Below are positions 1 to 64,000 of a stretch of 64,000 bases of DNA, one piece after another. Each line of letters starts with the position of its first letter. The first letter of the stretch is position 1. The stretch is taken from NCBI RefSeq assembly GCF_006345805.1, contig NC_043004.1, positions 49,910,001 through 49,974,000 on the forward strand, in the 5' to 3' direction. This DNA is from Octopus sinensis. Lineage: Eukaryota. The translations under genes and the position numbers were made by a program. The notes under the pieces were generated by a model. It was given only the letters and a program-made list of their open reading frames with translations. It ran no database searches and was not told the origin of the DNA.

Positions 1-19
1 GTTCAAAATAAGAAGTGAT

Positions 20-720
20 AAAAATTCAAAATTATAGAAATTTAAACGTAAAGCATGAACGAAAGCAACCAGCGTCCACTCGTTGATGGAACGACATCAT
101 CAGTTTTTAAGATTCGATTTTATAACAGGCGAAAAGAAAAAACAACAGAAAAAAGAAGACGACACAAAAAAGGAAAGAAATAAGAGAAGAAGAAGAAGAA
201 TATTTAATCAAACAGTTTTGTATAAATTTGATGATAATTCTCCTGTCATCTTATTCATTCCACCAGGGTGTGATATTAATAATCCACAAACGTATTTCTC
301 TTCATTACATTCTGAGAAGTGAAAGCGAAGCAGATCCAGAATATTTTCCGAGAATATGCGCTTTCAAGTCTTCTTCAAAATTGAAGCCGCTTGAAACGAA
401 ATGTTCAGCAAGTTCTGTCGAACTACTGCTATTGTGCCTGACGTCGAATCTGTGCCCATTAAACCTTTTGTTTAATTGTTCTGTTGTACAACAAACATAA
501 ATCAAGTTGTGTTTCATGCATTCTGCAGCGTACACCAAATGGGAATCTCTACATGTCCCACCCTCTGTATAAATCATAACATTTTTGCTATGTTTCCTGC
601 AGGGATTCACTTTACTCATGTTGTTGCACAATGAACAGGGCTTACCTCTCTTGCGGCCGTTTTTCAAGGCACAGCGTGCAGATACTTCAATGTTCGTTTC
701 CTTACAATGTTATGTTCTTT
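20..720 (-). mobile_element. Penelope-like retroelement 3' fragment (degenerate GIY-YIG endonuclease)
   Basis: The minus ORF 305..667 reads CRDSHLVYAAECMKHNLIYVCCTTEQLNKRFNGHRFD, a GIY-YIG pattern (VY..IYVG..T..L..RF..H). A decayed CTGATGA motif lies downstream near 107-113 on the minus strand. Confidence 0.65.
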
Positions 721-835
721 GATTATCTCCCTTGAAAACACGTTCATCATTTCCACATAACCTATGGTGGCGTTGCTGATTCCAAAGTTTATTTTCGTTT
801 CTCTATTAGTAATTTTACTCGTGTATCTATCTTAA

Positions 836-1010
836 AATGAACTGCTTGGGAGAGGTCTGCGGAGGATGACTTGACAAGCCTTGACTATTGGGATCGACTC
901 AAAAATATCAGGCTTTGCTCTCTCCACCGCTGCTATGAGCTCTATACCATCTGTATGATGTGGAAAATATTCCATCAACATTGCCCGTCTTTAAAATTCG
1001 TCCGAGGCTT
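836..1010 (+). mobile_element. CR1/L2-type LINE C-terminal fragment
   Basis: LDYWDRLKNIRLCSLHRCYELYTICMMWKI resembles the L.Y.ERL..L.L.SL..RR C-terminal motif of CR1-group ORF2 proteins. Confidence 0.5.
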
Positions 1011-1317
1011 GGCCCCCGTGCCATCCGACCACTACAGGAATGTTCGTGTCGTATCACAACACCATGACAGAACTATAACCTTTAAAAAAAAGCATGACAA
1101 CGTGGGTAGAGGCTGAATTCTTAACATTTCTGATGGTCTTAAGTGTAGAAAAAAAATATTAAAGATTTATATACATTCAGAGTATGTCTATACGCTATTG
1201 TATTTATTTTGAATTTTTATCACTTCTTATTTTGAACTTGACAAAACAGACTTACTGTTGAAATATAATCAACCAATGAAATATCTATTACAATCGAATC
1301 GCGCTCTTTGTCTTGAC

Positions 1318-1357
<40 letters not shown>

Positions 1358-1366
1358 GTTATTGTT

Positions 1367-1399
<33 letters not shown>
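1318..1399. repeat. (TAT)n/(TGT)n microsatellite
   Basis: Read directly from the sequence. Confidence 0.95.
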
Positions 1400-1400
<1 letters not shown>

Positions 1401-3604
1401 TGCTTGTAAGAGACATCTTTTCTAAGCTCGTGAGGTATTGTTGAATTTCGTTATTTTAAAGTAAGATATTTGTATTTTTGCCGTACCATCTTTCTAATAA
1501 TCTAACTTGCATCCTCTGGGGTTAGTTGGCTTCTTCATTTGCGTGCCCTTCGGTGTGAAATTCGTGTTATATTCTAAAAATCAATTCACTTCTTAAAAAC
1601 AACAAAACCTGGCGTTCAATTTTTCGGCAAATTCCCACGGTATGAAACTAGAGATGGGAACAGCTGTTTTGATACCGACTTTGTGGCACTGTAGCAGAAC
1701 AGCATCAACCCCCACCACCACTATCATAACCAAACCAACCTAGACAACAACAATAACAGTAGCAACAATAACTACAATGACAAGACAAATGAAAAATGAA
1801 AACATAATAGCAACAACGAAATTGAAAACGACAAAAATGGGACCGTACAACAAAGAAAAACATCAATTTTCGATTCAACACACCTGCAAGTTCCACCTCC
1901 ATTATCACCGACACCATTACACCAATACAAAAATGAAAACAACGAGCAATTCTAATTTTAGCGGTTTCGCCGACGCGACTCGCTCTATAGTGAGGAAAAT
2001 AGTTCTAAATTTTGAAGATTTTTTTAAAAATGCAAAAAGTATTCTCATGAAATCCTATAATCCGTCCAGCTAGAAACCGATCTCAGAATAGTTGTATATA
2101 AAACTTTAGTCGCAAAAAGTAAAAACAGAACTGGCGACACAGCAGCCAATTGAAAAGTGTTTCAGATCAATCTGGGACACCAAAAAATATATAACCAAAT
2201 GAAAATAGTTCGGTACAGTCAAATCCCGTACAGAGGACGTACCCAAAAACAACGCTGAGGGGTGACGAACTGGTGCTCATCCCACTGTAAGACTAGCTTT
2301 TCTGCAGCTCGTGTCTGTAGTTCTGGATCAAGCGTAGGCCAATGCACGACACCTGGCACCTAGAGTGTCACAGAGCCCCTACATTCCCCAATCAGTTGTG
2401 CAATGTGGTCGGTGGAAGTTCTATTTTAGGATTATATAGAGGTTTAGAGGCGAGAAAGAGCGATTACGTTCTCAGTGAGGGACCACAGGTATTCGACATA
2501 ACTCTTAAGTCAGCCATACTCAAGCACTCGACGAGTGCGTGCTGAAGTTTCGTAATTCTGTTCGCATCTCGGACCGGTCGATTGATGGTACTTCCATGTC
2601 TGTTGGGCAATGCACCCCGGCAATGCACCCCGGTAGCACAGTCAGGACAGAGGTTTCTGGAAATTATCCATCGGCCCCGTACTGAAAGTCCTCCGGAGAC
2701 CAGCCAGTTGATTCTCACTGACGCCCAGAGTCTCCTTGAGAACGTAGTCGCTCTTTCTCTCCTCTAAACCTCGTACGCGGCGGATCCGTCTATCAGTCGA
2801 GTCGATTGTGAAGTGAGTCTCCTTGCATTCATTTGGTCAGGAAGGACAAGTAGTGTTTATCTGCCTGGTGATCTTAGCTAAAGTGGTTATGTGGTGGACC
2901 AGACTGAAATGATTGATGACAGACGCATTCTTCTTTAGCCAAACTCTCATCAAAAGTTTCAAGTTTCATTTGAAAAAGAAAGCGAGGGCGGAGAGGTAAG
3001 TACTGCCTTCCAGAAAATTTGTTGAAAAGTAGGTTAGAGGGCAAGAATGTTCCAAGTGAACGGGCTTGCTCTAAGCATGCATCTGTAGAGAGAGAGAAGA
3101 TAGGGAGAGGCCACTTGCCTTGAATATCTCCCCACCACACGTTCGAGATGTTTTTGTTTAAATTGTTATTTCTTTGTTGGTTATTTCTACTGTTTACTTC
3201 TATTTAATGCCATATATATTATCGAATCATATTATATTGCATTATTCTGTATCGTTCTCTACATGTTTGTAAATCATTGGTGTTTTATAAGGAAATCATT
3301 ATCGTTATTATTCTTATTTGCATAAAATGGATGGAGAAGGTTCAAACTGGATCCATGATATACCCGTATGACATGATGTTATCTCTTATTATAAAAGGCA
3401 GATTTTATCTGCCTCCCTTTGTATCTTATAGAAATCTACAATATAGGATTTCTTCAATTACAATTTACCTAGCATTTTAAGAGTAGAATGCATCGGGTCA
3501 TGCCAGGTCCAGTTTTTAAAATTTCAACTCCAATTAAGCAAAATTTAGAGAAAACTCACATTGTGGTGTATAAGTCAAATGCATTTCTTAGTGTGGGCTA
3601 CAGA

Positions 3605-3642
<38 letters not shown>

Positions 3643-4317
3643 AGCGATCTGATTCACTCACGCTATCATTCTTATTTCTACGACTTTCTCTTTGCAAGTC
3701 TACCTTACAACACTACTCAAAAAAAAAGCAGCAAACAGAAACAAATAAATACATAACGATTTACTCCTCACACAATTTCTTCAATTAGACTTTACCTATG
3801 ATTTTTCAAAGAACTTCCATTGGGTCATGCCATACAAAATTTCTTTCAATTTCACCCCCAATTAAGACAAAATTCGAGAAAACTCAATATTTTAACATTT
3901 CACTTTGAAGCCTTTACTCTGCCTATTACTCCCACTTCCTCTTTAGACACATAGACACGCTAATATATACGACAGTGTCAATTGTTGACAGACATTGTAA
4001 GCTAACGTGTGTGTGTGTGTGCGTGTGTGTCTGTGTGTGTGTGTGTGTGCGTGTGTGTGAGGGTGCGTGTGTGTGTGGTGTGTGTGTGTGACAGGGATGA
4101 CCCATTCAGACTGGTCATCCTTTTTGCTAGAAGATCACCTATGCTACACCACTGGTTTTCAGTTCATATTAATCAAATTAATATTCACAAGAAGAAGGAC
4201 TATTCATTATAATACATCAGTTCCATCGGACAATTGCACAAACATTTGCCATTTTACACATGTATGTAAACAAATTCCTTTCTTTTAGAATTTCAATTCA
4301 TTTTCTTTTTCAATTCA

Positions 4318-4672
4318 TACAAAGTTATTTAGGACGAATATAACATCTAAAGTTATCTCTAAGAAGCAGAAAGATCGCCCAAAAGTGTATATAGATATTT
4401 AAATGTATTTATATATTCATCTATACACACATGTATGTATAATGTGTGTGTATATATTTCCATAAAGGTAACCATTCACTCTGCACAAAGTTTTTTAGGA
4501 CGAAAATAACATCTAAAGTTATCTCTAAGAAGCAGAAAGATCGCCCAAAAGTGTATATAGATATTTAAATGTATTTATATATTCATCTATGCACACATGT
4601 ATGTATAACGTGTGTGTATATATTTCCATAGAGGTAACCATTCACTCCATACAAAGTTTTTTAGGACGAAAA
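4318..4672. repeat. ~166-bp tandem repeat (2 full copies plus the start of a third)
   Basis: ACAAAGTT(A/T)TTTAGGACGAA recurs near 4318, 4484 and 4651. The third copy is cut by the Helitron at 4673. Confidence 0.9.
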
Positions 4673-5517
4673 TCTTTATATATAAAAGAAAGGTTGTGTG
4701 TCTGTCTACTCCGATTTAGATTCCTAACTACTCCCACATTTTGCGATGCAGTTTAACCAAAACCGAGTATCTTATAGTCGTGATTCATATCGAGCCCTTC
4801 TGGGTATTAGCGCGCGTCTACGATGAGTCTACGATTTTACAAATAATTTACCATCATTTTTTCCCATTTTAATGCATTTTTTTTAAAATTAAGGGAAGTA
4901 ACTCTCAAACTTCACACCAATATGCGTGCTCATATGCGACGTAATATCACACCAGCAGCATTTCCTCACACCCTCATTGCACTTGGCGAAGGCAAAATAC
5001 CAGGGGATGAAAATGGTAATATTGCCATCGATTCCATTTGTACGATTGTTAAGACGCCTTCTGATCTCAGAGATGCAGTGTTCCAAGATCTACAAGCTAA
5101 TTATCAGAATATGGATTGGATGGCAAAAAGGCTATACTGCCCCAAGGAATAAAACTGTTCACCATATTAATGATGAAATGCTAAAACTCATTCCTGGGGA
5201 AGTCTATGTATATCAGTCTATCGATACTACTCCTGACCCAGAGGACGTCATCAACTATCCAATAGAGGTACTCAATTCCTTTGAGCACCCCGGACTACCA
5301 CCACACATTCTCAAACTTAAAGTTGGTGCCCCTATAATGCTCATCAGAAATTTGGTTCCCCCAAAACAATGCAATGGCACACGTTTGATCGTTAAGTCCT
5401 TATCTCCCAGCGTAAACTTATATCAATATTTGCCTGAATAATCATCATCATTCAGTGCAATCATTAACAGTACTTTCAAGTAATTCAGCCCCGAGCAACG
5501 CCGGGCAATTCTGCTAG
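4673..5517 (+). mobile_element. Internally deleted Helitron carrying a PIF1 helicase fragment
   Basis: 5' end is A^TC. 3' end is a CCCG..CGGG hairpin followed by CTAG^T. The frameshifted ORF contains PRNKTVHHIN..YPIEVLNSFEHPGLPPHILKLKVGAPIMLIRNL..CNGTRLIV, which are RepHel helicase motifs. Confidence 0.9.
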
Positions 5518-5789
5518 TGATTTATATAACTAAGCACTGATTTATCATAGAGGCATGGAAACATAAACATGTAGTGTAAAGGCAATTAGAAGATGTGGAG
5601 TTCATATCTTCTCCAAAGTGTTTAGACAGAAAGAAATGAAATGAATCTCGTTGCAAGATGTAATTGAAACCAAATCGCTTGTTTTGGTCTTTGATAACTT
5701 ATATCTATTTATCAATGATATAATATTAACAAGAGCACTCAGAGAGCACAAACCTCCACCAAGACAACACCAACGTTCTCTCAACGATT

Positions 5790-6108
5790 ATCCAGAGATG
5801 ATTTTTAAAATGGGAATATCTGAAATAAACTCGACTGCTCTCACAACCGAGAATACTAAAAATGAGCTCAACCGCTCTCAAAATTTAAGTAAAAAAAGCA
5901 GAAAAAATAATCCAGAATCCCTGTCCGGTACCGTATCAATCCCAACATCTAATCCGTTCGTGCCAGTCACGAGGTCAAACATTCCTGAAAGTTTCATCCG
6001 AATCCATCCATCGGTTCTTGAAATATCTTGTCCACGGACAAACAAACAAACAAACAAACAAACACGAGTGAAAGCAATACCTCTGCCGTCGCTAAGGTGG
6101 AGCTAATA
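5790..6108 (+). mobile_element. Non-autonomous Helentron/HINE-like element
   Basis: TTTCATCCGAATCC..GTTCTTGAAATATC is followed by a (CAAA)n tract and a terminal GC-rich stem-loop. The boundaries are approximate. Confidence 0.5.
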
Positions 6109-6601
6109 ATGGGTGGTGACATTAATTCATATTTCTTTCAAGTATATGCGGGTATGTGTGTGCTTTGGGTGTATGCATATTTGCGCGCATGTATGTGTGT
6201 AGGTTAGAGAGAGAAATAGGAAGAGAGAGTGAGAGAGAGAGAGAGGGAGAGAGACAATACACAGAGAGATAACGCGCAGAGAGAGATTATCCGCAAAGAG
6301 CGTGTATATGATAAAGGAGAGAAAGAGTGTGTATGTCATACACACCACACACACACACACACACACACACAAATAGACAGAGAGAGAGAGAGAGAGAGAG
6401 CGGGAGAGAGCGGGATAGAGAGGGGGGAGAGAGAGGGAGAACAAGAGATAATGCGCATTAGCTGCTAATGCATAAATGCATAAATGCAAATAATGTAAAG
6501 TTTTCATTCTATGAACAGTTCTTCTGCTGCTACAATTGCTAAGTCTGTATACTTCGCATCAGTGCTATATTATATACCTCATTATATCACGTCAACATTG
6601 T

Positions 6602-6632
<31 letters not shown>

Positions 6633-6742
6633 ACACACATATAGATACATAATTTTAACACCGTACTATATCATATGAACCATATGAACACTATGTTATA
6701 AGCACTCTCGGACACTTTATTTTATACATCACCCCTCAAAGC

Positions 6743-6820
<78 letters not shown>

Positions 6821-7619
6821 CGTCACTGGAGATGATTTCTCTTCCAAACCTAAAGCAAGAGATTCTATGCCTACATCCGAGTACCGCCCATCATCTCAGT
6901 AGTATTTTTGTCTTCGGAGAAAATACGAACCTTCAGTAACCGTGATCCACTTTGTACCGTGATCCAGTGGTCACTCTCCGTTGTCCACTGCACTCGCTTG
7001 ACATAGCAGTAAAATTTTTCCGAAATCACCTCCTGTTATCTTAGAAAAGAAAGCACATCTTGCACAATGTAATCTCCGATATAAAATTCCCGGAATGGTC
7101 ATAACTGGAACAACATTGTTTATATTCTTGCTCAATCTGAGCTGAGTTGGGGTTAAACAACAACAACTGCATTATCTATGAGTCTATTGTTTATTTTGTT
7201 TGTTTTAGCTTTTGCCAATTAATTTCATATTGAATAATTAATCACTGAATTAGTATGCTTTAAGATCAATGCGTAGAATAATAGGCCAACACAGCACAAT
7301 ATATATACTGGAATTAGTGTAACTACTACCTCATCGTAGTTACTACTACTTCAGCCACTTGCAACAGTACCATCACAATAAATACCATCACCACAACTGT
7401 AGCTGCAAATGCCACTACAAATACAATTACCAATACAAGCATCATCACTACTGTTGCTGCCTCTATTAAAGTCAACATCACTATCGTCACCACTAACACA
7501 GCTATCACCAGGCAGCAGTAGTAAGCTACTAATATAACCACCAGTACTACAGCCTCCTCAACTATTCCAGAACCCACCACTACAGAAGTATCAACGTCAC
7601 TATACCATATATTTACCAA

Positions 7620-8741
7620 ATGCCGGGTAAAAGAAACAAGATAATTGCAAAACTGCTGACAAATCCCAGTGTAGCAACAATGCCAGAAGACGAACCGAGG
7701 AATACATATTTGGAAAACAATCACCTTACCAAGCCTGTCACGTCGAGCACTGTTGTGTCTAACTGCAGGGAGTCTATTGATATGGACCACAGGCAACCAA
7801 TAGAGTTCTCACATGAAGAAATTCTGGTGGACGTTTTAAAACCTCTACTGCATTTCACGGCGCTCTCCGGTCAAGAATTTTATCCACCAGGTTATCTCAC
7901 TAAACGCCAACAATGTTTGTGTAAAGTTTTTAAGTGTATCGTTTTACTATTTTTGGTTGTGAATATATTACGGGTATCTTTCTTATTTGACATACATGCG
8001 ACTCAAGGAAAATTTATACTCATTTTGAACTTTGTGCTGTTTTATTGTATGGAAGTTTTTAAATATATTGTAAAGTTCATCTTTAACATCGTATATGGCA
8101 GAAGATTGTTAGAGAAATTCACGGCATATTTTCCCATGACAGAACAAAAATATTTCAGGAAATTAAAACGGAACGCTAAATTATTCGTGAAGATTTCAGC
8201 TTTCGTAATAATATTGAGCATAACACTAGTAACCTCAGTGTCTGCGACTGTATTCACGGACTCTACCGTGGGATCTTTATTACATATACCAATGTGCGAG
8301 AACAAAGCTATTGAAGTGATAAACACCATATCTTTAAGCTGGTTTGTCGCTTTTGGAATATTAAGCGATACTTTACTACTTAATTTCTTTTCGAAAATAA
8401 TCTGCTGTGAGCTGCATGCCCTCTCACAAAAGCTGAAAGCGCTCGACGAGCAACAACAAACAGTGAGCGACGACCAAGAGCAAACAGTTATCAGTAAGTT
8501 CATTCATCTACAGAAGAAATACGAAGAAATAATGGAGCTACTACAACTAGTCAACGGCTACTTCTCCATTTGTATAGTCGTGACGTTCTTGTTTGCTATT
8601 CTTGTCACTTGTACGCTGATCTACATTTTGTTTCAAGCGGATGTAGTCGCTGATGAAAAACTGGTTGTCTGTTCAATGGTAGTAACGCAGGCCTTCATGG
8701 CAATCTCTATTCTCTACAGCGGTATTTCTATACAAGTTGCT
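7620..8741 (+). CDS. GRL/7TM chemoreceptor variable exon V1 (N-terminus to ~TM6); spliced isoform ~466 aa (412 aa from the ATG at 7782)
   Basis: 374-codon open frame with about six hydrophobic segments and the motifs LKPLLHFTALSGQEFYP, ICCELHALSQKLK, KYEEIMELL and LYSGISIQVA. A phase-0 GTATGT donor is at 8742. It is paralogous to V2-V4. Confidence 0.88.
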
Positions 8742-8896
8742 GTATGTTTATTCCTTTATTTATTTGTTTATTTATTTATTTATTTGTTTGTTTATTTATT
8801 TATTGATTTATTTGTTATTATGTGTGCAGTACTTACATACATACACACACGAACACACATACTTTAGCAGATATGTATAATGCATATATGTGTGTC

Positions 8897-8968
<72 letters not shown>

Positions 8969-9102
8969 GAGGTGCTATACCCCAGTTAAGGGTACACGTG
9001 TCTGTGGAGGGCTCAGCCACTTACATGTAAATTTCACGAGCAGATTATTCCGTTGATCGGTTCAACAGGAATCCTCATCGTCGTAACCGACGTAGTGCCA
9101 CA

Positions 9103-9167
<65 letters not shown>

Positions 9168-9316
9168 CATACATATATATACATACACACACACACACAT
9201 ATATATATACATATACATACATACATATAATATATATACATACATACACATATATAATATATATACATATATATATATATACATATATATGCATACATAC
9301 ATATAATTACATATAT

Positions 9317-9362
<46 letters not shown>

Positions 9363-9714
9363 GTACATATATATATATATAATATATATATATAATATAT
9401 ATTATATATATATTATATATATATATATATATATACATATACATACATATATATATATATACATACATGTGTGTGTCTGTGTATATGTAGTATGTATTTG
9501 TATGTATGTATATGAATATTAATATTATTCAAGGCAGCGGAATGTTGGTCAACTGTACGTTCTGAGTTCAAATTCCGCCGAGGTTGATTTTATTACTGGC
9601 CTTGTGCCATAATTTGAAACCAGTATTGATAATATTCAAATAATCTATTTAGAATTTGTACACTATATTCATAATAATACGCAATTTATTGCGAATACAA
9701 GTTTTAATTATATT

Positions 9715-10501
9715 GAGTTACTGGATAGATTTAAAAAATAATGTTTTGTAACTAAACACTTTCAAACTTCGGACACTGGTAGAATGTGTCACATAAAACA
9801 TTTTTTACTCTTGGCGTTGTTGAAAAAATTCTGTATTTTGGAAGTTATTTCTTTTTAAAGTTGTATTTCGATAATTTCAACTAATCAATGATGTGTATTC
9901 TGCTGAACAAAATTACTGCCGTTGTTTGTCAACAACTATCGGCGGTGTATATTTCGTTTGTCACTGTTATTTATGACATCGTTCGTGTGTTTGTTCTGGT
10001 TTTAGCTTTAAAGTTTTAGGGTTAGGGTTTTAGAGTTAGTTAGGGATTTAGGGTTAGGGTTTTAGGGTTAGGGTTAGGGTTGGGGCTTTTTAGGATTAGA
10101 GTTACGAAAAAACTGAAAGATGAAGCACGAACACTTATGGTTGTGCCATGAAGTAAACATGCTTCAGATACACTCATTTATTCATACAAACATAACTGAG
10201 ATGAAATATGTCATAAGTAACAGTGACAAACGAAATATACACCACCGATAGTTGTTGTTGACAAGCAACAGCAGTAATTTTATTCAGCTGAATACACCTC
10301 ATTGATTGGTTGAAATTACCGAAATACGTCAACTCTAAAAAGAAATAACTTCCAAAATACAGAATTTTCTCAACAACGCCAAGAGTAAACTATGTTTTAT
10401 GTGACGCATTCTACCAGTATACGAAGTTTGAAAGTGTTTAGTCACAAAAAATTATTTTTAAAATCTGTTGGTCAAAAGGTAAAGAACCGAGTTACTAACT
10501 C
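9715..10501. mobile_element. Fold-back/MITE with ~250-bp inverted arms and internal TTAGGG-like repeats
   Basis: 9725-9978 is the reverse complement of about 10208-10468. A degenerate (TTAGGG)n tract occupies 10013-10100. Confidence 0.75.
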
Positions 10502-10839
10502 TGTAGGAACTTTTACATGGAGACCACTAAATTCAATATCTTTCTTTTGTCGTTCCAACACAACATTCTGGTATATCTCAAGTGAAATCTCAGAAAAAAG
10601 AGCCGAAATACTTTCATTTTTATTATATATCTAGGGCAAGTGAAATACGCCTTATTTTGCTTTTGAAATCAACATGAGAAATGATCCTAGTGTCCTAGTA
10701 CAGTATAGCTGTAGATTCGATTCCATTTCTTCTTCCGGGGAATTTTTCATTCGTGGCCTCCCAGTCGAGGTGCAATATATTGTATAAAGATGAGTTCTTC
10801 TTTGTAGATCAAGCCGTTCAACTCCCGGCTAAAACTGTT

Positions 10840-11107
10840 TAGGGCCCAGTGGTTAGGGCAGCGGACTCGCGGTCGTAGGATCGCGGTTTCGATTCGCAGA
10901 CCGGGAGTTGAGTGAAAACACCTAAAAGCTCCATGAGGCTCCGGCAGGGGGTGGCGATCCCTGTTGTACTCTTTCACCACTCTTTCTCCAACTCTTTCTT
11001 CTGTTGGCCTGCTCGCTTAGCCACCGAGGTGGCGTCATTCGAAGGTTAAAATAATGCGAACGCATTGTGACCAGCGATGTGTAACTACATCTGATGGACT
11101 TGTCGGT

Positions 11108-11115
<8 letters not shown>
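10840..11115 (+). mobile_element. tRNA-derived SINE
   Basis: A-box-like CAGTGGTTAGGGC and B-box-like GGTTTCGATTC, then the element body and a (TA)n tail. Confidence 0.75.
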
Positions 11116-11157
<42 letters not shown>

Positions 11158-11296
11158 TTGTATTATAACTGTATAATGTATATATATATGTGGAGGCATG
11201 TAGTTTTCCCTGTGCGAATGTAAGTGAATATATACATATATATATATGTATATATATATTATATATATATATATATATATAATATATATATATAAG

Positions 11297-11374
<78 letters not shown>

Positions 11375-11381
11375 CAATATA

Positions 11382-11438
<57 letters not shown>

Positions 11439-11879
11439 ATATTATATATATTTTATTACTGAATTTGGCGAAACTGCAGTATAAGAAAAGTTAAGTTTGT
11501 AAAAGTTTTTAATTCTCATCTCACTAAATTTATCCAGCTATTGTGTATCTAGTGCACTCTTCGCCTTGAATGTAATGATATATATATGTATAATATATGG
11601 CGTGTACTGGTACACCGGCGATTATAATTAATTTTATTGTATCGCATTTATCTTTGTTTATATATATATATATATATATATAGCATATATATAACGGGAA
11701 GCTTTATGAAAATAAACAAAAGACGAAGGCAGGTGGAAAACAAACGAACAATTGTATTAGTATGGCGCTCAGGAAATATAAATAAAACAAGTCTTTAACG
11801 TTTCGAGCCTACGCTCTTCAACAGAAAGATACACAGAAAGAAGGAGAGAAAAAAAATGCGTGCAGTAGCTAACGAATCA

Positions 11880-13203
<1,324 letters not shown>

Positions 13204-16200
13204 TTTATATCATATTTGATATTATTGAAACTTGTAAACATTGAATCTTTTAAACATGCATTTCTAATTCATTATTTAAAATTTTTACCATTGATAAACA
13301 AAAAAAAAATGTTGAAACTAGTTTGGTATGTCTGTAAATAAATTTATTTAAAAACAATTACAGGTTTTTCAAATGTAGGTGCATTTTCAACAACAAAATT
13401 TCCTGTATATATATAAGAGGATAATGGTAGTTTAGGGACAGAAACGTTTAAGCCTGTTCCACGTCATATTGAAAAAGGGCTGACGGTTAGAAATACTGGA
13501 AGTGAATTGGAAAGTGTATGTATTCATACTTGCAAGAGTAACAGGGGCTGTAACTGTTAACTTAGATACTTGATCATGTCACGTGTATGTGTGTGTATAT
13601 ATATATAATGACAAAATAATAATATAATAAATAAAACATATGGATATATACATACATATATGTACGTACCTACATCTATATGTATATATACATGCATATA
13701 TAGGTACAGGACACCAAAAACGTCGAACACGATGAGAAACAAAAACATAAAAAGAAAACCAAAGAAACGGACATTTTTTTAAACAACGAAAAAACAGGGT
13801 AAAAAAAACAGACATACAACACAAGGAAAATTCCCCTTCTTCAGCCGCCTCTGTTTCGCCTACTCCGTGTTTCGAAGGTAAAGGTGAGACACGACTTCAT
13901 GGAAACAGTCCTTCCTGCAAAGCAAATTAAATAAAATTTTAGATTTTTTGCGGAGGGGTAAAAGTGGTAACAAAAACAGGACTGTAAAGACAATACAAAT
14001 GAAAACAGTAAAAGACAGGACAAGGAGAATAACAGTAACACAAACATTAAGGGTTGTTAAGCCTGAACGAAAGAAAAAACATTTTGAACGCTTTGAAAAC
14101 AGCTTGAGAGGGACAGAGAAAGCCGACTTCACTCGTTGGAAGTAGTAGTCAGATAAAAATACTACATGTGCTATCAAAGTTTATGTGTATTTCTCTGAGT
14201 CTTAGTATGTACCTTGCGAACTTAGTATAAAGAATATATTGTTACTAAGAGTGCATAGTAGTTCATTGATTCATGTACATGTTCCATATGGATATGTGAT
14301 TGCGTGTTCTGTGTAAATACGTGTATGTGCTTATGTGTTTTGTGCAATTATGTACGACATGTGGATATGTGACAGTTTATAAAGTGCTGTTTAGCTTGAA
14401 TTGTGTGTGTACACTAGTTGAGCTGCTTTGCGTATGTGTATGTATGGGTAAAAGTGTGTGTGTGTGATACACTATGGATGTGTGTGTACATGCTTGTGTG
14501 TTAGCTGAAATTTTTTTATTGATAGGTGTAGTACGAATTTATTGTGATGGTGTCGCGGAGAGTATGCGCGTGTATGTTTATGCCATTGACATGTGTGAGT
14601 ATGTTTCGTGAGTATGTGAGCATATTTCGTTTCTGTTGAGTTATTGTGTACGATGCTGTGTTGAAACGTGGACGACGCCTAATGAATCCAAATTCCTGGC
14701 GGAAAACTATATGAAATATTTTAATGTAGGCATATATTTGCTAAAACTTAAAAAAAGGATCATATAATTAGAAAAGGGTATAAATTTATTCATCATATAC
14801 TAAAACTATATAGATCATGACCACTTTCCGCCCTTATGTATTTTTTTACACACGTGATACTGAAGAAGTGAAAACATCACTAGCTTTCGCTCATGGATAA
14901 ATGAATATACCATATAGTCTGCGCTTCACAAGCTAATAGATAATTGACGCTGATTTTGTTTTTTTTTTCTTCTTTTTTTTTCAATAAACTAACCAAATCT
15001 TGGAAGATAGTTGACAGTCATATTGCATTTGCGAATATGCAAATGTGTGAATATTTTTGCTTATCTATACTCACGCTGCTTCTCTGCTTCAGTTATTTCA
15101 ATAACTGTAAATGTGGTTGATTAATGACGATGCAGAGAGCTACAGCAACTAATTAAATATACACACCCTACTTTATATTCAAACTACTTTTTCCTTCGTT
15201 TATAAAAGCAACTATTCACCAATCCATCTATGTATATGGATGCAGTTTTCATATATGTGTATACATGCATAACTATAATGCATATTATAACGATACGCAC
15301 AGATACATACACACATATATACACACACACATGTATATCAGTAAAATGTTCAGTTCTAAATGAGCTATAATGATTAAAAAAAAGGATTCACTGATCGATA
15401 TTCTCTTCTAAGAGAAGTATTGACTGAATATTGTTAAGACATAAGGCCGTTATACATGTTTTAAGGTGAGAGTAATAAATATAAAAAGTGTGGTTGTGTC
15501 CATGGATTTCATAGGATCATTAGTGACGGTTCAATGATTATAGTGCTTTGATTTTAAAATGTTCAATGATTTTGATTTATAACGTCGACAGTAAAAATGG
15601 CGTTGTATATATAGGCCTTCCGATAGCAAAAAACATGTAAAGAAACACTGAAATAGCATTGGTTAGCTTAGCTTTATATCTGTGACTTCCACCGACTGTA
15701 AGTTATCATTCAGGGAAAAGGACGTAATTATAGAGGTAAAGCCAATGACAATATGTGTCGTTCATGTCCTTCTCAAAGCTAGTTAACAAAAACGAATCCT
15801 GCTGCAAGAGGTATTCTATATCAAATCGTCCGATCGTCATTACTATATCATTTTATCTATGGCATACATACAATAATGCGTGACAAGCCTGTATGTTGTA
15901 TATACATATCTGTATGTGTGTATGACCACGGTGTGTTTGCGTTTGTGTGCGGGTGTGTGCATGACTGTGAGAGAGTGGTGGATATCGATATATGAATGCA
16001 TATGTAAATAGTGTCAGGACTCCATTGTGTGATTGTCTTTTTTCCACGGCAACTGCTGTATTTTTTATGCATCATGCCAACAAAATATATAAAGCACCTC
16101 AACATTATATAATATTCATCAATTAAACATTACATTATATTCACGACATCTCAACGCTATAACATATACATAATCAACTGAACACTGTCCTCAACATTAC

Positions 16201-16611
16201 ATTATCCATAAAAACTGAATAGTATATCATATTATATACATTAAAGTTGAACCAATGATCTCTGGTTCATTCCCGAATATCGCACATCATCTATCCATTA
16301 TTTTATCGTCCTTCCAGTAGGATTGAACCTTCATCTGTATAAACCACTTTATAAAAAGTCAAATTTTAGATACGAGTTCATTGTCGTCTTTTAATAATGT
16401 GTACATGATCTTTGTGGCCGTAACTGATGAATTGGAGCATTTAATAACCTGAGTGTGGAATAGCACCCGACTTCACAGCAATTACTAGTACCAATATAAC
16501 CACCATCACTACCATTACTAACACGTCTACAGCCATCACACTCAATACATTTTCCTACGCCACCATCACAAGAACCTCAGTAAAGCCACTACAGTGGAAG
16601 ACAGTTACGTG

Positions 16612-17688
16612 ATGCCTGGTAATAGAAACAAAATAATCGCAAAACATCTGCCGAAACCCCGAGTAGCAGCTATGAGAGAAAACGAACCAAGTAATACATG
16701 TTCACAAGGCTATAATGTAACTCCTTTTGTCATCTCTTGTACTGATGTATGTACCGGCAGTGAATCCATCAACATGAACCACAGGCGACCAATAGGGGAT
16801 TCACGTGAAGAAATACTGATGCACGTTTTAAAACCGGCATTACATTTTACGGCGCTCTCCGGTCAAGAGTTTTATCCATCAGGTTATCTCACCAAATACC
16901 AAAAGAATTTGTTCAAAGTTTTCAAAAGTATTGTTTTACTGTTTTATATTTGGAATATAATACGCTTATGTTTTTCATTTAATTTTTTGGTGAACAAAGG
17001 AACAGGTGTTGTTTTATTTAATTTCTTCCTGTTTTATTTCATAGAAATTTTAAAGCATTGTATGAAGTTCATCTTCAACATCGTATATAGCAAAAAGTTG
17101 CTTGAGAAATTCACGAATTACGATGTTTCTCTGAGTGAGCAAAACTATTTCAGGAAATTAAAAATGGAAATTAAACTGATGATAGGATTTTCGACTATCT
17201 TAATAATTGCTAATATATTACACATCGTTATTATTACTGATACACCATTTACCATCAAAACTTTACAACTTGTACCAATATGGAGGAATAGAATTTTTGA
17301 AAGGATAAACTTCGGAATTTTAAGCTGGTTTATCGCTTCTGGAATATTCAGCGACGTTATAATCTGTTGTGAGTTGCACGCCCTCTCACAAAAACTCAAA
17401 CTCCTCGACGACAAAGAAGAAACAACTAGTGACATTGACAATAAGTTGATACATCTACAAAAGAAATACGAAGAGATAATGGAGCTACTACATCAAGTCA
17501 ATACCTACTTCTCCATTTATATAGTCACCCTCCTTATGTTCGCCATTATCTTCTCCTGTATGCTTATCGTAATCTTATTTCGCCATGATGTTGTCATTAA
17601 AGAAAAAACAATATCAATTATGATCACAGCATTGCACGTTGCGTTGGCCATCACAGTCCTCTACAGTGGTATTTGTTTACAAGTTGCT
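16612..17688 (+). CDS. GRL variable exon V2; spliced isoform ~451 aa (397 aa from the ATG at 16774); carries an 8-aa in-frame deletion
   Basis: Open frame paralogous to V1 (MPGNRNK versus MPGKRNK, LKPALHFTALSGQEFYP, ICCELHALSQKLK). It ends LYSGICLQVA at a GTACGT donor (17689), with an in-frame stop 3 codons into the intron. Confidence 0.85.
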
Positions 17689-17745
17689 GTACGTTACTAA
17701 TTATTTAATCATTTTATATACATGCATTCATATGTATATATATAT

Positions 17746-17795
<50 letters not shown>

Positions 17796-18019
17796 ATATA
17801 TGTTAAACCGTTAACCCCTACACTTCCTTTTTTTCTCTCCCCGTTTTTTTTACGTTATCTCTGTCTATTTTTTCTCTCAATCAATTCTGTTGAAGAGTGT
17901 AGGTTTGAAACGTGAAAGATTTTCCCGTTTTTCCCGAACGTTAAACGTGTACACGTGCTTGCTTCTTCTTCACTCGTCTTCGTCTTTAGTTTTCTGTATA
18001 TTTCAGCTATATATATATA

Positions 18020-18071
<52 letters not shown>

Positions 18072-18179
18072 TGTGTGTGTGGTGTGTGTGTGTTACACAT
18101 ATATACATACATACATACATACATACACACATACATTCATATATACATACATATGTAAATACATATATATATACACACA

Positions 18180-18242
<63 letters not shown>

Positions 18243-18254
18243 TGAGAGAAGGTG

Positions 18255-18550
18255 CGTAGTTAGTGTTTAGGGCATTCGGCTCATGGTCGTAACATCGCAA
18301 GTTCGATTCTCGCCGGCGTGTTGTGCCCTTTCACGTTGATTCAATTCACTGAGCTGCCAAAAATAAGTACTAGCCGTTTTCAAAGGGCCACCTTTGTTAC
18401 ATTCTGTGTCACGCTAAATCTCCCTGAGAAATACGTTAAGGGTACACGTGTCTGTGGAGTGCTCAGCAATTTGCACGTTAATTCCCCGAGCAGGCTGTTC
18501 CGTTGAACGGTTCAACTGGAGCCCTCGTCGTCGTAAGCGACGGAGTACCA
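18255..18550 (+). mobile_element. tRNA-derived SINE (partial copy at ~8984-9100)
   Basis: B-box AGTTCGATTCTC. The 3' part GTTAAGGGTACACGTGTCTGTGGAG..CGTCGTAA is shared with 8984-9100. Confidence 0.7.
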
Positions 18551-18733
18551 GTTATATATATATATATATATATAACTGAAGAGATGCCGGCGTGGTTTCC
18601 GCCACGACATCCGAAACTCGGAGTTTTATCATGGCTACCGGATAATTGTCACATATTATATTTACAGATAAATTCCTCTATTTATATAATATCGAAGTCT
18701 CGTTCATCTTTTTGTTGTCTGCGATTTCTACCA

Positions 18734-18778
<45 letters not shown>

Positions 18779-18814
18779 TAGACATCTACTCGCGCGCACA
18801 CACACACACTTTCA

Positions 18815-19433
18815 TCTCTATATTATAAATCTGAATGCCTATCTTAAAAGGTGTCGTTGCTAGGGCCAAAAACGCACTTTGACAAGTCTACTCTCATTCT
18901 TTTATGTATCTGTCTTCCTCCGTCACTCACTCTCTTTTCTCCCTTCCCATCACTTTCTATATATAACGTCGTTTAACAGCGTCTAACTCCCCTTCAAATT
19001 CTCTTTATAACGTCGTCAAACAGCGTTCTATATCTCCCCCTCACCGCCTTCGACAGCGCTTTCACACACTCTCTCTCTCTACGTCTGTCTGCATTCATAG
19101 ACAGAATTATCATCGCCACAACAACCACACAATCATGAGAACAAATATTATGAATCAGATATTTATTGGGTTAATTTATATATATGTGTGTGTATGTGTG
19201 TGTGTGTTCTATATATAAATATGCATATTAAACTTTTTAATACTTTTTGATAGTTATATATATTTTTTAAAAAAGGTATAAATATAAATTAATAATTTTA
19301 ATTTTCAATTTAAATAATTTAATTTATAAATTTTATATTTTATATATTTGGTATATTATTTTTATTTTTATGTTTTCGTTTATGTTTTTCACTGTGATTT
19401 GCCTAATAGTGGTTTTTCTAATTAATTTATATA

Positions 19434-19504
<71 letters not shown>

Positions 19505-21203
19505 TTTGTATACATTTGTATATATAATGCGTACACACACACACATATATATATATATAATGCGTATATATATAGATATATATATATATATATATATCTT
19601 TTACTCTTTTACTCTTTACTCTTTTACTTGTTTCAATCATTTGACTGCAGCCATGTTGGAGCACCGCCTTTAGTCGAGCAAATCGACGCCGGGACTTATT
19701 CTTTGTAAGCCCAGTACTTATTCTATCGGACTCTTTTGCCGAACCGCTAAGTGACGGGGACGTAAACACACCAGCATCGGTTGCCAAGCAATGCTAAGGG
19801 GACAAACACAGACACACAAACACACACACATACACACATGAATATATATATATACCTATATACGACAGGCTTCTTTCAGTTTCCATCTACCAAATCCACT
19901 CACAAGGCATTGGTCGGCCCGGGGCTATAGCAGAAGACACTTGCCCAAGATGCCACGCAGTGGGACTGAACCCGGAGCCATGTGGTTGGTTAGCAAGCTA
20001 CTTACCACACAACCACTCCTGCGCATTATATATATAATGTGTGCATTATGTGGTCGGTTGTTCTGAAAATATGCACACCTATGTTAAAAGTGCTGGCGAG
20101 TTTGCATGGCAACTATTTTTTTCCTCAAATGAAAGGCGTGACCTCTAGGACAAAATTCCTCATCTTATAAAATGTGAACCGAGTAGACACGAATGAAATC
20201 GGGTTATAATAACCAAAATGTGAAAAGAGGTCTAAATGGGGCTTGAAGGGGATTAAAATTTACAGGAGCGGGTGTTTAGGAATTCTCTGTTACATCAAGC
20301 TAAAAAAATTGCGCCAGCCTTTAAATCGTCAATGTGTTGCAGTCCATGATGAAGAAGTTTTGAATGCTTGCCATGGTGAGTCTACTGTCGTGAGAAAGAA
20401 TCACTTCAAAGCTTGGTGTTTAGGAATTTTCTTTTACATCAAGTTCAAAATTTTACGCCAACCGTTAAACTGCCACTATGTTACTGTCCGTCATTAAGAA
20501 ATGCCAGCCATGGTGACTCTACTATCCTCAGATTCTATCATTTCAAACTTTGGTTTCCAATATTTTTTAATTTTTATTCAGCTCGCAAGTTCGTCTCTCC
20601 CTTTTAAATGTTAGTGTTTTGCTTTCTGCCTTGAAGCAGACCTTTCCGTTGTCACTGCCTGATATTTATGATTGATTTTTCAAACTACTTTCTTTCTCAA
20701 CTTACTCAAGATCTTTTGTTGTTTATAAATGGGAGAGAGATAGATAGAGAAAGATAGAGAGTAAGAGAAAGCGAGGGAGAGTCCGAGAGAAAGGAAGAGT
20801 AAGAGAGTGGGAAAGTGAGAGAGAAAGGAGAGAGAAACAAAGAGGGAGAATCATCATCATCATCATCATCATCGTTTAACGTCCGTTTTCCGTGCCAGGC
20901 GGCTGCACCAGGCTCCAGTCTGATCTGGCAGTGTTTCTACAGCTGGATGCCCTTCCTAAAGCCAACCACTCCGTGATTGTAGTGGGTGCTTTTTTCGTGC
21001 CACCGGCACAGGTGCCACGGGGGAGGGCACACTGGCAGTGCCACGATCGGTTGGTGCTTTTTACGTGCCACCGGCACAGAAGCCAGTCAAGGCGGCGCTG
21101 CCATCGGCCACGTTCGGATGGTGCTTTTTATGTGCCGAAAGGATGCAACAGAAAATAACAACCACACTCTTACCCGCGCGTAGAGCGGGTCACCTTATGC
21201 TAG
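18815..21203 (+). mobile_element. Non-autonomous Helitron-like element with nested SINEs
   Basis: Starts A^TC at 18815 and ends with an ACCCGC..GCGGGT hairpin plus CTAG^T at 21200-21203. It is paralogous to 36817-37895. Confidence 0.65.
19610..20023 (-). mobile_element. tRNA-derived SINE (partial second copy at 39045-39270)
   Basis: The minus strand has a tRNA-like head with B-box GGGTTCAGTCCC, a central TTGGGCAAGTGTCTTCT motif and a (AAAGAGTA)n tail. Confidence 0.75.
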
Positions 21204-21417
21204 TATATATATATATATATATATATATAAATACTGTTGTGTTTGCGGAGAGTAATTTTTTGTGCCTTATAATTTAACAGACTCACCGGTTAAATTTCCA
21301 CTTATCCTTATTTTTATTTTCTAAAATTTTCGTTGCGTCTTACAACCTTTTCAATAGTCATGACCCTGTCCGTTATTTACTGATATATACGTGTGTGTAT
21401 ACCCAATCAAAAATACG

Positions 21418-21516
<99 letters not shown>

Positions 21517-21518
21517 TA

Positions 21519-21552
<34 letters not shown>

Positions 21553-21891
21553 TATATATAATATATATATATATATATTATATATATATATTTATATATA
21601 TGTATTTATATATATATATATTTATATATTTCGGAATGGTCATATTGCCAGTTTAGCCAATAAAAACACACGCACTATATATTTGGTGTTATTTTGCTTC
21701 AATGATATTTATTTTTTACATTAATCTTAATCTTATTTCGGCCAAAGTTCTTTCGTCACACTCCTGTGACCGCATCAGTGTCCTTTGTTTTCTTCTCACT
21801 TATTTGTGTCTCTCCTTACTAACCGTCAGCCGTTTTGTATTTATATATTTATATATTTATATATTTATATATATATATATAATATATATAT

Positions 21892-21928
<37 letters not shown>

Positions 21929-21945
21929 GTATATATATATATATG

Positions 21946-22022
<77 letters not shown>

Positions 22023-22303
22023 CCGAACAACCGAGCAGGCTTAACCGATGAGGCAACGGAAATTGCGGAAACTGACGTGAATATTAAGAATTCTAGATCG
22101 ACATTTTTGGGACAATTATGGTCTGTATTAGTATAAATGTTTTCATTCAAGTGTATTAACTACAGCATTAGAGCGCTTTAACTCTTATTTCTAGCAATGT
22201 AGCTGTTTCCTAACACGCTAGTTACATTTAATGCCAATAATAATTCTCCTTTTTGATGAAACATTGCAAACTGCTGTTTACATTACTTATGCATGCACAC
22301 ACA

Positions 22304-22403
<100 letters not shown>

Positions 22404-22405
22404 CA

Positions 22406-22610
22406 CAGTAATCCCTCGACTATCGCGAGTGTTACGTTCCCAAAACCCCACGATAGGTGAAAATCCCGAAGTAGAAACAGTACTGTACTGTATATTTTTT
22501 TTAATTATTTTTGTAAATTGTATATTTATTTTATAAGAAATGCAAAAGAACACCACAGAGGAATCGACATAAGCTTGAATAATAAACCGCGATATAGCGA
22601 GGGACTACTG
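22406..22610. mobile_element. Tigger/pogo-type MITE
   Basis: Terminal inverted repeats CAGTAATCCCTCGACTATCGCG and CGCGATATAGCGAGGGACTACTG, with TA at the right flank. Confidence 0.8.
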
Positions 22611-22945
22611 TATACATATATGTGTGTATGCGTGTGTGCGTGTGTGTGTGGGTGTGTGTGTATGGGTGTGTGTGTGCGTGTATAGAATTTAATCAACAGA
22701 TGGTATAAAGCGACTGAAGACCAAAGGTTTTGTGCATCGGCACAGAATTCACAGCCTTTGATACACTTAGTAACTTCTGCCGATTAAATAAAAAATTCTC
22801 GAATGTTTTGAGTCAATTTTCCGTGTTTGGGTTGCCAATTCTATGTGTGCGTGCGTTCGTGCATGCTTGTATGCGTGTGTATGCGTGTGCGTGTGCATTC
22901 ATATTATGTATATGTATGTACGTATATATATATATTATATATATA

Positions 22946-22976
<31 letters not shown>

Positions 22977-22978
22977 CA

Positions 22979-23014
<36 letters not shown>

Positions 23015-23019
<5 letters not shown>

Positions 23020-23324
23020 CGGAGATGTACTTGCATAGCCAGTGACTTGATCTGAGATCGTGTGCTGGAACGAAAACAATTGCAGCGTGGAAGGTGTTTA
23101 TAAGCCATTTAAGAAATACACAAAAACCGTTAGATTCACTACAACATTTAAATTTGATTTGTCAAATAATTTTCGTCGCTTTGAGACCACGACCTGTTCA
23201 CTGACAAAACCGTGCAAGTGAACAGGTCGCGGTCTCAAAGCGTCGAAAATATTTTGACAAATTAAATTTAAATGTTGTGAATCTAACGGTTTTTGTGTGT
23301 TTTTTAAATGGCTTATAAACACCT

Positions 23325-23364
<40 letters not shown>

Positions 23365-24160
23365 GCAATAAAAACATGGTTTTGGTCTCTGAGGACAACC
23401 CCAACAGAATTAAATTTATGTCTAATAATTCTAAGATCAAGAATTCTATATACCAGTGTAAAATTTCTTGCGGTACCGATGTCTACTTCTACATTGGAGC
23501 TTCCTCTTCCCTGTTATCTAAGAGAATTTCAAATCATTATTTATCATTTAGGGATAGCAGTAAACGTCATAGCACAGGGCTAAGTAAATTGGTTTGGCAT
23601 CTTAAAGACAACAATAAAGATTTCAAGTTAGATTGGTTCATCCTGTCCATATCTTTTCCTTACGATAAGGGCAAGGGATTTTGTAACATTTGCAGCTCTG
23701 AACTCTTCCATATTCTCTTCTCTAAGATTCACCTTGTTAACACACATATAGAGCGATCTTAAAAATGTAAACACTGGCAGAAATATACCTTTAGCTCATA
23801 TAAGTGATTTTGCCAGTCTTTATAGTTTGAGCAGTTAGTTTAACGTGCACTTTACTTCAATAGAGAAATCTACTTCTAAGCCTTTGAACATTTTTTCCCT
23901 CTTTATTTGTTCTCTACTTATTATTTCTTTAACCCTTCTCTTTCTAGTATCTGCCTTTGACGTCGTATCTACTAACGGTTTTTTTTTAAATACTTAATAA
24001 CGTTCTGTTTATCATTTATGCAGTCATCATAATTGTTATAATGTCTTGCTGTTGAGATAGGCTCTCTTTCTTTCCTGATGAGAAGATTGCATTTTACACC
24101 GTTTATTCCTATGGAATAAAACCAATGTGGTCTTCGAAACATATGTCGAAAGTAAAAGAA
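23015..24160 (+). mobile_element. Penelope-like element 3' part (GIY-YIG) with inverted 5' junction and pLTR
   Basis: ORF 23376..23762 reads IYQCKI..YFYIGASSSLLSKRISNHYLSF..STGLSKLVWHLK..CNICSSE, a Penelope GIY-YIG domain. A ~110-bp-arm inverted repeat spans 23091-23324, and a hammerhead lies in the 3' UTR. Confidence 0.8.
24070..24152 (+). ncRNA. Type I hammerhead ribozyme
   Basis: Core CUGAUGA at 24075-24081, GAAA at 24136-24139 and a GUC cleavage triplet at 24145-24147. Stem I is CUUUC/GAAAG, stem II is GAAGA/UCUUC (extended), and stem III is AC/GU around a palindromic ACAUAUGU. Confidence 0.8.
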
Positions 24161-24195
24161 TTTTAATAACATCTGCGTTCAACTCCATTTATTTA

Positions 24196-24280
<85 letters not shown>

Positions 24281-24544
24281 AAGATGAGAATGTGTGTCTG
24301 TCCGTGTGAATCCCTAAAACTCGAGAATTACACAACCGATTTCCTTCAAATTTTACACACACCTTACTTGGGGTCCATGCAGTGTCATAGGCCAAAAAAG
24401 TTTCAACTTCTTGCATAATGCGAGCCGGGATCAATCTCTTATCTCTTACACTATTTCAGTATTACGTCTCTATTTTAATGTGAGATAATACTTTCAGTTT
24501 GAAAGAAGTCTGTCCTGTATATATATGTGTGTGTTTGTGTGTGT

Positions 24545-24575
<31 letters not shown>

Positions 24576-26483
24576 GTGTATGTGTGTATATTCCTTATGC
24601 ATTCCAAAAACCGAGTCACCAATTTTGACGTATGGAGTATCAAAAGATTCAGTAATATTTCGTTTACAAACTAAATTTTCACTCACATATTTGCATTTTT
24701 AATTATAGTTAATCTATATTCAGTTCAATTACATTTGAAGAAGTGAAGGGCGTGATTAGTGTCGTGTATATGGGATGGGAGGGCTATACGCAGGTGAGTA
24801 GGTGAGTGTGCGCGTGAGTGTATGTACCTGCACGTGTATATCTGTGTATGTGCGCGCATGAGTATGTATTTGTGTATGTCTATGAATGTATGCGATATGT
24901 GTGTATACTGATCGATATAACAGCTCTGACTTCAGCAGGATGTGTTATTTCTACTGTGCAAAGATCGCTTTCCCTCAGTTCGTTTCGAGACCCTTGACTT
25001 GATGCTAAAGTCAACATTTCAGAAGTCTTATGAAATAGTTTGTAAGTGGTGGGGTCTATACCAAGGAAAGCTTTTGTCATAATTAGTGGCTATCGTAATG
25101 TTAACTTCTATGTTATTAAAAATCTGTGATTTTCTCTGAAAGAACCTAGATTATAATTATTACATCTGCATGATATAAGCAACCTGTCATCTCGATATAA
25201 TCCAAAATTATTGTTAGTGAATTTATACGTAAGTACGTCTAGTATGTACAGGCCGACTGGACATATACATTATCATTATCATTAGTGCCAATAGAGACAT
25301 TAAATCGATCTACTGCTTCAAATTTCATGACTCAGAAAGTACTTTAAGTGATGTAATATTTAATGTAGATTATAATCGTGTACAAACTAACCGTAGCTTA
25401 AAGTTAGACTTAAGATTAGCGTTAACATGGTTTGAAACAAAACATTATCAAGGAACAGTTAGAGCCCTTCCAAAATAAACAAATTTCGAAATAAGTACTC
25501 GAGATTATAAATTCTAAAAGTCCCAGTTTTGAAGCTGGGTGATTTTCTCCAAGCATCTGATCGTCAATACATTATCTATTTATCTATAATTTACATATCA
25601 ATAATGGGTGGTACCGATAATGCGTGACAAAAGCATATGTTGTATGTGCATATCTGTATGTGTGAGTGAGCGCTGGTGTTTGTTTTGTGTGTGGGTGTGT
25701 GATATATAAGTACATGTGTAAATAGTGTCAGTACTCCATTGAGTGATTGTGCTCTTCTCCATAGCAACTGCTGAGGTTTTATGCATCATACAAGCAAAAT
25801 ATTCTATAAACCATCTTAGCATTATATTATATACATCACTTCAACGCTATTTTATTTTCACGCCATCTCAAAGCCATATCATATGCATAATCAGCCGAAC
25901 ACTATCCTACATGCAAAACCACAACATTGCATTATCCATAATGCCTGAATATCGTATTATGTACATGAACATTGGGCCAATGATCTCCGTTTCATTCTCG
26001 AATATAGCTAATCACTTCAACGTTATTCTATCTACTTTATAAAACGTCAGGTTTTGAATCCGAGTCCATTGTTTCTCTTATGCGATGTGTTACATTATTT
26101 TGTAGCCGTAACTAATAAATTGGAGCTTTTAATGTAAAAGGTATTTAATAACACCCGATTTTACAGCAATTATCAGTACAACTATAACGACCATAACAAC
26201 AGATATCCCCATCGCTACTATAATTACCGACGTTCACTACCTCTACCAACACCACTACAGCCATCACAGCCAATACATATTACTATGCCACCATTAGAGA
26301 AACATTTCAAGACACCGTAATGACGTTTGGCAAGGAAAACAATATACTCGCAAACCTCTCCCAAGTTCTGGCGTAGCAATTATAGCAGAAAACGAACCAA
26401 AGAATATATAGTCACAAACTTATAATGTAATACCATTTGTCATCTCTAGTATTGATGTATCTACATGCAGTAAATCCACCAAC

Positions 26484-27434
26484 ATGGACCATAAGCGATC
26501 AACACAAGATTCACGTGAAGAAATTCCGATAGATATTTTAAAACCTGTATTACATCTTACGGCGCTCTCTGGTCAAGACCTTTACCCGTCAGGTTATCTC
26601 ACCAAACCCCAAAAGACTTTGTTCAAAGTTTTCAAAATTATAGTTTCATTATTTTTGATTTGGAATATAATACGCTTATATTATTCATTTTATTATTGCA
26701 TCAGCGGTGGAAGAGTTATTGTCTTTTTATATTTCATGCTGTTTTATTCTTTGGAAGTTTTTAAGTATGGAATGAAGTTCATCACCAATGCCGTGTACGG
26801 CAGAAGATTGCTTAAGAAATATGCTGCATGTGCTGTTTCTCTAAGTGAGCAAAATTATTTGAGGAAAGTAAAACTGGAGATGAAATTGATGGTAGGATTT
26901 TCGACTCTCATGATAATCTTTGGTATAATATGTATCGTAATTTCTTTCTCTAATACTGATATTGCAACATCTTCCGTGAGAGCTTTACTAGTTATGCCTT
27001 TTTGGCAGAATAAAGCTTTGGAAAATACAAACTTCGTGATGTTAAGCTGGTTTATCGCTTCTGGAATACTCAGCGACGATATACTACTTTATTTCTTTTC
27101 GAAAAGTATCTGTTGTGAGCTGCACGCCCTCTCACAAAAACTGAAGCTGCTCCACGAGGAAGAACAATCAACTAGCGACCTTAACAGTAAATTGATTCAC
27201 ATTCAGGTGAAATACGAAGAGATAATGGAGCTATTGCATCATGTCAATGCCAACTTCTCCGGCTATACAATCACCATCTTCATGTGCGCTATTATTTTCT
27301 CGTGTCTGCTGATCCTTGTCGCATTTCAAGAGGACGTCAGCGGGAAAGAAATAATCATTGCAGCATTCTACACATTATTGAACATTGGGTTGGCCATCTC
27401 AGTCCTCTACAGCGGAATATCGATACAACTTGCT
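26484..27434 (+). CDS. GRL variable exon V3; spliced isoform ~409 aa
   Basis: 317-codon intact frame from MDHKRST to LYSGISIQLA, with a good Kozak context (caacATGG). A GTATGT donor is at 27435, and an in-frame stop follows immediately in the intron. Confidence 0.88.
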
Positions 27435-27604
27435 GTATGTTGATAACTTTATTTACATGCACTCATATATATATATATAAACAAAATCGAACACGCTTAT
27501 ACGGTGGGGGGGGGGTTAGTTCTGGGCATGTTCGTTCGATTTTGTTTATATACCTCGAAATGTTTCTAATTCACTTATGTTGTGTGTATATATATATTTA
27601 TATT

Positions 27605-27636
<32 letters not shown>

Positions 27637-27800
27637 CACACGCACACACATGCTAACTGCAATAAAAGTGGATTTCAATAATTCATATCTTTACAGATAT
27701 TGAAAGTACTTATTTTGGAGTTTAGTGCACAACGTGGATAATTATTTAAATTTAATTGGGAAAACAGTTAATCTATATTCAGTTCAATTACATTGAAACT

Positions 27801-27982
27801 TGTTATGTCGCACGTTCGAGGGGGGGGCTTCTACTCAACACTACTCTACTCTGACCGCTACTCAACTCTTCTCTCCACTCTGCACTACTGCCCTACTGTG
27901 CTGCTCCTGACGTCTAGACTTCTCCCTCTATATCTACGTATTGGGCTAGTCTACTTCATCGTCTGGGGGCGTCCACACAACA
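27801..27982. mobile_element. 182-bp solo LTR
   Basis: TGTT..AACA termini flanked by a perfect 5-bp target-site duplication AAACT (27796-27800 and 27983-27987). Confidence 0.8.
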
Positions 27983-28928
27983 AAACTCTATATTCGTATA
28001 TTCAAAATTCACGTCTGTTTTCCGTCTCGTATGATGTTCCAGAACCGTATAATCTATCTCAGCTGTAATTCCAGTAAAAGCAGCTTTAAAACGCTATTTA
28101 AATTCTGAAATGTTCCTAAGACAAGTATATCCTTGATTTGATATATTACTCTAGAAAGGAGTTAGGCATTGGTCGAAAAATCAAAGATTTCCGGCACAAA
28201 AACTACTATTTTAGCATATCAAGAAATCTTTCAGAATTGAAATTTAAGGGGTCAACAAAAAAAGAAACAAAACAAAAAAGCAACAAAAGAAAACCACTCT
28301 AGCTATCTAGTCTAACTAATCCGTACCTTTCACACATCCACACGTTCATTTACATGGTTACCGATATGCAAAGCGGCGGTTTATACCCATTTCTCCTGCC
28401 CAGTATTCACTTTTTAAGTAGAACCTAATGGTTTTTCCAACTCAGCCCTTTATGCTTCAAAAGACTTTTATAGTAGCACGACCCATTTCATTTTCCTTTA
28501 CTTTTGATATTTGACTTGTATTTACTGTCCTGTTTGTGTCTCTACCAGGCAGTTTTGTGTTCTTCGTAGAAGTATTAACTTCTTTATTCTATTATCTACA
28601 CCGGTTTTCCACGGTAGCGTTTAACCACTAATGTTCATCGTTCCCTTCTTGACATCATCCTCGATCACGATGAGCGCTTGGCTCTTCTCACTCTTTGCAA
28701 AATTAGTAGCATCTTTGATTTCTGATTTTTGCCTGCGTTAACCGCTTCTTCGTCTTTCATTATACTTTCTAGCTGATCCATATACGACTGACAAGGAACA
28801 AGAGCGAATGATTTTATTTAAGTCTAATTTGGAATATTCTTATACTCAATAATGCATCAAGACTTTTTTTCTCAATCTACTTACATATCTCTCTCTCTCT
28901 TATCTCTCTCTCTTTCTATATATATAGA

Positions 28929-28983
<55 letters not shown>

Positions 28984-29024
28984 TATATGATACAATATAA
29001 TATATTATAATATATGTAAATATA

Positions 29025-29070
<46 letters not shown>

Positions 29071-29084
29071 TTTTTTTTAATCCA

Positions 29085-29371
29085 AACGGGAAACAAAAAA
29101 AAAACAACAATGGAACAATTACAGTATTATTATTAATAGGCGCTCAGAAAAAGGAAGCAGGGAGGTATGACGTTTCGAGCGGAGCTCTTCGTCGGAAACA
29201 TAAAGAAGGAAGAGAGAGGAAAGAAAGATCCCAGAGAGCGGGCAACAGGGAAGAAAGAAAAAAGACGACTGGTGTTTACGAGTTGCACATGGTGAAGGCG
29301 GATGTTTACGAAAACAGAGCAAAGTGGGTTTTTAAAGGCAAAAGAGTGGAGGACAAGGTTGGTAACGCAAC

Positions 29372-29416
<45 letters not shown>

Positions 29417-29423
29417 CATACAT

Positions 29424-29512
<89 letters not shown>

Positions 29513-31240
29513 TATATATGTATGTAGGTATGTATGTATGTATGTATGTATGTATTGAAGTATTCTCAAAAAGAAGTAGGCCTCACTATATCAGATATAT
29601 AGGATAGTTCATTTAATTATTTCAATAATTGTGTGTGTATATGTACGTGTGTGTGTGTGTGTATGTGTGCGTGCATATATAGATAAAATGAAATATTAAA
29701 AATTATAATAAAATAAAGTTGATATAAAATGGCGCAATTAAAAACAAAAATGAAATAAAGTTGCTTTGTTGCAGGAGGCTGTAGGGACAGTCATTAGGAG
29801 GAGGGGGTGGTGTTTAGTTCGAAATGGATAGTTGCTCATAGATGAAATATAACGCTGTTCCAGGCGGAATCGCGAGTGTGTGGCTGCGTGGTGCAGAGCG
29901 AGGCCATAGACGGAGATGTTAGAGGGGGACTGGTTGGCCAAGCGGAAGTGACGGGTGACGGGGGTGTTCAAACGTAGCCGATTATCCCTTAGATGTTCGA
30001 TGAACCGGTCGGCCAGCCGGTGGACCGTCCGACCTACATATACTTTACCAGAGGTTGCATCTAATACAGTATATGAGGCTAGAAGAGGTACAAGCGAAGG
30101 AATCTGTGATGTGAAGAGTGTGCTAGTTAGAAGCAGTGAGGGAGGTAGTGTTGGTGATGAAGGGGCAGGTGTGGCAGCGGGATCTGGAGCGCGGGAAGGA
30201 TCCGGATGGGGCTGGGGGAAGAGGTGAAGGTGCTACGGACCAGTAGATTGCGTAAGTTCCGAGCGCGTTTAAAGGACAAAGGTGGGTTGGGGGAAAATGA
30301 GGCTGGTGGTGGGATCGAGCTGGAGACGACGGAAGGCCCGTAGGATCCTCCGATGAGGGGGAAGGGTGGAGCGGTGGAAAAGGAGGGGAAAGGGGGTGCG
30401 ATTAGGGGACTTGTGTGGGGAAGGAGGGAGGGCGGTGGTGCGATCGATTCGACGAGCGCGGACAAGGGCGGTTTGGACAAGGATTGGTGGGTATCCTCGA
30501 TGCATGAGCAGGCAGGCAAGGTACTGGGACTGGGTCTCGAAGTCCTGGTCCCGGCTGCACAAGCGTCGGAGGCGGAGGAACTTGGGGTATGGGATGGCCC
30601 GTTTGGTGTGGAAGGGATGGGAGGAGGAGTATAGAGGTGGAAATCTGTGGGTTTGAAGAAGGCGGTGGTGGTGCGAGAGTGGGAAAGGAGGTCAATGGTA
30701 AGAGAGATATCAAGTTCACCGACGAGTTAGAGATGGTAGAAGTAAACTGGAGAGAGGGGTGGAAGTTAGAGAGGAAAGAGATGAAGTGGCAGAGTTGTTC
30801 ACGGGAGAGGGAGATGGCACCTATACAGTCGTCTATGCAGCAACCGTATAGCTCTGGGGTTGGTCCGGAAAATTGGGAGAATACTTGCGCCTCAATGTGA
30901 CCAACATATAGGTCGGCGAAATTGGGGCCCATTCTCGTTCCCATCGTGACCTCAGACCCCTTTGGTAGGCTTCCCCGGCGAACGTAAAGCAGTTGAGGGT
31001 GTGGACGAGCTCTGCCAGACGGAGAAGGGTAGAAGTGCTGGGTGCTGGGTGTGCAGGGCGACGGTCGAGGTAGTATTAGAGGGCTAAGTGACCGTCGTTG
31101 TGGGGAATCACCGTGTATAAGGATTTGATGTTGAAGATGCAGAGGTGTGAGGAGCCGGAAGGGAAGGAAAAGAAATTGAAGAAGTGAAGGGCGTGATTAC
31201 TGTCGTGTATATGGGATGGGAGGGCTATACGCAGGTGAGT
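29085..31240 (-). mobile_element. 5'-truncated, frameshifted Penelope-like retroelement (RT plus GIY-YIG plus pLTR)
   Basis: Minus-strand RT motifs NIKSLYTVIPH, MGTRMGPNFADLYVG and CIDDCIG. A GIY-YIG-like YVGRTVHRLADRFIEHL lies near 29980-30035. The 3' repeat region at 29085-29365 contains a hammerhead-like motif. Confidence 0.85.
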
Positions 31241-32926
31241 AGGTGAGTGTGCGCGTGAGTGTATGTACCTGCACGTGTACATCTGTGTATGTGCGCGCAT
31301 GAGTATGTATTTGTGTATGTCTATGAATGTATGCGATATGTGTGTATACTGATCGATATAACAGCTCTGACTTCAGCAGGATGTGTTATTTCTACTGTGC
31401 AAAGATCGCTTTCCCTCAGTTCGTTTCGAGACCCTTGACTTGATGCTAAAGTCAACATCTCAGAAGTCTTATGAAATAGTTTGTAAGTGGTGGGGTCTAT
31501 ACCAAGGAAAGCTTTTGTCATAATTAGTGGCTATCGTAATGTTAACTTCTATGTTATTAAAAATCTGTGATTTTCTCTGAAAGAACCTAGATTATAATTA
31601 TTACATCTGCATGATATAAGCAACCTGTCATCTCGATATAATCCAAAATTATTGTTAGTGAATTTATACGTAAGTACGTCTAGTATGTACAGGCCGACTG
31701 GACATATACATTATCACTGTCATTAGTGCCAATAGAGACATTAAATCGATCTACTGCTTCAAATTTCATGACTCAGAAAGTACTTTAAGTGATGTAATAT
31801 TTAATGTAGATTATAATCGTGTACAAACTAACCGTAAGTCTTAAAGTTAGACTTAAGATTAGCGTTAACATGGTTTGAAAGAAAACATTATCAAGGAACA
31901 GTTAGAGCCCTTCCAAAATAAACAAATTTCGAAATAAGTACTCGAGATTATAAATTCTAAAAGTCCCAGTTTTGAAGCTGGGTGATTTTCTCCAAGCATC
32001 TGATTGTCAATACATTATCTATTTATCTATAATTTACATATCAATAATGGGTGGTACCGATAATGCGTGACAAAAGCATATGTTGTATGTGCATATCTGT
32101 ATGTGTGAGTGAGCGCTGGTGTTTGTTTTGTGTGTGGGTGTGTAATATATAAGTACATGTGTAAATAGTGTCAGTACTCCATTGAGTGATTGTGCTCTCC
32201 TCCATAGCAACTGCTGAGGTTTTATGCATCATACAAGCAAAATATTCTATAAACCATCTCAGCATTATATTATATACATCACTTCAACACTATTTTATTT
32301 TCACGCCATCTCAAAGCCATATCATATGCATAATCAGCCGAACACTATCCTACATGCAAAACCACAACATTGCATTATCCATAATGCCTGAATATCATAT
32401 TATATACATGAACATTGGGCCAATGATCTCCGTTTCATTCTCGAATATAGCTCATCACTGCAACGTTATTCTATCTACTTTATAAAACGTCAGGTTTTGA
32501 ATCAGAGTCCATTGTTTCTCTTATGCGATGTGTTACATTATTTTGTAGCCGTAACTAATAAATTGGAGCTTTTAATGTAAAAAAGTATTTAATAACACCC
32601 GATTTTACAGCAATTATCAGTACAACTATAACGACCATAACAACAGATATCCCCATCGCTACTATAATTACCGACGTTCACTACCTCTACCAACACCACT
32701 ACAGCCATCACAGCCAAAACATATTACTATGCCACCATTAGAGAAACATTTCAAGACACTGTAATGACGTTTGGCAAGGAAAACAATATACTCGCAAACC
32801 TCTCCCAAGTTCTGGCGTAGCAATTATAGCAGAAAACGAACCAAAGAATATATAGTCACAAACTTATAATGTAATACCATTTGTCATCTCTAGTATTGAT
32901 GTATCTACATGCAGTAAATCCACCAC

Positions 32927-33876
32927 ATGGACCATAAGCGATCAACACAAGATTCACGTGAAGAAATTCCGATAGATATTTTAAAACCTGTATTACATCT
33001 TACGGCGGCGCTCTGGTCAAGACCTTTACCCGTCAGGTTATCTCAACCAAACCCCAAAAGACTTTGTTCAAAGTTTTCAAAATTATAGTTTCATTATTTT
33101 TGATTTGGAATATAATACGCTTATATTATTCATTTTATTATTGGATGAGCGGTGGAAAAGTTATTATCTTTTTATATTTCATGCTGTTTTATTCTTTGGA
33201 AGTTTTTAAGTATGGAATGAAGTTCATCACCAATGCCGTGTACGGCAGAAGATTGCTTAAGAAATATGCTGCATGTGCTGTTTCTCTAAGTGAGCAAAAT
33301 TATTTGAGGAAAGTAAAACTGGAGATGAAATTGATGGTAGGATTTTCGACTATCGTGATAGTCGTTGTTATATGTATCATAATCTATTTCTGTAATACTG
33401 ATTTTGCAACATCTTTCGTGAGAGCTTTACCAGCTGTGCCTTTTTGGCAGAATAAAGTTTTTGAAAATATAAACTTCGTGATGTTAAGCTGGTTTATCGC
33501 TTCTGGAATACTCAGCGACGATATACTACTTTATTTCTTTTCGAAAAGTATCTGTTGTGAGCTGCACGCCCTCTCACAAAAACTGAAGCTGCTCCACGAG
33601 GAAGAACAATCAACTAGCGACCTTAACAGTAAATTGATTCACATTCAGGAGAAATACGAAGAGATAATGGAGCTATTGCATCATGCCAATGCCAACTTCT
33701 CCGGCTATACAATCATCATCTTCATGTGCGCTATTATTTTTTCGTGTCTGCTGATCCTTGTCGCATTTCAAGAGGGCGTCAACGGGAGAGAAAAAACCAT
33801 TGCGGCATTCAACACATTATTGCACATTGGGTTGGCCATCTCAGTCCTCTACAGCGGAATATCGATACAACTTGCT
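32927..33876 (+). pseudogene. GRL variable exon V4, frameshifted near the 5' end (pseudo-exon or sequence error)
   Basis: About 95% identical to V3. Two +1 insertions (~33007 and ~33046) put the ATG at 32927 out of frame with the 271-codon ORF 33064-33876. The GTATGT donor at 33877 is intact. Confidence 0.75.
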
Positions 33877-34199
33877 GTATGTTGATAACTTTATTTACAT
33901 GCACTCATATATATATATAAACAAAATCGAACACGCTTATACAGGGGGGGGGGTTAGTTCTGCGTATGTTCGTTCGATTTTGTTTATATATCTGAAACTG
34001 TTTCTAATTCACTTGTGTGTCTGTATATATATATATATATATAATGATATATATATATATGTGTGTGTGTATGTATGTATGTATGTATGTATGTATGTAT
34101 GTATGTATGTATGTATGTATATGTATGTATGTATGTATGTACTGGATGTATAAATTCGTTCATACATTTTTCCCTATATTTTAGTCGTTATTTTTCAGC

Positions 34200-34864
34200 G
34201 ATAATTTTGACAAATGGTTGTGGAACGAAACATCTTGCAATGAGGATCGATTGAAACGAGCTCATTGATGAGGATCCGCAACATTGTATTAGAGAATTAG
34301 CTCAGAAGGAGTATATGGTGTGTGCTTTATAACTTCTCAAGCGATTTCTTGAAATATAGTCTTGCTCAAATTAGAACGATTGAGCGATCATTGTCGTGTT
34401 GAAATAGGACACCGTGTCGCTCGCTGGTCGGGTCGTTTCTGCTAGATTAACCTTCTACTGAAGGCAACAGGTGACAGTATTATTGTGAGTGCGTCCGATC
34501 CGCAGGGCCAAATCACTTGTGTATTAGTGCGGATCTTCATGAATGTGCTCGTTTCACTCGATCTCCATTGAACTGAACGCAAAGTGTCTGTGAGGCTGAA
34601 GATCTCCTCCATGAAACCTGAAAACAATTGCTGTGCATTTCTTTCAGTAATAGTACCTTCTCCGTACGAAGCATAAATCTCCTGAGTAGCTTTGGCTGAT
34701 TTGAAACCATGGCTGATAGCGAAGAGAAGCATTTGTCGAAAATTCTCACTTTTTTATCTATGATACTTAACACTCCATGAATAAAAGTGAAATTTATTCA
34801 AATTTGAAAATGATATGAAAAAGATTTGAGAAAGAAACGAACGAATTTACTTGCCAAGCCAATA
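34200..34864 (-). mobile_element. Degenerate mariner remnants
   Basis: Minus-strand N-terminal HTH LLFAISHGFKSAKATQEIYASYGEGTITERNAQQ, with a TIR-like TATTGGCTTGGCAAGTAAAT at the right end. A second short fragment (ELIDEDPQHCIRELAQ) is on the plus strand at about 34255-34310. Confidence 0.65.
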
Positions 34865-35063
34865 TATTTTTGTATAACTTTAGTTGCTGTTATTTAAATA
34901 TATTTCCATAGACGTCTAATGCCTGTACATATCAGTGTATATTTCTTGTGTCGTTGTGTATAGATGTCTATGAGTGTTTCTTTATGTATGGACGTAAGTA
35001 GAAATCTTATGCATATATATATATTGTGTGTATAAGCGGTTGCACCTCTTTTTATCTATGAAT

Positions 35064-35153
<90 letters not shown>

Positions 35154-35257
35154 TATAGATATATATATATATATATATAAATGTCCAACCGTACTCCTTG
35201 TTGACTCCAATATTTTCAATTATATATATATATATAGTATATATATATATTATATAT

Positions 35258-35389
35258 ATTTATTATATAGAAGGAGCTTCTACAGGACTAGAACTGTTTC
35301 ATTCAAGAGAAATCTTCAGGAAGCTTCCTGAAGATTTCTCTTGAATGAAACAGTTCTAGTCCTGTAGAAGCTCCTTCTATATAATAAAT
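35258..35389. repeat. Perfect 132-bp spacerless palindrome containing a hammerhead-like motif on each strand
   Basis: 66-bp arms centred on AAGCTT (35321-35326). Each arm reads CUGAAGA..GAAAC..CUGUA. Confidence 0.9.
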
Positions 35390-35476
35390 TTATTTTACTC
35401 TGCTATGTATTGAGTACCTTATTTTACTGTGGTTAACCCCCGAATCAACCCGGGACCTACATATATATATATATAT

Positions 35477-35543
<67 letters not shown>

Positions 35544-35579
35544 GTCCAACCGTACTCCTGTTGACTCCAAATATTTTCA

Positions 35580-35619
<40 letters not shown>

Positions 35620-35719
35620 TACACGTATATAATCTGTGTGTGTGTGTGTGTGTGCGCGCGCATATGTGTGTGTTTGTATGTAGCAATGTATGCATGCGTA
35701 TATGTATGTACACTTTACA

Positions 35720-35850
35720 TTCTGAGTTCAAATTCCGCCGAGGTCGACTTTGCCCTTCATCCTTTCGGGGTCGATAAATTAAGTAACAGTTGCGTACTGG
35801 GGTTGCTCTAATCGAATGCCCCCTCCCCTCAAATTTCGGGCTTGCTCCTA
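35720..35850 (+). mobile_element. SINE body fragment (related copies at ~9550-9610, ~46590-46740 and ~50085-50140 on minus)
   Basis: Recurrent GTTCTGAGTTCAAAT(T/G)CCGCCGAGG..CTTTCGGGGTCGATAAA motif. Confidence 0.7.
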
Positions 35851-35861
35851 GAGTAGAAAAA

Positions 35862-36151
35862 AATATCTAATGTAGATTGTGATGGTGTATAAACTAAACT
35901 GTAGCTTCAAGTAAGACCTAAAAATAAAAAAGCTTGGAAGTAAAGATTATTAAGAAAGAGCAAGCCTTTCATTGGAGAAGACTACTAAATAAGATAACTT
36001 TATGAAGAAAATGTTTAAATTACCAAATAAGTATTGGAAATAGAAATTCTAAACTCTCAGCTATGGAGTTGGATATTTTTTCCAGGTTAACTGATCGTCA
36101 ATATTTTATCTTTTTATCTATAGCGTACAATCAATAATGGGTGGTACCGAT
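35862..36151 (+). promoter_or_regulatory. Orphan paralog of the variable-exon upstream block (candidate V5 upstream region)
   Basis: Aligns with 25355-25620 (AATGTAGATT..GTAGCTT..CTGATCGTCAAT..TCAATAATGGGTGGTACCGATA). It is followed by a microsatellite and then the gap. Any regulatory role is inferred. Confidence 0.55.
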
Positions 36152-36483
36152 ATATTGCCTGCGTGTGAAGCGGTCTCTGGTGTATGTTCATGTATGTATA
36201 TGTGTATGTATATAAATATATATATAGGAATATATGTTTCTATGGAATTACATCCTCTTATGTGTGTATGTGTGTACATGTATACATGTGTGGGGGTGGA
36301 TGTGATGGATGTGTATATGTGCGCGCGCGTGTGTATATATATACATATGTGTGTGTATGTATACATACATGCACGTGCATGTACACATGAGTATATTAGT
36401 ACAGTTATTCATGTGTGTGTATGTGTATTGATATATGTATATGTGTATGTATATGTATGTATATGTGTGTATGCCTACACACA

Positions 36484-36522
<39 letters not shown>

Positions 36523-36607
36523 ATATGCATGTATGTATAGGTACGTGTGTGAGTGTGTATAAGTGGTAGAGATGTATGTGTGTATGCATATATGTGTGTA
36601 CATGCAT

Positions 36608-36707
36608 NNNNNNNNNNNNNNNNNNNNNNNNNNNNNNNNNNNNNNNNNNNNNNNNNNNNNNNNNNNNNNNNNNNNNNNNNNNNNNNNNNNNNNNNNNNNN
36701 NNNNNNN
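36608..36707. other. Assembly gap (100 N)
   Basis: Read directly from the sequence. A round 100-N run usually means the true size is unknown. Confidence 0.99.
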
Positions 36708-36740
36708 TATATATATGTGGTATATATGTATCTATATATA

Positions 36741-36804
<64 letters not shown>

Positions 36805-36816
36805 TACATACATACA

Positions 36817-37301
36817 TCTCTATTTATAAACTGAAATGCGAAAAGTTTGTTTGTCTGGTTTTGGCATTGAGAACGGGTTAAAGGCCACTAGATCCCGTCG
36901 GATTGACTCCAACATTTACAGGGACATATAAAATGAGGTGAGGATGCCAGTGGGCTAGGTTAGAAATCCTTAAAAAGTGTCGTTGCTAGGGCCAAAAACG
37001 CACTTTGACAAGTCTACTCATTCTTTTATGTATCTGTCTTCTCCGTCACTCACTCTCTTTCCTCCTTTCCCATCACTTTCTATATATAACGTCGTTTAAC
37101 AGCGACTAACTCCCCTTCAAATCTCTTTATAACGTCGTGAAACAGCGGTCTATATCTCCCCCCTCCCCGCCTTCGACAGCGCTTTCACACACTCTCTCTC
37201 TCTCTACGTCTGTCTGCATTCATAGAGAGAATTATCATCGCCACCACATCCATACAATCATGAGAACAAATATTATGAATCAGATATTTATTGGGTTAAT
37301 T

Positions 37302-37359
<58 letters not shown>

Positions 37360-37895
37360 CTATATATAAATATGTATATTAAACTTTTTTAATACTTTTT
37401 GATAGTTATATTTTTTGAAAAAATTATAAATATAAATTAATAATTTTAATTCTAAATTTTTAAATTTTATATTTTATATATTTTGTATATCATATTTTTA
37501 TTTTTATGTTTTCGTTTATGTTTTTCACTGTTTGATTTGCCTAATAGTGGTTTTATCTCTAATTTAATTTATATATATATATGAGGGAGAATCATCATCA
37601 TCATCATCATCGTTTAACGTCCGTTTTCCGTGCTAGCACAGATTGGACGGTTTGGCCGGGGTCTGGGAAGCCAGGAGGCTGCACCAGGCTCCAGTCTGAT
37701 CTGGCAGTGTTTCTACAGCTGGATGCCCTTCCTAACGCCAACCACTCCGTGATTGTAGTACGTGCTTTTTTCGTGCAGTCAAGGCGGCGCTGCCATCGGC
37801 CACGTTCGGATGGTGCTTTTTACGTACCGAAAGGATGCAACAGAAAATAACAACCACACTCTTACCCGCGCGTAGAGCGGGTCACCTTAAGCTAG
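36817..37895 (+). mobile_element. Non-autonomous Helitron-like element with nested SINE
   Basis: A^TC start, hairpin plus CTAG^T end, and near-identity to 18815-19430 and 20840-21203. Confidence 0.65.
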
Positions 37896-38962
37896 TATGC
37901 ATATATATATGTATGTCTGTATGTATATGTATATACCTCCCGCAACAAGCAACTTTTTTTATTTCTTATTTCTTCCTTCCCTTTTTTTCTTTTATTCCTT
38001 TCCCTACGTACTATTACGTTTTTTATATCATTTATGTTTTTTTTATTATTTTATTGTTTTTATAAATTATTGTCCTTATACAGAAACACATACCACACAT
38101 ACTCACGTATCCACGAACACACACATATTTCCAACACACTACACACACACCACACATTACAACATACTTCACATAATACGCACACACACTTCAACACCTA
38201 TACCACACAACACCCGCACACACACACTACACACAGTACATACACACACCCCACACAGTATGCGCCACAGCTACCTCCACAAACAATACTCATACAGAAC
38301 ACACACTTATACGACACATGGGCACACCCACACACACATACACGCACGTAACCGCACACACGCACGCACATTACGACCCACACACATAGGACACAAAAAA
38401 ACACCACACATGACACACTCATACACAAATTCACATATACACCGATACATATACATACACACAATATATGCCTACACGCGCACGCACACATACACATACG
38501 TATACACATATAGGCACAGACACACACGCACACATACGCACACATAAACATGCGCACACATACGCACGCACTCAAAACTCACAACCCCACGGATACACGC
38601 ATATACATCCATATACGCTTACATACACACACATACAAACGCACACGTACACGCACACAGAACTACACGCACATACGACACGCACGCACATACATACGCA
38701 CACACACAAATGAACACACACATACGTCCCATACACACGGCACACAATTATACATACACGCACACAATTATACATACATGTATACACACATACGCACGTA
38801 CAAGCAGACACGCACACATACACTGAGTAAAGCACAGTTTCCGACGAAGAGCTCCGCTCGAAACGTTAAACCCTCCTTCTTTCCTGAGCGTCCAATAATA
38901 CTATATTTGTTCCACGTCCTCGCGTTGTTGAGTTTCTTTTGTGCTTTCTGTGTTGGATTAAC

Positions 38963-39034
<72 letters not shown>

Positions 39035-41323
39035 ATATTACTCTTTTACTCTTTTACTTGTTTCAGTCATTCGACTGCGGCCATGCTGGTGCAGCCGCCT
39101 TTAATCGAGCAACTCGACCCCGGGACTTATTCTTTGCAAGCCCAGTACTTATTCTATCGGTCTCTTTTGCCGAACCGCTAAGTGACGGGGACGTAAACAC
39201 ACCAGCATCGGTTGTCAAGCAATGCTAGGGGGACAAACACAGACACACAAACACATACACACATATATATATATATACATACATATATGTAGCGAAAGAA
39301 AAGTAAAAAGAAACAAGGAAAATGCACACTAGGTATAAAAGTAATGGCTTTTTTGTAAAAAAAGATAGTTCGAATTTACAGAAAAGCAAAGACGAAGACA
39401 CGTGTTGGAACAATAAGTAGGTGTATTAGTTTGATGCTCGGGAATAATGGAAAAGTCTTTTACGTCCGGGCCTACGTTCTTGGACAGAAAGGAATAAGAA
39501 GGTAAAAATTGAGAGGGAATGAAAAAAAAAAAAAAAAAACGGGGAAAAAAATAGTATACAATTCAGCGGTCAAACATGGCGTATGACTATAAAAAATGGC
39601 TGAATGAAAAGGAGGTAATGATAAAAAGTGGTTGAATGAAAGGGAAATAATAATTGTGATGCCAACGAACTAAAGTGTGCGATTGTGTTTGTGTATGTGA
39701 GAATGGTGCATGTGAGTATGTGTGTATGTGTGAATGGGGGCAAGACAGTCTGATTTGTGTGTGTGCGCGACTGTAACGTGTGTGTGCGTGTGTGTTTGTG
39801 TTTGTGTAGCAGTTGATGCGCGCTTTTCAAGTGATGTCTGCACATGTGTAACTATGATCGCTAGATCATGCGTTCGATCCCCGGACTTTTATCGAAAGTT
39901 AATGAGGTGCTATTTAAAGAATTCTTCCTCCTTGTATTCATATATTGAAGCGAAAATTTCTAATTTATGTATGTACCTTTGTATGTATGTATGTATGTAT
40001 GTATGTATGTATGTATGTATGTATGTATGTATGCATGCATATATGTAAGTATGAATGATCCATGATAAAAATGTGATCCGCGATTCTTACACCCACCATT
40101 ACGATAGTGGTTTTAGGAAGGCATCCTTCTAGTGTTTTGGAATGCTGTACGTATGTTTGGGTATTTGGCGGGGGTTGCCATGAATGAGGCTCTATATGTT
40201 ACTTCGAGCCGCTAGAAACAGCAGTTACATCTACAAATTTTAACTTGCCGTCTTAGTGTTGTTGTTGTTATGACTGTTGTTTTTGTTATTGTTCTTACTT
40301 TTTTGATACTGTTATTGCTGTTGGAGTTGTTGTTGTTATATTTATAGTTGTTGCTGCTGCCTGTGTTGTTATGGTTGCAGTTACTGTTGTTGCTATTGTT
40401 GCTATTGTTGTAGCTGTTGCTATTAATGAAGCCGCTGTAAATATAACCCTAAACAAAACAAACGACATAAAATATTAACCAATAACAAATCTCTCCGTGG
40501 ACATCTCACCTGCCGGTAAGACCAACCATATTGCTGGCATATTACCCATTGAGAGCTTTAAAAGATAAACCGTCACTCACAATCGAGCATAACCTGGAAG
40601 CATGTACCATGCTATCGCTTATATGGTCGCGAGTAGACGTAGATAATGTTTAAAACCTCTCACCGTTAGCCCCGTTAAACATGGAGGGCGTGATAGCCTG
40701 GGGGAGGGAAGGTTGCACCAACAGTCAGCTAGCACTCATTTTCAAATGGGAGTTTCGTATACCGTGAAATGATATGCCTCGCTCAAGGGTACAACATGCT
40801 GTCTTGTCCAATAATCACACCTATTACTTTAGGATTCTGTTGAAATCACGTAAAATGATGGGCCTTGCTCCAGGGCACAACATGTCGTCTTATCCAAGAA
40901 CTGAATCCGTCTTGAAAAATTAAAAGACCCACACGTACTATTGCCTTTAGAATGTTCTTAAAAGTATAAGGTGCTCCTGGATAGAACGTTTTTAATCATA
41001 AATCTGCTAAATCTGGGCTGATCGAGGACTAAAACAACAACAGCAATCCAAGCCAGTCCGGGGAGCCTTATGATAAGATAGCAGTTAAATTTCCCTTAAA
41101 TCACACTCAAGCTATTTGAGAGACGGTTTAGTCAGTTTGGTATACATTTGAACATAGATCAGTTAGTTCTGGGTCGACGTATAGCTAAGCAACAGCAGTA
41201 ATATCAACAACGACGACAACAACAACAGAAGCTGCAGCAGCGATGACGACGACGACGGCAACTGTATTAAAAACTAGAACCCATCAAAAATTTGTTGTTC
41301 TTTCTATTCTTTCCCTGTTTCAG

Positions 41324-41395
41324 GTTGAAGAGCCCATTGAGTATTTATACAAACTGAGTTTCAATAAAGAGCACAGCCAAGACACAATGACAAGG
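41324..41395 (+). CDS. GRL shared (constant) exon C1: VEEPIEYLYKLSFNKEHSQDTMTR
   Basis: Polypyrimidine tract plus CAG acceptor, 72 nt phase 0-0, GTGAGT donor. It continues the Q[VL]A frame of all V exons and matches the GR post-TM6 helix pattern. Confidence 0.85.
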
Positions 41396-41935
41396 GTGAG
41401 TTATTTTGTTTTCATTGTATGTATGTATGTATGTATGTATGTATGTATGTATGTATGTATGTGTGTATGTGTAACTGGTAGATTCCCTCTTTTCACTCGT
41501 CAACACCAAAGAGCTAACTTTTCTTTGAAAGCGTTTAGCTTTTCACAGCATTTCAATATATCTGTTTTTTTTCTTTGAAGAGATAGACTCAGATCCTTCA
41601 TACGGGGAAAATATTTGTCAAATAAGCTAGCATTTCATTGAAGTCTTGTGATTCCAATTCTCCAAGCAAATCATAGTCGCGTTCCACCATAAAAGATTTG
41701 CTGTCTTCTCGCAGTTCGTCCTAACGACTCTACCAGATCACTGCCATACTTTACAAAGAAAATATTAGCAGCTATTTTTATTTTCCTACGTTTCACTATT
41801 CTAGAATAGCAATACATAAAAGAGTTTTAATCGTAATATAGGTTCATTTCTTAATGAAATCGAACAATTATTGACAAATAACCTCAAGTTCTTTTTATTC
41901 CACTATTTTTTCTTCCCTTTAAAAAAATATTCTAG

Positions 41936-42022
41936 ATTTCTCTATTCTTCGCAAGAGTCTCCAATCCAAGCTACCTCACTGCCGCCAAAATGTTCAATAT
42001 CGACTCCTCAACAATACTTATG
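41936..42022 (+). CDS. GRL shared exon C2: ISLFFARVSNPSYLTAAKMFNIDSSTILM
   Basis: TTCTAG acceptor, 87 nt phase 0-0, GTAAGA donor. LTAAKMFNID matches the conserved GR TM7a motif (hTA.g.F.hd). Confidence 0.9.
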
Positions 42023-42615
42023 GTAAGAAACAACTCTAAGTTTTCTGTTTAGAATCTAGAAATTCTGATAATTTAAAAGAGTTATTAATGTAAATATAAA
42101 AGAGTTATTTATGTAAATACGAGACAATTATTGAGGAAAAAACAAAAGTTTGCTGGATTCACAAATATAGTTTCTTCTTTAATATTTTTTAATTAACATG
42201 ACTGGGGTTTCTTTTTGTAACATTTTCATGCCAGACAATGTTTCCAGCGACCGAAAAATCATTTCATACACATCATAAAATTAATATGGAATTTTTAATT
42301 ATTACTACTAATGGAAATGTGAATGTCACAGTGATATATATATATATATGTAATATTGGTATATATAATATATATATATATATTGTATATATATATATAT
42401 CATATATATAATATAATATATATTATATATATTATTATATATATATAATATCTAATATATTTATATAATATATATATATATATATACTATATATATATAT
42501 ATAATAACAGGGTAATAAAGGTTTTAGAAATTTTTACTACCAGTGGCCTAGCGTGTAGAAAAATTAGTCAATAGATTATATATTATTCATATAAATACAG
42601 TGTACATTTACACAT

Positions 42616-42808
42616 AAGAGGTATCTGTCATAGGATTCCTGGCACGCTAGAAGGAACAGCCAAACTCCAAACCTCTATTAGCGATAAAACCTCGAAGGAA
42701 AGAAAAATAAAAACATTTTTCATTCCCTTCGAGGTTTTATCGCTAATAGTGGTTTGGACTTGGGCTGTTCCTTCTAACGTGCCAGGAATCCTATGACAGA
42801 TACCTCTT
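42616..42808. repeat. Inverted repeat (~80-bp arms, ~25-bp spacer) in intron 3
   Basis: AAGAGGTATCTGTCATAGGATTCCTGGCACG.. pairs with ..CGTGCCAGGAATCCTATGACAGATACCTCTT. Confidence 0.85.
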
Positions 42809-42829
42809 GTTGTTTAAATGTACACTATA

Positions 42830-42890
<61 letters not shown>

Positions 42891-43049
42891 ACTATATATA
42901 TACTAAACGATTATCTAAGTCCACATTTGCTCTACATAGGCATATTATACCTTTTGGGAATCAGGACGATCCCGGGATTGAAAATCTGCCCTTAATTTGC
43001 TTCTTGGGATCCACCACGGGGATCTTCTTTAGAAGCATATGAGTTGCTA

Positions 43050-44337
43050 CGAGGGGCGTTCAATAAGTAATGCCCCTGACTCACTTCCCATAGCAGCAGA
43101 GCAACGAAACTTGGCACAGTTATTAGTTTTTTTCTACATAGGAACCACCCAGAGTTACGCATTTCTCACATCGTTTGATGCAGCTCTGAAGACCGTTTTT
43201 GTAGAAGACCCCAGCTTGGTCCTCCAACCACGACGTGACTTCAGAAATCAAGGCTGCATCATCTGGGAAACGCTTCCCTTTCAAAAACAACTTCATGGCT
43301 GGGAAGAGGTGAAAATCAAAGGGTGCAAGGTCAGGAGAGTAGGGGGGATGGGGGATGAGTTCATAGCCGCACGCCTGTGCTTCTGATCTGGCGACACGCG
43401 AGTTGTGAACCGGAGCGTTGTCCTGCAAGAGGAGGATGCCTTTGCTGATCTTGCCCCGCCTCTTGATTTTGATAGCTTCTCTTAATTTCCTCAAAAGTGA
43501 AGCATAATAGGCTCCTGTAATTGTGGCACCCTTTGCCAGGAAATCTGTCATCAATACTCCGTCCTGGTCCCAGAAGACTGTGAGCATGACCTTGCCAGCA
43601 GAGGGCTGCACCCTTGCCTTCTTTGGAGGGTGAGTCCGGTGTTTGTCCACTGCATTGACTGGGCTTTGGTCTCTGGATCATAGTGATGGACCCAGGTTTC
43701 ATCCTGTGTAATCAGTCTTTTGAAAAATTTTGACTCATCTTCTTGGCACATCTCCAAATTCATCCTCGAGCAATCGACACGTTCTTGCTTCTGGAAAGAT
43801 GTGAGCAACCTGGGAATCCATCTGGCAGACACCTTTTACATATGCAAATGGTCATGAATGATAGTTTCCACAGACCCGGTACTAATCTTGACCTCATGGG
43901 CTATTTGGCGAATAGTTATGCGTCGATCTTCCAAAATGGCAGCCTCAACACGACGGACAGATGCCTCATCAATGGCAGAAGGGGGCGACCAGATCTGGGA
44001 GCTGTTTCCACAGAGTTCCGACCATGTTTGAATTCACGATGCCAGCGTTTTACAAGGTCATATGATGGGGCATCATCACCATAAGTTACTTTCATTTCAT
44101 CAAAAGTCTCCCGTGGTGTGCGTTCTTTCAAATACAAAAACCGGATCACTGCTCGACACTCAACAGGCTCCATTTCACACTTGACTCAGTTCAAACACCT
44201 GTAAATCAGAAACCACAATTAGTTCAGAGCTGTAATTTGCCACTTAATCTATAAAGATATATATAATTGTACATGCAAAATTTCTAGATCAAATAACTGC
44301 AAGTGGGTCAGGAGCATTACTTATTGAACGCCCCTCG
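43050..44337 (-). mobile_element. Full-length (1288 bp) mariner DD34D transposon with frameshifted transposase
   Basis: 31-bp TIRs (CGAGGGGCGTTCAATAAGTAATGC[C/T]CCTGAC, 1 mismatch) and a TA TSD. Motifs WIPRLLT, DETW, DNAPVH and YSPDLAP are split across three ORFs. Confidence 0.95.
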
Positions 44338-44682
44338 TATTTCTAGCAAGTAAAGCTTGCCTGATTAATGCCATCTTGGTTGGCGCTTGTCAGATGACGT
44401 CAGAGTCAAGGGGGAGATAAATGTCATTCGCTTCATTAATTTTACGTTGAGATGAGAACTTTAGTACAATTTGGCCAACAGTTGGAAATTAAACAGGGAC
44501 CGGAACCACAGAATGATTGTATTACAGAATTAATTCTCACCTGTCGTTAACTTCTAATCAAACACTGCCGGGGCATATAGTCATAATAGACGTATTATAG
44601 TGATAATAATTAGTTCTCTTCAATTAACCCCCAGCAGGAGCCAGCTTAAATGTCCTCACAGAGTGCGGCTTTTAGGTTAGTT

Positions 44683-44731
<49 letters not shown>

Positions 44732-44768
44732 ACTATATATATATATATATATATATATCATATATATA

Positions 44769-44818
<50 letters not shown>

Positions 44819-45226
44819 TATATATATATACATATATATATAATATATATACATATATATATATACATATATATATTATATACATATATATATATATTTA
44901 TTTACAACTGTTTCAGGCAGGTGCGGGTAAGTGGCACGGACAGAAGTGTTAGTTTTTCAAAATAAACCACCATGTAGACTGCGGTGGTCTATAAAATAGA
45001 AACAAACTATTAAGATATATTCTTTGTGTGCGGCCTGGGTTCAAATTAACCCCGGTGCAATCCTGGTCCGGGTCCGGTAGTTGGGGACCTCTGCTTTAGG
45101 CTATAATATACTATTCGCAAGTGAGAAATCTTAACCATTAATAATGATGATTTTTTTTTCCGTATAAAGTTGTTAGACAAATAAATATTAAGACAATCCG
45201 ATACAGAAGAAATGAGTAGTTTAGAG

Positions 45227-45463
45227 CACGGTTCTCAGCCGTGGGATCCGTAAGGCTCTTAGGGGTCCATATAAGATTTTGAAGTTAAAATGAATGCACA
45301 ATAATTTGGTTATACTTCTACTAAACACAAAATATTTCAACAATTTATTCATACAGGTCCTAACAATATTTAATTATAAAAATATAAAGGGATGTTTTTA
45401 AACATGAGCGGGTCCACCTGAGTAAAATAGAAACCAAAAGCGTTAAATGGTTGAGAAGCTCTG
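45227..45463. mobile_element. hAT-type MITE
   Basis: TIRs CACGGTTCTCAGCC and GGTTGAGAAGCTCTG, with an imperfect 8-bp TSD GTTTAGAG/GTTTAGGC. Confidence 0.65.
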
Positions 45464-45951
45464 GTTTAGGCAATCAATAGTTACAAAGTTCAATAGTTGA
45501 TAAATCAATACTTTAAAAAAATTGGTTAATTTAATTCCTAATAAATAATTGTTTAGAAATTCTATGCGTGTTATTTAATTCCCTGCATGATAATTAATTT
45601 TGATTAATTTTCTCGTATTTCTAATGTCATATACTCTGACTAAATTATTTTGCAAATAATCTAAGCCGACGACCAAATAGTTTGATTTAACCAATTAGTA
45701 CCTAAACTCGCTACTAAATAATCAACACTGACTACCAAATAATCTGTTGATCACCAGTTACTGTACAATGCGAACTCTAATCTAGTGTGACCATCATATC
45801 TACACTGACCTGCACATACTGTAAAATTATCAACAAACACTGTACAATGACCCTAGAATATTTATTTCGCTATTAAATAGAATATGATATGACTTTGGAC
45901 TGTTAATCTGAACTTGTTTTGCCTCTCTTATTTCTTCTCTTTCTTTTCCAG

Positions 45952-46071
45952 ATATCTGGGACTCTCTTGTCCTATGGAGTAATAGTGTTCCAAACTAGTT
46001 CTGTACATCCATGTGATAAAAATATGACGGCGTTCACAGGGAATATGACCGGGAATGCTACATTTGGCTGA
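45952..46071 (+). CDS. GRL shared terminal exon C3: ISGTLLSYGVIVFQTSSVHPCDKNMTAFTGNMTGNATFG*
   Basis: Strong polypyrimidine tract plus CAG acceptor, phase 0. SYGVIVFQ matches the TYhhhhhQF TM7 signature of GR/OR/GRL proteins. TGA is at 46069-46071. Confidence 0.9.
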   Translation: MSGTLLSYGVIVFQTSSVHPCDKNMTAFTGNMTGNATFG

Positions 46072-46274
46072 GTTTGTTCATTCAGATTAACATTTCATTG
46101 ATTTAATACTCACTTCGTTGTTGCTGTGGTTGTTGTCGCCGTCAATGTTACTTTTAGTTGTTTAAACAAGCAAACGTTGACAAAATCTCACTTTCCTTTT
46201 TTAAGTTTTAATCACGTTTTCTTCTGTAATTCATTAAATATTTCTTAGAGTAATTGTAACATTCTTTGAAAGCG

Positions 46275-46280
46275 AATAAA
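46275..46280 (+). terminator. Candidate polyadenylation signal of the GRL locus
   Basis: AATAAA about 200 nt after the stop codon. Weak evidence in AT-rich DNA. Confidence 0.3.
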
Positions 46281-47263
46281 CTTGGTATCGTTATCAAAAG
46301 TTTCTGTATCCAAAGCTATAATAAATACTCTATATTTAAACCTTTATCATTCAAATTACTCTGTCAAATGTAATGCCTCTTTCTTCTCATTGCTTTGAAT
46401 TTATGTATTGTCGCGTAACCTTGAGAATTCGATTTCTGTCCGCGTTGAACAACATGCAGCAGGAACACTATTTTGGCCGGATATGGCTGATTTAAATGCT
46501 AGAAGGATAAACTACTAACTAAATGAAGGCGGCAAAATCGCAGAATCGTTAGAAGGCCTGATAAAATACTACACGGCATTTATCCTGTCTTTAAGTTCTG
46601 AGTTCAAATGCCGTTAAGATCTACTTTGCCTTTCATGCTTTCGGGGGTCGATAAAATAAGTACGAGTTGAACAATAGAGGATAGAGTCGATGTAATCAAC
46701 TCACACTTTTCCTTCGAAATCGCTGGCTTTGTTCCAAAATTTTCAAAAATTTTCTATAGTGGGGAAAGCTACTTATTAAATAAGTACGCAACAATTCCTA
46801 AACTCCGGTTTCTTGCAAGTTTAAATATTCACTGCGTCCAATTCATTACAAATTTAAATATTCATTGCATTCACTGCGGAGTATTCCATTTCATTTGCAA
46901 AGTCTCACTTTCTCTTTTAAGTTTTAATTCACTATTAATGTATACGTAATTTAAAAACATTATTTATTGAATGAAAACTTTTGAACGCGGGAAAGCGTTG
47001 AGAAGAGCCTAGGAAGTGGGGAAATTACGATTAGAAGACGAGGAGAAAAAAGACAAAAAGTTACCGATAAGTACTCCAATCTTGCACTTTATTCACAGTT
47101 TCTAGACACAACTTCAACAGTCAGACACACGCACACACACACACATACACACACCAATACACACACATACCAATACACATTCGCGCACACACATATATAC
47201 GCATACGCACAAATGAAAGGCAATGTATGTGTGTGTGCACGTATGTGTACGAGTGCGTGCGTG

Positions 47264-47321
<58 letters not shown>

Positions 47322-48703
47322 TCGTTGATACAACTTCGTGCTGCATCACTTTTTTTAGGTTTTGTAACTGATCAGCTCGCGGTTTCGAAGCGACGAAAAT
47401 ATTTTCACAAAAACGAAGCTGTAATGTTGAAGTGCAACTAACGGTGTTTGTGTGTTCTTGAATGGTTTACGAACATATTTCACGCTGCAATCGTTTTTGT
47501 TTAAGCACACGAAGACGGATCAAGTCATTTGCTATGCAAGTACATCTCCGTAACTTTTTAAAACACTGTGGATAAATGCCAGCAATGACCTTTTAAGGCT
47601 CTCCAATATTCTAATTTCTAAACAGAGATAATCGGGGGCAGGGAGTGGGGTTGCAAAAAATTCCTAATTCCTGAAATTTTCTTTTTTATAGCATATAAAT
47701 GTATTTATGGGGAAAAACTACTGAAAAACATTAATACGTGCGAGAGTGATAAAGAAACGAGGATCGTTATCTTTCGATGTACTAGAAACAACAGGCTAAT
47801 CGCCCTTAAGTCACTTTTCCCTCTCAAAATGTTAACAATTTAAAAACAATTTTACCGAAAATGCTCTTCCCATGGCTTTGAAGTGCAAGCAAAAAAAAAC
47901 TGGCCAAAATAAGTCCGAAGTGGGATGATAAGGGAGAGGTGTGTGAAAAAAAAAAGGTTTTCAAAACTTTTTCCATACAAAGATGCCCCCCCCCCCCGCC
48001 AACCCCATTATTTCGAAGGCTGTGGATTAGAAAAAACAAAAAGGGGAAAATCCTCGAAAAAATTCTTCCCACAAATTTCTTTATAATCGTAATCTATGTC
48101 GTTTGAAAGGGATTTGCATAGATTTTCATTAAAAGATACCCACCTTCCTGAAAGATATGAGGAAAAAAGTCAGATCGTGTGAATTTTCTGAAACTCCTCT
48201 CTCTACCCCCTTACAAAAATTTCCCATAAGTCTCTATATACTTTGAAACCACAACATCTAACATTTGTAGAAAATTTTGTTAAAAAGTATCCATTTTCTC
48301 GAAGTTATGAGGCAGCAAAGTCGGAGGCGTATACATCTGATGTAATGCCCTTTTATTAATACGATTTTTTCATTTCATGTTTATTTCATTCATTGTTTGC
48401 AATGTTTTCTCTCTTTCTCTCTCTCTCACACACACTGCAAAGTTTACAGATGGGCTGCTGAATTTGAAATCTCTATGTTGCTTTGAGGGGAAGGTAAAAT
48501 TTGACAAACTGATTCTCCCTCTGTTGTTGGACTACAGTGATGTTTGTTTAAAAAAAGAGAAATTATGACTGTGATAAAATAATGAAAGCAATATTTACTA
48601 AGTAAATGAGCACTATTACATTAAGAAATAATTAGACGTAAATATAAAAAATTATTAGAAATGGGAATCAAATTTGAAAATATTATGAAGGGGCTTGCAG
48701 AAA

Positions 48704-48731
48704 ACCGCCCGGAGGGCGGTCCTTTTGCTAG
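48704..48731 (+). mobile_element. Helitron-type 3' terminus
   Basis: Perfect ACCGCCC-GGA-GGGCGGT hairpin followed by CTAG^T. The 5' end could not be defined. Confidence 0.55.
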
Positions 48732-49679
48732 TATTACTAATTATGTTTATAATATATTGATTAAATACCTTATTTTTGTACATGGAATTTTCGTGCACAT
48801 AAATAATTTAAATTGGACAATAATATTAATTTAGATAAAACTCACAGGGGTTGATGTACTGAATTATTTAAGCAAGTGATAATAAATTACCGTATTTTAA
48901 CGTGGATAAGGAACCTTTTTTTCTTTCAAAACTTAGGTTTAAAAAATATAGGATTTTTTTTTATACATAGATAGTTTTATAATCTCTTACAAAACCTTTT
49001 TTCCAAATTATAAGCCCCCAAAATTAGGTTTCCTTATACACGTTAAAATACGGTAATTGAAAATGTCCCCTTAGTTGGAGACAGAAAAGATAATTCTACT
49101 AATAATTCTTAACGACTTTCTAAGAGGATATCATTCAAGAAATTATTAATTAATTCCACGAAAGTAACTTATATGCTTGTAGGACAATCTGATCCTTCTT
49201 AGAAGGCAATATAACGGCTAACTACGTGTTTAGACTTTGCTGAAGCTCACCCCGAAACGAATGATTTAAACGTCAGCGAGAAAATGGAATAAACAGACGA
49301 AGTCGCCCGTAATTTTTGTTTTACAGGGAGTTACACAAACTCTCTTTTCAGTTCAACTGTTATTAATCCGACGAACTAGAGACTTCACCGAAAGAAATCT
49401 GTAACCTATCACAGAGTTGTTAACTAAATTCGGTATAAAGTATTGGGTTATCAAATGTATTCGATCGTTTTTTATTTCTTTTGTTTTGGGCTCTACTCCT
49501 TCTCTACCACATTTGCAAATCGTTTTTGAAACTCTCAAATCATTGATGTATCTTTTTCCTGGCTCGCCGTCAATTACAACAACTGTTCCAATTAATCTGA
49601 TCAACAGAACAACCTGCTCATGAAGTTAACGGGCAAATGGCTGAACATACACACATACACACAGAGATGGAGACACAGC

Positions 49680-49830
49680 GTGACAAACCTGGCCCTTTGA
49701 ATTACAGGTATGACTCATTTTTGACGTGAAATAAAGTGTCTTGCTCAAGGATACAAAGCACTGCCGGGCATCGAACGTACGACCTTACGATCGTCCGTCG
49801 AATACCCCCTAACCATTGAGCCATGCGCCC
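49680..49830 (-). mobile_element. tRNA-derived SINE head
   Basis: Minus strand GGCGCATGGCTCAATGGTTAGGG..GTTCGATGCCCGGC..CCTTGAGCAAGACAC. Confidence 0.65.
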
Positions 49831-50463
49831 TCACTATATATGTAGCCCGAGATGTTCGTGTACGTAAATAAGGTATTTCCCCAATATATTTCCAATTCAG
49901 TTGCTACTATAAATAAAAGAATACGAAAATATGTCTTGATACGGAAACTTTTGATAACGATGTTGATAATCGCAATCATGTCTTAACAACGTGGGATCTT
50001 TCTCTTCTTCTGAGAGAAATGAGACTGGAAGAGAGTGAGAGGGGAAGAAGTTGAGCCAATCTCAGTAAGGCACAGGTATTTTATTTATCCAGTCCGAAAG
50101 GCTGAAAGGTGAAAATGACCTCGGTATGATTTGAACTCAAAGCGCAGGCAGCAATTTATGAAAACAGGTCGCCTATTATGAATATATTATGTGCGTACAC
50201 ATAGACACATACTTACGTACATACATGCACGCATGCACACATACATGCATGCATACATACATACATACATACATACATGTGTATGTATGTACGCGTGTGT
50301 GTGTGCATGCATATATCTATCAATCTATTCATAAACACACACCTACACATACCTGCGCGCGCGTACACTGTATGTATGACTATAAAGTGACACACATACA
50401 TACATGTGCATATGTGCGTGTATGTGAGAGAGAGAAAGAGAGGAAGTGTGTGTGCATGCATAA

Positions 50464-50552
<89 letters not shown>

Positions 50553-51535
50553 CCTACCTACCTACCTACCTACCTACTTACCTATCTAATCAAAATAAGC
50601 AACAGGATATCCAGAGGTGATGCCCTATGACAGTTTCAAGCGACTCCATTTAATTGGACAATGCAATCATTATATCAATTTAAATGCAGAGCTATCCTCA
50701 GCTGCATAAATAAATGATTAGAATTTTTTTAATCAGTAGGACACATTTTTATAATTTTAAACAAAAAAAATACACACAGCTGCGCCCGTGTACACTGTAT
50801 GCATGTCTATAAATGGACGTGAAGATGGATCATCATCATCATCTTCATTATCAACATCGTAATTAAAGTGTGCAAAAAGTACAAGAGAAATTATGATAAA
50901 GAAATATTATGATAAAGAAATATGAACGAAATAATGAGCAGTGATAGAAAGGAGAGAAATGATCCTGGTTTTAGAATATATATTCCTTAAGCGAGTACTG
51001 AAAAAAGTCGAATGCTAAAATGCAGTTAAAACAGATGCAAAAGAAAAGAAGGAAATGCTATTAGTATGGTCCAAGGGAGATAACTTATTAAAAGATTCGA
51101 TTGTTATTTCCCTTGTACTATAACTGACTTTTGTGTATATGTTAGTATTGTTACGTACGAATTTTAAATTTTCTTTCGTTCCCTTTAAATTATTTCACAA
51201 ATGATTATCTTAAGAAAAGTAAGAGACTAATGAATTTGGTCAGAGTTCGTCCTTAGTTCAACAAACTTAATCAACATTGAGTTCATCAAATTTCAGTGAG
51301 ATAAGACTTATTTTTATTTAAGTAAATAGAAATCTGTAAATTTGTAAGCTTTCTTATCATTTATGGATTTCTGGTGATTGGAAAAGGGGGGGAGCTCGGT
51401 GATGAAAGAGAGAAAAAGATCATTTTCGAAAACAAATGAAACATGAACTAAATAGGGAGCCCGAATAATAATGCGACTTGCTAGAAATTGCAGCCAGAAA
51501 TCTCTCTTTTATGTCATCTCACTGTAGTAATAAAG

Positions 51536-51544
51536 GAAGAAGTA

Positions 51545-51584
<40 letters not shown>

Positions 51585-52033
51585 AAAAGAGAAAGAAAGA
51601 AGGAAGGAAGGAAAGAAAGAAAGAAAGAAGGAAGGAAAAAGAGAAAGAAAGAAAGAAAGAAAGAAGGAAGGAAAAAGAGAAAGAAAGAAAGAAAAAAGAA
51701 AGAGGGAAGGAAGGAAGGAAAGAAAGAAAGAAGGAAGGAAGGAAGAAAGGAAGGAAGGAAGGAAGGAAGGAAAGAAAGAAGGAAGGAAGAAAGGAAAGAA
51801 AGAAAGAAAGAAAGGAAGAAATAAATAAAGAAAGAAACAAAGAAAGAAGGAAATAAGGAAAAAAGAAAGAAAGAAAGAAAGAAGGAAATAAGGAAAAAAG
51901 AAAGAAAGAAAGAAAGAAAAAAGAGAAAGAAAGAAAGAAAGAAGGAAGGAAGGAAGGAAATAAATAAATAAAGAAGGAAAGAAAGAACGAAAAAAGGAAT
52001 AAGAGAAAAAAGAAAGAAGGAAGGAAGGAAGGA

Positions 52034-52069
<36 letters not shown>

Positions 52070-52495
52070 AGGAAAAAGAGAATAAATAAATAAAGAAAGA
52101 AAGAAAGAAAGAAAGAAGGAAGGAAGGAAAAAGAGAAAGAAAGAAAGAAAGAGGGAAAGAAGGAAGGAAGGAAGGAAAGAAAGAAGGAAGGAAGGAAGGA
52201 AGGAAAGAAAGAAGGAAGGAAGGAAGGAAAGAAAGAAAGAAAGAAAGAAGGAAGGAAGGAAGGAAGGAAGGAAAAAAGAAAGAAGGAAATAAGGAAAAAG
52301 AAAGAAAGAAGGAAATAAGGAAAAAAGAAAGAAAGAAAGAAGGAAGGAAGGAAAGAAGGAAGGAAATAAATAAAGAAAGAAAGAAAGAATAAGAGAAAAC
52401 AGAAAGAAGGAAGGAAGGAAGAAAGAAGAAGAAAGAAGAAAGAAGAAAGAAGAACAGAGAATAGAAAAATAAATAAAGAAAGAAGGAAGGAAGGA

Positions 52496-52547
<52 letters not shown>

Positions 52548-52897
52548 AAAGAGAAAGAAAAAGAGAAAGAAAAAAGAACAAGAAAGAAAGAAAAAAAAAA
52601 AAGAGACAGAAAGAAAGAAAGAAAGAAAGAAGAAAGAAGAAGGAAGAAAGAATGAAAGAGAAAGAAAGAAGAAAGAAAAAAAGAAAAGAAAGAAGAGAAA
52701 GAAAGAAAGAAGAAAGAAAGAAAGAACGAAAGAAGAAATGGAGACAGAAAGAAAGAAAAGGAGACAGAAAAAAGAAAGAAAGAAGAAAAAAAGAAAGAAG
52801 AAAGAAGGAAAGAAAAAAGGAAGAAAGAAAGAAGAAGGAAAAAAGAAAGAAAGAAAGAATGAATAAGAGAGAAAAAAAGAAGAAGGAAGGAAGGAAA

Positions 52898-52938
<41 letters not shown>

Positions 52939-52997
52939 AGGAAGAAGAAAAAGAAAGAAAGAAAGAAAGAAAAAAGAAAGAAAAAAGAAAGAAAAAA

Positions 52998-53038
<41 letters not shown>

Positions 53039-53062
53039 AAAGAGACAGAAAGAAAGAAGGAA

Positions 53063-53096
<34 letters not shown>

Positions 53097-53098
53097 AT
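51536..53098. repeat. (GAAA)n/(GGAA)n polypurine microsatellite
   Basis: Read directly from the sequence. It is the source of the spurious F/S/L-rich and K/E/R-rich ORFs. Confidence 0.97.
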
Positions 53099-53919
53099 AA
53101 ACACATTTGACAAATGAAATACGAGACTTTGATGCTCGTCATGGTCAAAAGTCCGTCCGCGAGACTTTCTGAATGGTAGACCTAACGAAAAGATACCTTG
53201 AATGTTTTTTCCGGTGGTGCGGTCCGCCTGATGTGCCGAATGATATGCAACGCTCTTCTCGAAAATGGCTTTCCATGCCTGCTCTGCATGGTCGTTTAAC
53301 CTGTTAGAAACGGCAGCCAAATCTTCCTTGTATCACATTTCTACTCTCGTAATTCGGAGTGTAGTTTGGGTGGCACAAATAGGACACATGCCTTGGGCGC
53401 CACTTTGAAAGGGCACGATTTTGGCCAAGATAATTTTCTAATTAAGCCATTTCTATGCGAGTTTCCACATTTTGGTTGGGTGGTAGGGAGCAATTTTGAT
53501 ACTTGCCCTGGGCGCCATTTACCCTAGCTACACCCCTGCTCGTAATAAATGAAGGACACATGGGAAAAAAAAAAGACGGGATGGCCACGGATGAAATCTT
53601 TCCACTGTTGGTTTACTTACCTCTAACAGGGGAAATGATCTCAACTCTTATGTGATATAACTCTTATGATCGCTTTGCCTGTTTTGCGTATCACATGTGA
53701 TAAACAGGACATGTTACCCTGGCATCGATGTATTCCTAATATTTTTTCAGCCACCAGTGAAACTTGAGACGTATAAAAGGTGAGATTCAGAGCGTATGAA
53801 ACAATATGGACACACACACATACATAACATGCGCACGGGAATACTCACACAGACTCATACGCATAGACAAACTCAAACACGCACACACAATGAAGCAGAG
53901 ATACACGCATTAGCACTCA

Positions 53920-54268
53920 CATTACACACACACACACATACATACATGCATACATACAGACATACATACATATATACATACATACATGCATACATACATA
54001 CACACATACATACATACACACATGCATACACACACACACACATACATACATACATACATACTACATACATACATACATACAACATACATGCATACATACA
54101 TACACACATACACACACACATACATACATACAGACAGACAGACAGAAACACACAAGCATGGACACATACACAAATACATGAATATGCAGGGTACACACAC
54201 ACACACACACACACACACAATACATACATACATACATACATACACACACTCACACACACACAATACAT

Positions 54269-54305
<37 letters not shown>

Positions 54306-54374
54306 ATACATACATACATACATACATACATACTACATACACACACACACACACACAACACACACACAATACAT

Positions 54375-54414
<40 letters not shown>

Positions 54415-56280
54415 ACATACATACATACAGACAGAAACACACACATACATACATACATACATACAGAGAGACAGACAGAAACACACAAGCATGGACACAT
54501 ACACAAATACATGAATATGCAGGGTACACACCACACACACACACACCACACACACAATACATACATACATACATACACACACATACATACATACATACAC
54601 ACTCACACACATACATACATACATACATACATACATACATACATACATACATACATACACACACACACATACATACATACATACATACATACATACATAC
54701 ACACACACATACATACATACATACATACAGACAGACAGACAGAAACACACAAGCATGGACACATACACAAATACATGAATATGCAGGGTACACACACACA
54801 CACACACACACATACATACATACATACATACATACATACATACATACATACATACATACATACATACACACATACATACATACATACATTCATACATACA
54901 TACATAAGCACACGCGCACGCTGGCATGCACGCACAAATGCACGCAACAAAGCAAACAAACGCGGCCTCTGTAACGGATTTAGACACTGAGAAGGCTGCA
55001 AGAAGCAACGAAAGAGCTGTGACAAAGCAAAAACAAAACAATCGGATATTTAATAATTGAGTGGAATTGAACCAGTGTGTGTGTGTGTGTTAATTATATT
55101 GGCATAATGACCCTCCCTAGACACTACAAAAGTACGAAACGATGGTCAACTAAAAAAAGTCTGAAAACAAGCATATATATATATATATCTGTGTGTGCGT
55201 GTGCGTGTGCGTGCGTGTGCGTGTGCGTGCGTGTGTGTGTAACTAAAGCCTGAGAGACCAAAGAATGATAGATGTCGCTAACGCATCAATGATTTACAAT
55301 AGAATGATCTTATTTCAAAAGATTTTATGTAACAGTGAGTGTACCATTACATGCATATATCCACACACATACACACATTTACTCATACATACATACATAC
55401 ATATACATACATACATACACACACATACATACATACATACACACTCACACACATACATACATACATACATACATACATACATACATACATACATACATAC
55501 ATACCACACACACATACATACATACATACATACATACATACATACATACACACACACATACATACATACATACATACATACAGACAGACAGACAGAAACA
55601 CACAAGCACGGACACATACACAAATACATGAATATGCAGGGTACACACACACACACACACACAATACATACATACATACATACATACATACATACATACA
55701 TACATACATACATACATACATACATACACACATACATACATACATACATTCATACATACATACATAAGCACACGCGCACGCTGGCATGCACGCACAAATG
55801 CACGCAACAAAGCAAACAAACGCGGCCTCTGTAACGGATTTAGACACTGAGAAGGCTGCAAGAAGCAACGAAAGAGCTGTGACAAAGCAAAAACAAAACA
55901 ATCGGATATTTAATAATTGAGTGGAATTGAACCAGTGTGTGTGTGTGTGTTAATTATATTGGCATAATGACCCTCCCTAGACACTACAAAAGTACGAAAC
56001 GATGGTCAACTAAAAAAAGTCTGAAAACAAGCATATATATATATATATCTGTGTGTGCGTGTGCGTGTGCGTGCGTGTGCGTGTGCGTGCGTGTGTGTGT
56101 AACTAAAGCCTGAGAGACCAAAGAATGATAGATGTCGCTAACGCATCAATGATTTACAATAGAATGATCTTATTTCAAAAGATTTTATGTAACAGTGAGT
56201 GTACCATTACATGCATATATCCACACACATACACACATTTACTCATACATACATACATACATACATACATACATACATAC
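53920..56280. repeat. (TACA)n/(CA)n compound repeat with an ~860-bp tandem duplication
   Basis: CGCGGCCTCTGTAACGG occurs at 54961 and 55821. A ~55-bp core AGAAACACACAAGCA[T/C]GGACAC recurs four times. Confidence 0.92.
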
Positions 56281-56993
56281 ATGGACGAATAGCCGGATTA
56301 CTACCTCTCACTTTGAAGCGTGTGCGTTTGCCATCCATGAACAGGAAATATCAACCAAGTACCTGATGCACAAAAGGGATAGAGATGCAGGAAAAGCCGT
56401 AAAATGTGACAACCGATGTGAAGTTCACACTGAAGATTTCATCCACATCATAAGCAGTTGTCCGAAAATGTCACCACGGTTTTATCTATCGATGAGACAT
56501 GACGTTGTAGCTAGGACACTCTATAATGAACTCCGTCGAAACAATAATCCCGAGGACAAAGAAATAAGAAACCACAATATGGTAGAATCCATAGCCGGTC
56601 ATAATAAAAAGGAATATTGGTGGAACGTACCAGTGAAGACCTCAGTAAAATGTAAGCAAAACAGACCTGATATAATGATTAGGGATTGAGAAGAGAAACT
56701 GCACAGTGGTGGAAATTAGTTGTCCAGTGGATGTTAACATAAAGCTGAAGATCAGTGAAAAAGAGAACGCCTATGCTGAACTATTGAAACATTTGTAGTT
56801 CCTCTATCCTGATTACACGTTCAAGTCTATACCTGTAATCATTGGGGCCCTGGAATATGTAACACACTGCCTAAATACCAATCTTATGAAATTAGGCTTC
56901 TCAAAACCGAAAAGGAGAAAGCTAATTTAAAGACTACAGATCCAATCCATCACTGTAAAAATCTGCAAAACTTTCAAGAAGTTTATCATTTAA
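56281..56993 (+). mobile_element. 5'-truncated non-LTR retrotransposon with restriction-like endonuclease (R4/Dong-like)
   Basis: CCHC-like knuckle C..EDFIHIISSC..RHD, followed by RPDIMI..VVEISCP..K (PD-(D/E)xK RLE) and IPVIIGAL, with stops and frameshifts. Confidence 0.8.
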
Positions 56994-58695
56994 ATATATA
57001 TGTACCATGAATCCTCGAATATAGTCCGCCCTTGAGTATAACACGCAGGGGAATTTTAGGGGTCTGTACCTCTGAAAAACCTAAACCTTGTGTATAATAC
57101 GCACCCCTTCTCTAACTTGAGTCAAGGAGGTCTATATAACGTCCTTGGTTTGTAAAAATTTATACGGTAACATCCTTTATTATTGCCTTCTTGCCTTCTT
57201 TATCTTTGGCATCTGTTTAATTTCATCTTTATTTCTTCTCTATAACCTGACATTGCTTTCGTCAACATAAAATTTTCTCCCGGCGGCCCTATTACCATGC
57301 TCTTCAGCATATGATATAAATTCAAGTTTAAACATAGCTGAATAAGATCTACGAGGCATTTTATTGGCCTGTAATGTATAAAATGTTTTATTGGAGGTTA
57401 ATGTACAGGTTTAAGTCCCGCTTATAAAATACCCTAGTAGTTCAAACATTTAATACTGGTATTTAATTAAGTATCTATTGTTTGCCACAGTAATGATGTA
57501 ACTGCCAATACAAACAACAGAATGAACTATTTAGCGCTAAACTATTAAGCAAAATTCGTGCGTAATTAAGCCAGCAGCACCTAGTCGAACAAACACTTAC
57601 GCGCATGCGTAATACAATAATAGTGATGTTCTTAACTGTTATATGGGAATGTAAATATGTTTGCAAATTGTTTTTGTTACATGTTATTCTGTGTTCTGAA
57701 TACTTTTATTTTAATAAATGTTGCTTACTGCAAGTTATGGATGATTCTTTTATGACTTCATTGCTGTCAGGCTTGTCTGAGAATTGCGCCCGACATCACA
57801 AAATGCATCTGAATAAACATTGCCGGACATCAAATAGAAACTCGGACATTGCTTAGAAAATATTTTTCATTTTAACCTCGTATAGAGTACGCACTAGGGA
57901 TTTTGACCTTTAAATTATGGGACAAAAATGCGGATTATACTCCAGGATTTTCGGTATGTCTAGATATGTAACCACATGCGTGGGAATACATACTAAAAAC
58001 ATACAAATCTGTACATACATACATACATACATACATACATACGTACATACGTACATATGTACATAAGTACATAATTACATAAGTACATAATTACATAAGT
58101 ACATAATTACATAAGTACATACCAAAATACCCTATTGTTGATGTTGAAATTCCAATGAAGGAACCTTGGATCTCGGTTAGAAATGGATTCTTTCTGTATT
58201 GAGAAGAAATCTTGAAATAAACTGAATAATGACATACATACGTACGTACGTGCACGCATGTACTAAACATGGTGACCATTATGGTCAGTCCGATTCTCAG
58301 ACGTGTGTAATTACTGCTCATATTATAACAGCGTACCTAATATTGGAACGGTAAGATTACATACGAATATTTCTACATGAGTGTTTTAAAGATTACATAT
58401 ACAGTAGTATATCTATATAAATGATACATAGATCTTTAACACATTTATATAAACACAGCGCCATAGCGTTACATACATAAAGAAATGAGTCAAGGTTTCA
58501 AAACAATTTACGAAAAATACAAACACCCTGAAGTGTGTACGTTTAAATGCAAATTTAGAATTAGAAACAAGCTAAAAAGTAAGATTACCCAAACTGTGAA
58601 CAGCTTTAAATTTAATTCTAACAAAACTTTACCGAAACTTTTAAAGATGATAATTACCTATTTTGAAAAACAAAAGTTCGTTATTATTATCATTA

Positions 58696-59952
58696 TATCA
58701 GGCTTAGTAAGAAGTAAACAACGTTTTGAAGCATGAAATTCATCACAATATATTTCATCAATGCGGTAATTTTATTCATCAAAGTAAATGCCATTACAAT
58801 CAACACAACATTTTTGCCAATGAGTTACAAGTTTGTTTATTCCGGTAACATAAAAATCTTTCAGCCTCAGTTTGATTTCTGAACTCCTTCTCTCGCAGGA
58901 AACCATCAAGTTGCTTGAAAAAGTGGTAGTCGGTAGGAGAAGGTTCTGGGGAATAAGCTGGGTGGGAAAGAACTCGAAGACAAGTTCCCTCAACTTCTGG
59001 TGCGTCATTAGTGAAACGTGTAGTCGAACATCGTCATGAAAAGGGATTGGCCCTCAGTCTGGGGCGGAGGAGCAGCAGGTTTTCGTTTATTTTGACAATT
59101 TCATGGTAATATGTTTCCGCAGTAATGGTTTTTTCCGGGTTTTAAGAAGTTATAGTGGACGAGTCCAGCAGTATACCATCAAACAGTCATAACATTCTTT
59201 TTGAAGACCTCGGGTTTAGGGAAGGTTTTCGGTGCTTTATTTGGGTCCAGCCACTGTGAAGAACGTTTTTTAATATTGTGCAGAATCCACTTTTCATCGC
59301 AATTTACAATACGGTCGAGAAATGGTTCGGTCTGGTTACGGGGAAGAAGCGACGAGCAAATTTCATATCTGCGCATTTTCTGATTTTCATTCAAATCGTG
59401 TGGTACCCATTTGTCGAGCTTTTTTGAATTTCTGATCGCATGCAAATGGTTGCCGGCAGTTTTCTGGCTAACTTGAAGTTCTTTTGCCAGCTCTCGAGTG
59501 GTTGTACGTGGATCTTTCTCAATGACGGTCTTTAATTGACCATCATCGATGACAGATGGACGTTCACTTCACTAACGATCTTTAAGACTCAGTACTCCAC
59601 TGCGAAATCGTTTAAACCATTTTTGAGCTGACCACTCACTGGTCGTTTCCTCATCAAACGTTTCGTTGATATCGCGAGCAGTTTCAGCTGCTTTACGTCC
59701 TTATTTTGAAGTTGAATAGCAAAATTGCTCGAATATCGCGCTTTGACAGTTCCATTTCAGATGATTGTAACAATGGTGAAAAAATATATCAATGTTAATT
59801 TATTGATGCATTTGGGCAAGTCTATGCCTGAATTATCAGACAATTGTGAAAAATGTTAAAAAAAAAAAAAAAGAACATTCAAAACTCTGCAAAAATCCGG
59901 TACTAATTCTTCATGATTCAAAACGTTGCTTATTTTTTTACTCAACCCGATA
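58696..59952 (-). mobile_element. Degenerate full-length mariner
   Basis: Diverged ~30-bp TIRs, about 1.26 kb long. Motifs KLDKWVPHDL and RIVNCDEKWI, plus an N-terminal HTH (KAAETARDIN..WFKRF). Confidence 0.85.
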
Positions 59953-60483
59953 TATTATTTTAGTGAATAGCCAAAGTCATCATGGATAAACGTATAAGTC
60001 TCCTTCAACCTAATCGCGACTACAATCACTGTATATAATGAACTTACGAACTTGCCAAAAATTTATATGAGGCATATATGCAAACTGACCCCTAGAAGGC
60101 TAAAAGACATTGTGGAACTCTAAACACCAAGCATTAGATTTTTTTCACCCAAAACAATTAAACGAATTAACGAAACGTATTATCAGATGTAAATTTATAC
60201 ATCTAACCAATAGATATCCAATTCATAGTAACTAACCATTGAAGATAGTCATCCTTCTTCCACTGATGGACAGAAAGAACGGTCAGCTGAAATTCAGTAA
60301 ATTAGAATTAGCAGCAGTAAATGAAATCGCTAACATATTTGAAGACCATAAGGGTAGAGGTATGAAAACAACCTACGATAACATTAACCACTTGATATAT
60401 GTCTTAGCGCATCGAAGAGAGCTGACGCTACGGAATCGAGATTCGAGCAGAAAGCCTGAACCAGGGTAAGCACATAATTTAAA

Positions 60484-61551
60484 TTATAAATTTTGACTCC
60501 TGCGAAGAAGTATCTTACAGATTTCGACACCGTCATTGTTCAGGACCCGACTATAGTTCTTCACCTGCTCGGTAAGTTCCCTAATAGCCTGCAGAGTGTC
60601 CGCCTGAGTGGAATCAGGCTGCTGAAATGAAGCTACGACTGTTGAGGGAGAACGTGAAACAGCAGCCAATTTGTTGTCCGCAGTTCCATTTCCAGTGTAC
60701 TCCAAAATTCTATCGGCAGACAAGGCCAACTGGTCGATGGGAGTGACGTCCATGCTAGAGGTGAGTATCCCCTGCACGTGCGAAGGCAAACAGGAGAAGA
60801 AGAGCTGTTTTAGCAAGGAGTTGTCTTTGGAAGAATCCTCGGTGAGCTCTCTCATTCTGCGCAGCTGCTGAGTCGGCGTCCTGCCATCCAAATATTTGTC
60901 ACAAATTAGCGTGCGGAAACGCTTAGTCTCGGGTACGGCCGTCCTGTGAATAATCTCTCTCTTGACGGATGAATACGTGGCATCTTTAGCAGTGTTAATG
61001 ATGATATCCTTGAGACTATTCGCTAGTGATGGAGGGATGGAACTCAGTAGAACATGCAGTTGCAGCCGCTCGGACGAACTGTCACTCGCCGCAAAGTACG
61101 AGTCCAACTGAGAAAATCAGAGCCGCACATCACCACTAAAAGCTGGTAACGGTGACTGAAGTCATTGTGACTGAAGTCGAAATTGACAGAAACAAACAGG
61201 CGCAGTCCGACAAAATCTTCGTGACTCGTAGTCTCACTCCAAATTTGTATATTAGAACCTACAAGAGGAAATCGAAGAATGTTGAGCAATGGCGGCGAGA
61301 GGGCAAAATCCAGGCGAAAACGAGGCAAAGCATTAGGATGCATGCGTGAAGCACATGGTCAAGCAATGGAGACGAAAGACATCCGCCATGTTGTAAATAA
61401 CAGAATCTTCACGCACGTGGGTGTTGAAAAGGAGAACGAACTATTTAAAATACTTTTTTTTTTGTTTTAACGCGTAACTCCTGCATTTTTTTTTTTTTTT
61501 CGTTTTTTAAGGAAACTATCCGGCAGATAGTTTCCAACGTCGGGGTCACCA
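60484..61551 (-). mobile_element. Ty3/gypsy LTR retrotransposon 5' remnant (gag fragment plus PBS)
   Basis: The gag-like ORF reads FSQLDSYFAA..YSSVKREII..DGRTPTQQLRRMREL..LKQLF..LP..VQGIL..LALSADRI. The PBS TGGTGACCCCGACGT (61551-61537) is complementary to the 3' end of tRNA-Trp. Confidence 0.8.
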
Positions 61552-62820
61552 CTTTAGCGAGCTTTTAGTCCACTAATTTAATATAATGTTCGGTCATACT
61601 TCGATAGCTGTAGGAGTTAATCCAGTGAGGAACAACAACAACTCGCATGAGTTTTCGAAGACTTCATGTACATGGAGTATTTATTCCGATCCGGAATGAG
61701 AGCATTTTACACAGCTTGTATATTAACATTCAACAGAACAGAATAGAAGTTGAATAAGAAAAGGTTTATGTCTTGCCGCCTTCCATGAATGGTATAGATT
61801 TAACAAAATTCAAATGAACGCGGGGTTGTCCCGTAGTAGGAACAGAGACGTAGTTAGCTGCAGGCCGCGTGGAAGAGGAGACGAGGGTGTTACTTGGCTG
61901 TGCGCGTCTTTTTATATCTATCTAACGAGCGCCACCTAGTTGTTAACGATGTGACAGGGATGATAACTCCAGATGACTCTTATTAAAACATGACGACACT
62001 GGATTCAAATAAGGTTGCCTACAAACGTATAAAGTTGATATCTCAGCTACTAGGAGGTAAGACCCTTCCAACCTCTTGTATGCAGTGGAGAATGGAATTG
62101 AGATAACAGTCGACCCACAAAGAATATCTTTTGGTCTCTCCAATATACCTATTTTTCTAGCTAGTTTTGTATAGTTATAAATACAAAAACTCCGTAAGCC
62201 AAAGTCAGTTAGTGAGAATCGAGTCTGGCTGACCGGCTGAACGAAATGCCGTCAACGGAATGAAAAGGCACAGCAAGACAACTATGGTATCTCACAAAAC
62301 GAAGCAGTTGTTTCGTCCCACCATTCCCACTTCTACTGGCTCACTTTCTTTTCTCTACAACATCACCATTTCTATCTTTGATTTACTACTACACAATGAC
62401 GAGAACACACTCTATACAAGGAAAATATACGATATCTCTCTTTACTTCGCATGCTTTACGAATTATATTTTGCCAGCCTGTCGCGGTTTGGCTACAACAA
62501 CATGTAACAGTGTTTACAACATCGATCACTGTTCTTTAATCTTGCACATCTGCAACATCAACACCCGTTACAATTGGTAACTGCCGACCACCAACATATA
62601 TCATTACATAAACCGTTACACCAGCAACACTTCCAATACTGAAAAATACACCACAAGCGCTCATAATCAACTCTGAAGCTAAACCTGCTGCCTTCTTGTC
62701 TCTATCTTGTTCCACTCCACCGACAGAATGAGGTAAAAGACGAAGCTCGATCAAGACTTGAAGCTGCTCTTGTTGGTGGCTCTGTGATATCTCTGGATAT
62801 TTGATATTTATTTCAACTCA

Positions 62821-62887
62821 GAAAAAAGGAAAGAAAAGAAGGAAGGAAGGAAGGAAGGAAGGAAGGAAGGAAGGAAGGAAGGAGGAA

Positions 62888-62920
<33 letters not shown>

Positions 62921-63133
62921 GAAGAAAGAAGAAAGAAAAAGAAAGAAAGGAAGGAAGGAAGGAAGGAAGGAAGGAAGGAAGGAAGAAAGAAAGAAAGAAA
63001 GAAAGAAGGAAGGAAGAAAGAAAGAAAGAAAGAAAAAGACAAAGAAAGAAAGAAAGAAAAAAGAAGGAAAAAGAGAAAGAAAGAAAAAGAGAAGGAAGGA
63101 AAAAGACAAAGAAAGAAAGAAGGAAGGAAAAAG

Positions 63134-63172
<39 letters not shown>

Positions 63173-63272
63173 AAAAGAGACAGGAAGAAGAAAGAAAGAA
63201 AGAAAGAAAGAAGGAAAGAAAGAAGGAAAGAAAGAAAGAAAGAAAGAAAGAAAGCAAGAAAGGAAGAAAGAA
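62821..63272. repeat. (GAAA)n/(GGAA)n microsatellite
   Basis: Read directly from the sequence. Confidence 0.97.
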
Positions 63273-64000
63273 GACTGTATTTGATGTCTGGAATGGTCAT
63301 CAGATTGCCCGAATGTATAAGGAAGATAGGCATTACACTTAAGTCAGAATTCTGCGCGGTGAATACCGATATTGCACAGTTCTTGATGGTTACATTGTTT
63401 TTGGTACCAGCTTTTAGATTTCATGAAATAGTCTCAGAAGCACGCGTCGAAACCAAATACGTTGATGGATTCCATCGACTAAGCCAATAACTTAGAAGTA
63501 TTTTCCACCAAATAGTTTGCTTTATATGTCAAATATGGTATAACTCTTAATCTTGAAAAAATTCTCTTTATTACAGATGAAATAAACATTTTGGGTTTTG
63601 GAATACAACTGTACAATGTCCATCCGTGAATACTGACAGAAAATCAAGGATTTTCCTGCCACTAATGAAAGCTCTGGCTGTAGCTGTTATCCTCGATAAA
63701 GACAGATATTTTGTCCCATGATGAGATAATATCTTTGTTACTGTTTGCAATAATCCCCTTTATTTAGAATATTTGTTGATAAATCACGTGAGAATATAAC
63801 AAACATAAGACTGAGATATTTAAAAGAGGACACTGCGCTACAAATCCCGTATGGTCCGCACATACATTACAACAACAAAAGATACCACTTGCAAATGACC
63901 TTTCTCACCGCCAATCATGAAGTGTTTAATTTGGGAGATAATAGGTCTTCCACCACAAAATAAATATGTCATCAGTATGACCAATGTCTTGAACTTACAT

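What the first reader, a model, noticed from the sequence alone, without database searches (positions are those of the whole stretch)
26484..33876. Strong diversifying-selection signature between the young paralogs V3 and V4, focused on the extracellular pocket
By hand count over ~270 aligned codons there are about 30 nonsynonymous and 3 synonymous substitutions plus one codon indel. The 1.75-kb upstream non-coding copies differ at only ~22 sites (~1.3%), similar to the synonymous rate. Sixteen nonsynonymous changes versus one synonymous fall in a 44-codon TM3-ECL2 stretch (26902-27033). The rest cluster mainly in the TM1-TM2 loop and the TM5-TM6 loop/TM6, while the predicted intracellular segments are almost identical. 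With GR topology (N-terminus inside), these are the ligand-facing regions. Inference: rapid ligand-specificity tuning of the variable exons, dN/dS around 3.
Basis: partly seen in the sequence, partly recalled or inferred. Interest (0 to 1): 0.8.

Follow-up and report, generated by a model that had tools for sequence, protein, structure and literature searches.

The report
Octopus taste-receptor exon pair, mosaic divergence
Two duplicated alternative first exons of an octopus gustatory-receptor-like gene differ almost only in amino acids on the outward-facing side. This fits selection on ligand contact, but the differences are old (shared with a sister species), the near-identical remainder comes from gene conversion, and one copy is frameshifted here.

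Summary
The counts are right. V3 (26484-27434) and V4 (32927-33876) differ by 34 substitutions plus one codon indel. Of these, 31 are nonsynonymous and 4 synonymous, and 29 of 34 lie in three short tracts coding for the S1-S2 loop, outer S3 plus EL2, and EL3 plus outer S6. The 1.75-kb upstream flank differs at 1.14%. Pairwise omega is 2.1 (NG86, not significant) to 3.0-3.3 (ML, p = 0.013-0.019).

The window is Octopus sinensis LOC118764548, a 7tm_7 gustatory-receptor-like gene. It has large alternative 5' exons spliced to three shared exons, as at Drosophila Gr39a.

"Young paralogs, rapid tuning" is only partly right:
- 22 of the 34 substitutions and the indel are shared with the O. vulgaris copies, so they predate the species split.
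- All four synonymous differences fall in the outward-facing part, where pS is 5.7%, five times the flank.
- Seven sites carry species-specific states shared by all paralogs, which shows gene conversion.

The low flank divergence is therefore homogenisation, not youth. No donor paralog (V1, V2, V5) explains the tracts. V4 carries two +1 frameshifts in this assembly.

Best reading: concerted evolution, with the ligand-side patches kept divergent, probably by selection. This is a new member of a known kind, of moderate interest.

The parts
26484..27434 (+). V3: alternative 5' exon (317 codons, ATG to GCT|GTATGT donor) encoding the N-terminus and helices S1-S6 of a gustatory-receptor-like subunit. 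The ORF is intact.
   Evidence: ORF; donor; NCBI 423-aa isoform starts here; weak 7tm_7 match on V exons alone, 48-58 bits on full-length isoforms.
32927..33876 (+). V4: paralogous alternative 5' exon, 96.5% identical to V3. Two +1 frameshifts break the reading frame from its ATG.
   Evidence: NCBI isoform X5 (P0002) is identical to the V4 ORF from the internal Met MSGGK.
33007..33045 (+). Positions of the two V4 frameshifts: net +1 at ACGGCG(G)C..., and +A in CTCA(A)CC. Both are absent from V3 and from O. vulgaris Vc. They are either real pseudogenisation or assembly errors.
24735..27636 (+). V3 copy of the duplicated block: 1749-bp upstream flank, exon, and ~190 bp of intron.
   Evidence: blastn and MAFFT.
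31176..34083 (+). V4 copy of the duplicated block. Its homology with the O. vulgaris units continues further upstream, to about 29372.
26697..26723 (+). Divergent patch 1 (V3 aa 72-80; V4 33142-33168): end of S1, the S1-S2 extracellular loop, and start of S2. CISGGRVIV versus WMSGGKVII.
   Evidence: helix boundaries.
26905..27030 (+). Divergent patch 2 (V3 aa 142-182; V4 33350-33472): outer turns of S3, extracellular loop 2, and first turn of S4. It holds 17 substitutions plus a codon indel.
27332..27383 (+). Divergent patch 3 (V3 aa 284-300; V4 33774-33825): the S5-S6 extracellular loop and outer turns of S6. EDVSGKEII...Y...N versus EGVNGREKT...N...H.
26722..26906 (+). Inter-patch segment with zero V3/V4 differences. 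It contains a species-specific state shared by both O. sinensis paralogs (26825), so it was homogenised by gene conversion after speciation.
27029..27207 (+). Second inter-patch segment with zero V3/V4 differences. It contains species-specific shared states at 27106-27107 (aa208 AGT versus ATA in all O. vulgaris copies and outgroups) and at 27168.
7782..8741 (+). V1 alternative exon, coordinates from the conserved MDH start. The ORF extends upstream to the ATG at 7620.
   Evidence: P0009 and P0006 are V1 isoforms.
16774..17688 (+). V2 alternative exon. It has an 8-codon deletion in S4 relative to O. vulgaris and O. bimaculoides, after ~17359.
41324..41395 (+). Shared exon 1 (VEEPIEYLYKLSFNKEHSQDTMTR), with acceptor ...tttcag|GTT.
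41936..42022 (+). Shared exon 2 (ISLFFARVSNPSYLTAAKMFNIDSSTILM).
45952..46071 (+). Shared exon 3: S7b with the SYGVIVFQ motif, then a C-terminal tail with three N-X-T sequons and the stop codon.

Best explanation
V3 and V4 are tandemly duplicated alternative first exons of Octopus sinensis LOC118764548, a gustatory-receptor-like (7tm_7 / 7TM ion-channel fold) gene. Each large V exon encodes S1-S6 and is spliced to three shared exons that encode S7, the same layout as Drosophila Gr39a.

The exons sit in ~6-kb tandem units that evolve in concert. Short-tract gene conversion or unequal exchange between units keeps the flanks and the cytoplasmic and inner-membrane coding parts nearly identical. 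Three short tracts remain divergent: the S1-S2 loop, outer S3 plus EL2, and EL3 plus outer S6. These tracts hold 29 of the 34 substitutions, almost all amino-acid changing (omega about 2-3).

Most of these differences were fixed before O. sinensis and O. vulgaris split, with derived states in both lineages (at least 6 in V3-type, at least 13 in V4-type).

Shown here: the mosaic of ages, conversion between the paralogs, the trans-species sharing, the extracellular-side location, and the absence of an in-locus donor.

Inferred: that the patches diverged, and are kept divergent, because they shape ligand specificity (past positive selection, and selection against homogenisation).

In this assembly V4 has since acquired two frameshifts. 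In O. sinensis it is therefore either a decaying pseudo-exon or mis-assembled.
For: Identity of the locus:
- The window is 100% identical to GCA_006345805.1 CM016866.1.
- Isoforms P0001-P0009 share the constant C-terminus.
- Pfam 7tm_7 scores 48-58 bits against a cutoff of 26.6.
- The profile hits Gr64a, Gr43a, BmGr9 and OR28 structures, E down to 5e-10.
- The AF2 model (pLDDT 75.7) has only insect OR/Orco/GR chains as its top 21 PDB matches, with TM-scores (normalised by target length) of 0.60-0.75.

Topology: 7 hydrophobic segments; K+R 25 inside versus 5 outside; 3 N-X-T sequons in the C-terminal tail.

Trans-species sharing: 22 exon sites plus the indel follow the pattern sinV4 = vulVc versus sinV3 = vulVa = vulVb. 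Only 5 such sites occur in the 1749-bp flank.

Conversion:
- Species-specific states are shared by all paralogs at 26825, 27106-7, 27168, 25426, 25464 and 26208. They are four-gamete incompatible with the V3|V4 sites and lie exactly in the zero-difference inter-patch segments.
- vulVa and vulVb differ by 3.7% in the distal flank but 0.5% in the proximal flank plus exon.

Synonymous differences are concentrated in the outer part: 4/71 versus 20/1879 neutral sites elsewhere, p = 0.01. The orthologue control shows no mutational hotspot there.

N excess:
- ML omega is 3.0-3.3, p = 0.013-0.019.
- Tree-wide 47 N: 8 S, p = 0.015; fixed differences 21: 2, p = 0.025.
- Outer-half pN of 9.0% exceeds even the distal-flank divergence of 2.6% (p = 4e-6).

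No donor: patch identity to V1, V2 and V5 is 40-65%, with at most small differences between V3-type and V4-type.

Polarisation with O. bimaculoides V3 and a Logan octopod contig shows derived states in both lineages.
Against: - Omega above 1 is only nominally significant. NG86 Fisher p = 0.105, and the a-priori outer partition gives omega 1.6, p = 0.25.
- The same patches are the fastest-evolving parts of every V exon over the long term (omega 0.7-2.3). Very weak constraint plus an old coalescence could produce much of the pattern without adaptive change.
- The survival of the patches between conversion tracts could be chance, since the tracts are defined post hoc.
- Only two closely related species plus distant outgroups were available.
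- The O. bimaculoides locus has N gaps, so a hidden second copy there cannot be excluded.
- There are no expression or functional data.
Confidence: 0.6

Rival explanations
1. The duplication is truly young (~1% neutral divergence), and a burst of adaptive amino-acid substitutions in the ligand-facing regions followed it. Conversion plays no role.
For: The proximal flank differs by 1.14% while exon pN is 4.1% (p = 7e-6). ML omega is about 3. O. bimaculoides has a single V3-type exon. On the pre-speciation branch the exon gained 22 changes against 5 in the flank (p = 1e-6).
Against: Synonymous differences are also concentrated in the divergent part, five times the flank, p = 0.01. Linked positive selection cannot cause that. 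Seven sites prove conversion between the paralogs after speciation. Distal flanks are 2.6-3.7% divergent and not tree-like. The differences are not recent, because they predate the sinensis/vulgaris split.
Confidence: 0.2
2. Relaxed constraint or pseudogene decay. V4 is a dead exon (frameshifted), and the amino-acid changes are neutral decay.
For: V4 has two frameshifts in O. sinensis. On the terminal branches, sinV4 versus vulVc gives omega 0.56-0.70, not distinguishable from 1. Over the long term, the whole V3-type exon gives omega about 0.8-1.2 against O. bimaculoides.
Against: The differences are shared with O. vulgaris Vc, which has no frameshift. They are extremely clustered (p = 5e-5), which decay would not produce. 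V3-type also carries at least 6 derived changes. Patch divergence (about 14%) is far above any neutral proxy (1.1-3.7%).
Confidence: 0.07
3. The divergent tracts were pasted in by gene conversion from another, more divergent paralog. This could be a ghost or unassembled donor.
For: The pattern is tract-like, with elevated pS inside the tracts. The array is demonstrably conversion-prone. V4-type REKT matches V2 KEKT at aa 290-291. The assembly has a gap (36608-36707) and the O. bimaculoides locus has many.
Against: V1, V2 and V5 are 40-65% identical to the tracts and V4-type is at most marginally closer than V3-type. Most V4-derived states, such as Y154, F164, P169 and G284, occur in no other V exon or outgroup. 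Both lineages carry derived states. Two database searches found no closer paralog: 10-11 hits in the word-indexed search and 38 at E<=1e-3 in the exhaustive one, all either this gene or distant. A donor under normal constraint would bring more synonymous changes than 2-3 against 26 N.
Confidence: 0.1
4. Assembly artefact: the V3/V4 differences or their mosaic arise from mis-assembly or poor polishing of near-identical repeats.
For: The O. sinensis assembly has a 100-N gap 2.7 kb downstream of V4. It carries odd lesions (V2 8-codon deletion, V4 frameshifts). It has two units where O. vulgaris has three.
Against: An independent O. vulgaris assembly (GCA_951406725.2) reproduces 22 of 34 substitutions and the indel in the same arrangement.
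Confidence: 0.03

Closest known systems
Drosophila Gr39a locus (also Gr28b and Gr23a): gustatory receptor genes with several large alternative 5' exons spliced to small shared 3' exons (Gardiner et al. 2008, PMC2204066)
   Same: The architecture matches. Four or five ~950-bp alternative exons, each with its own start codon and donor and encoding most of the receptor, are joined to three small conserved exons encoding the last helix. Exon duplication, pseudogenisation and loss between species occur in both.
   Different: The host is a mollusc and the locus arose independently. PAML on Gr39a found purifying selection overall, weaker in duplicated exons. Here the pairwise omega of the duplicate pair is 2-3, and conversion between exon copies is demonstrable.
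Insect gustatory and odorant receptors of known structure (DmGr64a 8jme/8ze0, DmGr43a 8jm9, BmGr9 8vc1/8uvt, Orco 6c70, MhOR5 7lic)
   Same: The Pfam family (7tm_7) is the same. The profile matches at E = 5e-10, the predicted fold matches at TM-scores (normalised by target length) of 0.60-0.75, and the N-in/C-out 7TM topology is shared. In those structures the ligand pocket is lined by S2-S6 in the extracellular half and the S1-S2 loop contacts ligand (review PMC12635824). These are the segments where V3 and V4 differ.
   Different: Sequence identity is about 12-14%. The S7 motif is SY(x5)Q rather than TY(x5)QF. The ligand, stoichiometry and channel function of the octopus protein are unknown. 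Residue-level pocket mapping was not possible because model coordinates are not exposed.
Concerted evolution with selectively maintained divergent sites in tandem receptor duplicates (textbook cases from my own knowledge: primate L/M opsins, MHC and KIR loci)
   Same: Paralogs are homogenised by short-tract conversion, except at sites that determine specificity. Synonymous and non-coding divergence is therefore low between the patches and higher inside them.
   Different: Here the units are alternative exons of one gene rather than whole genes, and the selective maintenance is inferred rather than shown.
Octopus chemotactile receptors (CRs, nicotinic-receptor-like), with diversifying selection in the ligand pocket (reviewed in PMC11526382)
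   Same: It is an octopus chemoreceptor candidate with lineage-specific duplication and amino-acid divergence on the ligand side.
   Different: The protein family is unrelated (pentameric Cys-loop versus 7TM ion channel). The CRs are a functionally characterised, expanded family. This GR-like gene belongs to a very small family: the only close relatives found are its own isoforms and orthologues (10-11 hits at E<=1e-3 in the word-indexed search), and the exhaustive 1.84-billion-protein library yields 38 hits at E<=1e-3.

Membership tests
Gustatory receptor / GR-like (Pfam 7tm_7; 7TM ion-channel superfamily) | Significant match to the 7tm_7 family model over most of its length | tested here: met
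   Full-length isoforms score 48.5-57.7 bits against a gathering cutoff of 26.6, covering model positions 2-367 of 370. V exons alone score 18-24 bits, below the cutoff.
Gustatory receptor / GR-like (Pfam 7tm_7; 7TM ion-channel superfamily) | Sequence-profile homology to experimentally solved GR/OR proteins | tested here: met
   The 30-sequence profile A2 hits DmGr64a (E = 4.9e-10, near full length), AgamOR28, Gr43a and BmGr9. The shallow 9-sequence profile found nothing.
Gustatory receptor / GR-like (Pfam 7tm_7; 7TM ion-channel superfamily) | Fold: seven helices with long S4-S6 cytoplasmic extensions and a split S7, resembling solved OR/GR protomers | tested here: met
   The AF2 model has pLDDT 75.7 and pTM 0.73. 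The Foldseek top 21 PDB hits are all insect OR/Orco/GR, with probability 1.0 and TM-scores (normalised by target length) of 0.60-0.75, followed by a sharp drop.
Gustatory receptor / GR-like (Pfam 7tm_7; 7TM ion-channel superfamily) | Inverted topology: N-terminus cytoplasmic, C-terminus extracellular | tested here: met
   Seven hydrophobic segments; K+R 25 on the predicted inside versus 5 outside; three N-X-T sequons in the C-terminal tail. This is a prediction, not an experiment.
Gustatory receptor / GR-like (Pfam 7tm_7; 7TM ion-channel superfamily) | Conserved S7 motif TYhhhhhQF | tested here: inconclusive
   The octopus sequence is LLSYGVIVFQT, that is S-Y-x5-Q with F before rather than after Q. 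The wider alignment consensus is TYxxxxxQ.
Gustatory receptor / GR-like (Pfam 7tm_7; 7TM ion-channel superfamily) | Tetrameric ligand-gated cation channel activity | not testable with these tools
   This needs expression and electrophysiology or cryo-EM.
Alternative-first-exon GR locus (Gr39a/Gr28b type) | Several large paralogous 5' exons, each with its own ATG and splice donor, upstream of shared small 3' exons | tested here: met
   V1-V4 all end in GCT|GTA(T/C)GT donors. The shared exons lie at 41324, 41936 and 45952. NCBI isoforms in three species combine different V parts with the same C-terminus.
Alternative-first-exon GR locus (Gr39a/Gr28b type) | Transcript evidence that each V exon is used mutually exclusively | not tested
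   Only predicted (Gnomon) isoform models were available. One of them (X2, P0006) is a V1/V2 chimera.
Positive (diversifying) selection between duplicates | dN/dS significantly above 1 | tested here: inconclusive
   ML omega is 3.05-3.29, p = 0.013-0.019. NG86 gives 2.1, p = 0.105. The a-priori outer half gives 1.6, p = 0.25. Mutation counts are 47 N: 8 S, p = 0.015.
Positive (diversifying) selection between duplicates | Site or branch-site codon models on a multi-species alignment with recombination accounted for | not tested
   codeml, GARD and GENECONV were not available, and only two close species plus distant outgroups could be retrieved.
Concerted evolution by inter-paralog gene conversion | Species-specific derived states shared by paralogs, incompatible with the orthology tree | tested here: met
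   There are seven such sites, including the dinucleotide change AGT/ATA at aa208. They are four-gamete incompatible with the 27 V3|V4 sites.
   V1, V2 and V5 of both species are 40-65% identical in the tracts, with at most small differences between V3-type and V4-type.

The most novel reading that the evidence does not exclude
This octopus GR-like gene diversifies its ligand-facing surface through a cassette array of alternative first exons. Gene conversion continually homogenises the channel and cytoplasmic scaffold, while selection preserves trans-species, specificity-determining patches. That would be a mollusc counterpart of Gr39a/Gr28b that arose independently, and the first sign that cephalopods use 7TM ion-channel chemoreceptors with tunable exons alongside the nicotinic-like chemotactile receptors.
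Probability: 0.35. Interest if true: 0.55.

Novelty: new member of a known kind. Interest (0 to 1): 0.4.

Why it matters
Work on cephalopod chemosensation centres on the nicotinic-like chemotactile receptors. In the paper library I searched, I found no description of GR-like genes in octopus.

This locus shows that an octopus carries a GR-fold gene with the same alternative-first-exon layout as Drosophila Gr39a. Exon copies turn over between sister species. The copies differ almost only on the ligand side.

It is also a clean cautionary example. Low flank divergence between tandem duplicates can come from gene conversion, so comparing dN with flank divergence overstates recent positive selection.

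If the patches do set ligand specificity, swapping them between V3 and the intact O. vulgaris V4-type exon would be a direct way to find determinants of ligand choice in a non-insect 7TM ion-channel receptor.

Tried and rejected
- A Pfam scan of the V exons alone gave only sub-threshold 7tm_7 hits. Full-length isoforms were needed.
- A PDB sequence search with the shallow 9-sequence profile found nothing.
- AF2 with 9 sequences gave pLDDT 40 and was unusable except for helix positions. It was replaced by the 30-sequence run.
- A second word-indexed homolog search added only one Argonauta fragment fused to a retroelement. I did not use the third search, because no closer V3/V4-type sequences exist in that database.
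- The donor search among V1, V2 and V5 was negative. The V4 "REKT" / V2 "KEKT" match covers only two codons and the flanking sites disagree, so I treated it as parallel change or at most a micro-conversion.
- A mutational hotspot in the patches was rejected, because orthologue pS is the same inside and outside the patches.
- Deletion of V5 in O. sinensis was rejected in favour of an assembly gap.
- Residue-level mapping onto a ligand pocket was not possible, because model coordinates are not returned.

Full report
**What the region is.** The window is 100% identical to Octopus sinensis GCA_006345805.1, chromosome CM016866.1. It holds four paralogous ~950-bp ORFs:
- V1, 7782-8741
- V2, 16774-17688
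- V3, 26484-27434
- V4, 32927-33876

Each ends at a GCT|GTA(T/C)GT donor. Three small shared exons follow, at 41324-41395, 41936-42022 and 45952-46071.

Database hits are isoforms of one gene: LOC118764548 in O. sinensis/O. vulgaris and LOC106874590 in O. bimaculoides. The isoforms combine different V parts with the same C-terminus.

The evidence that this is a gustatory-receptor-like protein is as follows:
- Full-length isoforms pass Pfam 7tm_7, at 48-58 bits against a cutoff of 26.6.
- A 30-sequence profile hits the solved Gr64a, Gr43a, BmGr9 and OR28 structures, with E down to 5e-10.
- An AF2 model (pLDDT 75.7, pTM 0.73) has only insect OR/Orco/GR chains as its 21 best PDB matches.
- There are seven hydrophobic segments, K+R counts of 25 inside versus 5 outside, and three N-X-T sequons in the C-terminal tail. 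Together these give the GR topology of N-terminus in, C-terminus out.

The layout of large alternative 5' exons plus three small shared exons is that of Drosophila Gr39a (PMC2204066).

The duplicated block is 24735-27636 <-> 31176-34083.
- The 1749-bp upstream flank has 20 substitutions and 3 indels (1.14%).
- The exon has 34 substitutions and a 3-bp indel (3.5%). NG86 gives Nd = 31 and Sd = 4.
- 29 of 34 substitutions lie in three tracts totalling 205 bp: 26697-26723, 26905-27030 and 27332-27383. A maximum of 17 in 132 bp has permutation p = 5e-5.
- In the AF2 and hydropathy models these tracts are the S1-S2 loop, the outer turns of S3 plus EL2, and EL3 plus the outer turns of S6.
- With a topology-based partition, N changes are 24/265 sites in the outer half versus 7/482 elsewhere (p = 2e-6).

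Its ATG is therefore out of frame, and NCBI isoform X5 starts at an internal Met that removes S1.

**Formal dN/dS.**

| Comparison | Omega | Test |
|---|---|---|
| Pairwise, NG86 | 2.1 | Fisher p = 0.105 |
| Pairwise, codon ML (equal, F1x4, F3x4; kappa ~3.5) | 3.05-3.29 | LRT against omega = 1, p = 0.013-0.019 |
| O. vulgaris Vb versus Vc, ML (not independent: shares the internal branch) | 2.5-2.7 | p = 0.024-0.037 |
| All five V3/V4-type exons, 47 N: 8 S | ~2.3 | p = 0.015 |
| Fixed V3|V4 differences, 21 N: 2 S | ~4.1 | p = 0.025 |

The point estimate "around 3" is therefore reproduced, but significance is only nominal.

**The paralogs are not simply young.** The O. vulgaris locus (L001, GCA_951406725.2) has three units. 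Va and Vb are V3-type. Vc is V4-type, has no frameshifts, and carries a 24-nt in-frame insertion.

22 of the 34 O. sinensis V3/V4 substitutions and the codon indel are shared as sinV4 = vulVc versus sinV3 = vulVa = vulVb. They were therefore fixed before the species split. Single-copy divergence between the species is about 0.45%.

O. bimaculoides has a single V3-type exon, although its locus has N gaps. Using it and a more distant octopod contig (L003) as outgroups, both lineages carry derived states. At least 6 are in V3-type, for example C72, I73, L142, F146, L179 and S286. At least 13 are in V4-type, for example V145, Y154, F164, P169, G284, K290 and T291.

**Gene conversion shapes the pattern.** Seven sites carry a state shared by both O. 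sinensis paralogs and different from all three O. vulgaris paralogs. These are exon sites 26825, 27106-7 (aa208 AGT versus ATA, a dinucleotide change) and 27168, and flank sites 25426, 25464 and 26208.
- They are four-gamete incompatible with the 27 V3|V4 sites.
- The exon sites lie in the two inter-patch segments where V3 and V4 are identical (26722-26906 and 27029-27207).
- In O. vulgaris, Va and Vb differ by 3.7% in the distal flank but only 0.5% in the proximal flank plus exon. Distal-flank relations among units are not tree-like.

All four synonymous V3/V4 differences fall in the outer part: pS is 5.7%, against 0% in the inner part and 1.14% in the flank (p = 0.01 against all other neutral sites). 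Orthologue comparisons show equal pS inside and outside the patches, so this is not a mutational hotspot.

The patches therefore coalesce earlier than the flanks. The low flank divergence reflects homogenisation, and "dN far above the flank rate" overstates recent selection. Even so, outer-half pN (9.0%) exceeds the highest neutral proxy available, the distal flank at 2.6% (p = 4e-6).

**Alternatives.**
- Conversion from another paralog. V1, V2 and V5 are 40-65% identical in the tracts and V4-type is at most marginally closer than V3-type. Most V4-derived states occur nowhere else. No closer paralog was found in either protein library. A ghost or unassembled donor cannot be excluded.
- Pseudogene decay. 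This is rejected as the main cause, because the intact O. vulgaris Vc shares the changes and the changes are tightly clustered.
- Neutral hypervariability. The same patches are the fastest-evolving parts of all V exons over the long term (omega 0.7-2.3, versus 0.16-0.54 elsewhere). Weak constraint therefore contributes, and omega above 1 in the outer half is not significant on its own (1.6, p = 0.25).
- Assembly artefact. This can explain only the frameshifts and the copy number.

**Verdict.** Selection on ligand-facing residues is the best-supported cause, but it is not proven. The event is old rather than ongoing, the apparent youth comes from concerted evolution, and V4 is probably non-functional in this O. 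sinensis assembly. The locus is a new, mollusc member of a known kind: an alternative-first-exon GR locus, with post-duplication divergence of chemoreceptor ligand regions under concerted evolution.

Noticed in passing
window 36608-36707: This is a 100-N assembly gap. It sits exactly where O. vulgaris has about 12 kb (L001 47682-59793) that carries a fifth alternative exon, V5 (L001 57514-58464). V5 has an orthologue in O. bimaculoides (L002 19833-20783). V5 is probably unassembled in O. sinensis rather than deleted.
   Followed up: partly
window ~17359 (V2 exon 16774-17688): O. sinensis V2 lacks 8 codons (LLYFFAKI, in helix S4) that are present in O. vulgaris and O. bimaculoides V2. NCBI isoform X2 (P0006) is a V1/V2 chimera joined at about this point.
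   Followed up: partly
L001 31342-32298, 37369-38325, 43811-44788: O. vulgaris has three V3/V4-type units where the O. sinensis assembly has two. The V4-type copy (Vc) carries an in-frame 24-nt insertion (NSKLMVGF) in the cytoplasmic S4-S5 region. The insertion looks like a templated duplication of KLMVGF from S3.
   Followed up: partly
window 45952-46071 versus L004 67863-68021: NCBI's O. sinensis gene models skip the local last exon, which is orthologous to the O. vulgaris and O. bimaculoides last exon and ends in NMTGNATFG*. They use instead a diverged copy about 45 kb further downstream, beyond a TIR-domain gene on the opposite strand. This is either a second partial GR-like locus or a mis-annotation.
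   Followed up: no
window 26320-26483 and 32765-32926: V1, V2 and O. bimaculoides V3 keep an N-terminal extension of about 53 codons. Upstream of all V3/V4-type exons in O. sinensis and O. vulgaris this extension is interrupted by a stop codon and has no ATG. The last ~160 bp of the 'non-coding' flank is therefore former coding sequence.
   Followed up: partly
window 43123-43650 (-), 4926-5441 (+), 60484-61107 (-), 30127-30944 (-): Transposon debris: a mariner-type transposase fragment (Pfam Transposase_1, E = 2e-20) in the intron between shared exons 2 and 3; a Pif1 2B-domain fragment; and a DUF7041 ORF. There is also a GC-rich ORF with no Pfam hit that forms part of the tandem V3/V4 unit in both species.
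   Followed up: partly
window 10900-13200 and 50200-55900, 62800-63500: Very long AT-rich microsatellite and low-complexity arrays. GC falls to 18% at 12-14 kb, and strand skew is strong at 52-56 kb. They produce many spurious long ORFs.
   Followed up: no
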